Part shown: in pieces, positions 1 to 64,000 of the stretch
How the letters are laid out: the number at the start of each line of letters is the position of its first letter
Position numbering within the stretch: position 1 is the first letter of the stretch
DNA from: Takakia lepidozioides
Taxonomy: Eukaryota; Plantae; Bryophyta
Assembly (NCBI GenBank): GCA_030704615.1
Contig: CM060731.1
Location: forward strand, 75,578,001 to 75,642,000
Length of the DNA stretch: 64,000 nucleotides
Direction: 5' to 3'
Program-made: the position numbers and the translations under genes
The notes under the pieces: generated by a model
Database searches by the model: none
Told to the model about the DNA's origin: nothing
The model's input: the letters and a program-made list of their open reading frames with translations, nothing else

Positions 1-2031
1 GGCTTGGAGGATCGGATGCCCATAGGTTTTGAATACAATCGACACAACCTCCCATTGGATGGGCTACCATACACATTTCTGAATTGTGCGCATTGGGGCA
101 ATAACTTGGTATGGGATGCAGACAAAGAGATGCATGGCATACATGCCGGAAACCCGACATACATCAAAGATCCCCAATATTTTTGGGTCACATCTGATTG
201 GGAGATAACCATACGTGCGGGAGGTATTCGAGATTGGTGGGAGAGAGAGCAGTTTTGCCGCAGTCTGGGAGGGCATTGGAGTCAAAGAAGGTCCAGGTTT
301 ATCAGGCTCCCACAAATTCCATGGGTGCCGGAGGAGAACGAATTGTATGACCGACAACCGATTGGGAGACATTTGTTGCTGTCCGAACTCGAAGATGTTA
401 TAATATGTCAACGCCAAATGAATGATGCGTATGAGGCGGCTTATCGTCGAAACAACACAATGATTAGGGACAGGGCCCGCGAGAGGCAGTTGGAAAGTTT
501 CAAAAGTACCATCAAGGCAGTTGTAGAGAAATAGAGGAGATTTTGGACAGACTGTTATCATCGTGTTTCGGGGGCTGTATTGCCGGATGTGGACAGCCTC
601 GTTGCCGATTTGCATGCAGCCCGAACACTTGTTCTCGATCCACCACCGCCACATCGTGAGAGTGAAGAAGAAAGTCAACTTTCGCTGCGAAGTAGGCGGA
701 TGCAGGCCAAAATTGATCACATGCCATTGGGCCCCTCATTGACCACGAGATCACGGTCGCAAGCTCTGGCAATTGGCAGTGCAAATCAGGCCACAACATC
801 AAATTCCACATCCACGGACAGTGACGACTAGGCTTTGAATGACTGGCAGCATAATACATATACAGTATGCATTTTTGTTGTACCTTGAATATTGTTGGAA
901 AACACAGTGATGACATTCCGCCAAGTTTGTATATCACCAGTTTTGTTAATACAGAATGCACATGTGCGGCACCTGCCAATTGCATGAGCAGCGTTTTCTT
1001 CACGTTTACACTCGTGTGATAGGGAAGAAATAGTTCACCCTGTAAACAAATTTACAATGGTGTCATATTTTGTCGCGGCCCTTCGCCTTGAGGACAGGGG
1101 GTCGGGACACGCGAGGGGCTGCCCCTGTGGTGGGGGCAGTGGCGACAATAGATGCGGGGACTAAAACACCCTTGAGTGCCTTGGCGGAGGTGCTCACTAG
1201 GTGGAGCCCCGCACACCGGGTTGCGGTGGGGGTGGTTTCACGAGGGGTGGTGGTAGCTTAGTGGGACTTAGTGGGGGTGGCATAGGACTCGCTACGGAGT
1301 TTACTCTCTGCGACTCTCCCCCTCTAGTTTGCTTCGATCGTGTAGAAAAGGTGGACAACAGGGCTAGGATCTTTATGGACATTAGTGCGTCGGAGTCCGG
1401 TGATACCACCAGTTCCAGTGCATAGACATTTTCCGACTGGTTGCACTTGTTTAGGAATATCTAGGGAATCAACTATGAGGAGATTGCTTCTCTTGCGTCA
1501 AGTGTGTGTCTCCCTTCCCAACATTGTCTACATAAGACATTTCCTGGATATAAATTTTTTCATCTTCACTTGCAAGTCCATTCATACAATCTGTGTGGGT
1601 CCACAATACTTCCAATCTTTACACATACGCACGTAAATTGTTTATGCATCCAAAACATATGTCCATCCATCAACTATCCGAAATTCTACCATTCCAAATT
1701 TGTCCCTCCGTCATTCATCCAGTATTCCAGCATATATCATCCATCATTTGCCCCACACTTAGCCATCATGCATCCAACATCTAACCAACATTCATCCATC
1801 ATCCATCATTTTTCATCCATCCACCATTCATCTAACGTTCATCCAGCTTCACATCCAGGTACGCATTATATTTTCACTCGTTCCCACGGGAATAGGTCCC
1901 CTGGGTTATCACCGTCCGCGGATGTGGGCCCCTACACCCTCTGGTGTGAGCATCTTTCCGCTCACTGATTGACATCTTCTCGCTTACGCATCTTCCCGCT
2001 CACGTGAGCCGCTCAAGGACTTGCAATCCCC
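1..2031. mobile_element. Probable right end of a DNA transposon (possibly Mutator-like) with unassigned ORFs, abutting the chromovirus integrase
   Basis: Integrase homology starts abruptly at 2032. Just before it are CCGCTCAC/GCTCACGTGAGC repeats like those in the window's Mutator termini, and a CATCCAT-rich tract at 1660-1860. The other end is outside the window. ORF 4..534 has no recognisable motif. Confidence 0.3.
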
Positions 2032-3700
2032 GTATCTGATCAATGACCACAGTTCATATCAAATTTCTGGAGGGGATTATTTCACATATTGGATACTAAG
2101 ATCAACCTCTCTACAACTAATCATCCACAGACTAACGGTCAAACCGACCGCGTAAACCAAATTTTGGAGCAGTATCGTCGCTGTACGATAAATTATCACC
2201 AAGATAATTGGACGGACCTTCTGCCATTGGCTGAGTTTGCCTACAACAATACTATACATTTTTCGACCAACCAAACTCTATTTTTCTCCAATTATGGTCA
2301 TCATCCTCGAGCAAACCCTTTCCACATGAAGACTGTTGGAAGCCATGCTGCGGAAAACCTTGCTACTCATCTTGCTACGATTCACAAGAAGCTTACATTC
2401 CACATTGCAGAAGCTCAAAAACAATACGAGGAGTATGCAGATCAACATCGACAACTTCAACCCCAGTTCAAGGTTGGAGATCGTGTATGGCTTCTTCGAC
2501 GTGACATACAAACCTCGCGACCATCAAGGAAGTTGGATTATCAACGATTGGAACCATTCAAAATTATTCGTCAAATAAATCCGGTCAGTTTTCGGCTTGA
2601 ACTCCCACGAAGTATGCGGATCCATCCAGTCTTTCATGTTTTATTATTGGAGTTGTATCATCCATCGAATATTCCAGGGAGAGTTTCCGTACCACCTCCA
2701 CCAATCGAAGTCAATCAGGAAATTGAGTATTAAATCGACGAAGTCCTAGACTCTCACATCAAAGTATAAATGTCTTGAGTATTTCGTACATTGGAAAGGT
2801 TACGACCAGTGTTGGGCGGTTACCCGCCGAGACCCAGGTTAACCGCCGGTTCAGGTTCAGGTTCACCGGAACCGGACCGGAACCGGGCCCATTCCTACAG
2901 AACCTGACCCGGAACCGGAACCTGCCAATGGGGATCGGCGCAGAACCGAACCGACGGTTCCTGCTGGCTGTGAGAACCGGAGAACCGGGGCGCAGGGGGA
3001 TAAAAACAGGTTCCGGTTCTTGACCCCTTGGTGGGCTGATGGGCCCAGGGCAAAACTTATTTAATGCTCTCAAGCCTTGGGTTCAATCTCCAGCTCCATG
3101 ATATCCTGGCTAAGTTCATTAATAAAATGTTTGAAGATGCCAACACTTGTCAGGTAGCTGAATAGTACTTTCAACCCATAAAATTTTACCCATTTTCTTC
3201 TACCAGTTTATTTAGAGTATTTTTGTTTGTTTTTTTGTGTTTAGTGAAAACTAACAAAATCGTTGGATTTTAGTTCAAATATGTGAATACACTGCTATTT
3301 AATCTACCGGACTGATAAAATATTTTAAATCTAATTAAATTAAACAAATATATTTTAAAAATAGAACCGGAACCTAACCGGAACCGATGGTTTTTATTAG
3401 CAACTAACCGGTAACCGGAACCGCCCCCATGTTTAAAAGTTGGATCCGGAACCAGACCGGAACCGGCTCAATAAAAAAAAACCGGAACCGGATCCGGAAC
3501 CGTCTCTTGAAATAATTGTGGAACCGGAACCGAAGGTTCCTTCACAAATGCAAGAACCGCCCAACACTGGTTACGATATCAACGAACGAACGTGAGAACC
3601 TTCATCCAATCTTGCCAATACATCTGACAAACTCCAAGAGTTTCATCAATGATATCCAGCTAAACCCCGAGCTACACGTCAATAAGACATCGCAACGATG
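2032..3700 (+). pseudogene. Chromovirus (Ty3/Gypsy) integrase C-terminal half plus chromodomain, degenerate
   Basis: VSDQ*PQFISNFW, HPQTNGQTDRVNQILEQY, WTDLLPLAEFAYNN and the IHPVFHV region are present. The chromodomain reads EY*IDEVLDS...EYFVHWKGYD|INERT*EP and is split by the MITE. It contains stops and a frameshift. Confidence 0.9.
2807..3569. mobile_element. hAT-type non-autonomous element (MITE)
   Basis: 15-bp TIR CAGTGTTGGGCGGTT / AACCGCCCAACACTG. 8-bp TSD GTTACGAC (2799-2806) / GTTACGAT (3570-3577). Many AACCGG subterminal repeats. Confidence 0.9.
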
Positions 3701-4274
3701 ATGTCAGCCAAGTTAGCTTCAAGGTGAAGACTCCACATTCAGTGTACCTGATACACGCTAAGGAGGGATGAACACCACACATTAGTATATATAGTTACAC
3801 ATCCAGCACTTTTGCATCTTGTATTGACAGCATGGAGTCACATAAACCAGATACATTGGAGCTGTCACTTACCCAATTACCAGACCAGCCGTTCCGACTC
3901 TCACGACCTTTAACATCATGCCGACGCTCTCGAGACGATAGCCCACCAATGCGACGCGTACTTCCTCGTCTGGACCCCGTATGACGACAAGTGGAGTATA
4001 CTCGAAGTCTGATAATATTGTTGGAGGTTGAGGTTTCGGACCCATAGAGCAACGAAATCATGTTTGAAGGCAGCTTCGAAAATCCGAATGCTCGAATTAC
4101 TGCGTGGTCCCAAGTTTAAGGTGTTGGATACTATCGATGGTTGTAGGGACCCATAAATCATTTGAGTCAAGAACAAAGAGCCGAGTACTTGGCAAGTACC
4201 ATTCGCCGGATTTTGGATTTTCTCCAGCTCTAAGCAAGTCTAAGATTTTACCGCTCCTCGAGAAACTCAGCGCT

Positions 4275-4937
4275 AGAAGAGGGGGTGATGTCATGGCCAT
4301 AGCCCAGATGAACTTACCAAGAGTAAATACAAAAAATTATCAAGTTATCATATTATCGAAAGTTACCATGACTTACCGTGATTTACCATGATCTACCATT
4401 AGTTACCAAGTTACCGGGAGTTTATCAAATTACCAAAAATAACTTGGGAAACTGCTCATGAAGCTTCTTTTGGAGGAAACTTCTCCATCAAGATACCTCC
4501 TTTGTTTAAGGAAGCTTCTCGATCAAGAAACCTCTATTGGGGAAGCTTTTTAGAGAACATCCTAGTAGCCAGTATATATAGGAGGCGGGACTGGACACTC
4601 TTCAGTCTCGCCAACACAAGTTCAAGCTACTTTTGTTTCCAGTTCCAGTACTCCAGTCCAACTTCCCGTACTTTAGTCCAGTTTCCAGTATCTAGTACTC
4701 CAGTCCAATTTCGAGTATTCCAGTATTCCAGTCGAGTTCCAGTATCTTATACTCTTGTCCATTGTTATAAAGATCATCTTGATTCATGTTTACCCATCAT
4801 GCATTCGGCCACGCCGACCTTGATTTCTTGTCTAGTCGTGTACCTCTAGTCGTGTCTCTCTAGTCGGATCTCTTGTTTGTATTTAGTCATGTTCTCGTCA
4901 TTGACAGTATCCAGCACTTCAGTTTTCTCTCCTAGCT
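4275..4937 (+). repeat. Polypurine tract plus truncated 3' LTR of the chromovirus
   Basis: PPT AGAAGAGGGGGTGA (4275-4288) is followed by TGTCATGG at 4289. TATATATA at ~4574 and TCCAGT repeats are present. The LTR is cut by a CACTA end at 4938. Confidence 0.75.
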
Positions 4938-5340
4938 CACTACAACAGATTGCGGCTTTTATGACTCCCATGGGTGCGCAGTCATGACAGATTTGTGGCA
5001 GAAATGCCATTTGTAGTCGTAAATGCCTTTGAAGTCATAACGCTGGTCTGGGGAAAGGCGTATATGCGACTGCATGACTTCGGACTGTGCGCAACACAGG
5101 TCAAATATGTTTGACCACGAATATTGGCATGGCGGATATGACTACCAGTCACGGTCATGGCTACACTGGAATGAAGTGTGCATATTGCTAGACGGACATA
5201 TGACTTTATGACTCTCACTCTAATGCATTCTGCCAAATCATCACATGGAAGAATCACTACGTGACTGCACGTGTATGTTTTTTTGGTTATATATAATATA
5301 TGAGTATTTATATTTGGAAAAACGGAGACTCTGATCACTA
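4938..5340 (+). mobile_element. CACTA (En/Spm) left terminus
   Basis: Begins CACTACAACAGATTGCGGCTTTTA, 23/24 identical to the terminus at 42804. ATGAC/GTCAT subterminal repeats follow. Confidence 0.75.
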
Positions 5341-5968
5341 GAATGAATAATAATAATAATAATAATCAAAGTACAAAAGATTAAAAAAAAACACATCGGC
5401 TGGTAAGTGCACAGTGTGTTACCCTGGTGGTTCGGGTTTCAAACCCGCTGCCCTACCACGTGTGTGGGATTGTTCACGACGGTATGTCTGGGCTGATCGT
5501 CCTGTAGGTCTCATGGCCCATAAATGAAAGGGGGTTAATTTTTCCCCCTCCTCAAGGGCCTGAGGTTTCCTTTAAAAAAAGAAAAGAAAAAAAAGAAAAA
5601 AAAGAAATCAAAAAATTGTGTAAAAAGGTTAAAAAACTTAAAAAGTTGCCCATCGCGATAGCCGTGAACAAACTTAGAGCGAGCGGGAGGGAGGGAGAGA
5701 GAGAGAGAGGGCTGGGACTTAGAGCGTAAGAGCGGGAGGGAGGGAGAGCAAACATGCATGGGAGGCCCGCAGTTGAAGCAACCTTCGCATCTGAAGCAAG
5801 CAACCCTAGAAACGCTAGGGTCTGTGTGGAGGAGGTTTCGGCTGGGAGCTCGCCATTCTTGGGAGAGTCAGCTTCGTCTTAGCAGGCCGTGTTTCAATCT
5901 CTACCCGCTCGGCCCTGAATTTGTAGCACGGAGCAGAGCTGACATGAGTTTCTTAAAGATCCTTCACG

Positions 5969-6875
5969 ATGGTGGGACAACCAATACTCCTACAGACACA
6001 CAACCCGATCCCCCATATCAAGTCCGAACCTAACCACAACCTGCTTACGCCACTCACTCCATCACCTAGTATGCAAGGCTCCCCCACCCCCTCCCAACTA
6101 ACCATTGCACTGTCCCCCCCATCCTCACCACATAGTGACGATAATAACAATGCTTACATCATTGATGCCATACTAGGAGTTAAAACCCAAATGTCCATTG
6201 ATGCCTTTGGGGCCACCTGCATTGATACATACTATCACTGTCAATGGGCTGGGTACTCCTCATCAGACAATACATGGCAGATAGAAGATGACATATTTGG
6301 CCCACATGACGATTGCGACCCTGAACACAATCTTGCCCTACTCACCACCTTCCACAAAAAGACTAACACCGATTATCTAACACACACCCACCAACAACAC
6401 GCCACTCCCACCCAACCTACAGATAACAGATACATACACCAACCCATCTATGCTCCCAACGTACACATCTGCATAACTGAATGTAATCCCGACAAAGATG
6501 TCAAGCATGATCAACCACTCATCCGCATGGGCCCCCGCCTCTTCAATATCTACGCTAAACATGACCGCTTCATTGGACTCATTCCTAATGCACGATTAAC
6601 ATGGTTGTGGGAGAAATACTCTGCTGCAAGCTCATCTCCACAATCACTACAACCCCCGAAACAAGACTTTGCTACCGAATTATATTGGCTGGTTGACCGC
6701 TACCTCAAAGACACTCCCCCCAAGAAACCCCGGTCCCTCACTAGATTGGAAACAACATGTGCACACCACACCATACCCCAAGATATTCTCACCTTATTAT
6801 CAATACATTCTAGCTTACTCACTCATACTACTCCAACCCACTGACATGCCCAATGACATTGCACACATTTTCTAG
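5969..6875 (+). pseudogene. Chromodomain-containing ORF fragment, probably derived from a LINE-like element
   Basis: YIIDAILG...YYHCQWAGYSSSDNTWQIEDDI is a chromodomain signature, followed by ECNPDKDV. After a frameshift it reads HSYYSNPLTCP, then ends abruptly at an A-run. Confidence 0.6.
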
Positions 6876-6879
6876 CAAA

Positions 6880-7757
6880 AAAAAACGTCGCATTTTTTAT
6901 ACGACGCCCTGGGCGTTGCATTTGAGTTTTTTTTTTTTTTTTTTTATAAGTCATTTGTAGCAACGCCTGAGGCGTCGCTACAAATGACTTGATCATTTTT
7001 TGGTTTCTGCAGTAGAGGATGTAGGAAAAACGATGCCTTTAGCGTCGCTTATATTTGAGTGACGCTAGAGTGTCGCTTTGAGGTCGCGACAAACAACGCT
7101 CGCATGAACTACCTTATGTACAATTAAATCATGAGCTTGTGTGTATGTTTGATAGCCGATATGTTGCCAGTTAGTATGAAGTGTCTTAGTATGTGTATAA
7201 TCTAGAGGTCTTGAGTTCAAATTTGTCTAACAATACATTGAATGAATTGGGAACTTGATATGTATCGGCAACTTGCAAAATCATGTTGAAGGGTTAGGTT
7301 TGACACTACGGGGCAAGTGTGTGTCCCGCCATTTTTGGAACCATGGGCAATCCCGTTTTTTTTTTAACTGTGTGGATCCCGCCATTTTTCAAAATTCAAA
7401 ATTCCAAAAAACCTCAAAAGTGTCGTCCATGGCGTCGCTCCCAAACAGCGACCCCTATGGCGTCTTAAAAGCGACATTTTATTTATTTATTTATTCCTTG
7501 GCCTTGTATGGCTATAGTGACGCCCGGAGCGGCGCAGTCATTTTGCGCCGCCTAGGCGTCGCAAGTGGGAATTTTCAGGGGGGTTGGATCTGCGACCCCC
7601 CTGACATCGTATTAAGTCCGAAAATCTGCGACGGCCCTATAGCGAAGCGATGCGACGCAGATTTGCGATCTCTGCGGGGCCGAATAATTGCGATTAGCGA
7701 TGCCAGGGGTGTCACTAGAGCGTCGCTAACCCCCCCCCCAACCCAAATGGTGTAGTG
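6880..7757 (-). mobile_element. CACTA right terminus (different subfamily from the one at 4938)
   Basis: Ends ...CCCAAATGGTGTAGTG at 7757 (reverse complement CACTACACCA), with many GCGTCGC/GCGACGC subterminal repeats. There is no 3-bp TSD match with 4938. Confidence 0.65.
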
Positions 7758-7764
7758 TTCCAAC

Positions 7765-8460
7765 ATGCATTCACCTTTTTGCCTCGGTTGTCCCATCATT
7801 GACTGGGGTCAGAAAAATATTCATTCCACAGCTTCTCCTCGTCTCTGCTACCTATTTTTGGATACTTTCATGTTGTCACATTGGCAGTATCATGTCAAAG
7901 TCACTCCAAACTATCAAAGATTCACTCAATCAGCTAACTTGCAGAATTCAAGATGAAAATTTAAGGCCGACTCTGATAAGAGAGGAAAAAATGGCGAAAT
8001 GTGTTGAAGAAGGTGCCTTGAGTAACAGTGCCTCAATTGTGCCGCTGCTGCTGTGGCTTCCAGTTGACCATCTACCCATGCAGGTTTCTTGTAGCTATCC
8101 TTCCACAGGGAATCATAGATAATCTGGAAATTCAAATCCGGCCCTCTTGGATGAATCTGGACCCACACTCTATCCCCGCTCCTTCAGCACGGCGTGATGT
8201 TCTTCCAGCAAGCACCCTAACCCTACTTATTACAGTAGAGTCCAATTCTGAATTGCATCTGCTTTTCTGCAAGCCAACAGGCATGCACCGCTTTTCGTCT
8301 CCATTGTCCCACCATTGGCTGGGGTCGGAAAGGTGTTCATTCCAAAGCTTCTCTTCATCTCTGTTATTTGTTATCTGTTTTTGGGTATTATCCTGCTGCC
8401 ACATCGGCAGTAACTTATCAAAATCACTCCAAACCACCACAGATCTACCCAACAGTTTGA
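7765..8460 (-). pseudogene. Gene fragment with tandem OSB-type PDF motifs, paralogous to the PPR gene N-terminus
   Basis: LWNEHLSDPSQWWDNGDEK, an intron, then IHPRGPDL...LWKDSYKKPAWVDGQL, then LWNEYFSDPSQ*WDNRGKK followed by a GTGAAT donor. Confidence 0.7.
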
Positions 8461-8633
8461 GTGAAATTCATATGTCAGGAAGAGGTCATATAAATTCCTC
8501 CTACAACTGTTCGTTCCCCTTTCCATTCAAGTTAAGATATTAATCACCTAGTTGTCGAAGTCCCTAAGAATATGAATTCCCTCTTTAGTTCCTTAGGATA
8601 TAATTTCGCTCTTTGAAGTCCCAAGCTGGAAAT

Positions 8634-9494
8634 GCCTCTCATTTTTGAATAATTGGGAGTTTAAGGCTCACGTGTGAGCCAAGCAGCGGGCCCTATGTAC
8701 GGATGTTCGGGCGCCCCGCGACCACCCGGCGGGTCCGGGTCTGCTCAAGTTGGGTCTGCTAAGGGTCTGTTGGCAGGTTGGGTCTGCTCAGGGTTTGCTG
8801 GCAGGTCGGGTCTGCTCAGGGTCTGCTGACACGTTAGGTCGGGTCTTCTCGAGGGTAGGGTCTACTCAGAGGTCGGGTCTGCTCGCGGGTGCTCGTCGCG
8901 CAACAGCCTGCCCGCGGGACTTAGGAATTTTTGGATGAAAACTCGCCCATCAAAAGGAGGGTCATTAATACACGTGCAGCGCCAGCCGGAACCATCATTA
9001 ATGCACATTTGGCACAGCCGGTCTGCTCAGAGGTTGGGTATGCTCGCGGGTCTAAATGGTCTGCTTGTCGCGCGGCAGCCTGCCCGCGGGACTCAGGAAT
9101 TTTTGGGGGAAAACTCGCCCATCAAAAAGAGAGTCATTAATACACGTGCAACACCGGCCATTACCATCATTAAGTGATATTTGGCACAACCAAAGTTGAA
9201 CCCACAACCTCGTAGACACCACTCAATGCACCCAACCACCACACTACCCCGATATTTGTTATTATCCTAATTTTTTTTTATGTCTTAACCTAGAAAACAG
9301 CCGCAATCAACCCCAATGTCACCCTACCTCGCGGCAAAGCATACCTCGGGGCGTACCCACCCGGGCCGAGTCTCGCGGCAGATCCACCCGAGCCAGGTCA
9401 TGGGTCGTGGCGGGGCCACCCGATGTCCGTGCATGGGCCCGTTGCCTGGCTCACGTGTGAGCCTTAAACTCCCAATTATTCAACAATGAGAAGC
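8634..9494. mobile_element. Mutator-like MITE
   Basis: ~75-bp imperfect TIRs (GCCTCTCATTTTTGAATAATTGGGAGTTTAAGGCTCACGTGTGAGCC...). Perfect 9-bp TSD GCTGGAAAT at 8625-8633 and 9495-9503. Confidence 0.9.
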
Positions 9495-9610
9495 GCTGGA
9501 AATACATTAACTCCCCCTTTATTTCACTTTGCATTCAAGTCCCTGGGATATGAACAAGATAAACTGGGTAGCTGCTTAAATAACATCACTCACATATCAT
9601 CTAGTGCTTA

Positions 9611-9798
9611 GACAACTAGCATGTAGCCCAGTGGTAATGGGCACGTATCATGTTGAATTTGGTTGAGGGATCAAACAGTGGCTGGTGTGTCATGAAGGTG
9701 TCCACCTTTCAGCTGAAAGGCAGTAGCCCTTGTGGTGAAGACACCACACCATAAGTTACGTCTATCTTGGGGAGGCGTCATATATATATATATATATA
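9611..9798 (+). mobile_element. Possible tRNA-derived SINE-like insertion with a (TA)n tail
   Basis: It is present in the first copy of a local ~100-bp duplication (9551.. versus 9833..) and absent from the second. It has an A-box-like TAGCCCAGTGGT, a B-box-like GGATCAAAC and a terminal (TA)n run. Confidence 0.35.
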
Positions 9799-10732
9799 TT
9801 TCTAGTGCAAACAATTTCTGCACTGTCCTAGGGAACAAGATAAACTGGGTAGCACTGCTTAAATAACGTCACCCACACATCATCTAGTGCTTAGCTTTTT
9901 ACTAGTAAGTGGAAACAATTTCTGCACTGCCTCCTCTTCTTGACCTTGCGGTGCCCTCCTTTCTGTTTTGAGCAAGTTTCACTGACAGTTTCCCTGCAAA
10001 GCTAAATTACTAACTTGGTTGCAAAGAATGGCCGTCATTGAAAGGTCTATTTGGGATCATTTGTCCGGACATTGTTCGTCAACCTGCAGCTTCTATTGCA
10101 GAGCCCCACACCGAAGCTGCATTCATTTTCTCGGCAATCAACGGGACTCAATCGAAGTACTATGGACCTTCGTCTACGATCCACGATAGCCCGCATTCCG
10201 AACGCTTTGAACAAGATTTGAACAATCAAAATGTGCAGCGCATCTTTGATCAGTAGAATGTTATAGTAAGTGAACTAACATAACATATCCAGAAATGTAG
10301 AGGTCTACCTACAATCACGCAATTCACCACAGATGCAGGAACACGCAACGAGCAATATTGTAAGAGCCACTGAATGGGTCTTGATGCATCATCCCATCTG
10401 ATAAGTGTTGGCATATTTTATTCGCTCAGAAGACCAATAGATCTCCAAGTTACGTCCTGCCTCAGCCATGGGAGCAACAACATGCCTGCTCGTTCAGAGA
10501 GTTTGATTCTCTACTCCTTGCACTGGCCTTGTTCCAAAGTGTTCCAACTAGTCCCGTCAAATATCCACAAGAGTTTGATTGCTCAACACGGCTCTAACTT
10601 GGGTAGAAAGTCATGGAGGTCATATCATCTCTCACCCATCGTGCGACAATTTATTCACAACTCAGTATATTTAGCTTGTATAAATATGACTTAGGGTCAC
10701 GATTCACCATGGTTTCTTCAAACCGATGCGCT

Positions 10733-11095
10733 TTAGAAAAGTACGATCTTCAGATTTTCATCCTCGTTCATATATTGATAGCCACCAGAACGAGATGCCC
10801 CATTGATTGACGCTGCGCAGTTGTTTGTTAAAATATCCACATACCTGGCTACTGTGCTACAGGGTTGACAGGCCTCACTTCCACAAATCCCAACGGCGCA
10901 AGTACCATAGTTATAGATGGTGGTGCATTGGCTTCCGCCTTCATTTGCGTTACAGCAAGCCGTTAAACCAAGATTCTCTAGATAGCTAAATACTGGCGTG
11001 CAGTCTGTAACGAGTCCGCTAGCTTCAGAAGTCTGACAGATAGGCTCTGTTACCTGGGCATTTCCTCCTGATACAACCACCCCACCCACACACAC
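10733..11095 (-). CDS. Small Cys-rich secreted-type protein resembling fungal Ecp2/Hce2/KP4-like proteins; start codon uncertain, possibly a pseudogene
   Basis: ICQTSEASGLVTDC...CC.N.GGSQCTTIYNYGTCAVGICG...C..C...C...RSGGY, with 10 Cys after the hydrophobic leader. There is no in-frame ATG; the upstream CTGAAATTTCATC resembles a decayed MKFITAV signal peptide. Confidence 0.5.
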   Translation of the reverse strand: MCVGGVVVSGGNAQVTEPICQTSEASGLVTDCTPVFSYLENLGLTACCNANEGGSQCTTIYNYGTCAVGICGSEACQPCSTVARYVDILTNNCAASINGASRSGGYQYMNEDENLKIVLF

Positions 11096-12839
11096 CGCAG
11101 TGATGAAATTTCAGCTGTGAACATGTTGTAGATAAGAAAGTTAGTGGGATGGGTATGTTCATCAGGACAGAACAACCTTGGACATTGAAATCGGGACCAA
11201 ATCTTTGACTCTTTTTTGATGGTCGGAACAAGGAATCACTCAAACTTGTGCTATGTAATACAATATCGAATTAAGCTAGGTGCTTGCGCGAGAAAAAGGC
11301 AAGTCACATGTGACTCGTTCCAATAGGCCTGCGAGATGTATCCAAACCAACATCCAGTATGAGAAGGTAGAAGACACACCGGGACAAAGGATCTAGTTTA
11401 TGCCAATCGACATCAGAGCAGCCATAACGAGACCTGCAAAAGCAGCGCCTTGAAAGAGGCTAGTGCTAGACTGCATCAGTATATAGTATCCAGTAGAAAT
11501 ATTGAATATGCGTCGAGAGAATTCAAACCAGTAGCCAGAAGAAGCAACAGAACGACGCCAAAGCTGATCAAAGCGACTCCGGGTAGCGCCATCATCGTTT
11601 TCATCAAGAACTTCGAATAAATGCACCTGCAAGAAAATGTAGGTATCAGCTCGAATATTGGAATGATGTATATCAGCTAGAATCTTAGCTGTACCTAGAC
11701 AAGACCTCTGGACACTAACAGACGCTGTCGACCGGTATAGTCGCCATAATACTCACGAACCATTGCCCACATACCGTCTCAACGGAAAGAGACGCAAGAA
11801 CTTAATTTGGTCTTGCGGGTAGAGCTAATAGTGCAAATACTACAAAGAGATTGAAGACTTGGATAGGAGGTCTCACGTATATATAGCAGTGCTTCTAGCC
11901 TTGCCTCATGCATGCCAGCCCACAGTCATACATCTGCATGCAAGAATTGACTCTGAGATGGATCCATGGCTTCCTATGTTAGAATATAAGATAGTATAAG
12001 TCAAGGATAGACACTCTGTGAATAGTCACACTAGGATAGTAAGGGTTGTTAGCAAATCCTTTCACATGAGGTAACTGAGAAGGGAGGGTGAAGCACACAT
12101 ATAGTGTGTTTTCTTGCACCATCTATAGGCATTATCACAGGATCATCATCATGAATCTCTGGTATGACAACACTTGATCCTCCAGCATACTTTTGTTCAT
12201 GTAGTACCAACTGGGATTGACATTTCACCAAACAAAACATCTATGTAACTACACAATGTTTGATGTCAATCGATAGGCTTGGACTTGGTGTTGTATCCAA
12301 GGAAGATACGTTTTGGACTCTTGGATGTAGCTTGTGTCTTAGTTCCTTTGGAACATGATATAGCAAATGCTTGCAAGTACCTCAAATAGCCAATATCTGG
12401 CTTCACTGGGCACCATGCCTCAAGTGAAGTCATCTTATTTCAAGAACTCTTGTTCATATACGATTTAACACATCCACTGCAGTATGAGCACCCTCTGCCT
12501 AAAGCTTAGGGTCCATTTTTTTTAAAACATCATACACCCTACACTCTCCACGATTGTTCTGTTATTCATTTCTACTACACCATTTTGCTCTGGATATTAT
12601 GAACACATATAAGAGAGAAAACAGGATGCCCAAGGGCCACAACTCAAATGACATTGTTCCAATGTAATGGTTTGTGGTGTCTCACAGTAATTTGATCTGT
12701 CACCATAACATTGTCCTCTTCTTGTGTCAAGGGGTTCTCTCAAAAGAAAAACACACTTTAAAAAAACATACAGACATGGTTGCAAAAGTCTCTCCTGTCG
12801 ATCTAGGTTTGAAGCTCTTCAATCCATCGCTACTCAATT

Positions 12840-13460
12840 AAACTTCTTACACCGGTCTCTATTCTCTGTACATTAATAACATTTCCTGAGAGGAAATATT
12901 CATGGAGCAGCCCCAGGGCTTCCAAGCAGCTGGCCAAGAAATTACAGTGTGCAAGTTACTTGAGAGTCTGTATGGGCCAAAGCAAGCATCTGGAGCGTCC
13001 AAGACGAGTTCAACACATTTATGGTAAAATGTGGATTATAAGCAGGTTGTGCTGACTCATGCATTTACTATTGTCCCAATCCTCCAAAGCTTGTTACAAC
13101 CATTTTTGATGAGCAGAAAAAAATGAAAGACATGGTTGACTACTTGAACCAAGATTTTGAGGTGACAACACACTTCACAATGCAACAGGCAATTGAGGAT
13201 GAACTACACCAGATTCTGAAGATTTTAGCCCAATTCGGCTTGACATATGCAAATCCAGTGTCAACACTGACTGACCCTAATGTTCACTTACAGTTTCCAT
13301 GAGACGACAATATTGAGGAGAGAGAAGATGACTTTCCCTGCGAAGTGGCAGTTGGCAGCTTATGTTTGCTATGCTCAGATCAAGACAGCGCGTATACGGT
13401 CAATACAATTGTAAAGTTCGCACAAAATCCTACACGGATTCTTTGTACATCCGTTGTAAG
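12840..13460 (+). pseudogene. Degenerate Ty1/copia reverse transcriptase remnant
   Basis: YMEQP-like codons, LLESLYGPKQAS (copia consensus LxKSLYGLKQA) and AVGSL(M)FAM. Many frameshifts. Confidence 0.65.
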
Positions 13461-15787
13461 ATTAGAAGATAATACTACTGTGATTCAGAGATTGCTTGAG
13501 GAGTACATCTCTTCTATTTCTGCTGAGTCCATAGATGGCGTGGGCTTCCTGTGGAGGTGATCATTACTTCTTCTTTCTCAACATAATCAAACACAAAAGA
13601 AGAGGGGAAAAGAAAGATGTACCTGTTCACGGGTATGTCTTTCCAACTTTCACCACCATGCATGGATTGAGGAAGCTACCTTTGCCATGTGTTTTAGTCC
13701 CAGGCTGATTTAACTCTGCTTGGGGTTAACTAGTATCTTATTATAGTGACGTGCCCGGCTGGGCAAAATGGGCAGCCCCGGATCTAGGGGAGAGGCCAGG
13801 AGAAAAGACACAGTTCCTGAGCATTCATCCCGTCCTGACCTCCTGTCATCACGCCTCTCTCACCTCATAAGCAGGGTAGTGATTTGTCAACTCCCTGTTT
13901 TTATCGTTGCAAGGAATGCTGTGAGAGCTTTGCTTTTGCAGCTTGAGCAGGGATTGTTGTATAGTGTAAAGCAGCTGCCCCAGGAGTTTCCACAATTTTC
14001 AGGACCCACCAGAGGGCAGGTCCAAAAAGCGCAGAATCTCCTCAGGGACAGGACCCAGGTGCTTTACACTGCCGTGAAACCAGCTGATATTTTTTTTTCC
14101 AGTATTTTCATTTGCTGAGTTGCCTTGGAACACTGTTATGTTCGATCTCTTACCAAGGGCAATCACCCATAACCCACAGTTCCATTTGGAAGTCATGGAG
14201 GTCATGGTGTGGACTAATGCCCTCAAAATACCTGGAAAATGAAGTTTGGTACATAGTCATTGCCGGATATGTAGATGCAACAGTGCCTGCCTCCAGGGAA
14301 GGAATGGGGAGGGTTTGGTGCAGAAACCCAAGTCTTCTACAGTTACAGACACCGTATGCCTGCCAAAACGTGCAACTGAATTGGTTGGAAGATCAACACT
14401 TGTTGACTTTGGATTTGCATCTCAGAATGAGAGAGGAGGTCTCACCTACAATCGGACTCCAAAGTCTGGCCACAGAACTGACTTGGAAGACCCTTCACAG
14501 CTCCTTTCAAGCCTGTGCCAACAGAAATGGTGCACCGATGATGCCGTTAAACACGCTCCGTTTGCTGACACAACAAGAGCCACAGCAGACGGTGAATTCA
14601 CATCCCTTAACTCCTGGATCAAGCATTCTGCCACATATGTGTCAACCCCTTTGATGGCCTCTTGCAATCCTTCCCACCTACTCATAATATAAGAATCGTG
14701 TTGGAGTGCAAGAATGCAAGTTGCTAGAGGCTGCTTGCGAGGCTGCGGTGGGAGCAGCAGCCAAATTTGAGGGACATGGCAGACAGGAGGATGTGGAAGG
14801 GCAAGATGAAGACAGAAAAAAGTTTTTCTGCTGAAGAAACTATTAAATTCGAACTAGAAATATTTGAGGATGTGGTGGCCGAGAAAATTGAAGAGGGAAC
14901 TGAGGAAGGAAGGGGCTATCAACTTGGAAGATGGGCCTGCTGTTACAGGCGTGGCAATCAACACGGATGGTGAGGATGGAGTACGAAGCTAGGGAGGAAG
15001 AGATAGAGGTGGAGAGAGCCGGACAGGAGCCAGAGAGAAGGGAACCATTGGATGTAGAGAGGTAGTCCAGTGTGCCTACCTAAAACTGGATATGAAGTTT
15101 TGAACCCAACACTAATATGGACAGACTTTCCCATTACAAGGATTAAGTTCCTCACAAAACTTGGAAAACTTACCAAGAGAGAAAACATAAGTACTGAAAA
15201 TAAGGTTTTAATAACAATTACCAATACTTTACTTTGTTGTTGGGGTTGCAGGATCGATGGCGAGAGAGTGGTTTTAGGGAGGGTAGGGTGGCACGATTTG
15301 GGCTGTGCAATGCTGACCACAGTGAAGAAAGAGGAATATACCTCAGCAAATACTGAGCCTGGAACAATGATGATACCGGTGGCATAAAACAATCTTCATA
15401 AGCCCTAGCAGTAAAAAAGCCTGTGGAAAGAGCCCTGCGTGCCAAAGTGCCTGCACGAATGCAGTGTGAAGAAAGCTCCATCTCTGGCACTTCATGATAC
15501 TGACCCCTAGCTGCATCCAGCTTCTCCATATGACCATCCACCCACTCAGGTTTCTTGTACAGCTATTCATCCATGGTCTCTTGAGTTTATCCGTACCAAC
15601 TCCATCCCTGCCTTCATCTGGCATCAAAAAATATGGATGGATCTTTGCACCTTAGAACTAGGGTTGCACAAATTGCAGCGTCTTTTTCAATCTTGTGAGG
15701 CCACAGTTTCCACTTCACTCTTTACAAACAAAAAACATGGAGTGGTATATGACTAAACAACAGTCTCTTTCATGAATGTTGCTCGTT

Positions 15788-18466
15788 TCACCAGTAATCC
15801 CCGCAAGAACAAGCCCCATCTTGAAAGTGATGAAAGCGGTTGGCATCCCGCACAACAATTGATCGCTCAACAATCTTTGAGATGAACTTGGTGGCTGTGT
15901 GGCAGTCGCCACACACCCTAAGGTTTTTGATAAGGCGAAGAGGTCTCCCAGGGGGTGTGCTGATGAGCCCAAACGCAATGGCCAGCTTCTCACTGTGATG
16001 GCAAAGTGAAAATTCTTTCTGCTGCTCCTCCGCATCATACAATACATAGTGTGTGTCAGGCACGTACCCAGCTGCCTTCATCTGCTCAGACAATTTCTTC
16101 AGCTTGGCATGGATTTCCTCAATTTGTGGATGCAATTTTTCGTCTACCACAAATGTATGCATCCTATTGTTGACCTCAATGCAGGAGCGACCGGGCTCCT
16201 GTCTGATACCTTTGACATTCATCATCTTTCTCACCTTTGCAGTGTCTTCCCACCTGCCAGCTGCAGCATAGATGTTTGATAGCAGCACATAAGTTGCAGC
16301 ATCCTGAGCATCCCACTTGAGAAGGCATGTTGCTGCATGCTCTGCCACCTCCACATTGCCATGAATTCTGCAGGCACCAAGCAAGGCCCCCCACACTGCA
16401 GTGTTTGGCTTAACTGGCATCTTTATAATGAAATCATGTGCCTCATCCAATTGCCCTGCACGGCCAAGAAGGTCAACCATGCAGCCAAAATGTTCGACTG
16501 TAGGAGTGAGGTCATGATCTCGACTCATGGTATCAAAGTAGTGACGGGCTTCATCCACTAGGCCCACATGGCTACAAGCAGAAAGAAGAGATATAAAGGT
16601 GATACCATTCGGCTTCAAACCTTCCTGTTGCATTTGTTTGAATAGTTGAAGTGCCTCCTCACCACACCCATGCTGAGCATACCCTGCGATCATTGCGTTC
16701 CATGAGACAACATCTCGTTGAGGCATATTCTCGAATACTTGGCGCGCATCCTTAATATTCCCACATTTGGCAAACATGTCCACGAGGGCATTCTGCAGGA
16801 TGACATTTGGCACGATTCCAGCATTGATGATGTCAATCTGGATCTCTTTGCCCTTGTCTAGGGCTGCCAGGCTGGCACAAGCATTCAGAACGCAAACGAA
16901 TGTGACCTGGTCGGGCATCACTCCTTCCTGTAACATTTGCTCAAAGGTCTCCAAAGCCTCCCTACCGCACCCATGCTGAGCGTATCCTGCAATCATCGCA
17001 TTCCACGAGACAATATCTCGTTCACCCATACTATTAAACACTTGATTAGCATACTTCACACTCCCGCATTTGGCATACATAGCAATAAGTGCAGTGTAAA
17101 GAATGATATTTGGCACAATTCCAGCTTTGATGATGTCAGCGTGCACCTCTTTGCCCTTTTCCAGGGCTGCAAGGCTGCCACATGCATTGAGAACGGAAAT
17201 GTACGTAACATTGGTGGGCCTCACCCCTTCCAGTACCATTTGCTTGAAGCTCTCCAAAGCCTCCCCACCACACCTGTGCTTAGCATATCCGGCAATCATC
17301 GTGTTCCAGGAGATCACATCTCGTTGAGACATACTGTGGAACACTCGACTCGCATCCTTTATGTCCCCACATTTGGCATACATGTCAACAAGGGTATTCT
17401 CCAGAATGATATCTGGTACAATCCCAGCCTGAATGACGTCAGCATGGACCTCTTTGCCCTTGTCTAGGGCTCCAATGCTAGCACATGCATTGAGAATGCA
17501 GATGAAGGTAACCTTGTCAGGTGTCACCCTTTCCAGTAGCATATGCTCATAGATCTCTAGAGCCTCCCTACCACACCCATGCTGGGCATATCCTGCGATC
17601 ATTGCATTCCATGAGACCACATTCCGTTGAGCCATGTTGTCAAACACTCGGCTTGCATCATTTATGCTCCCACATTTGGCATACATGGCCACAAGTGCAG
17701 TGTCCAGAATGATACTTGATTCAATTCCAGCTTTGATGATCTGAGTGTGTACATCTCTGCCCTTTTCCAGGTCGGCCAGGCCGGCACATGCATTGAGAAT
17801 GCAAACAAAAGTGACTTGGTCAGGCATCACCCCTTCCCGTCTCATTTGCTCATAAATTTCAAAGGCCCCACTACCATACCCATGCTTGGCATATCCTGTC
17901 ATCATTATAGTCCATGTAAAAATATTCCGTGCACGCATCTTGTCAAACACTAGGCGTGCATCCACAACACTCCCGCACTTGGCATACATGTTGATGAGGG
18001 TGTTATGTAAGAAGATGTTTGGCTTGAATCCACTTTCGAAGATGTGGGCGTGCACCTTCTTTCCCTCTGCTAGGCCTTTCATCTTGATGCATTCCTGTAA
18101 GAGACAGACATAAGTACTTGAGTTTGCCAACATGCCTCCTTGATTTAGAATGTGCAGTGCCTCTTTCAGTTTTCCTGCCTTGCATAGTGTCCTCACATCC
18201 CCACCAGAGCCAAAAGAGTTTTTGTGGTCTCCCTCTCTTTGCCCTCGTTCAGAAGCAGTTGTTATCATGGAGGTTCCAGATTCAAGCACCTGTGCTGCTG
18301 CCACTTCCAGTTGATCATCTACCCGTATAGGTTTCTTGTAGTTATTACTCCACAGTGCCTTGTGGGTACTCTGGTGCCTGAAATCCGGTCCTCTAGGATT
18401 AATCTGCACCCATAACACCCTCAGTATGATGCATGCCATAGCTTTACAAACATAGATTGAGACCAT
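15788..18466 (-). CDS. PLS-class PPR-DYW protein (organellar C-to-U RNA editing factor) with an N-terminal half PDF motif
   Basis: About 17 PPR motifs (L,S,(PLS)x4,P2,L2,S2), then E1/E2, PG box PGRSCIEV, deaminase HSEK...CGDC and terminal DYW. A likely splice acceptor GTGCAG|ATT at 18404/18403 suggests the true 5' exon lies upstream. Confidence 0.95.
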
Positions 18467-19299
18467 TCAAGGCAAAGGGGAATTGCACACCACTTTTTTG
18501 ACACGCTCGTTGGCACCAGCAGGACCACCAGTGACATTATCGGGAAGGTAGGGATGGCTCACACACACTTCATTCATCACCAATATTGCAGTCTTCTCCC
18601 ACCGTACTGGTAACCTGATCCATCACACATATTCCATTACCAGAAGCTCCCTCTCCACACTGAATCTACACTACTCTGCGACAGTTGATGGTCAAAATCT
18701 CAAGGAGGCACCCGGTGAGTCAGCTTAGATTAATACTCTCTCTATCATGTGGAACCATGAAGAGGTGTGTACTCCAGAGCACCCTGTAGTACACTAGATG
18801 CCTGTGAGTGCTCCAACCACACTGGGCAATTCTTGGCCCCAAAGGTATGGCAGCAAAGCCTCTCTCCTCCATCTATGACCATCAAAATGCATTGTGCACA
18901 AGATGAGGACGGCTGACCAGTTTGAATAGTTTACTTTAGCTTGCTTCCCTTTCCTCCCTTCTTTGTTCTTTCCAAGGATTTGGGGTTTTTCTATCATATG
19001 TTAAGCTGTACAGGATATCATCAACTACAAAGGAGCTACAAGGGAAAAGAACAGAAATACTCTGAAAATGATGAAAATCTGTGGGAAGGCGGGTTACCTG
19101 GTGCTGAATGTGCTCCCAAAAATTAGTAGCTTAAGTAAAACGCTTCCTTTCCGGCACTATATGACATAGTATAGTGCTGAGGGCAGGCCCGGGGGGGGGC
19201 GGAGGGCTGCAGTCTCAATATTGTGAGATCGAGGTTGGGGACGGTGCAATGTGTGTGCTCATGGAGAAGAGGTGAAACAAAGACGATGAGGACAGCGTT

Positions 19300-22243
19300 T
19301 TCTGTAATCGCAAGCCACAACAGAAGCCAACCAGCAGAGGGAGCGATGTCTAAGGGCAGAAACGGAGGTAGTGGAGCAAGCCAAATTCATTGTGGACCTC
19401 AAAGATACAATATGTCACAATGAGGGTGCTTTACAGCAATACAAACAGGTTGAGGCTAACCAGGAGAAGTACATTGTGGAGTTACAACAGACCCATATGT
19501 CGAATAGGAATCAACTCTCTGTAGCTAACAAGGCAGCGAGGGAAGCCAATAATCTGGCTGCAGCTTATGCCAATTTAGTTGAACCTCATGAGAAGCGCAT
19601 GCAAGGATTACAACAGCAGTTAGATGCCTACAGACTTAAGGAGGAGCAGAGTCTCAGAGATGTTACACAGGACAGAGTGGATGACCAACTTTTAAAAGTA
19701 TGGTTAACACAAGGGCCAATGGAAGGGAAAGCACCCAGAAAGCTCAACCAGGGGGAGATGAATGACCTGAGGCTGCAAGTGCAGAATATTGCCACCACTA
19801 CTATAGACAATGTCTATAGTAGAATAGGAGAGCTCCAAGAGGATGTGGATACACTGCAGACTCAAGTGGAGGACTTGAGTTCAAACATAGACCAAAGGCT
19901 CATGATTCCTGAAGAACATCTCATGGAGGCGTATTTGAGGGCCAGAACTCTAGTTTTCGGGTCTTCTTCGCAAGAAGTGCAAGGGATGCCAATGGTGGAA
20001 ACACCAATAGAACCCGTTTCACAGCAGATGGTTGTACAGGTTACTGAATCTCCTATGACAGCAGATGCGCGGCCTGAGGTATGGGGAAATGCTGCTTTCA
20101 AACCACCCAAGACTCATGCTGCACAGGAATACAACCGAGCAATGATCATGCCCTTCAATGAAATTCCACATAGCTTGGATTTGGCGTGGAATCAATTTGG
20201 TCCTCCACAATCCTTTCCACACTACTACCAAATAATGCGCATTTGGTTGCCAGTGGCCACTCGGACTAAGATTCTAGCAATGAATCAGCTCATTGAGGAT
20301 CATCATTTTTCAAGGTACTGGTCTAAGGCAGGCACCATGTTGAAGGAGTTAATAGCTTTCCAGGTTGTTCATGGGCACATTCACACCAAAACAAAGGAAG
20401 TAGCGAGTTTGGTCATGGGCTGTGGAATTTATTATACAGCTTGTTTCATTGCATGTTACCACATTGAGCAGCAGAAGATGCAGTCCAGATTTCTGACTTA
20501 TTCCACTACAGATCATTGGACCTTACCTGTGGTGCCGCATCATACGTATTTATATGATGTGAAAATCATGTTACAGAGGGATTCACAACTCCGTTCATGG
20601 TTTAACGGGTCCTGGAACAACTTGAACAACGAAAAACAGCATATTGACGACATTTTTAATAAGGAACAGACAGCTTGGCAATACCTATACTGCTCCAAAG
20701 TTACTGGCACACCTCTCACCTACACTGAGAAGGAATTGTTGAAGTTCAATCAACTTGCTTTCAACAGGTTACACAACGTTGTGAAGCTTAAGGTTCCTGA
20801 CATGGTGGGGCCACACTGTATGTCAATTTTCATTCCAGAGAAACCAAAAAAGGCAAGAAAACCAAAAAACTGCAGGACTGAAACAGATTCGGACACAACA
20901 GCTGAATCTTCAGAACAAACTCTTGACGTATGGGAGGAATATGATCAAGCACTGCACGACAAAAAACGACGGGGATCTCCCACACCAGAGCCATTACAGC
21001 CGGTTCAGTCAAAGGGCAACAAATCAGGTACAAGTACAGCTCAAGCATCTCCAGCAAGCAGTCATAGAACTCGGGCACGTACAGAGAGCCCTCCAAGGCA
21101 CTCTCACAAACAGACAGGACCACGTTCACAAAGATTTACTGATCCTAAGCAGTAAACCGTGAGGACACGGCTTTTAAAGAGGGGAAGGGGTTTATGGGTT
21201 CTGAGGGGTACCCTTAATTTTTTAAGACAGCCCGTCACAGCCATACATAGCCCATCACAGCCCGTCACAGCCAGTCACAGCCCGTCACAGTCATAGCCCG
21301 TCACAGCCATACACAGCCAGTCACAGCCCGACACAGCCCGAAACCGCCGTCACAGTCTGACACAGCTGTCACAGTCGTAGGGAACGGTTATCATGACAGG
21401 GAACGACTGTGGGGAACAACATCTGCCGGGGAACATGTAATACACGGAAGACGGTTAGTGAAGGAAAACAGTTAGAACAGGGGGAAGGGATAAAGCGGGC
21501 AACGGAGACATTGGGAATTATCCCATATCGTTTGCACATAGTGAGGGTGCTTTTCTAGTATATAAGGATAGGCTTGGCTCTTAGGACTTCGTCTCTTGGT
21601 GTTCCACTGATGGGCTTGAGCAATCAAGCGAAACTTGTTTGGAATAAAACACCTTAACTCTTTTTGTGTCTCCACACTTAGAGAAGTCGAGAGTCTAGTC
21701 CTTGCCCGCCCGGGCAACTTGGATCGAAGGGGTGCTCGGCTCCAAGGGGAATCCCAACCCTTGGTTACTTCTGAGGCCTTTTTTCTTTCCAAAGCATGGG
21801 CGTATAGAGTCTTCCGTTTGACGCCATCTTAGCCACCGCTTACAATGGGGAAGGCGGCTGGGGATATATGGTAATCGTGTCGGGAAAGCTAATTTATCCC
21901 CGACTACACGGTTCCCCCTGTCGTACGCCCGATGGTCGGAGAGAAGGGACTTGGTTGATCCTCCCTCGAGTTCATCTCGAGCGATCAGAGGACTATGGGC
22001 ATGCACAAGCCTCTGCCGACCTAACCTTCTCGTCGATGACCTTATGCGGTAATCCCTCCCATTCTTCCTTAGAGGTACGAACCTTTTTTTGAAGGTGGGG
22101 CATATAAGTTTTCCAACTAGGGGGTGAGACTTGACCCTATGTTTGTGAGTGCCTTGAGCGCATGCTTGCCCATAGTGAGCAAGATTTTTGTCGCTAAACA
22201 AGGAGAAGCAAACATAAAAAAGCTTACGGTTGGAGCGAAAGTG
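19300..22243 (+). mobile_element. 3' part of a related non-chromoviral Gypsy element (family D): extra ORF, PPT and partial LTR
   Basis: The ORF is paralogous to 25130-27466. PPT AAAGAGGGGAAGGGG lies at ~21176-21190. The LTR has a CACAGCC array and a block homologous to the A/B LTRs. Its distal part matches 63411-64000 in reverse complement. Confidence 0.85.
19371..21155 (+). CDS. Retrotransposon accessory ORF (coiled-coil plus unknown globular domain), 5' truncated
   Basis: 594 aa open frame. It shares blocks such as LRLQVQNIATTTIDNVYSRI and HYYQIMRIWLPVATRTK with the 778-aa ORF. Confidence 0.8.
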   Translation: MEQAKFIVDLKDTICHNEGALQQYKQVEANQEKYIVELQQTHMSNRNQLSVANKAAREANNLAAAYANLVEPHEKRMQGLQQQLDAYRLKEEQSLRDVTQDRVDDQLLKVWLTQGPMEGKAPRKLNQGEMNDLRLQVQNIATTTIDNVYSRIGELQEDVDTLQTQVEDLSSNIDQRLMIPEEHLMEAYLRARTLVFGSSSQEVQGMPMVETPIEPVSQQMVVQVTESPMTADARPEVWGNAAFKPPKTHAAQEYNRAMIMPFNEIPHSLDLAWNQFGPPQSFPHYYQIMRIWLPVATRTKILAMNQLIEDHHFSRYWSKAGTMLKELIAFQVVHGHIHTKTKEVASLVMGCGIYYTACFIACYHIEQQKMQSRFLTYSTTDHWTLPVVPHHTYLYDVKIMLQRDSQLRSWFNGSWNNLNNEKQHIDDIFNKEQTAWQYLYCSKVTGTPLTYTEKELLKFNQLAFNRLHNVVKLKVPDMVGPHCMSIFIPEKPKKARKPKNCRTETDSDTTAESSEQTLDVWEEYDQALHDKKRRGSPTPEPLQPVQSKGNKSGTSTAQASPASSHRTRARTESPPRHSHKQTGPRSQRFTDPKQ

Positions 22244-24021
22244 GTCCTAGCCTCTGACATTCATCACAACTCTGACAATACTTGTGTACATCTTTGAACA
22301 AAGTAGGCCACCAGTAACCTGCAAGTAGTATCTTCCTACTGGTAGTCTCTTCTCCAAAATGACCTCCAGCCACTCCTTTATGAACTTCCTCCAAAACTTT
22401 ATTTACTTCATGGTGGTACAAGCATCGTTTAAGTACTCCATCATGTCCTAGCTTATACATTCTGCCCCCTACCATAGTATAAGGTAAAGCCTTGATAGCG
22501 ATTCTCTTCCTCTGCTCCTTACCATAACTAGGTGGGCACTGACCATGAATAAGGTAGTATCTGATTGGCCACTGCCAATCTAACCATTCATCTGCACTTC
22601 CTTGCACCTCCATTGCAAATAAACTCGCATCAGGCAATTGGTCGTCTATTCCTGTGGCGGGCTCTCCTGTTGTTAGGCGTGACAAATGATCTGCCACAAG
22701 ATGCAGACGGCCAGGCTTGTAAACAACTTCGAACTCAAACTCGTGCAAGATTATTAACCACCTTGCTATCCTTCCACTTATCAAAGGTTTGTTCACCAGA
22801 TATATTAGAGCCTGGTGATCCACATAAAACATAAACTTTCTTCCCAATAGGTAATGCCTGAATTTCTTGACTGCATAAATCATTGCCAGTGCTTCTCTTT
22901 CAGTTGTGCTATAGTTCCTCTCAGCACTGTTCATCAACCTGCTAGCATAGTACACATGTGAATCTATATTTCCTGTAACATTTGGGGCTAACACCGCTCC
23001 CAACGCTTCTCCTGAGGCATCACAGTGAACATGAAATACTACATGCCAGTGAGGGTTAATCAGCACAGGTGTAGTTGTTACTGACAATGTAAGTTCCTCA
23101 AAAGCCTGTTGACATTCAGCTGTCCATGCAAACACTGCATCTTTCTTCAGAAGTTTGCTTAATGGTGCTGCTATCTGTGCATACCTTTTGACAAATCTTC
23201 TGTAATAACTGGTTTGTCCAAGGAATCTCCTTAGACTCTTAACATTTACTGGTGGTGGAGAGGCTTTAATGACCTCTATCTTCCTGGGATCCACAAGAAG
23301 TCCCCTCTTACACACAATGTGTCCCAAAAGCACCCCTGAGTTCACACAGAAAGTACATTTCTATGGATTCAGGCCCAGACCTCTCATCCTGCATCTGGCC
23401 AAACATAACTCCAATTTATGCAAGTGCTCATTCTTAGAGCTGTACACATTGAAATCATCCAAGAACACCTGCATGAAATCATCCAGATACTCATGAAAAG
23501 ATTCACTTATCACTCTCTGAAAGGTTGCTGGTGCATTACAAAGTCCAAAAGGCATGACTTTGTATACATAAGCACCCCAGTCTGTGATGAAAGCTGTCTT
23601 TCCCTGGTCTTCTTCTGCCACTTGCACTTGATTATAACCACTGAAGTCATCCATGAATGAGTACATCTCATGGCATGCCACAGTGTTCAACACCGCTTCT
23701 GTGAATGGCAAAGGGAAATGATCTTTCTTCGTGCACGCATTCAACTTCTTATAGTTCACACAAACTCTCAGTTTACCATTCTTCTTGGGAACTATCACAA
23801 TGGATGACAACCAAGTTGTATACTCTATCGGGTATATAAACTTAGCCTCAGCCAACTTCTTGATCTCTTCTCCAACCTTCTGTGCATAGTTGGGATTCAT
23901 TCTGTACCTTGCCTGTTTGATTGGTACTGACCCTCGTTCCAATTCAATCTTATGCTGACAGATCTCAGGTGGTATCCCTTTTAGATCCTTGTAGCTCCAA
24001 GCAAATACATCTCTGTATTTG
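22244..24021 (-). pseudogene. Gypsy pol fragment (RT, RNase H, integrase Zn-binding region), copy C
   Basis: LRVCVNYKKLN, MPFGLCNAPATFQ, FLDDF, HCDASG, NYSTTERE and GHFG...YWWP...CQSCDECQR. Near-identical to 36437-38217. Confidence 0.92.
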
Positions 24022-25091
24022 TGTCGCGCGGCTTTTACTCACCCATCCCTTCGCTATCCGAGGCGGAAACTCCAAGATAGAAGAGTTGGAAATCTCTAAG
24101 CACTCAGCCCGCTCAGAACAATCAGTCATGACCTATAACTAGTGTATCTTGGGGGTGTTTCCTATTTGTTTTCCTTCCCGCATTCATGTTAGCTAGTTAC
24201 CTTATTGTTGGTAATTAAGTATCAGTTTGCTTCAGCAATTTATCGGATTCCATCAACTCATCCATTCGTTCCACAGCTTCACTCATATCTCTCTACACAG
24301 TGTGAGTATGAAGTATGTATCAGATTAATGTCTATCAAGTATCAGGCTGAAGCCATGGTATCTCTATTCTGCTCTACATTACAACTCTACGTCTTGCATT
24401 CAGCAAGTATCAACAGATCGTTCTCCTCCTACTCCGTGCTCTCCCTCTTTCTGCTCAGAGATCCGCTCTCCTCTTCATTTCCTAGTTCTCATTTCCCCAA
24501 GTGATGTCCGAAGTCCCCCCAAGAAGTGCCCCCCAACTCTTTCCAGCAGTGATTCCCCAAGTGATCCAAGAATTCATCATTTTCCAGTCCTTGCTCCTGG
24601 CTTTATCTTCCTACCCGTTGTTCTAACCGTTTCCCTCACTAACCGTCATCCGTGAACTAACATGTTCCGTTCGCAGGTGTTGTTCCCCACAGTCGTTCCC
24701 TGTCCTGCTATCCGTTCCCTATGGTCGTGACAGCTGTGTCAAGCTGTGACTGGCTGTGTGAAACTGTGACCGGCTGTGACCGGCTCTGTCGGGCTGTGAC
24801 TGGCTGTGCGACTGTGTTGGGCTGTGTCGGGCTGTGACGGGCTGTGACTGGCTGTGTGGCTGTGTGGCTGTGTCGGGCTGTGTCGGTTGTGCGAAGCTGT
24901 GACGGGCTGTGTTGGCTGTGACTGGTTGTGTTGGACTGTGACGGCTGTGTTGGCTGTGACGGGCTGTGTAACCCCCCCCTAAAGTGCGCTGCTGTCACCC
25001 CTAAGGCTCCTGTTGGTCTCAGTCTGTGCAAAAATTAAGGGTACCCCACAGATCCCGTAAAAGTGTCTAAGTCCCAGACAGTCCTCTAACA
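24022..25091 (-). repeat. 3' LTR of element B (1070 bp)
   Basis: TG...CA termini. PPT GAGAGGGGAAGGGGTAA adjoins at 25092-25108. Internal GGCTGTG array. Homologous to 29753-30792 and 42145-42803. Confidence 0.92.
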
Positions 25092-25129
25092 TTACCCCTT
25101 CCCCTCTCAAAAAGCCGTGTCCTCACGGT

Positions 25130-27466
25130 TTATTGTTTGGGATTTGTAAACCTTTGTGAGCAAGCACCCTTGTGACGTTGAGAGTCTCGTGAAGGACTCC
25201 GTGTGCGAGCTCGTGTTCTGTCACTGGTTGAGGGAGATGATTGAACACTACCTGGATATGTCAGTCCCTCTGGAGGCTGATATCGAGGTAATCTTTCAAG
25301 CATGGGAGACCCCCGTCGCTTCTTCTCTGCCATCTGTATTGCATAGTCCTCTGCCATGTCAAAAGAGTCCGCTGAAGAAACAGTTGTATCAGAATCCTCG
25401 TCCCCCTTGAGGTGTTGTAACTGTCGAACTTTAACTGGAATTCTCTGGGGCATACAATGTTGTCCCACCATGTCTGGAAGTTTAAATTGTAAAACTTGTT
25501 GTAAGCGCTGAATTGCAAAATTGGTGAAGACCCTGAGCTCCTTGTCTGTCCATGTGAGTTGTGTACCAATGACTTGTGAATTGTGCAAATATTTCCATGC
25601 CTCATGTCTCTTAAAGAAAATATCGTCAAGCCCGAATTTCTGTGTTGACAAATTGTTCCAGGCCGCATGAAACCATGAACGAATCTGAGAATCCTTTTGC
25701 ATCATAACTTTTGCCTCATATAGGTACATATGAGGTGGCACTGAAGGTAAGACCCAATGATCCCCACTGGAATAATTCAGAAAGCGCGTTTGCATCTTCT
25801 GTTGCTCAATGTGATAACGTACCAGAAAACAAGCAGCGTAGTATAACCCGCAGCCCATGACAATACTTGCTACCTCCTTGGTCTTGGTATAAATGAATCC
25901 ATGTACAACTTGGAAGGCAATTAATTCCTTCAACATGGTACTTGCCTCATGCCAGTACTGGGCAAAGTGATGATCCTCAATTGGTCGATTATTCGGAAGA
26001 ACTTTAGTCCTAGTGGCCACTGGCAGCCAAATGCGCATGATTTGATAGTAATGTGCCAATGATTGTGGAGGACTAAATTCTTTCCAAGCTAAATCCAACA
26101 CAATGGGAATTTGGTTGAAGGGCATAATCATAGCCCTACTGTACTCCCTTGCAGCTGGAGTTTTAGGTGGGTTAAAAGCAGCATTTCCCCATACCTCAGG
26201 CTGTGGTGGCTGTGGTGTGGCTGTAGTAACAACAGGGTCAGCTACTGGCACAGTGATTTGTTGTGGTGTTGGTGGCACTGGCTCTTGTACCATTGGCATC
26301 TCCTGCACCTCCTGTGAAGAAGACTGAAAAGCCAAAGTTCTGGCTTGTAAATAAGAAGCCATTAGCTGTTTCTCAGGTATACAGACTCTCTTGTCGATAT
26401 TTGAAGTGAGGTCCTCCACTTGAGTCTGCAGGCCGTCTACATCCTCCTGTAACTCCGCTATCCTACTATAGACATTGTCTATAGTAGTTGTGGCAATGTT
26501 CTGCACTTGCAGCCTGAGCTCATTCATCTCGCTTTGGGTGAGCTTTCGTGGTGCTTTGCCCTCCACTGGCCCTTGTGCTAACCAGACCTGCATAAGGTGG
26601 TTATCCACCAAGTTGCTTGTGGTTCCTCTGAGAGTGTGCTCCTCTCTGAGTTTGTACACATCTAATTGCTGTTGTAAAGCCTCCATGCGCTTCGCATGAG
26701 GTTCAACCAAACTCGCATAGGCAGCAGCCAGATTATTGGCTTCCTTCCAAGCTTTGTTAGCCACCGAGAGTTCATTTCTATTGGACATGAGTGTTTGTTG
26801 CAACTCAAGGATGTACATCTCTTGGTCAGCTTCCACCTGCCTGTATTGCTTGAAGGTATTCTCATTGCGACAGATTGTATTCTTCATATCGACAATGAGT
26901 TTCGTTTGCTCGACATTCTCTGCCTCTGCCTTCGTACATCTTTCCGCTTGACTGTTTATTTCTATTGTACTTTGTTCAAGCATAGTTGTGAGTGTAGCAC
27001 ATTGTATGGCCATCCTGTCATGCACTGTCTGCAACTCCATATGTAGTGCATTCACTTCTTGCAACTTGCTTTCATGCTTCACCTGCATTTGGTATAGCTG
27101 TTGCTTATGTGCTTCGTGCAACTGGTCTTGGGCGAGGCCTGCCTCAATCAATTGTTCCTTGGCCAATTGCAAAGCCGCTTCTGTAGTCTCTAAGTCTTGC
27201 TGCATCTTGAGAGTGACCTCTTCATCGACCTTGTTTGCACACTCTGTGGCAAGTCGAGCCTCAAACTCCTTCCTGAGTTCCTTCCTCAAAGCTGCCAATT
27301 GGGAAGTTGGAACATGGGATTTGACATAAGTGCCCAACAAATTAAGTGTCCTGCTTATGGAACTCATAAGCATGGCTCGTTGAGGGTCATCATGGTGAGC
27401 TTGCTGCTGTTCTCCCTGATCCTCAACAGTGTGATGCCTCACGAACCACTCAGGCCATTGCCCCAC
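25130..27466 (-). CDS. Retrotransposon accessory ORF (778 aa, long coiled coil)
   Basis: Intact frame between pol and the 3' LTR, in the element's sense orientation. A frameshifted copy lies at ~30830-33170 and a paralog at 19371. Confidence 0.8.
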   Translation of the reverse strand: MGQWPEWFVRHHTVEDQGEQQQAHHDDPQRAMLMSSISRTLNLLGTYVKSHVPTSQLAALRKELRKEFEARLATECANKVDEEVTLKMQQDLETTEAALQLAKEQLIEAGLAQDQLHEAHKQQLYQMQVKHESKLQEVNALHMELQTVHDRMAIQCATLTTMLEQSTIEINSQAERCTKAEAENVEQTKLIVDMKNTICRNENTFKQYRQVEADQEMYILELQQTLMSNRNELSVANKAWKEANNLAAAYASLVEPHAKRMEALQQQLDVYKLREEHTLRGTTSNLVDNHLMQVWLAQGPVEGKAPRKLTQSEMNELRLQVQNIATTTIDNVYSRIAELQEDVDGLQTQVEDLTSNIDKRVCIPEKQLMASYLQARTLAFQSSSQEVQEMPMVQEPVPPTPQQITVPVADPVVTTATPQPPQPEVWGNAAFNPPKTPAAREYSRAMIMPFNQIPIVLDLAWKEFSPPQSLAHYYQIMRIWLPVATRTKVLPNNRPIEDHHFAQYWHEASTMLKELIAFQVVHGFIYTKTKEVASIVMGCGLYYAACFLVRYHIEQQKMQTRFLNYSSGDHWVLPSVPPHMYLYEAKVMMQKDSQIRSWFHAAWNNLSTQKFGLDDIFFKRHEAWKYLHNSQVIGTQLTWTDKELRVFTNFAIQRLQQVLQFKLPDMVGQHCMPQRIPVKVRQLQHLKGDEDSDTTVSSADSFDMAEDYAIQMAEKKRRGSPMLERLPRYQPPEGLTYPGSVQSSPSTSDRTRARTRSPSRDSQRHKGACSQRFTNPKQ

Positions 27467-28724
27467 CAGATTTTCTTCCTGAACATTCTACCTGTGGTAC
27501 CTCCGTCACAGGTGTGTGTATTATATGCACCGCAGGGTTTCCCCTAGACAACCGTTGCACCTCCGGAATCATTGTGTCCTTGACCATACCAGAATATTCA
27601 TAGAGAAGGTCCCCCTTCTCAATTTCTGCCACCACCTGTTCTGTAGTGGGAATATCTAACCCTTCTTTTTCCAAATCAATTATTTCTGGTGGCACTACAT
27701 GGACAACTTGTGGTAACTCTGTGACAAGCCGATCATATGGTTGTGATGGCTGTGATACTGAAGTAACTTCCTCTTCCCTCTCTGAAGGTTCTGCTCCCAA
27801 TAATAGCAGTTCTCTGTGCTGCTGTGCCCCTTCCTGCACAAGAGCTTGGGGAACATTATCATGCGGATTCCGTGAAGCCAGTGGATCCGCCACTACAGTC
27901 TTTCCCCGCCTCTGTCTCTTATTCTCGGGTTGCCCTGCTTGTCCACCCTCACTGTGTGAAGAGCCTTGCTCTTCCATTGCAGTGGTTTTTTGCTCAAACA
28001 CTCCCATCTCCTTTCTTTCTCGAGCATCAAGTATGCCAGAATCAAGAATTATTTGAGCAATGATTGGGCCAGACACTATGATAGGAGACTTTGCGGCAGT
28101 ACCCTGTAATCTTTTCATCTCCTCTACCAGTGCGTTGTACATTATGTCCGCCCATTCTACCTCTTCTCCTCTCAGGGCTTTGAGTATTTCCTCTGTGAAG
28201 GATCTGCTCAAATACTGTTGGTTCTGTTTCATGGCAAACAGAACGTTCAATACCTGGCCTACCTCCCTTAGCCCTGGGTACACGGCCTTGGTACAAGCAT
28301 AACCCTGAGTTTTAAAGAAACTCCCTTCTTGGAATAAGTCCCGTATTTGCAGTCTTGCCCTGTGCTCCTCCACATGCACCTGACCTGCTGGCAATCGAAA
28401 CAATTGCTGTAGGTATAGGGGAGTAATTACTAATTCAACTCCCTTCACCGTTGTTGCTCCTGTCCTAGGCTCAAAGTTCTGCAAGAATTGTAACATGTAC
28501 TGTCTATGGTGCAATGTCCAATCTTTGCTTTGCAATCCTTCCAATCGCAGCTCCTTCAGTAACTTTACCGCCTGTGGAGTAGCAATCATTTGTTTCTGCA
28601 GGATTGTGGTGCTCTTCACCCTGATGTCCTCCATTCCTCTCACTCTCTTCATTCTAGACCCACAGAAATGTTTTGGCTGTAACAATTGAAGAAATCCAGC
28701 TTGATGTTTGACTGCAAAGAACAA
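27450..28724 (-). CDS. Athila/'env-like' type extra ORF (424 aa), probably continuous with the 778-aa ORF in the ancestor
   Basis: QFLQNF...TVKGVELVITPLYLQQLFRLP and VEWADIMYNALVEE resemble the conserved blocks of plant LTR-element extra ORFs. It overlaps the next ORF by 17 nt. Confidence 0.65.
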   Translation of the reverse strand: MFFAVKHQAGFLQLLQPKHFCGSRMKRVRGMEDIRVKSTTILQKQMIATPQAVKLLKELRLEGLQSKDWTLHHRQYMLQFLQNFEPRTGATTVKGVELVITPLYLQQLFRLPAGQVHVEEHRARLQIRDLFQEGSFFKTQGYACTKAVYPGLREVGQVLNVLFAMKQNQQYLSRSFTEEILKALRGEEVEWADIMYNALVEEMKRLQGTAAKSPIIVSGPIIAQIILDSGILDARERKEMGVFEQKTTAMEEQGSSHSEGGQAGQPENKRQRRGKTVVADPLASRNPHDNVPQALVQEGAQQHRELLLLGAEPSEREEEVTSVSQPSQPYDRLVTELPQVVHVVPPEIIDLEKEGLDIPTTEQVVAEIEKGDLLYEYSGMVKDTMIPEVQRLSRGNPAVHIIHTPVTEVPQVECSGRKSGGAMA

Positions 28725-28979
28725 GATGCAGTAGCATTACATTCGACACATTTGGACAGATGACTGGAAATTGGGGAAGGATCAGGAGAGGAAAATAGGA
28801 GGACGACTTACTTCGTATACTACCTCTACCATTCCATCCATGTGAGCCGATACCATGTCCGGTCTGTTTTAGCCATGGATTTTTGAATGAGCTCGGGATC
28901 CAGGAGTTTGGCGAACATGTGCGGGTCTTTCCAGGCTGCAGCGGAAGAGAAAACCAGGCATAAATGGTAAGTTTGTTAT

Positions 28980-29642
28980 TCATTCAGCATGTTCTCTAGT
29001 CTCTTTCTTTTTTATCAGCATAAACGTATGGTTGCCACAAAAAGCTATGGGTAATTTCTTGTAAGCATGCGGGGCTTGCAAGCATCGATGAAGAGAAAAG
29101 ATCCGCTCTATTCTTCCGTCCTTATGCCACTGCGTAAGTAATATTGCGAGCGTATAGTCTGTTAGTTCCTCCATAGCTTCAAAGCTATAGTATTGATGGT
29201 TTGTCCCGTCAAGACGCCCGTTACTTAGAACGACGCCGACTCTTGCGCTTAAATTCCCTCCAATTTCTTGATCCCTTTTCTGGCTTTCGATTGGCTGTAA
29301 CCGCTGTGACTGGATTTTAGATTTAATTTTCTTTAGTGGACTTTCCCTGATGGACTGTCCACTAGGATAACACATGTGACAAGAATTTCGCTTTTCTGTA
29401 CTTGCCGTTTGTTCTGTTGCCCCTTTTCCGTATTCATTAATGGGCCCGCCATTCATCCGAATTGACGTGCTAATTAGGTATTTTGACGGCCATTCTTGTC
29501 CTCTTTCTTGATGACATCTGTTCTTGCACTTCCTTCTCAGCTGTGTGTTGCGCCCTGACTTCCACGTGTCCCTTTCTAAATTGGCTTCCATCCTTTCTTC
29601 CGCCGACCATTTTCCTGAAGTTAGCCTACGTCCACCTGTCAC
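28980..29642 (-). CDS. Third, small accessory ORF of the Gypsy element (function unknown)
   Basis: 220-aa open frame, also present (frameshifted) in copy A at ~34460-35100. Confidence 0.4.
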   Translation of the reverse strand: MTGGRRLTSGKWSAEERMEANLERDTWKSGRNTQLRRKCKNRCHQERGQEWPSKYLISTSIRMNGGPINEYGKGATEQTASTEKRNSCHMCYPSGQSIRESPLKKIKSKIQSQRLQPIESQKRDQEIGGNLSARVGVVLSNGRLDGTNHQYYSFEAMEELTDYTLAILLTQWHKDGRIERIFSLHRCLQAPHAYKKLPIAFCGNHTFMLIKKKETREHAE

Positions 29643-29752
29643 TGATTCTATGGATTGTGTAACCCTAGTAGGCTGTGTTGAGCTGTGACAGGCTATGTCA
29701 TACTGTGGTACGCTGTGATAGGCTGTGTGGCACTGTGGTAAGCTGTGATAGG

Positions 29753-30792
29753 TGTCACGCGGCTTTTACTCACCCATCCCTTCGCTATCCGAGGCGGAAA
29801 CTCCAAGATAGAAGAGTTGGAAATCTCTAAGTACTCAGCCCGCTCAGAACAATCAGTCATGACCTACAGCTAGTGAATCATGGGGGTGTTTCCTATTTGT
29901 TTTCCTTTCCGCATTCATGTTAGCTAGTTACCTTACTGTTGGTAATTAAGTATCAGTTTGCTTCAGTAATCTATCGGATTCCATCATCTCATCCATTCAT
30001 TCCACAGCTTCACTCAGATCTCTCTACACAGTGTGAGTATGAAGTGTGTATCAGATTAATATCTATCAAGTATCAGGCTGAAGCCGAGGAGTCTCTAATC
30101 TGCTCTACATTACAATTCTACTGCTTGCATTCATTAAGCATTACAGATCATCCTCCTCCTACTCCGTGCTCTCCTTCTTTCTGGTCAGAGATACGCTCTC
30201 TGTCTCATTCCCCCCACTCCTTCCAGCAGTGATTCCCCAAGAAGTGATCATTTTCCAGTCCTCGCTCCTCGCTTTATCTTCCTACCCGTTGTTCTAACCG
30301 TTTCCCTCACTAACCGTCACCCGTGAACTAACATGTTCCATTCGCAGATGTTGTTCCCCACAGTCGTTCCATGTCCTGCTATCCGTTCCCTATGGTCGTG
30401 ACAGCTGTGTCAAGCTGTGACTGGCTATGCGACTGTGTTGGACCGTGTCAGTTGTGTCAAGCTGTGACTGGCTATGCGACTGTGTGGGACTGTGTCAGCT
30501 GTGTCGGCTGTGTCGGGCTATGACGAGCTGTGTCGGACTGTGACGGGCTGTGTTGGCTGTGACGGGCTGTGTCGACTGTGACGGGTGTGTTGGCTGTGAC
30601 GGGCTGTGTCGGCTGTGACGGCTGTGTCGGACTGTGACGAGCTGTGTTGGCTGTGACGGGCTGTGTAACCCCCCCCCCCCTAAAGTGCGCTGTTGTCATC
30701 CCTAAGGCTCCTGTTGGTCTCAGTCTTTGCAAAAATTAAGGGTACCCCACAGATCCCGTAAAAGTGTCTAAGTCCCAGACAGTCCTCTAACA
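29753..30792 (-). repeat. 3' LTR of element A (1040 bp)
   Basis: TG...CA termini, adjacent PPT at 30793-30809, homologous to the other two LTR copies. Confidence 0.92.
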
Positions 30793-33700
30793 TTACCCCT
30801 TCCCCTCTCAAAAAGCCGTGTCCTCACGGTTTACTGTTTGGGATTAGCAAACCTTTGTGAGTGAGCACCCTTCTGACGTTGAGAGTCTCGTGAAGGACTC
30901 TGTGTGCGAGCCCGAGGTCTGTCACTGGTTGACGGAGATGATTGAACACTACCTGGATATATAAGCCCTCTGGAGGCTGATATCGAGGTAATCTTTCAGG
31001 CATAGGAGACCCCCGTCGTTTCTTCTTTGCCATCTGAATTGCATAGTCCTCTCCCATGTCAAAAGAGTCCGCTGAAGAAACAGTTGTATCAGAATCCTCA
31101 TCGCCTCTCAGGTGTTTTTAATTGTCGAACTTTTTGTGGAATCCTCTGGGGCATACAATGTTGTCCCACCATGTCTGGAAGTTTAAACTGTAAAACTTGT
31201 TGTAAACGCTGAATGGCAAAATTGGTGAAGACCCTGAGCTCCTTGTCTGTCCAGGTGAGTGGGTACCAATGACTTGTGAATTGTGCAAGTATTTCCATGC
31301 CTCATGTCCCTTAAAGAAAATATCGTCAGGGCCGAATTTCTGTGTTGACAAATTGTTCCAGGCCGCATGAAACCATGAACGAATTTGAGAATCCTTTTGC
31401 ATCATAACTTTTGCCTCATATAGGTACATATGAGGTGGCACTGAAGGTAAGACCCAATGATCCCCACTGGAATAACTCAGAAAGCGCGATTGCATCTGTG
31501 CTGCTCAATGTGATAACGTACCAGAAAACAAGCAGCGTAGTATAACCCGCAGCCCATGACAATACTTGCTACCTCCTTGGTCTTGGTATAAATGAATCCA
31601 TGTACAACTTGGAAGGCAATTAATTCCTTCAACATGGTACTTGCCTCATGCCAGTATTGTGCAAAGTGATGATCCTCAATGGTCGATTGTTCGGAAGAAC
31701 TTTAGTCCTAGTTGCCACTGGCAGCCAAATGCGCATGATTTGATAGTAATGTGCCAATGACTGCGGAGGACTAAATTCTTTCCAAGCCAAATCCAACACA
31801 ATGGGAATTTGGTTGAAGGGCATAATCATAGCCCTACTGTACTCCCTTGCAGCTGGAGTTTTAGGTGGGTTAAAAGCAGCATTTCCCCATACCTCAGGCT
31901 GTGGTGGCTGTGGTGTGGCTGTAGTAACAACAGGGTCAGCTACTGGCACAGTGACTTGTTGTGGTGTTGGTGGCACTGGCTCTTGTACCATGGCATCTCC
32001 TGCACCTCTTGTGAAGAAGACTGAAAAGCCAAAGTTCTGGCTTGTAAATAAGAAGCCATTAGCTGTTCCTCAGGTATACAGACTCTCTTGTCGATATTTG
32101 AAGTGAGGTCCTCCACTTGAGTCTGCAGGCCGTCTACATCCTCCTGTAACTCCGCTATCCTACTATAGACATTGTCTATAGTAGTTGTGGCAATGTTCTG
32201 CACTTGCAGTCTGAGCTCATTCATCTCGCTTTGGGTGAGCTTTCGTGGTGCTTTGCCCTCCACTGGCCCTTGTGCTAACCAGACCTGCATAAGGTGGTTA
32301 TCCACCAAGTTGCTTGTGGTCCCCTCTGAGAGTGTGCTCCTCTCTGAGTTTGTACACATCTAATTGCTGTTGTAAAGCCTCCATGCGCTTCGCATGAGGT
32401 TCAACCAAACTCGCATAGGCAGCAAGCAGATTATTGGCTTCCTTCCAAGCCTTGTTAGTGACCGAGATTTCATTTCTATTGGCCATGACCGTTTGTTGCA
32501 ACTCCAGGATGTGCCTCTCTTGGTCAGCTTCAACCTGCCTGTATTGCTTGAAGTATTCTCATTGCGACAGATTGTATTCTTCATATCGACAATGAGTTTC
32601 GTTTGCTCGACATTCTCTGCCTCTGCCTCGTACATCTTTCCGCTTGACTGTTTATTTCTATTGTACTTTGTTCAAGCATAGTTGTGAGTGTAGCACATTG
32701 TATGGCCATCCTGTCATGCACTGTCTGCAACTCCGTATGTAGTGCATTCACTTCTTGCAACTTGCTTTCATGCTTCACCTGCATTTGGTATAGCTGTTGC
32801 TTATGTGCTTCGTGCAACTGGTCTTGCGCGAGGCCTGCCTCAATCAATTGTTCCTTGGCCAATTGCAAAGCCGCTTTGTACTCTCTAAGTCTTGCTGCAT
32901 CTTGAGAGTGACCTCTTCATCACCTTGTTTGCACACTCCAAGTGCCTCAAACTCCTTCCTGCCAAGTTCCTCCCTCAAAGCTGCATTGGGTAGTGGGAAC
33001 ATGATTTTGACATAAGTCCGCAACAAATCCAGTGTCCTGCTTTGTGAACCCATAAAGCATAAGCCTGTTGAGGGTCATCTGGTGACTTGCTGTTGTTCTC
33101 CCCTGATCCCTAATAGTGTTATGCCTTACGAACCACATCAGGCCTTGCCCCCACCCTTGCCCCCCCACCAGATTTTCTTCTGAACCACTTCATCGTCCAC
33201 TTGGTGCTGCAGTGTCTTGACATTCTAAATGTGGTACCCGGTACCTCCGTCACAGGGTGTGTGTATATATGCACCGCAGGGTTTTCCCTGGACAACCGTT
33301 GCACCCTCCGGAATCACTTTGTCCTTGACCATACCAGAAATATTTCATAGAGAAGGTCCCTCTTCTCATTTCTGCCACCACCTGTTCTGTAGTGGGAATA
33401 TCTAATCTTCTTTTTCTAAATCAATTATTCGGTTGAACTGCATCGACAACTTGTGGTAACCTTGTGACAAGCCCGATCATCTGGCTGTGATGGCTGTGAT
33501 ACTGAAGTAACTTCCTCTTCCTCTCTGAAGGTCCTGCTTTCAGTAATAGCAGTTCTCTGTGCTGCTGTGCTTCTTCCTGCACAAAAACTTGGGAAACATT
33601 ATCATGCGGATTCCGTGAAGCCAGTGGATCCGCCACTACAGTCTTTCCTCCCCGCCTCTGTCTCTTATTCTCAGGTTGCCCTGCCAGTCCACCCTCACAC

Positions 33701-35656
33701 TGTGTTAAGAGCCTTGCTCTTCCATGCAGGGGTTTTTGGCTCAAACACTCCCATCTCTCTCTTCCTTTCTTTCTCGAGCATCAAGTATGCCAGAATCAAG
33801 AATTATTTGAGCAATGATTGGGCCAGACACTATGATAGGAGACTTTGCGGCAGTACCCTACCCCGTAATCTTTTCATCTCCCTCTACCAGTGCGTTGTAC
33901 ATATGTCCGCTCCATTCTACCTCTTCTCCTCTCCTCTTCTCCTCTCAGGCTTTGATATTTCCTTCCTGTGAAGGATCTGCTCAAATACTGTTGGTTCTGT
34001 TTCATGGCAAACAGAACGTTCAATACCTGGCCTACCTCCCCTTGCCCTGGTACAAGCATAACCCTGAGTTTTAAAGAAACTCCCTTCTTGGAATAAGTCC
34101 CCTATTTGCAAGTCTTGCCCTGTGCTCCTCCACATGCACCTGACCTTTGGCAATGAAACAATTGCTGTGGTATAGGGGAGTAATTTCTAATTCAACTCCC
34201 TTCACCGTTGTTGCTCTTGTCTTAGGCTCAAAGTTCTGCAAGAATTGTAACATGTACTGTCTATGGTGCAATGTCCAATCTTTGTTTTGCAATCCTTGCA
34301 ATCGCAGCTCCTTCAGTAACTGTACCGCCTGTGGAGTAGCAAATCGTTTGTTTCTGCAAGGATTGTGGTGCTCTCACTTGATTTCCTCCTCCATTCCTCT
34401 CACTCTCTTCATTCTAGACGACCACAGAAATGTTTGGCTGTAACAATTGAAGAAATGCCTGCAGGGCACAACGCATAAACGTATGGTTGCACAAAAAGCT
34501 ATATGTAATTTCTTGTAAGCCAGCGGGCTTGCAAGCATCGATTAAGAGAAAAGATTCGCTCTGTTCTTTCGTCCCTATGCCACTGCGTAAGTAATATTGC
34601 GCATGTATAGTCTGTTAGTTCCTCCATAGCTTCAAAGCTATAGCATTGATGGTTTGTCCCGTCGAGACCCCTTACTTAGAACGACGCCGACTCTTGCGCT
34701 TAATTCCCTCCAATTTCTTGATCTCTTCTCTTTTCTGGCTTTCGATTGGCTGTAACCGTTGTGATATGGATTTTTGATTTAATTTTCTTTAGTGAAGCTT
34801 TCCTCCTGCTGTCCTGTCCACTAGGATAACACATGTGACAAGAATTTCGCTTTTCTGTACTTGCCGTTTGTTCCGTTGCCCTGTTTCCGTATTCATTAAT
34901 GGGCCCGCCATTCATCCGAATTGACGCGCTAAGTAGGTACTTTGACGGCCATTCTTGTCCTCTCTTCTCTTGATGACACATGTTCTTTCTTGCACTTCTC
35001 CAGCTGTGTGTCGCGCCCTGACTTCCACGTGTCCATTTCTAAACTGACTTCCGTCCTTTCTTTCGCCGGCCATTTCCCTGAAGTTATCCTGCGTCCACCT
35101 GTCACTGATTCTATGGATTGTGTAACCCTAGTAGGCTGTGTTGAGCTGTGACAGGCTGTGTCATACTGTGGTACGCTGTGATAGGCTGTGATGCACTGTG
35201 GTAAGCTGTGATAGGCTGTGACACTTGTTGTATTTCGTGATAGGCTGTGTTGCGCCGTGCTGGGCTGTGATAGGCTGTGTGGCGCCGTGCTGGGCTGTGT
35301 AGGCTTGTGTAAGGTTGTGTCCCGTCGTGATGGGCTGTGATAGGCTGTGTCTCGTCGTGATGGGCTGTGATAGGCTGTGTCACGCTTGTTCTGCCCGCCC
35401 TGGTCATATATGCTCGGCCTAGCGTAAGTGCTCCATACTCCGTTGGTAACACTGGCGCAGCCCGTGACTACTCTTGCGTTTCAACATGTAAATCATGCTG
35501 CAATGGTTTTGTCATGGATACCACTGTAACCCTTCAACTTATTGGCATTGACTCTTCCCAGCTTTCTTTGTTAATGGTTTGTAACATGGCGGTGTTGTTA
35601 TCATACATCTTTGTTGACATAAGGTCCTTTCCCATGGTGATTTAAGCTTAGAAGCT

Positions 35657-38600
35657 TTAATCTTTCCCTTCTTCTGCAACCATGAGAACCAATCTCCCCG
35701 TCTTAAAAGTCTTTAACTTGCCTTCATCAAACTGTTCCTTCTTCCTCTTCATCTGAATTCTGGTCATATTATCAGCTGCATCAGCACGTACTTCTTTCAC
35801 ATGGTATAATTCATGTTTCCTGACCTTAATGGAATCTTGCAATTCCATTCTCTTTCCCCATTCCGTTCTCATGGTAGGTAACAGGAATTCCACTGGAAGT
35901 AAAGCTTCCATACCATAAACTAATTGGAATGGTGTATACTTAGTGGTGACTTTATATGAAGTCCTGTATGACCACAAGCTGTCAGCAGCTTTGTATCCCA
36001 ATCCGTTCTGTTTGCATTGACTATCTTAGCCAAGATAGTACATAGTATTTTGTTGGTAGCCTCTGCCTTCCCATTAACCCTGTGGTAATATGTTGTACTC
36101 TTCCTATGCACAATCATGAACTCTTTAGTCAATAATTCAATGGTCTCATTAATGAAGTGACTTCCCTGATCACTGATAAATTCCAAGGGACAGCCAAATC
36201 GTGTAAGTATGTTCTCATACAGGAACCTTGCTGTGGACTTGGCTGTGTTGTCCCTCAAAGCTTTAGCTTCCACCACCACCCACTTCGTAGTATAATCAGT
36301 GGCTGTAATTATGTACCTTTTTCCGTGTATTCTTGGCTGGTGGGTTAATTGGTCCAACAAAGTCTAGTCCCCATTTCTGAAATGGTTCCGTAGGCATTGT
36401 AGGATGCAAGGCCATCCTTCCAGATCTCTGCAAAGGTCCTAGCCTCTGACATTCATCACAACTCTGACAATACTTGTGTACATCTTTGAACAAAGTAGGC
36501 CACCAGTAACCTGCGAGTAGTATCTTCCTACTGGTAGTCTCTTCTCCAAAATGACCTCCAGCCACTCCTTTATGAACTTCCTCCAAAACTTTATTTACTT
36601 CATGGTGGTACAAGCATCGTTTTAGTACTCCATCAGGTCCTAGCTTATACATTCTCTGCTCCTACCATAGTATGGTAAAGCTTTGATAGCGATTCTCTTC
36701 CTCTGCTCCTTACCATAACTAGGTGGGCATTGACCATGAGTAAGGTAGTATCTGATTGGCCACTGCCAATCTAACCATTCATCTGCACTTTCCTTGCACC
36801 TTCCATTAAAATAAACTCGCATCAGGTAACTGATCGTCTACTCCTGTGGCGGCCTCTCCTGTTGTTAGTCGTGACAAATGATCTGCCACAAGATGCAAAC
36901 GGCCAGGCTTGTAAACAACTTCGAACTCAAACTCATGCAAGATTATTAACCACTTCGCTATCCTTCCACTTATCAAAGGTTTGCACCAGATATATCAGAG
37001 CCTGGTGATCCACATAAAACATAAACTTTCTTCGCCAATAGGTAATGCCTGAATTTCTTGACTGCATAAATCATTGCCAGTGCTTCTCTTTTCAGTTGTG
37101 CTATAGTTCCTTTCAGCACTGTTCATCAACCTGCTAGCATAGTACACAGGTGAATCTATATTTCCTGTAACATTCTGGGCTAACACCGCTCCCAACGCTT
37201 CTCCTGAGGCATCACAGTGAACATGAAATACTACATGCCAGTGAGGGTTAATCAGCACAGGTGTAGTTGTTACTGACTGACATGTAAGTTTCTCAAAAGC
37301 CTGTTGACATTCAGCTGTCCATGCAAACACTGCATCTTTCTTCAGAAGCTTGCTCAATGGTGCTGCTATTTGTGCATACCTTTTGACAAATCTTCTGTAA
37401 TAACTGGTTTGCCCAAGGAATCTCCTTAGACTCTTTAACATTCACTGGTGGTGGAGAGGCTTTAATGGCCTCTGTCTTCCTGGGATCCACAAGAAGTCCC
37501 TTCTTACACACAATGTGTCCCAGAAGCACCCCTGAGTTCACACAGAAAGTACACTTCTCTGGATTCAGGCCCAGACCTCTCATCCTGCATCTGGCCAAAC
37601 ATAACTCCAATTTATGCAAGTGCTCATTCTTAGAGCTGTACACACTGAAATCATCCAAGAACACCTGCATGAAATCATCCAGATACTCATCAAAAAGATT
37701 CACTTATCACTCTCTGAAAGGTTGCTGGTGCATTACAAAGTCCAAAGGCATGACTTTGTATGCATAAGCACCCCAGTCTGTGATGAAAGCTGTCTTTCCT
37801 TGATCTTCTTCTGCCACTTGCACTTGATTATAACCACTGAAGCCATCCATGAATGAGTACATCTCATGCCTGCCACAGTGTCCAATACTGCTTCTGTGAA
37901 TGGCAAAGGGAAAAGATCTTTCTTCGTACAAGCATTCAGCTTCTTGTAGTTCACACAACTCTTAGTTTACCATTCTTCTTGGGAACTATCACAATGGGTG
38001 ACAACCAAGTTGTATACTCTATTGGGTATATAAACTTAGCCTCAGCCAACTTCTTGATCTCTTCTCCAACCTTCTGTGCGTAGTTGGGATTCATTCTGTA
38101 CCTGCCTGCTTGATTGGTATGTCTGACCCTGGTTCCAGTTCAATCTTATGCTGACAGATTTCAGGTGGTATCCCTTTTAGATCCTCATAGCTCCAAGCAA
38201 ATACATCTCTGTATTTGATGAACAAACTCTTAGCTTCTTCAAAGAATTCTGGCTCCAAATCAGCTCCTACCTTCACCATCCTCGGTTCCTCTTTAGTTCC
38301 CACATTCACTTCCCTCACCTGCTCATCAGCTGTGATTGTCCAACCAGTCACCACTTCATCCTGTAAACTCACAGTGTTGGTTCCTCTAGGATTTCCATTT
38401 CTCCTCCTTCTCTTTCTTCATAGAAATGTGATGGGTAACTGCTGGTTTCCTTTCAATTTGGTGTTGCTGACACTACACCACAACAGATACCTCTTAAACA
38501 ACTTAGGCTTTCCAGCCGCATCTCTGCAACCTGCTCCCACTCTGGGTGTGCAGCAAACAGGTAGCTTCCTGCTCCTCATCCAGTCCTCCTCTCCAGTCAT

Positions 38601-39000
38601 ACTTCTCTGACCCCTCGAGGTCTTCTCGTAGCAGGTAATCTACTAGATTTTCTTTGTGGTAATTTGTATCTCGTGTATCCCATTATGCACGGTTAGTAAC
38701 TGAGAATTCCAGTCATGGAATACCCTGGCCTGTTTCAGCCACGGACGTCCCAATAATAAGGAGTAAGCCTCCATGACTTCATCCATCTTCAACACAGTTA
38801 CTGTGATCATAAAGATCATCTTCTGTATCTGTATCTTAACTCCTCTTATTAATCCCAATGGCTGTACACTTCTTTGATCTGCCATTGTTACTGTAAATGG
38901 GGCTGGTTTCATGTTACTTAGACCAAGCTTCTTCTTAATTGGTCTGTCATGATATTTACTCCAGAACCTCCATCTATCAGTACATCAGTTAGTTCTGTGC
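35657..39000 (-). pseudogene. pol of copy A (protease, RT, RNase H, integrase), many single-base frameshifts
   Basis: LIDGGSG protease at ~38970, LLLGRPWL, FLDDF, DASG, WGLDFVG, ISDQG and AEATN. Confidence 0.92.
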
Positions 39001-39018
39001 TTCCAATTCTCAATTGGA

Positions 39019-41462
39019 TTACTGGCATAGAATCATCAAAGTCCACTGTTCTGTTTCTTGCCCTTCCGGCTTCACATTATAACTGGTCACCTTGCTGTTC
39101 AGGTCTGTGTTTCCTGTCTCCTGGGCAATTCGATTGATTGCTTGATACAGCCTGTGCCTACAATAAGGTGCCACAGCCAATAGCTGTCCAATGGTAATCT
39201 CTGCTTTGGTCTGGCATATTACTTCAGCCAAAGTCCCTTCATTACTCTGCATGTCTGCATCTTCTTTCTTCCTTTCATCCTCACTCACTTCTTCTTCTCC
39301 ATCAGAATCAGAGGAATCTGCCACAGGAATATCAGTACTCTTCTGCATTTCCCTTATGGTATCTGTCACTTCCTTGTGCAGTTCCTTCTCATCTCTCCAA
39401 GCCTCATCATCTTCAGGCATATCACTGCCACCTTCATTATCATCATCTTCCTCAACTACTGGAGGTATTATTGGCTTTGCTTCTTGTTACTATCATTGTA
39501 CTTACTTCTGGTACAATACATGGCCTAACCATGTGAGCTGCCACCACTGAGCCCTCATTCACAGGAGCTCTCATCTCATTCTGGTGTCTAATCCAGAATG
39601 AACAGGCTGCCTTGCGATGTCCTGGCTGATTACAATAGTAACATAGTTCTTCACCATTGGGTCCTCGCCCTGGTCTGCTCTTGGATTATTTCTGTAATCC
39701 TGATTCCCGGGCTGGTAATTCCCCTTGGATTACCCTGATAGTTGCCTCTGGAATTTCCTTGGTAATTCCCTCTTGAATTACCTCTCCCTTCCATGCCATT
39801 GTTATAACCACCAGACCTACCATAGTGGTCCTGATCATTGTTTCTTCTTGGCTGGGGCTGCACCTGATGCACCCTTACTTGCCTAGGTTCTCTTGCAGCT
39901 GTCCTTCTGTTGTAGTAACAATTATCAGTAGAATGGTTATCCATTTTACAGATAGTACAGTGTTTCTCCTTCATGTGGCATTCAATGGTGGTATGGCCTT
40001 CATTCTGGCACTTTGCACACCATACACCCTTCCTCCAATGTGTTGCAGCCTCTGTGGCATACTTCTTCAAGATTTCTTCCAATCTTTTCTCATAGTTATC
40101 CCTCTTCAACTTCTCCTTTCTCTTACTCTTCCTTTTAGTTCTTGCTCTTCTTCTATCATCTGACTCATCCTCAGAGTCCTCATCATCCCTTTTCTCTCTC
40201 CTGAGCATTCCCAATTGCTCAATTCTGTTTGCAGTTTCAAATGCCTCCTCCACTGTATTATGGGGTAACATATCCACTTTCTTTTGCAACTCTGGTCTTA
40301 GTCCACTCACAAACCAAGTCTTCTGTAAACCTGGTGCTGGTACTGCAGCCAGCTTTTTCATCATCAATTCCATCTTTTCCATATACTCCTCAACAATTTC
40401 ATGCTTCTTTTGCTTTAACTGTTGTAAACTTCCATACACTTCATCCTCAGTTTTACTTGTCCTGAACCTATTTCGGAATGCTGTATTCAAGCCATTCCAG
40501 GTTAGGAAATGATTATCAGGGAATCTTGCATACCATTCACTTGCTTTCTTGATAAGTGAACAAGGAAACAATCTCATCTTGGCATCATCGCCATTCTCAT
40601 TGTTCACTATACACATGTGCTCAAATTGGCTAATGTGTACATCGGGATCCCCTTTTCCTGAATATATTGGAAAATGTGGTTTTGCCCGTGTTGGTTGTAA
40701 CGCCATCTGTGGCCCTACCTTCTGCCCACTGACAGGTGCTGGCACCCTTGCTGGTGCTGGTCCTTCAGGACCTATTGTTGTTGTGGTGGATCTTCCACCA
40801 AGTGGCGGCCCTTGAGCACTCCTTGCTACTGGCCCCACGATATTCACAGTATTCCCAGCTCCAGTTGCACTACTTCCCACACTCCCTGTCCCCCCAGAGC
40901 CAGATCGAGGCAGCCCGCCTGATCCCCCTGAGCCGACATCTTCGTTGGCCTGTGATCCAAGTGCTCCACTTGATCCAGGTCCAACGGGTTGGGATGTCCT
41001 GGTTGTAGTCTCAACCTCAGCTGTTGGGTCTACTTCTTCATACTCTTCCTCTTCCAATTTCTTCTCTCTGATTTCATCCTCCAAGTTCTGCCCTTGGGTT
41101 TCTTCTTCACTCATGTAACTCAACTGCAATGGTGTTGGAGAGTCTGAACTCTCCGTTGGCTCTGCCACATCCTCTCCTCCTTCTTCACCTTCCGCTTCAG
41201 AAACTGGAGTTCCTGCTTTTGGTGTTCCATGCCAACTCTTATCAAAGATTTCTGTCAAATCTTTTATCCAGGGATGTACCTCAGATCTTTCACCTCGTGA
41301 TTGATCTTCTTCCCGTACCAATTCCCTTAATCTTTCTTGCAAAGAACAGAAGAAGTGGCATCCAACTCTAGTTCTTCCGGTATGGATGATGTACTCTCTG
41401 ATCTTAATGGTGTGAGAGGTCCAGATGATTCCCCTATGTCTATTCCTCTCTCCCAAAGACAT
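39019..41462 (-). pseudogene. gag of copy A with Zn knuckles
   Basis: FPIYSGKGDPDVHISQF, WFVSGLRPEL, CAKCQNEGHTTIEC and CTICKMDNHSTDNC. Frameshifted near 39720. Confidence 0.9.
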
Positions 41463-41556
41463 GGATAATTAGCTTTCAGATAGCTTTCTCTTTTTGCTGA
41501 ATATCTCTGGCGTCTAGCTTCTCTTTCATCACTCATGTCCCATGTCTTTCATTTTT

Positions 41557-42140
41557 TTAATGTGGCAATAACCAAAACTCTCTTCTGTAATATCTCTCGT
41601 ATATGCCTGGGTTTCTTTCAAGCTTCAATGCACCCTTGGCTATACTTGAAGTCTCCGTTACCATATAACCATATGGCAAACAAGTCTGGAAAGCTGTTCT
41701 TGGTGTGGGTTTGATCCACAAAATATCCTTTGGAATCCAATTCTTTACCAGTACAAGCTCTTCATGCATATGAGTATAAACATTCACCTTTCTTTCCTCC
41801 CAGCCTTCAAACTCTACTCGCTTAATGGATAGCAATGCTATCACATAAACCAATGTTGGTAACCAACGTGCTCTTCCTCTACAGGCCACCTGATAAATCT
41901 TTATCACTCCTTTCTCCAGACCCCACTCAGGGTCAGCATCATGCACTCTCTTAAGAATGTTTTCTTTACAACCGTCTGATAATTCCAAAAACCTCTGGAA
42001 GAATCGTTTGGACAATCTTTCCTTCTCAGTTTCACAAGGAATTTGATTCACATCAAATTCTTTAATTCTCCAACCACCATGATCCCACCAGATGCCTAAC
42101 ACATCTGGTTGTTCATGACCCTGTTCCCCAGTATGGTCGC
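41557..42140 (-). CDS. Extra ORF upstream of gag (Ogre ORF1-like position), unknown function
   Basis: Open frame of ~190 codons between the PBS and gag. Confidence 0.45.
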
Positions 42141-42142
42141 CA
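42125..42142 (-). promoter_or_regulatory. Primer binding site TGGCGACCATACTGGGGA (probably tRNA-Arg)
   Basis: Lies 2 nt after the LTR-terminal CA and starts with TGG. It resembles the Ogre-type tRNA-Arg PBS. Confidence 0.75.
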
Positions 42143-42803
42143 AATGTCGCGCGGCTTTTACTCACCCATCCCTTCGCTATCCGAGGTGAAAACTCCAAGA
42201 TAGAAGAGTTGGAAATCTCTAAGCACTCAGCCCGCTTAGAACAATCAGTCATGACCTACAGCTAGTGTATCATGGGGGTGTTTCCTATTTGTTTTCCTTC
42301 CCGCATTCATGTTAGCTAGTTACCTTACTGTTGGTAATTAAGTATCAGTTTGTTTCAGCAATCTATCGCATTCCATCAACTCATCCATTCATTCCACAGC
42401 TTCACTCAAATCTCTCTACACAGTGTGAGTATGAAGTGTGTATCAGATTAATATCTATCAAGTATCAGGCTGAAGCCAAGGAGTCTCTAATCTGCTCTAC
42501 ATTACAATTCTACTGCTTGCATTCATTAAGCATCACAGATCATCCTCCTCCTACTCCGTGCTCTCCTTCTTTCTGCTCAGAGATACGCTCTTTGCCTCAT
42601 TTCCCCCAGTGATGACCGAAGTCCCTCCAAGAAGTTCTCCCTCCCCTCCTTCCAGCCGTGATTTCCCAAGAAGTGATCCTTTTCCAGTCTTTGTTCCCTG
42701 CTTTATCTTCCTACCCGTTGTTCTAACCGTTTCCTCACTAACCGTCACCCGTGAACTAATATGTTCCATTCGCAGATGTTGTTCCCCACAGTCGTTCCCT
42801 GTC

Positions 42804-43420
42804 CACTACAACAAATTGCGGCTTTTACGTCTCTGTGTTATGACTCTAAATGCAGTCATGGAAGCCATTTACGACTTCCTGACTCTGCAGACGTAAAGAC
42901 CTAGTCAGTTGTGACATGGCAGATATGACTCTCCAGGCTGGCTGTCACGTGGCGCCAGAGCAGCTGTGGGGGTAGTCATACACGCTGGCTTTACTGAATG
43001 ACTGAACGGACAGTGTAGTCCATGTCAGCGGCTGTGCAAGAGTGGCACGTGCTCGATGCAGGAAATGACACGTGGCAGAGTGTTTAGCTCTCCATGACTG
43101 CGAACTATGACTACGGGTGTGCTAATCCGGTTGCAACACGTGGCGCATTGCAGTTTTTACACGTGGTCCATCAGCAGATTGACATGTGTCATGATGGGTG
43201 TTTTTTTTGGGTGTATTGCTATTTTTTCACATATTTGTATTTCTGCCACGTGGTGTAGTACTATTGGAGAGTGAAAATAGATGTAGTCATTATTATGACT
43301 ATGATAGCAGTCATGTACATGTCTTTTACAACAATGAAATATAATATATAATACAAAGAGAACAAGGCAGCAAGACATAACTGCAACAAGCTGAGCAAAA
43401 CCAAGAGATTGCACACCATC
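42804..43420 (+). mobile_element. CACTA left terminus truncating the 5' LTR of element A
   Basis: CACTACAACAAATTGCGGCTTTTA, followed by CACGTGG and ATGAC subterminal repeats. Confidence 0.75.
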
Positions 43421-43974
43421 TCTATTTACCAATCTATTTATCATTATCATTTTTGTTGCGATCTAAAAATACATTAAATAGTCGCATGTTCTCATGTGAA
43501 TTATTTGTCTAACTATAACACTTTGAAAAGTGTTCTCCCATAATCTTCTAACTACTCATGTATTCCATCAATCTGCAACCCATCAAAAACGGCTTGCATG
43601 GCTTTAAGAATTACTACAGCAAGGACATTTGTTTGTTTTCCAAGTTCTTGCATAAGATGCACCAACCAATATTGCATTGTGAGACACTCACTTGCTATAC
43701 TCCAAAGCGTCCAGGGAAGGTCACTGAGCAACCTGCCAAGGCGGAAACAATTAAGAGAATTATCTAATACCATATATGAAAAACCAATGCCAGTGTTGTT
43801 TATGGTAACTTCTATCCCATGTCCTAAACAAACCAAAGCAAAAAGGTTGGTGTGTATTGGCGAAGTCGTAAGATACTTCACAAAGAAACATGCACTAAAA
43901 ATGAAACCCAGGATGATAGGAAGGTCACTCACGTTTATACAAAGACATCTTGCCCATTGCCCAGCACCCTGCGT

Positions 43975-46040
43975 CACCCACACTCTATCTCTATTCCTTC
44001 AGCTATCCATGCCTCTGCACAAATCAAGCATTCATCCTTGCCTTGCTGCTAGCAGCTGACAATGACGGCCTACATTTGTTCTAGGAAACACCCAACTCAG
44101 CGTAGCACACTAGTTCCTATGCTGAATTGCGTCTGCTACTCTCTGAAATGTAGCAGGCATTCACCTTTCTGCCCCGGTTGACCCATCAGTGACTGGGCTC
44201 AGATGAGTATTCATTCCACAGCTTCTCCTCATCTCTGTTACCTATTTTTTGACACTTTCCTGTTGTCACATTGGCAGTATCATGTCAAAGTCACTCCAAA
44301 CTAGATTCACTCAACCAGCTAACTTGCAGAATTGAACATGTAAATTTAGGGCCGATTCTGATAAGAGGGAAAAACAGGGTGAAATGTGTTGAAGAAGATG
44401 TCTTCATTAGCAGTGCCTGATTTTATCACTTGTGCCGCTGCTCCCAGTTGACCATCTACCCATGCAGGTTTCTTGTAGCTATTGATCCACAGGGAATCAA
44501 AGGTAATCTTGTGCTTGAAATCTGGCCTTCTTGGATGAATCTGGACCCACACGAAATCCCTGCTCCTTCAGCTATCCATGCCTCTGCACAAATCATGCAT
44601 ACATCCTCGTCTTACTGCTAGCAGCTGACAATGACAGCCTAGAATTGTCAAAGCAAACACTAGCAGGGAAAACAGGGTGAAATATGTTGAAGAAGGTACC
44701 TTCATCCTTTTCTCCATCATTTGCTTTCAGGTGTCCAAAGCCCCATCCCGCGCTCCTGCTCTGCACACCCTTCAAGCATCGCATTCCACGACACCACATC
44801 TAGTTCAGCCATAGTGTTGAACACTCCCTTGGCATCCTCAATGCTCCCACATTTAGCATACATGGCCACCAAGCCATGTTCAGGATGACATCTGGTACAA
44901 TTGCAGATTTGATGATGTCACCAGGGATCTCTTTGCCCTTTTCCAGGGCTGCAGACGCACTGCAAACGCACACAAACGTTATGTCGGCGGCCTTCACCCC
45001 TTCCCCCATCATTTTCTCAAAAGTTGGAGCCTCCATCCCGCACCCCAGCTGTGCATACCCAGCAAGCATCGCACTCCACGACACCACATCTCGTTCAGCC
45101 AGTGTTGAACACTCCCTTTGCATCCTCAATGCACCCACAATTGGCGTACATGTCCACCAGGGCAGGGGCAGTGTTCAAAAGGACATGTGGTAATTTGACA
45201 GGCATTCACCTCCTGACTTGGCTATTCCCAACCCATCCTGCCATTGGCAAGAGATTCCACAGAAACTGATAGTTGTCTGTTTGACTGTATAACTATGTAT
45301 CTCTTGCTTTCTAACAGCTTGTACTGTGACACGCGTAATGCTCTTGTTGTGTTGAATCATTTCACGCCTTCAGGTTTCAGAACAAACATTACCGTCTTTC
45401 TTTATCAGACATGTGCACCAAGATAGAATCTCACCAAAAGATTGTTGGTGTTCAACAGTACCATACATGAAGATAACTAGCACCAAAAGGGCATATGAAG
45501 CTTATTCTACTCTCCACTAGTATTAACTTGCACCAGGACTTTCAATGGCTGTCTTCCAGTCCACCCACGGCCCGCTGTAAATGGCTTGCAACCTACAGAT
45601 TTTCAAGAGAGTTGATTACCATGAAAATTTCAAAACTGGCTTTACAAACCTAATAATTCAAGCATAATCAGCATTCAAGCTAAGGAAGCTTTACAAGCAT
45701 CATGTTGCGAGTAAAGCCTTGGCAACGTCACCAGGAAATCCCCGGCTGAATGGATGACACTGAAATAATGGAGCTTGAAATCCGGCCCTCTTGGACGAAT
45801 TTGGGCCCACACTCTATCCCTGCTCCTTCAGCTATCTATGCCTCTGCACAAAATCCTTCAGCTATCTATGCATACATCCTTGCCTTCCTGCTAACAGCTG
45901 ACAATGACAGCCTAGAATTGTTCCAGCAAACACCCCCAACCCTACTTATCAACGAGCAATGAGCTAACTTACAAAATTCAATATGCATCTCAGGGCGTCT
46001 GATGAGAGGGCAAAACATGCTGAAATAGGTCGAAGAAGAA
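43975..46040 (-). pseudogene. Scrambled PDF-motif/PPR pseudogene fragments
   Basis: IHPRRPDFKHKITFDSLWINSYKKPAWVDGQL (44440-44545), LWNEYSSEPSH*WVNRGRK, PPR remnants DVVSWSAMLAGYAQ...LEKGKEI (44780-45190), and repeated intron segments. Confidence 0.8.
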
Positions 46041-46204
46041 GGTGCCCTCACCACACTGTCCTTGACCTTGTGTCATGACCCATGGAGGATTTGACCTTGT
46101 GTGTGATGCTTGTGTCTGTAGTCAGGTAATGTCGGATTGGTCAGTGAGAACCTGCACCACGGTGCAGCTGAGCAGACAGACTTTGAAACACGGTCTGCTA
46201 AGAA

Positions 46205-47280
46205 TCCTGGGCAATTCGATTGATTGCTTGATACAGCCTGTGCCTACAATAAGGTGCCACAGCCAATAGCTGTCCAATGGTAATCTCTGCTTTGGTCTGG
46301 CATATTACTTCAGCCAAAGTCCCTTCATTACTCTGCATGTCTGCATCTTCTTTCTTCCTTTCATCCTCACTCACTTCTTCTTCTCCATCAGAATCAGAGG
46401 AATCTGCCACAGGAATATCAGTACTCTTCTGCATTTCCCTTATGGTATCTGCCACTTCCTTGTGCAGTTCCTTCTCATCTCTCCAAGCCTCATCATCTTC
46501 AGGCATATCACTGCCACCTTCATTATCATCATCTTCCTCAACTACTGGAGGTATTATTTTGGCTTTGCTTCTTGTTACTATCATTGTACTTACTTCTGGT
46601 ACAACACATGGCCTAACCATGTGAGCTGCCACCACTGAGCCCTCATTCACAGGAGCTCTCATCTCATTCTGGTGTCTAATCCAGAATGAACAGGCTGCCT
46701 TGCGATGTCCTGGCTGATTACAATAGTAACATAGTTCTTCACCATTGGGTCCTCGCCCTTGGTCTGCTCTTGGATTATTTCTGTAATCCTGATTCCCGGG
46801 CTGGTAATTCCCCCTTGGATTACCCTGATAGTTGCCTCTGGAATTTCCTTGGTAATTCCCTCTTGAATTACCTCTCCCTTGCATGCCATTGTTATAACCA
46901 CCAGACCTACCATAGTGGTCCTGATCATTGTTTCTTCTTGGCTGGGGCTGCACCTGATGCACCCTTACTTGCCTAGGTTCTCTTGCAGCTGTCCTTCTGT
47001 TGTAGTAACAATTATCAGTAGAATGGTTATCCATTTTACAGATAGTACAATGTTTCTCCTTCATGTGGCATTCTGTGGTGGTATGGCCTTTATTCTGGCA
47101 CTTTGCACACCATACACCCTTCCTCTAGTGTGTTGTAGCCTCTGTGGCATACTTCTTCAAGATTTCTTCCAATCTTTTCTCATAGTTATCCCTCTTCAAC
47201 TTCTCCTTTCTCTTACTCTTCCTTTTTAGTTCTTGCTCTTCTTTTTCATCTGACTCATCCTTAGAGTCCTCATCATCCTT
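46205..47280 (-). pseudogene. gag 3' fragment of the A/B/C Gypsy family
   Basis: Near-identical to 39119-40190. It is in frame through CYYCNQPGHRKAAC. Confidence 0.92.
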
Positions 47281-48747
47281 AGCAGTCTGCTGCAGATAAA
47301 CATAGTCACCAGGGTTAAATCTCCAAACCCCAGGACGATAGCCCCCACCACGTATGGTAGCATACCTCAACGTATCACGATGTTGTGCAATGGCAAGGTT
47401 ATGGAAAGCCATGGGCATGACTTTCTTAAACAACTCTGCACGCTGATCACATGCACATGCCCACATGTCCGGATCGTCAAGGTTGAGAACTGTAGCAGCT
47501 TCTCTACGAATGGATGCAGGCAAATCCGGCTCTCGGCCAAAGAGAAGAAAGTATGGTGAGAAGGAGGCAAGTGATGCTTGCTTGCTGAACCTGTAGCCCC
47601 TGGCTAACCAAGGTAACCGAAGGTCCCAATCTCCTAGGTGTCCCTTCTGCAAGCCATACTTGCGCAAACCCCTCTTTACTGTCTGGACAACCCTCTCTGC
47701 CAAGCCATCGGCCTCAGGATGATCCCGAGAAGTGGTGCGGTGGTCTACCAAGGCCTTGACACACAACGCCTGAAACTCCCCCAAGAACTCTCTCCCTTGG
47801 TCCGTGAGTACCTCAGCTGGAGCACCGAATCGGCCAAGTACACAATCCAAGAATGCATACGCAACTCCCTCACTAGCCTTATCAGGCAATGGAACCAACT
47901 CGATCCACTTGGAGAAGTGCTCCACCATCACCAACACGTACTTGTTGCGGCGCATGGTCAGTGACAACGGCCCTGCGAAGTCAAGACTCCACCTGTAGCC
48001 CAATCCCATGATTGGAAGAGGGTGCAATTGTGGAGTAGGGGCGTTGAATGAAGCACGCACCCTGTCACACACCATGCACCTAGCCACAAATTGTTGCACC
48101 TTTGTGTGCATACCACGCCACCAATACTGCCCCTGTAGTAGACTATGAGTGCGTCGCATCCCAAAATGCCCCAACTCCTCATGGGCATGCCGCACTAACC
48201 ATGCCCGCTGTGTTGGGTGAGGCACAATCCTCACTCGACCATCCTCCCACACTCGGAGCAGGTGTGTTCCCTCCCACTTGAACCTCTTGGCTCGTTGTAG
48301 GATCCGATCCCTCTCCTTGGCAGTCATAGTGGCTGCTGTGTCTCCATTGCAGAGGTAGTCCAACACAGCTGAATCCTCATGTATATCTTTGGCGCCACCT
48401 TGCTCATTGCTGGCCTCAGGGTCCTCAGACACTCGGTCTACAGTCATCCCTGTTGTAGGTCCAACCTGGCCTTCTGCTGCCAAGATATACAGAAATGCAG
48501 ATGCATGCCATCCGGGCACCATCTCCTCGTCCGTCTCCCCATGCCACCAAGCTCCAGTATCATCCTGTTGGCTCGTGCATGGATTGCGACTCAACCCATC
48601 TGCATCCCGATTGACCAAACCCGGTCGATGCACAACCTGAAAGTCATACTCTTGAAGGATGAGTGCCCACCGTGCAAGCTTCCCCGTAAGCTTGTCTGAC
48701 TCCATCAACCACTTGAGTGGTTGGTGATCCGTGACAAGGGTGAAGAG
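47281..48747 (-). pseudogene. RNase H end and integrase of the methyltransferase-bearing Gypsy
   Basis: TDHQPLKW, HEELGHFG...CMVC, WSLDFAGP, LTDQGREF and HPEADGLAER. Truncated at YLQQTA. Confidence 0.92.
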
Positions 48748-49544
48748 GGGGCTGCTATTTCATGAGTGGCATGAGCATGAGCGGCATGAGCATGAGCGGA
48801 CAAAAAAAAAGCATGAGCGGGCCATTGTGTGTCCACGGAAATAGGGTTAGGAGGCACGGAAATAGGGTCATGTGGACTCGTCATAGCAATGAAATGCAAC
48901 ATTTTATTGCAAATTTTGTGGCAAGCCACGTCTATACAAGTGTGTCCTAACTGACATAGCAAGAATGGGAACTACTCTCCTACACCTTCCGAGGAACTTG
49001 GCCCTCCTTCTTCCTCATCCCCCTCATCCCCCCCATCCTCCGAGCTCTATGATGCATCGGTTGCACTATGCCTCTCAAAAATTCCGTCCTCTCATTGGGG
49101 GACTGTCCACCTCACCTCCTGGGAATCTTCTGCCTCTTCCTCAGCAGAATCCAAGACAAATCTACGAGCCCGACGGGCTCTAATATCTGCTGCCTCCTCC
49201 CTCATCTTCATTTTCTTGAGGCTTGCCTCGTCTAAAATCTGCTGTACACGACTAGGTTCGGAACACCTCCTAATGGACACCGAAGCAAGCCGGGTAGCAT
49301 AAGTAGGAAGGATGGAGTCCCTTTCTGGACTAGGCATGAAATCCCCCTTGGCAAAAAAAGGCACGTTCCTCCTGCCCATGAACTCCGGTGTAGACGTCCC
49401 TCCTGCAGTACTTGGCATCCTACAGTAAGAACAAATCCACTTCAAGAATGTCAATACCAGCAGAAGCAGAAAGGGTTTTCAATGAAATAAGAGAGCAAAG
49501 GGAGGCGCCTCACAAAATCTGGAGGCAACTTACAATGCGACCAC

Positions 49545-50270
49545 TCACTCGTAAACCGGGGGCTCCTCGACCTCAATCCCAACTTGTTCCTCCCCCTGCT
49601 CCTTCTCGGATTTTTCCTCATCCTCCAAGGGTGCCTCTTCCTCTTTGGGCAGATGTTCAGCCGCTGCAAGTTCCGAGTTGTGGAGGGCAGTATCTGGCTC
49701 GAAGGCGAACACATGCCTGTCGGACAACGTCCCTGCCCACATTGAAGCACCTGAGGAACAACGCAGGCGGTTAATAGCTTGGGGCATGCAATTGCAATCG
49801 GGCCAGGGGACAAACTGAGCACGTGAAGGCTTACCCGTGCCACATCTGAGGTCAAGAATCCGCCCTTGGACATCCGAGCACGTCTCCATGAGGGTTTGGA
49901 TGAAAGCAGGGCTTCGGATCCGGCTGTACCGCCACGGTTTGCCTATCTTTGTGTCCTTCGGCATACTGGAGTGGGGCACATAGTTGTAGAGGACATCGTA
50001 GGTAACAGGGTCTACAGCGGCATCAACAAGACGACCGTCGTTGAGGAATTTGAACGTAAACCCTTTCTTCACAAAGCAATATGCCTCAAACACCAATGTC
50101 TGCACATCCAACAAAAGAGGGATCAACTCCGGGATCTAGTTTAGATACACCACAATATGAGGTGAATGCAATAGATTGATAACTTACACTTTGGCCCTCT
50201 GTTCGCAACCCCTGTGTATTGATGCAGAACCATTTTCTGAGGAGGACCGGGGTGACACTTTTCGGTGTCC
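49545..50270 (-). pseudogene. Spliced amino-(N4C/N6A) DNA methyltransferase-like gene fragment (SAM-binding C-terminal half)
   Basis: GT-AG introns at 50187-50100 and 49834-49751. The spliced product reads GKPWRYSRIRSPAFIQTLMETCSDVQGRILDLRCGTGASMWAGTLSDRHVFAFEPD. Confidence 0.65.
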
Positions 50271-50279
50271 ATCGCGCAT

Positions 50280-51380
50280 TCCATTCGGAGCGCGTCCGGA
50301 TGGAAATCCGGCGCCGAATTTCCATCCTGCAGGTAATTCGGAGCGCGGCCGGATGGAAAAACGGCGCCCAATTTTCATCCTGCAGGTAATTCGGAGCGCG
50401 GCCGGATGGAAATCCGGCGCCGAATTTCCATCCGCCAGGTAAGTCGAAGCGCGGAATTACCATCCTGCAGGTAATTCTGAGCGAGGCCCCTTGTTTTTTT
50501 GGTCTTAAAAGACAAAACCTTATGTTTTAGACACGGTTTTCAGGGAATTCTCGACTGGTTGAGAGAAATTCCTTGCTTCTTTTCCATCCCTCGTAGTTCC
50601 TAAATGGAAATTCGTTGCCGAAATTCCATCTGGCCGCGATTGCGATTGAAATTCGGCGCCGGTTTTCCATCCCCTCCGCCCAAGTCGACTTTATTCCGGT
50701 GCCCCCTGTTGGATATTCGGTGCCGAATTTCCGTCCGGGGGTTGTATTGTGACGGCCAGGTGCCGGCCTCTCCCCCCGAGCCGACTACAGCCGAACGGCC
50801 CCGGATGTAAATTCGGCGCCGTTTTTCCATCCGGGGAGGTTTTTATGTCGGCCACTTTTCGGCCTGACCCCCCGACACGACTTCTTTTGGGGGGGCCCGG
50901 AGCGAAATTCGGCGCCGAATTTCCATCCGGGGGATGTTCTCTGTCGGACAGGTGCCGGCCTCTCCGCCCGAGGCGACTTCATCCGGGCGGCCCCTGTTGG
51001 ATATTCGGTGCCGAATTCCCGTCTGGGGGTTGTAATGTGACGGCCATGTGCCGGCCTCTCCCCTCGAGCCGGCTGCATCCGAACGGCCCCGGATGTAAAT
51101 TCGGCGCCGTTTTTCCATCCGGGGAGGTTTCTATGTCGGCTACTTTTCGGCCTGACCCCCCAACACGACTTCCTTTGGGGGGGCCTGGATGGAAGTTCTG
51201 CGCTGAATTTCCATCCGGGGGATGTTCTCTGTCAGACAGGTGCCGGCCTCTCCACCCTAGTCGACTTCATCCGGGCGGCCCCTGTTGGATATTCGGTGCC
51301 GAATTTCCATCCGGGGGTTGTAATGTGACGGCCCGGTGCCGGCTTCTCCCCTTCAGCCGACATCATCCGGGCGGCCCCCC
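50280..51380. repeat. Array of palindromic GGATGGAAATTCGGCGCCGAATTTCCATCC-like units
   Basis: Units at ~53-bp spacing (50298, 50351, 50404), then ~96-bp spacing with a ~288-bp higher-order period (50711, 50999, 51287). Confidence 0.85.
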
Positions 51381-51613
51381 ACTTTCTGACTGCATATCGT
51401 TGGCAGTTATTGCGCAAAGACCAGGGGCGGCATTCCGGAGACAATGTTCATTAACACTCTGACTGTGGATTTTTGAGATAGTTGGCTCCCTGGATTTGGA
51501 TCAGGCTTCGTCGCTCGGACAAATCGGCACCGCATTCCTTCCCATCGGTGCATCCCCCTTCTACCAGGGAGCTTGCCCGCACGCCATCCTGGCAGTCTTG
51601 TGTGCACATCTCC

Positions 51614-53186
51614 CATGGCGGAAAACCCGAGCGCTACAGTGTACTGCCCTCCTCACGAGCATAGAGCTTCATTTCCGTGCAGAGGGGACATCTGCCGTGT
51701 GATGGAGAAATATCTGTGCGTTCGATACCACCTGAAACCGGGGTCGGTTTTTTTGGAGGAGGAAAGGAAGGACTCAAACGGCGTTGTTGTCGAGAGTATT
51801 GTTGTGCTCCACGATGATTTCGGCGATGGCAGGGAATGGCGAGTTCCACAATCGGACAGCGTCATATACAGGGCGGTTGGGGACTTCATTTGCCCACCAA
51901 ATGCACCTTTTATCCTGGCGCCTTCCACGAAACAATCCGCGAATCAGAGAGTGGGTACCTCAAAGAGAGAAGTCCGCAACGAAGTAAATCCAGAGCCCAA
52001 CCCATCAATGAAGACGAGTGAGAACCGGGTTGTTCACAACCTGTCCGACTCTTACGAGGTCATGGAAGTTCCGAGATCGTCCTGGAGATCAGGCAAGTCC
52101 TCAATGGATGTCAGTGGATGAGGGAGTCATATTCCCAGCACCAGCACCGCAGTTCGATCCATTCTTGAAATTCTGCGAGGGCTTCACATGGATGGACACC
52201 GCTCGGAGCTGGCCGGGCTGGACTACAGCAAGTTCGCAATTAAATCGGTTACAAGCCTTCCCGCAGACGTCGATGGTAATATCTTCTTTGAGTTCCCTCC
52301 TCGGACGGACTACTCGAGGGCGTCCGGAATGTTGATAGATATGGATAGAAAACATGACGGTCATCCTTGGTGCGTCACCAAAACCACCAGCATGAAGATG
52401 CTCGATGGTGTGCGGGTGTGCTACGTTGTTTGTGCGGGCGCGTTGCGGTGTTTCTCCCCAACTTGCTTCCATTTTAAATCCAGAGGTCACAGGAACGAGA
52501 CGGATTGGACAGGCACAGCTCATCAACCATTTCGAGCTCAGGAGAAGGTTTTGAACTCCACATTTAAGTGTGCGCATTGCAAAGAACCACCACACTGCAT
52601 GTCTGTTTGTAATGCCAAGCAGTTCTATGTGTTGCACTGTTTCCCTGACCTCACCCGAACTTGCATACACGTTGGTTCCCAGTGTCACAAATTGGCGAGG
52701 GGGAACTCGCGGGAGGCTGCCCACGAGGCAAAGCAGCTCGTTCAGGAGGAGGTTAAGTTGAGACCGGGTGCCAAACCCAAACAGATACAGCTCCAAGCCG
52801 CCCATAAGATGGCATTGGCCAGAATTATGTCGGAAGACGGCTCTAATAGAGTTCCTCTCGATGACAAGGAAATGGAGGCATTGCTGGAGTCGGTGTCCCA
52901 CGTCTGTTCACCGAATGTCCGAAACCACATTGTCTCATGCAAACAGAAAATTGGGCGTGGCTCGGATATGCACTCCATTCTGAAGGTGAAGCGACGATGT
53001 GGATATGACTACATTCATGGAAGTAGGTTTCCAGGACAAGGGACTGAGGCAGATCGTTGTTTCGTATTCAAAATGTCCACGTGTGGGCCTGGCAGCGGTG
53101 TCGAACTGGTTGACAGGATGACGAGTGGGGACTTGTCAAACAGTTGGGTCATGTTCGACCATATCAAGCGAATTACAAATCACTAG
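51614..53186 (+). pseudogene. MULE transposase N-terminal part (WRKY-GCM1-like Zn domain), truncated after the first catalytic Asp region
   Basis: HDGHPW...CAGALRCFSPTC...CAHC...C...C...HVGSQCH, then FVFKMS...WVMFDHIKR. It lies inside the TIRs. Confidence 0.65.
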
Positions 53187-53652
53187 TGGGTGACATGGCC
53201 CAGAACTGCCCAACATCTGTGCAATCCCCGGCACCATGTACCAAAATTCGGCGCCACATTTCCAAATTTTGGGCTTACACACCTGTCCTAAGGGGACCTA
53301 TAGCCGCGGAATTCGGCACCATTTTTCGCCAGAGAGACCTATTACCGCGAAATACGTCGCGGTTCTTTCCGGTTACGGACCCCATTACCGCGAAATTCGG
53401 CGCCATTTTTGCACATGTCGCTGGGAATTGGCATGAGCGGAAGACGAAATATCATGAGCACAACTCTCAAAACTACAATTTTCCCTTCAAGGTGCCGAAT
53501 AATATATTAGTTTTTTCTGACACATTTGCATTAAATTAATGTTTTTAATGTTTTTTATTTTTGAAATTTGTACTTCTGCTCATGAAAACCGATTGTCTTG
53601 CTACTCCGCTCATGCCGCTCATGCTCATGAAATAGCTAACCTCGATGAAGAG

Positions 53653-54854
53653 ATTGTCGTATAGATAGCACCTGAAGTGTGCCACGGCCCCACTGCAGCT
53701 AAGCATTCTCCCTCATATGAGCTATACTTAGACTCTGCAGCGTTGTTCGAGAGGCTAGCATAAGCCACTACGAACTCTCTTCCCTCATCATCCACCTGTG
53801 TGAGCACCGCTCCAAGCCCCAGCATGCTCCAATCTGTATGCAGCTGAAAAGGACGCCCTCTGATAGGTCGTCTCAAGATGGGCGCCGAGGTCAACCTTGC
53901 CTTGAGCTCTTGAAAAGCTTGTTCTTGCTCATCTTCCCATTGCCACTCCTGGTCCACCTTGGTCAGTTTGGTTAGAGCCTTTGCAATGGCACTAAATCCC
54001 TTAACAAACCGTCTATAATAGTTTGCTAACCCCATGAAAGCTCGAACTCGGCTCACATCCATGGGGCGTGGAATCTGTGCAATGGACTCTACCTTAGTCT
54101 GCTGTACCCCCAATCTTCCAGGATATATCATGTGACCCAGATACTCAATTTGGTTGTGGAAAAACTTGCACTTCCCCGGATGTAACTTCAATCCGTGCGC
54201 CCTCAAGCGCTCAAATATCACCTGAAGGTGTCTCTCATGCTCCTCCACCGTAGCACTAAAGATGATGATGTCATCTATGTAGCACCGAGCAAACTCCACC
54301 CCTGCTAGAATCCTGTCCATGACTCTCTGAAACTCTACCGGAGCGTTCTTAAGCCCAAATGGTAAGAACCGCCACTGGTATAGGCAATCCTTCCCGTGCT
54401 CATTGATCCCCCAGAATGCCGTCTTCTGCTTATCCGCCTCCTTGATCGGCAACTGGTGATATCCGGATCGTAAATCCAAAGTGCTAAAGACGTTGGCATT
54501 ACCAATGGCATCAAAGATCTCCTCTGGTGTCGGCATGGCATACCTATCGGACTTGGTCTGACGATTTACAGGCCGGTAATCACCGCACATACGTCTCTCC
54601 GTCCAATTGCCATAGACATCATTCTTGGCTGGCATCACTGTGGCTGAAGCATACTCTCCCCCAGATAGCTCCACCAAACCAGCCTCCCAAAGGTCCTGAG
54701 TTCTCATCTGAATCAAGGACCTCTCCATGTCACTATATCTATAGGGTCTCCAAAAGATTGGCGTGTCAGTGGCCAATTCAATGCGAATCTCTTGACTCTT
54801 CAGTGCTCCTAAGTCCTTCAAACTGAAGGCAAAGCAGTTCCTGTAAGCCCTCAA
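53653..54854 (-). pseudogene. Reverse transcriptase and RNase H of the methyltransferase-bearing Gypsy
   Basis: MCGDYRPVN, LDLRSGYHQ, LPFGLKNAP, YIDDI, LHTDWS and YSSYEGE. Confidence 0.95.
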
Positions 54855-55309
54855 GAACCGCCGTATACATCGTCTTTCTCCTCCGGTGACTATAGGTCCA
54901 ACATCAGGCTCCCAGTTGTCCTCCGTGACTGCAACCTTGAGTCCAGCAGGCTTAGAGGTAGAAGACGCATCCCGTGGTTGCTATGCTGCAACCTCTTGAG
55001 TAGTGATCACTGCCTCCTCTGTCAGTGACAATGTCTCATCCTGCCCCATCATCCCATCCTTGAGGACCTCCTCAACCCGAGAAAAATCCCCAACCTCATC
55101 CATCACGGCCGCCTTGGCTGCCAACTCCTTTTGAACCTCGAGCACCTCCCACGTGTGCCATGGATGCGGCCTGCACCTCATGGTCCTCACCTGTTCGCCC
55201 CCACTCACTGCCTGTACCGTCTCGGTAGGCAGGGAGACCATCAAGGGAAGTGTACTCCGTACTCTGCGCTGCTCAGCCATAGCCAAGCTGATAATCCAAG
55301 TCAAGCAAT

Positions 55310-56225
55310 TGAGATCCATTGCTTTCCCCAACACCTGACGACGTGATGCCTCAGAAAGAGATGGCACCACCATGATACCAGTGGTGAAACCCATTGCCCG
55401 CTCGCACTCGTCAGCATTGGGCTCCACTAACTGCTGCAACTGGCTATCCCACAAGAGGCCAGGTCCACCATCCCGGAAAGCATGAGATCCTGGAAAGCTG
55501 AGCAGTGTAGGCAATGCTGCTCGTTGGTGACCCACCTTATTGACCACTGCCAAAGGTGATCGGTCATCGTGTCTCACACGCTGAGACTGCCTCCCTATGT
55601 CCAAAATGCTATCCACCATCAGGTTTGGTGGCCGCTGCACTCCATCAAATGCACGCTTGAGCAATGCAGGTGGTATCAAGTTGGTCCACCATAGTCATGG
55701 GCGATGAGTCCGTGACCCCACTGCAGCTGCATCCAGCAACACTGCTGACCCAAGCCAAGACCGCACTTGATGTACACTGGCCATCACCTTGGCCCAAGAA
55801 TCACCCATCAATGGCACATTCTCCAAGATATATGCCGGAGAGTCTGTCTGCTGAAGCTGTAAATAGCGCATGACCCTCAACATCTCCCAAAATAGGCGTG
55901 ATCTTGAGTCTTGTAACCCATTGCCATACCCAGCTGATGAAAGCCCTTGGCAGGGCCAACCTGCCACTACTAAGTGAATAGGGCCAACCCGCTCCAAATC
56001 ATGTGCCCCAAGCAAGGAGATGTGTGCTGGCAAGGCTTGTTGGTATCCACGAACTGCAGACACTCGCAACAAATCAGGGTATTGCTGCACCAACTGAGCA
56101 ACATGGCGCAGTCGTGCAGTCTCATCCCTCTCCACATATAGGTAACGTCAAACTCGTACATCTGCCTGCAGCACTGCAGCCAATCCAGTGTTAATCCCGC
56201 CAAACAAGTCCAAAAGGCATATGCC
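55310..56225 (-). pseudogene. DNMT3-like DNA (cytosine-5)-methyltransferase domain within the polyprotein
   Basis: Motif I LLDLFGGINTGL, II YVERD, IV VAGWPCQGLS, VI ILENV, VIII HRP*LWWTN, IX-X ERAMGF...RRQVLGKAMD. Two in-frame TGA stops. Confidence 0.9.
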
Positions 56226-56603
56226 TTCATCCGGGCACTGCCACACAAGAGGTGTGGTGTCCAATGGCGACAACTGAGGTGGTCCTGGTGCAATCACCGC
56301 ACTCTCCTCCTCTCCTGACGGTACAAAGGCCTCTACCTAGGCTTGTTGCACCCGTCTATCAGCAGTTTGCTGCAAATCCTTGCTCGTACCCCACAATGGA
56401 GTGTGAGCAACCATGACAGACAACTCCACCGTACCATGCATGTCATCCTGCTCTGCTGGAGGTGGCACATCCGCTGCATGGGCATTGCCCTCCAACAACT
56501 CTTCAGGCCAATTAACTGCAGCTGTGAAGGCTGCTAGTGTTGGCATCTTGCCCCGTTGGGCAGTAGCAACACCCCCAATGAACGTCACAAGGAGCTATAC
56601 ACA

Positions 56604-59154
56604 TCAACCATCCCTTGACTGCCATCCAGGCCTGTAGGATACTGACTCCTCCCAAAAATCCAGGGTGAAGCCCATGAGATATAACACTGCCCCACCAACG
56701 AGGACATTGTAAGAGACCGCGTCTGTCACAATGGCCTTGGCTCGCATCACTGAGCCATCTATAGGATGATCCGGCTGTATTCTAATGGCCAATTCACGCC
56801 GTGTCATGCCCCGAGCCTGCTCTGATCCTCCCAGAGATGTTTGTATCTGGAAGGGACAAGGCTCCATATCCGCCTCTATGAGGCCCAAACCTGCAATAGC
56901 GGCTTTGCCCAACATCAGTGGCTGAGCTCCCGAGTCCAACAAGACCCGCAGTGGCCGGTACCTCTTGCCTGCCGGTCCATTCAAAGAGAAAATGTCATCC
57001 TGGTTGTCTAACAAAACAACTCCAGGTGTCACCATGGCGCGCTCAAAGGCTGGCCTAGCTGGCAGTTCCGTCAACTTGACAGCTGCAGCTTGCCATGGCG
57101 CAGCCGTGGCAGTCTTCACCCTCAAATCCGAAGATCCCTCTGCCACTACACCTTCCACTAACTCCACAGAAGATGAAGTAACCTCCCCACTCTCACAGAG
57201 TGTTGCTGCTAGTCTGAACACTGCAGCTGGTCTTACCCCCGGCGTCGCAATCATGGTTGCCGAGAACAGTGGGGCCTGACACACAGAGGTGGCCGCCCCC
57301 AACAACACACTGGCTGCACTAGCCTTGGCAGCAGGTGTCAATGCTGCACGTGTAGCTCTTCCCAATGGCACAATAACCTCCGCCTCGGTATCCGTGGGGC
57401 AAGAATTAGGTGCCATGGATGTCGTCGACACTATCTCCGCCAAGATGAATGATTGAGGCAACTTAGCATGACGGCTTGCCTCCCCACGTTGTGAATCCAA
57501 CTCCACATCTGCACCTCGTGGCTCAAGAACTCGTGCTGCTCCTCGGGTGACGGCTGCAGCAGACTCCACCTGCACTAGTGGTAGTGCTGCCCCACACATA
57601 AATCCCATGCCTCCCATGTCTCCTTCGTTAGGATGATGTTGCTGAGGAAGAACAGGAGGTGGACCCTCAGGTCTTGGAGCTGGTACCACCTGAGCTGTGG
57701 CCATGGCAGCGAGCCTTTGCTCTAGCTACTGAAGCCGGTTGGCCATACCTTGGTCAACGCCCTGACCTCCACGTCCTTGGCCATACTGTGCTTGCCCTCG
57801 TCTTGCACCTCGTGCCTGAGCACCTCGTCCTCTCTGAGGTGCTCCACCTCGCCCTCGGCCACCATTGTTCCCTTGGAACTGGCCTCGCCGCAACTCAGGG
57901 TGCAAGTCATAACAGTGGGCATCTCCATGCCCATACTTGCCACATTGCCCACACTGCAACTGTGCAGGCTGTGCTTGTGCCGGCCCTTTGCCACTTTCTG
58001 GGCAATCTTTTTTGACATGGGGTCCTCTACATGTCCAACATACCACCCCTGGTTGCTGTTGGCCTACAAAAGAAGCTACTGGCCTCTGCACTTGAGGTCC
58101 CTTGTAAGCTCCATGGAATTTGGGTTGGGCAACCTTGCCCCCCTAACCACGCTGTTGGGCAGTCCCTTGTACCTCTTGGATGGCAGCTGCTCCTCGTGCA
58201 GGCATGTCTTTGCCAAATCCAATGGTAACAACTCGCTCCTCCACCATGTTGAGCTCAATCCGCTCAGCCAGCAGAAACACATCCGCTAATGTGGGTTGGG
58301 CCGCTTGTAACAAGGTTGCATCCCACACCCTTCTCCTGAGCTCTTTGTCCAAAATTCCATACCAGAACTGGACTGCCTGAGCTTCAGTAACCCCTTGGGT
58401 CACACTTATCAAGCGCCTCATACAAGTGTAGGCCTCTCGCAAGCTCTCACTGGATTTGCGCTGGAAGTCTTGCAAACTTCACAGCTTCTCTGTCTATACA
58501 CCTTGGTAGTTCCTCCGCAACTCCTGGAAGAACTCCACCACCGGGTTGAATCTAGGCACATGAGTTGTAGTCGTGGCAGGAGGAGTAGTAGCACCTTTTG
58601 AACTGGTACCACCTGCAGAAGTACCGGCACTACTTGTTCCACTACTAGTGCTTGTAGTTGGAGATGTTTGTGTAACTGCTGGTGTCACCGCTGCCCTTGT
58701 GCCGAGACATAGTTAGGTGACCAATACTCTCGGCACTCCTCAATCTCCACCGCATGTCCCCGCCTAAATTCATGGTATCATCCATGGGCGGCCCCTCAAG
58801 GTGCTGGAATAGCCCCTTCCATGCCATAAAGGGCGTAAACAGTTGTGGATTGCGCATTTGCTGCAAATCACACCAACTGTCAAACTCTTGTATAAAGTCA
58901 TCAAGCTTGATGGTGCCCACAGCTCCAGAGTACCTACGTGGCCCTTTGGTAACTCCATACATCTCCTCCATCGTGTCCCACAACAATGGCACGAAAATGA
59001 CTTGCACCCTCGGCGAGAATCCTCCTGACTCCAAGTCTGAACCTTCCTCAGAAGACACTGAAGGTGAAAGTGGCCTAAACCGCACACCTCGTCTTGTGTA
59101 CCCACTAGTATCGCTGGTGCTCGTATTGGCACTCCCTTCAGCAGCTGGTGGCAC
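56604..59154 (-). pseudogene. gag and aspartic protease of the methyltransferase-bearing Gypsy
   Basis: YSGAVGTIKLDDFIQEFDSW, two CCHC knuckles and VLLDSGAQP...VLVGG. Confidence 0.85.
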
Positions 59155-60120
59155 CTCCGTGATGAAAACTCACAACCACACCTGTTGTAAACCTGTCTCT
59201 AATCCCCCTTTCCACAAGGTAACCGGGTAGAGAACCTGTTGCAGCTTATGGCTTAGACTACTAGGTTCGTAACATAAACCTGCACCTGCATCCACTGCAA
59301 GCACTCATATGGTTTGCTAGTCATCAATCCAGCCTCACCATAAGAGAAACAATGATGGTCTGACTGGTCATCACCCCAGCCTCACCACCGACAGCATGCT
59401 CTATGATTGGCTGGTGATCAAATCTGGACCGACCTCCTATGAAAACAAGCGCCCACACAAAACTGACATGACGCACAGTCAAGCATGCAGGTGTGGGGGG
59501 GATCCAAATACAAGAAAATCAAGACAGTAACTCCCCCACACAAAAAAAAAACACTCCACAATGTTGCTCCTGCAAGGACACCCCAGCCCAAACCCGGACT
59601 GACTCTTGCCTCCACCTACGGAAAGGTTTTGGCCTACATAGAGGGTGGAAGACTACGGGGAAGAGAGAGTAAAGCAATTCCTAATCCCAGAATGCTCTCA
59701 TCCCACTAGTCTCCCCCTATCTCTAAACGCTCTTGCTCATGACCAATAGACATAACTACCTTCCAGGGTCTCTCAAATAACTCTCCAAGAGCCCTCAAGA
59801 TGTCTCTCAAACAATCTCACTAAGGCCCCCAAAGCCTGCCAAATCTTGGCCCTCAAGGACCCCAAAAAGTCCTTCAGACAAGTTGCCAAAGACTCCTTAA
59901 GCTCGCCAGATAAAAGCCTCCAAGGACCTCAAAATAGTCCTCCGAATAGCCCTCCAAAGCTCCAAATGTTTGCCAAATATTGGTCTTCAAGGACCCCCAA
60001 TAGTCCTCCAAACAGTCTTCCAAACACCCCTTCAAGAGCTCTTCAAGTGTCTTACAAAACCTCCTCAAAGGACCCCCCAAAGATCCTCCAAAGGCAATAC
60101 TCCTCCAGATACACCCTAGA

Positions 60121-60365
60121 TGTCATACACTTTTAATGGAAACGTATGGTAGGCAAAGTCTCTCCACTTGTATCCATACAGTTCTCTCAAAAGGGTATGG
60201 TAGGGCAGATGGAGCCCATACTCTGTTCAGAAAAACGTATGTTGGGCATAGGGGGCCATACTCTGTTCACAAAAGTGTATGTTGGGCAGAGGGGTTCCAT
60301 ACACTTTTCACAAAAGTGTATGATGGGCAGAGGGTGCCCATACACAGTTTCTTGAAGAGTATGGA
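60121..60365. repeat. ~41-bp tandem repeat (about 6 units, each CATAC...GTATG), possibly inside the 5' LTR of the methyltransferase Gypsy
   Basis: CATACACTTTTCACAAAAGTGTATGATGGGCAGAGGG-like units. The array starts at TGTCAT (60121), like an LTR terminus. Confidence 0.6.
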
Positions 60366-61537
60366 GACTAGGGTTTGTAGAGTATAGTAAGAAACACCTT
60401 CTTCATGGTATCTTCCCCCCTAACATGCATGCAAGATTGCATTATCTTACTTTGCAATGCATTCATCCCAAATTGACAAGTTCCTCTTGATCTCCTTGGA
60501 ACTCATAGCAAGCTAATGTGCCCAATGACAAGCGCCAAGCCTTGCTTGAATTTGAATTTTGTATGCCATAGCTTTCCCTTGCATGGGCTAGTCACACACA
60601 CTTCCACCTCTTGACCTAGGTGTTCTCTTCATTCATCATAATGTGTATCCAACCTCTATTCAAGAGCTCATCTTCTCAAACTTGAAGTCACAAGCCCTAA
60701 AGAGCATGCTCCACATAAGCATCACTTGCTTGATCAACCATCCACCACAAAACTTAAGCAAAAAGGGAATGAATACATGAGCTTCCCCTTCCCCTTCCTT
60801 GTCTTGTCACATGCTAATGTATGGTTGAAGTTGCTATGCATGCCGTTAGCCACAATCTCCTTTCTACATGAAGACCACCTCCAATGATCTCCCACATGTG
60901 CTCCAAGCTCTTCAATACTCTAGGCTTGGTTTCACATCATCATGGATCTCACCCACATGCTTCCCTTTGGAGTCATCTTGAGCTTCTTGATGCTCTCCAA
61001 GTGGTTGCTTTTGTTGTCTTCAAGCCCTAGCCTATGTAGCTCCTTGGCTTTTCTTCCACAACATGCACCACCTCATACACAAAGAATGAACTTGCTCACT
61101 TCACCTTCTAGCTCTCCTCAAGCTTGAATTGGAAGCCACACTTGGAAAACATGCCCAAACACATGCGCCACTTGCTTGGTCAACCACTTGCTTCACCAAG
61201 AGCAATCCAAGAACTCATAGAACTAACAAAAGCACTCCCTTCTAGCGCCGCCTTTGCTTGTTTGTTTGTCAACCAAATAAAACCCCACTTGGCTTCATTT
61301 CACCATGGATAGAACAACCACTTCTTAGCTTCTCTTGAGCTACTCAATGCTCCTCAAGCTACCCTTGTTGTACTCCTTCTATTCCAACCCAAGCATGTGC
61401 GGCTCTTTGGCTTCTCTTTCACACCATGAACAACTAGAGCTTGCTCTTGAAACCCTAGTGTTTAACTTCTCCACACACAAGACGCTTCTCTTGTGATGCA
61501 AGAGCTCTTTTCAAAAGCTCTCTACCTCTATAGAGCA

Positions 61538-62523
61538 AAGTAATGCTTCTCAAACCCTAACATCAATGTTCTCCACGCCACAAGGATTTTCCTTTGCAAA
61601 ACCTGCAACACCTTGCAATACAAGAGCTCTTTACCAAGCTCTCTCCAACACACAAGTGCTAAACTAACCCTTACACTCCGCACTCACAAGCATAAGGAGA
61701 TCTTCTTGTACTGATAATGGAAGTGAACACACAATGGAAACACTCCACTCATGAATCCACTCGATCACATAAACTAAGTGCACCTTTGTTAAATGAATCC
61801 ACCCTACAAAGCCCTCACCACACTCCATCTCAACCCCTAGAGCTATGGAGGTGGGAGAGGCTCATGGAGGCTCAACTACAAGAAGATGAGCCTCCTCAAC
61901 ACTCACAAGGGGAAAACCTATCTCCATGTCTCAAGTGAGGCTCGACACCTCACTTGGCATGTGAGACCAAATGAAGTCCCAACACAGAAAATATAAATAT
62001 AAATATCTAAAATGTCATAGTTAACTAGAAGTAGGTAATTCTAGATATGTATATTTATATTTTGTGTGTTGGGAATTCATTTGGTCTCACATGCCAAGTG
62101 AGGTGTCGAGCCTCACTTGAGACATGGAGATAGGTTTTCCCCTTGTGAGTGTTGAGGAGGCTCATCTTCTTGTAGTTGAGCCTCCATGAGCCTCTCCTAC
62201 CTCCATAGCTCTAGGTATTGAGATGGAGTGTGGTGAGGGCTTTGTAGGGTGGATTCATTTAGCAAAGGTGCCCTTGGCTTGACTTAGTTTATATGATTGA
62301 GTGGATTCATGAGTGGAGTGTTTCCATTGTATGTTCACTTCCATTATCACTACAAGAAGATCTCATTATACTTGTGAGTGCGGAGTGTAAGGGTTAGTTT
62401 AGCACTTGTGTGTTGGAGAGAGTTTGGTAAAGAGCTCTTGTGTTGCAAGGTGTTGCAGGTTTTGCAAAGGAAAATCCTTGTGGCGTGGAGAACATGGATG
62501 TTAGGGTTTGAGAAGCATTACTT
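61538..62523. repeat. Long inverted repeat (foldback) with ~475-bp arms and a ~30-bp spacer
   Basis: 61538-62010 is the reverse complement of 62042-62523, with few substitutions and one ~10-bp indel. Confidence 0.92.
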
Positions 62524-62524
62524 G

Positions 62525-63164
62525 AGTCAGGATCTCGCGTGTTGGTCTTCTAGTAGCTTGGCCTTGCATTTCTTGCTAGCCTTCCATGGTTGTATCCACT
62601 CCCACTATCCAATGCAATGCGGACATAACCAATCCCCATCAGGAACCATCTCAAGAGGTGGAGTCAAGCATCCCATATGCCAACCTCTAGAGCATTGATC
62701 ACACACCAGCATGGTGGCTGCCCCTCTAGCAGACCCACACAACATGCACCTCAAACTTGCAGGTACCACTGCCAGGTTTGGGTCAACCCTTCCATCAACA
62801 TTTGGAAGGTGACATGGCGCGCAATTATGCACATGGTCCTTCCAAATCATGCCATCCCGACCCTCCAAGATCAGGACTCCTGAGGGCAACACCTCTCGAA
62901 CCCTCAAAATAGTACGTCATGCAGTCACATCCAAGGTCGTAGGAGCAGTCTGCTGCAGATAAACATAGTCACCAGGGTTAAATCTCCGAACCCCAGGACG
63001 TTAGCCCCCACCACGTATGGTAGCATACCTCAACGTATCACGATGTTGTGCAATGGCAAGGTTCTCGAAAGCCATGGGCATGACTTTCTTGAACAACTTT
63101 GCACGCTGATCACATGCATGTGCCCATATGTCCGAATCGTCAAGGTTGAGAACTGTAGCAGCTT
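62525..63164 (-). pseudogene. Second copy of the methyltransferase-Gypsy integrase C-terminus, with a PHD finger
   Basis: 62944-63164 is nearly identical to 47281-47501. It continues to CMLC...MLVCDQCSRGWHMGCLTPPLEMVPDGDWLCPHC (C4HC3). Confidence 0.9.
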
Positions 63165-63183
63165 TAGGGTTTAGGGTTTAGGG
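63163..63183 (+). repeat. Interstitial plant telomeric repeat (TTTAGGG)3
   Basis: Three perfect copies located exactly where integrase homology ends. Confidence 0.85.
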
Positions 63184-64000
63184 TGGTCAACAAAGGCTCG
63201 CAAATGTAACAAAAAGTAGAAAAAATACTAGAAAAAAACAAAGTAAATTTTAAGGGAGGCCGGTTCGGACCCAAATACAAATGCCATGGAAACCAAGACA
63301 AATGCATACAAAGTGTGCCTATCGTGCCTAAAGGGATGCTATAAGACTATTATGTCTTATCCAAGGACTCCCGCCCTCACGAGATAAGGTTCTCTAATTG
63401 AAGAATGAGACACTTTCGCTCCAACCGTAAGTTTTTTTATGTTTGCTTCTCCTTGTTTAGCGACAAAAATCTTGCTCACTATGGGCAAGCATGCGCTCAA
63501 GGCACTCACAAACATAGGGTCAAGTCTCAACCCCTAGTTGGAAAACTTATATGCCCACATTCAAAAAGAGGTTCGTACCTCTAAGGAAGAATGGGAGGGA
63601 TTACCGCATAAGGTCATCGACGAGAAGGTTAGGTCGGCAGAGGCTTGTGCATGCCCATAGTCCTCTGATCGCTCGAGATGAACTCGAGGGAGGATCAACC
63701 AAGTCCCTTCTCTCCGACCATCGAGCGTACGACAAGGGGAACTGTGTAGTCGGGGCTAAATTAGCTTACCCGACACGATTACCATATACCCCCAGCTGCC
63801 TTCCCCATTGTAAGCGGTGGCTAAGATGGCGTCAAACGGAAGGCTCTATACGCCCGTGCTTCGGAAAGAAAAAAGGCCTCGGAAGTATCCAAGGGTTGGG
63901 ATTCCCCTTGGAGCCAAGCACCCCTTCGATCCAAGTTGCCCGGGCGGGCTTCTCTAAGTGTGGAGACACAAAAAGAGTTAAGGTGTTTTATTCCAAGCAA
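63184..64000 (-). repeat. LTR sequence of family D, running off the window
   Basis: 63411-64000 is the reverse complement of ~21635-22243. Confidence 0.85.

Follow-up and report, generated by a model that had tools for sequence, protein, structure and literature searches.

The window, a stretch of 64,000 nucleotides from Takakia lepidozioides, contains on its minus strand a Ty3/Gypsy retrotransposon with a DNMT3-like C5 cytosine methyltransferase domain. All the open reading frame pieces of the original prediction do lie in a single minus-strand frame that runs from 58688 to 53625 and has 10 internal stops. The start of gag is in a different frame, the break being near 58776 as seen against other copies. 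Gag (57700..58971) has its start Met at 58971 by alignment to relatives, or possibly slightly further upstream; it contains decay stops and, at 58040 and 57953, two CxxC motifs that resemble zinc knuckles. Gag is followed by the aspartic protease (56589..57053; LLDSG at 56942-56928), the counterpart of which in the intact relative L019 matches Pfam Asp_protease_2 with E=4.5e-4, under the curated cut-off. The methyltransferase (55260..56228), the reverse transcriptase (RT; 54099..54818; Pfam RVT_1 5e-32; YIDD at 54281) and the first part of RNase H (53644..53939; Pfam RT_RNaseH_2 7e-24; frame break near 53690) come next, all on the same strand. The rest of RNase H and the integrase are found on that strand at 47281..48738, beyond a nested insertion, with the zinc-binding domain at 48213-48052 (Integrase_H2C2 4e-15) and the core at 47997-47716 (rve 3e-13). 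The Ty3/Gypsy order protease-RT-RNase H-DDE integrase is present both in the window, across the insertion, and in the intact L019. The domains predicted from gag to RNase H are all there; the integrase beyond the insertion had been overlooked. Another element cuts the copy at 47281, and its PHD finger and 3' repeats are therefore missing. A 29-nt leader motif (59399..59427, minus strand) is an 86% match to the distant relative L139, and no 5' repeat or primer site was found in the leader of the window copy.

The window as a whole is a nest of transposons. The nested insertion (48748..53643, 4.9 kb) has short terminal inverted repeats, splits RNase H and is flanked by a 9-bp target duplication (53644-53652 and 48739-48747) with one mismatch. 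It is absent from other copies, and contigs of all four sequencing runs depart from the window at 53646 and continue with the RNase H sequence that lies on its far side. It contains an ORF and, from the rule of 9-bp duplications, is probably a Mutator-like DNA transposon. A fragment of a second family copy, consisting of the integrase C-terminus and the PHD finger, begins directly after telomere-type repeats (62560..63164, minus strand); a head-to-tail dimer of this fragment and the element was considered and rejected, as other insertions separate them. The methyltransferase of the window copy is damaged by two stops, one of them within motif VIII, and by a 3-codon gap near 56110. The window copy is dead, as had been proposed, and belongs to a multicopy Ty3/Gypsy family.

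The methyltransferase motifs occur in the predicted order, namely LDLFGG (56213), YVERD (56138), GWPCQG (55961), ENV (55823), HRP (55706), ERAMGF (55403) and GKAMD (55328). We take these to be motifs I, II, IV, VI, VIII, IX and X, in unpermuted order. The window copy matches the Pfam DNA_methylase profile above the cut-off (E=1.2e-8), and a sequence search of the PDB places DNMT3A on top (4e-10). A profile comparison with the PDB gives E-values of 2.5e-21 for DNMT3A versus 2e-9 for HhaI and 2e-8 for DRM; the profile scores are 79 bits for DNMT3A, 40 for HhaI, 37 for DRM and 30 for DNMT2. The AlphaFold model of the domain has a pLDDT of 89, and Foldseek ranks DNMT3 first (1e-17). Structure comparison with VIA likewise places DNMT3B first (Z 26.3, rmsd 2.8, 271 residues aligned), the DNMT3 enzymes having Z of 26.3 and 25.4 versus 22.7 for the next family and 20 for DNMT2. 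By sequence and in the modelled fold, the domain is closer to DNMT3 than to DNMT1, 2, 5, CMT, DRM or bacterial enzymes, which bears out the prediction of a DNMT3-like domain between the protease and RT. Scans of phages and prokaryotes gave weak relatives only, besides two misfiled retrotransposons, and a viral scan with the query P0004 gave no match.

Across the family the residues of SAM binding, the catalytic Cys, ENV and motif VIII are nearly invariant, with the Cys kept in 56 of 59 aligned rows and the ENV Glu in every one of the 59. The dN/dS of the domain is 0.12-0.21 between subfamilies, where dS to the window sequence is close to saturation, and 0.136 for the unsaturated pair L019/L021; between decayed near-copies it is 0.36-0.58. 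These ratios indicate that the methyltransferase domain is under purifying selection.

Related elements are widespread in bryophytes. Named Marchantia polymorpha proteins, 58-72% identical, account for 15 of the 43 matches of a protein search, and relatives sharing the domain, 60-73% identical, occur in Marchantia, Calypogeia and two Sphagnum species. The element is highly repetitive in the reads of this organism, 49,149 contigs from one run mapping to 7 kb, and independent contigs connect the methyltransferase to RT. The RT and methyltransferase trees, which hold element sequences only, agree with each other. The domain is linked to Gag and protease in 58 of 58 rows of the clade (architecture by BLAST). 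At the integrase C-terminus of the intact L019 there is a PHD finger (E=7e-10), and no chromodomain was matched there.

The stop at 54981-54983, behind the methyltransferase, is a family-wide feature, while the other nine stops of the window copy are read as decay. The view that a single polyprotein has been split by point stops only does not hold at this one site. Among the 32 close loci, 28 cover the site, with TAG in 21, TAA in 6 and TAC in 1, and the codon that follows is CAR in every one of the 28. The loci amount to about four subfamilies of independent evidence rather than 28 events, because metagenome loci repeat one insertion (L024/L025). Two intact relatives, L019 and L139, each have a single stop, at this site, in the coding frame read to the end of the PHD finger, from the start Met in L019 and from the methyltransferase in L139. 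The context is TAG CAA CCA in the window (54975..54983), TAG CAG TTA in L019 and TAG CAA TCA in L139. The plant-virus readthrough signal UAG-CAR-YYA, as defined in PMC3542737, is matched in the window, L019, L021 and L139; the second codon after the stop encodes Pro, Leu or Ser, yet YYA is retained. Within the element this context is found at one of 64 TAG triplets (background 0.3%). No alternative letter reaches 3% at 54975-54986 in any of four runs, one of which (X1, 534 contigs) is possibly the window's own source, and the decay stop at 56337-56339, the one among the nine that could be compared with other copies in the 40 of 927 rows listed, has another reading in 99% of the depth. The peat-moss-type subfamily deviates, with CAA CCC (position +6) in place of CAR-YYA. 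No conserved RNA structure was found 3' of the stop (z +0.65 in the window and -1.9, -2.1, -0.6 and -0.9 in others), and Rfam gave no match in L019, L139 or L025. Closterium elements and a sister clade have the same domain order and no stop, the linker being open in at least 11 loci; the stop is therefore unnecessary for keeping the domain.

Since the stop is conserved together with its readthrough context, ORF1 is delimited as gag-protease-methyltransferase, and probably, judging from the sequence comparisons, RT-RNase H-integrase-PHD is made by readthrough. Ribosomes would pass the UAG-CAR-YYA stop at a low rate, and from its position before this rarely read stop the methyltransferase is predicted to be made at Gag-like amounts. 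The protease would then release the enzyme, which would be packaged into the particle, as suggested by general retroelement biology, and would methylate the new cDNA prior to integration. The reading that we favour, with some reserve, is a multicopy land-plant Ty3/Gypsy element in which a leaky stop sets the enzyme at the level of Gag, so that it may be packaged and act on the cDNA before integration. For the cDNA as the substrate, taken separately, the chances appear to be even.

Once released from ORF1, the abundant enzyme might instead act on host chromatin, methylating resident copies or target sites, or interfering with host DNMT3, and so tune silencing. This is possible, if on balance doubtful: Gag-level amounts exceed the need of two cDNA molecules per particle, the integrase bears a PHD chromatin reader and host-level effects are discussed in PMC5890265, but the domain lacks a targeting module, goes together with Gag and protease throughout the clade and gave no sign of nuclear import in this analysis.

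Pol could also be made by splicing, with the TAG or a nearby AG as the acceptor, or by re-initiation. An intron between protease and RT is found in Ogre elements. Splicing across the stop is annotated in four gene models (P0005, P0006, P0010 and P0026). Three of these share an acceptor region, but the donors differ among the four, as happens when gene predictors skip stops. There is a T-rich tract before the TAG, and 25 of the 26 loci of the peat-moss-type subfamily show an ATG in frame, six bases past the stop; against this, the stretch from the stop to the point where conserved RT begins is free of AUG in the window, L019, L021 and L139, and YYA is kept under three amino acids. ORF1 is moreover open right up to the TAG in subfamilies whose tails differ in length, and one contig, guessed to be RNA although it could be DNA, spans the stop unspliced. 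These observations make splicing or re-initiation an unlikely source of Pol.

It is likewise improbable that the domain serves the particle without methylating DNA, by binding nucleic acids or modifying RNA. The placement at the end of ORF1 resembles that of structural proteins, and the Klebsormidium Gypsy-Dnmt3 domain gave no de novo methylation in yeast, a result that its authors deem inconclusive (PMC5890265). The near-invariant SAM-binding and catalytic residues and a fold nearer to DNMT3 than to DNMT2 argue the other way. The transposon nest and the related elements known from algae might suggest a host fragment that was captured just once, contamination from an alga or a chimeric assembly. 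This is refuted by the identical architecture in named liverworts and mosses, the independent methyltransferase-RT contigs, the concordant trees and a land-plant-type PLS-PPR-E-DYW gene on the same contig. A tree of PPR-DYW sequences gave that gene no supported placement.

The closest known element, compared by description, is KnitGypsy-Dnmt3 of Klebsormidium nitens (de Mendoza et al. 2018, PMC5890265), although no named K. nitens protein was among the matches or 30 look-ups. According to the accessible parts of that paper, it too has an intronless, unpermuted DNMT3-like domain under purifying selection within a Gypsy polyprotein, and 'DIRS-like' A...B-A-B repeats. There, by the authors' reply, DNMT and RT are in one ORF, an arrangement shared by the sister clade and the Closterium elements, whereas here a conserved readthrough-type stop lies between them. 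The hosts of the present family are land plants; the survey in PMC5890265, as far as available, was without Marchantia or Sphagnum, and the same parts do not mention the self-priming signature, 4-bp target duplications or a PHD finger. The EpiLTRs or 'Gypsy-DNMT3' of streptophytes (bioRxiv 10.64898/2026.05.21.726589) are likewise LTR retrotransposons in which a cytosine methyltransferase occurs together with a chromatin reader; in the portions seen, the EpiLTR DNMTs are sister to DNMT4 and accompanied by Dam and a chromodomain, the hosts are Cymbomonas and Euglena, and no land plant, bryophyte, Marchantia or moss is mentioned. Literature searches gave no published description of land-plant Gypsy-DNMT3 elements or of their stop, though one may exist in subscription journals, in Repbase or in the main supplementary PDF of PMC5890265.

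The stop itself resembles the type I readthrough site of tobacco mosaic virus, whose consensus hexamer CAR-YYA is matched in the window, L019, L021 and L139 (PMC3542737). Candida Tca2 (PMC2194720) and Verticillium VdLTRE5 (PMC3441728) also have an in-frame stop between the structural ORF and the polymerase; as described in the passages available, they are Copia elements without CARYYA and the stop directly follows gag, whereas here it follows protease and methyltransferase. In the self-priming Tf1/Sushi elements and the plant Tcn1 chromoviruses (PMC6317226, in part) the primer site has its complement in the element's own repeat and not in a tRNA, as is seen in the present family, which differs in its split repeats, its methyltransferase and a PHD finger in place of the chromodomain that chromoviruses (Tcn1, Chlamyvir) carry at the integrase C-terminus.

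The ends are not preserved, or not delineated, in the window copy and were observed in relatives only. Split A...B-A-B repeats are found in L014, L025, L031, L038 and L040; relatives have TG...CA termini, a PPT and, in 5 of 7, exact 4-bp target duplications. The complement of the primer site lies inside repeat A, a signature that suggests self-priming, and is weak or absent in 6 of the 12 loci examined (L001, L003, L015, L018, L031 and L040). Transcription is predicted to begin at this complement, 20-30 nt past a TATA-like box. In combination with duplications of the integrase type, the A...B-A-B ends suggest that what integrates is a two-LTR circle, opened within one LTR, in which an A|B junction is predicted. 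In retroviruses, integration from such circles is regarded as a dead end. A further, quite tentative reading is that a Gypsy lineage captured a DNMT3-type enzyme before the chlorophyte/streptophyte split, later transferred it to the Gag side from an earlier place between RNase H and integrase and gained, in bryophytes, the leaky stop that loads every particle. The element would prime itself, methylate its cDNA in the particle, use for integration a two-LTR circle that is opened at an internal CA-NN-TG site and arrive pre-marked for maintenance methylation by the host.

The role of retrotransposon-borne DNMTs has been open since 2018, partly owing to hosts that are hard to handle, and it becomes testable because many annotated copies are present in Marchantia polymorpha, a genetic model, among them genes with a naturally open methyltransferase domain such as Mp4g09160 and Mp5g06330. 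The stop predicts that the enzyme is about as abundant as the capsid and not scarce like RT. Family copies inflate the DNMT counts of bryophyte annotations. In Marchantia polymorpha, ORF1 of the copies is filed as hypothetical host genes.

The open reading frame pieces named in the original prediction can all be read in a single frame of the minus strand (58688 to 53625) that is interrupted by 10 stops, and the methyltransferase motifs are all found in the order given there. With X at the stops, this frame matches Pfam DNA_methylase (E=1.2e-8) as well as RVT_1 and RNase H. The start of gag lies in a different frame from the remainder. A nested 4.9-kb insertion, recognized by its terminal inverted repeats and 9-bp duplication, splits RNase H; beyond it, at 48738-47281, come the remaining part of RNase H and then the integrase, up to the point where another element cuts the copy. 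Contigs from 4/4 runs depart from the window at 53646 and continue directly into the downstream RNase H sequence, which shows that other copies are free of the insertion. With nine decay stops, frame breaks, the insertion and the truncation, the copy is dead, as had been supposed. Among the differences listed, it mostly carries A/T at sites where other copies have G/C, a bias that would be as expected from deamination.

The proposed likeness to DNMT3 was borne out by sequence profile, Foldseek and VIA, all of which put DNMT3 at the top. The top PDB sequence matches of the domain are DNMT3A and DNMT3B, and with a profile built from 16 sequences DNMT3A reaches 79 bits, against 40 for HhaI, 37 for DRM and 30 for DNMT2. 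The predicted model of the domain (pLDDT 89) ranks DNMT3 first in Foldseek (1e-17), and a wide VIA structure search places DNMT3 first (Z 26.3, rmsd 2.8, 271 residues) with the next family at 22.7. By sequence and predicted fold, the domain is a DNMT3-like methyltransferase. In the domain alignment the catalytic Cys is kept in 56/59 rows and the Glu of ENV in 59/59. Between subfamilies the domain has a dN/dS of 0.12-0.21; the value is 0.136 for the unsaturated pair of related loci L019 and L021, and 0.36-0.58 among decayed near-copies.

The domain is not a one-off acquisition. Named proteins of Marchantia polymorpha account for 15 of 43 matches and Sphagnum fallax for one; further domain-bearing relatives occur in Calypogeia fissa (71%) and Sphagnum troendelagicum, and 559 clusters match the profile at E<=1e-30. 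Over 7 kb the element is matched by 49,149 contigs from one DNA run, and single contigs in two other runs span the methyltransferase-RT junction. On the window contig there is also a PLS-PPR-E-DYW gene, and every named relative of it comes from a land plant; a tree of this gene gave no supported placement by class. The element belongs to a land-plant family. Elements of this kind are already known: KnitGypsy-Dnmt3 of Klebsormidium nitens agrees with it in domain type, in the arrangement of repeats and in selection (PMC5890265). The text consulted there makes no reference to Marchantia, and liverworts and Sphagnum are missing from the species table; a 2026 preprint (bioRxiv 10.64898/2026.05.21.726589), in the portion available, refers only to 'streptophytes (Gypsy-DNMT3)'. 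A literature search found no account of land-plant members or of the conserved stop described below, a point on which supplements may bear.

The idea of a single polyprotein broken only by point stops did not hold, as the stop at 54981-54983 is shared with relatives and is part of the design. Related proteins terminate at the same place: of 11 cluster members from Marchantia that were examined, 6 stop 97 residues past motif X, one ends at motif X, and four are without motif X. The site is covered by 28 of 32 close loci (21 TAG, 6 TAA, 1 TAC), all 28 with CAR as the next codon. Because some of these loci represent one and the same insertion, the independent evidence amounts to about four subfamilies. 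L019 runs from gag through the PHD finger with one stop only (TAG CAG TTA), and the related locus L139 has only one between methyltransferase and PHD (TAG CAA TCA). These contexts and that of the window (TAG CAA CCA) encode different amino acids, yet all fit UAG-CAR-YYA, known from tobacco mosaic virus as the type I motif for readthrough (PMC3542737), a context found at only 1 of the 64 TAG triplets of the element. In the reads of 4/4 runs, the stop and hexamer have no alternative letter at >=3%, whereas the one decay stop among the rows listed shows other letters in 99% of depth. Sequence comparison thus indicates that the stop is built in and is not decay. Counting against readthrough, the peat-moss-type subfamily has CAA CCC after the stop and then at once ATG (25/26 loci), and four gene models splice over the stop, each with a different donor. 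The lack of a stop at the equivalent place in sister clade and Closterium elements also counts against it, and a search for conserved RNA structure 3' of the stop found none.

Under the readthrough model, the ORF1 products Gag, protease and methyltransferase would be made at the full rate, and occasional readthrough would add RT, RNase H, integrase and PHD. From general retroelement biology, the protease would free the domains within the particle; the DNA available there is double-stranded cDNA, a candidate substrate. Once methylated, cDNA could escape host sensing or deamination, or it could prompt maintenance methylation where it has newly inserted, effects proposed in PMC5890265. The methyltransferase may instead act on host chromatin. 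It may also have a non-catalytic role; in the work on Klebsormidium, no methylation was obtained with its domain in yeast, a result termed inconclusive by the authors.

Full relatives begin with repeat A (TGTCA...) and end with a polypurine tract followed by B-A-B (...GACA); exact 4-bp target duplications flank 5 of 7 examined. In 6/12 loci, from three subfamilies, the 13-17 nt directly after the first A are complementary to a stretch within A, which differs in sequence between L019 and L139; 0/2000 shuffles reach 12 nt of complementarity. A TATA-like box lies 20-30 nt upstream of this stretch in L038, L019 and L139. The relatives share this self-priming signature with Tf1/Sushi and Tcn1, for which it was described (PMC6317226). 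Should B-A be the true LTR, what lies in the genome would correspond to a two-LTR circle that was opened between B and A, at their CA-NN-TG junction. Five loci (L004, L010, L015, L018, L022) end after one B repeat, with a target duplication in the two checked, and likely lost A2 by recombination between the two B repeats.

FastTree trees of RT and of the methyltransferase, both unrooted, show the same split into two groups with 99% local support; 17 near-duplicate ids were listed to be dropped ahead of the second tree. One group, with the domain before RT, holds Closterium, liverworts, mosses and the window; the other has it after RNase H, and its named members are chlorophytes. As the trees have no root, they leave one ancient capture followed by relocation as a likely history, not a demonstrated one. 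The order RT-RH-methyltransferase-integrase-PHD dominates in the wider family (domain after RT/RH in 83/190 proteins; for example P0027, P0028, P0057, P0044, P0185 and loci L039, L045, L049, L058, L061, L140), with Scenedesmus, Hariotina and Haematococcus as named chlorophytes. In 32/190 proteins the C-terminus bears a domain resembling that of P0028, which looks Dam-like, with Pfam MethyltransfD12 at just E=0.16; such proteins may represent a third kind of dual-methyltransferase element, of DNMT3 type. Loci L030-L080 (e.g. L038, L040, L053) form a second bryophyte-associated clade with one continuous ORF, and share domain order, split repeats and the self-priming signature with the window family. 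Protein P0229 (1770 aa) has an N-terminal methyltransferase, then weak RT and RVT_3-type RNase H, without integrase, and is possibly a non-LTR element that acquired the same domain. L139 and L140 are eukaryotic retrotransposon contigs inside bacterial metagenome-assembled genomes, likely through misbinning.

Elsewhere in the window, 15788-18466 and 44150-45930 hold an intact PPR-E-DYW gene of the PLS class and, close to the 3' end of the element, degraded pieces of related PPR sequence. Within the nested insertion, 50650-51440 and 52122-53186 contain 96-bp units arranged as an array and a 354-codon Cys/His-rich ORF with no Pfam match. A long ORF pair occurs in several copies, in both orientations and flanked by 10-bp tandem repeats, at 19308-21155, 25130-28736 and 30673-32876; these ORFs have no match in Pfam and probably belong to another mobile element as accessory ORFs. 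A near-perfect 1-kb foldback, its arms 93% complementary, occupies 61538-62523.
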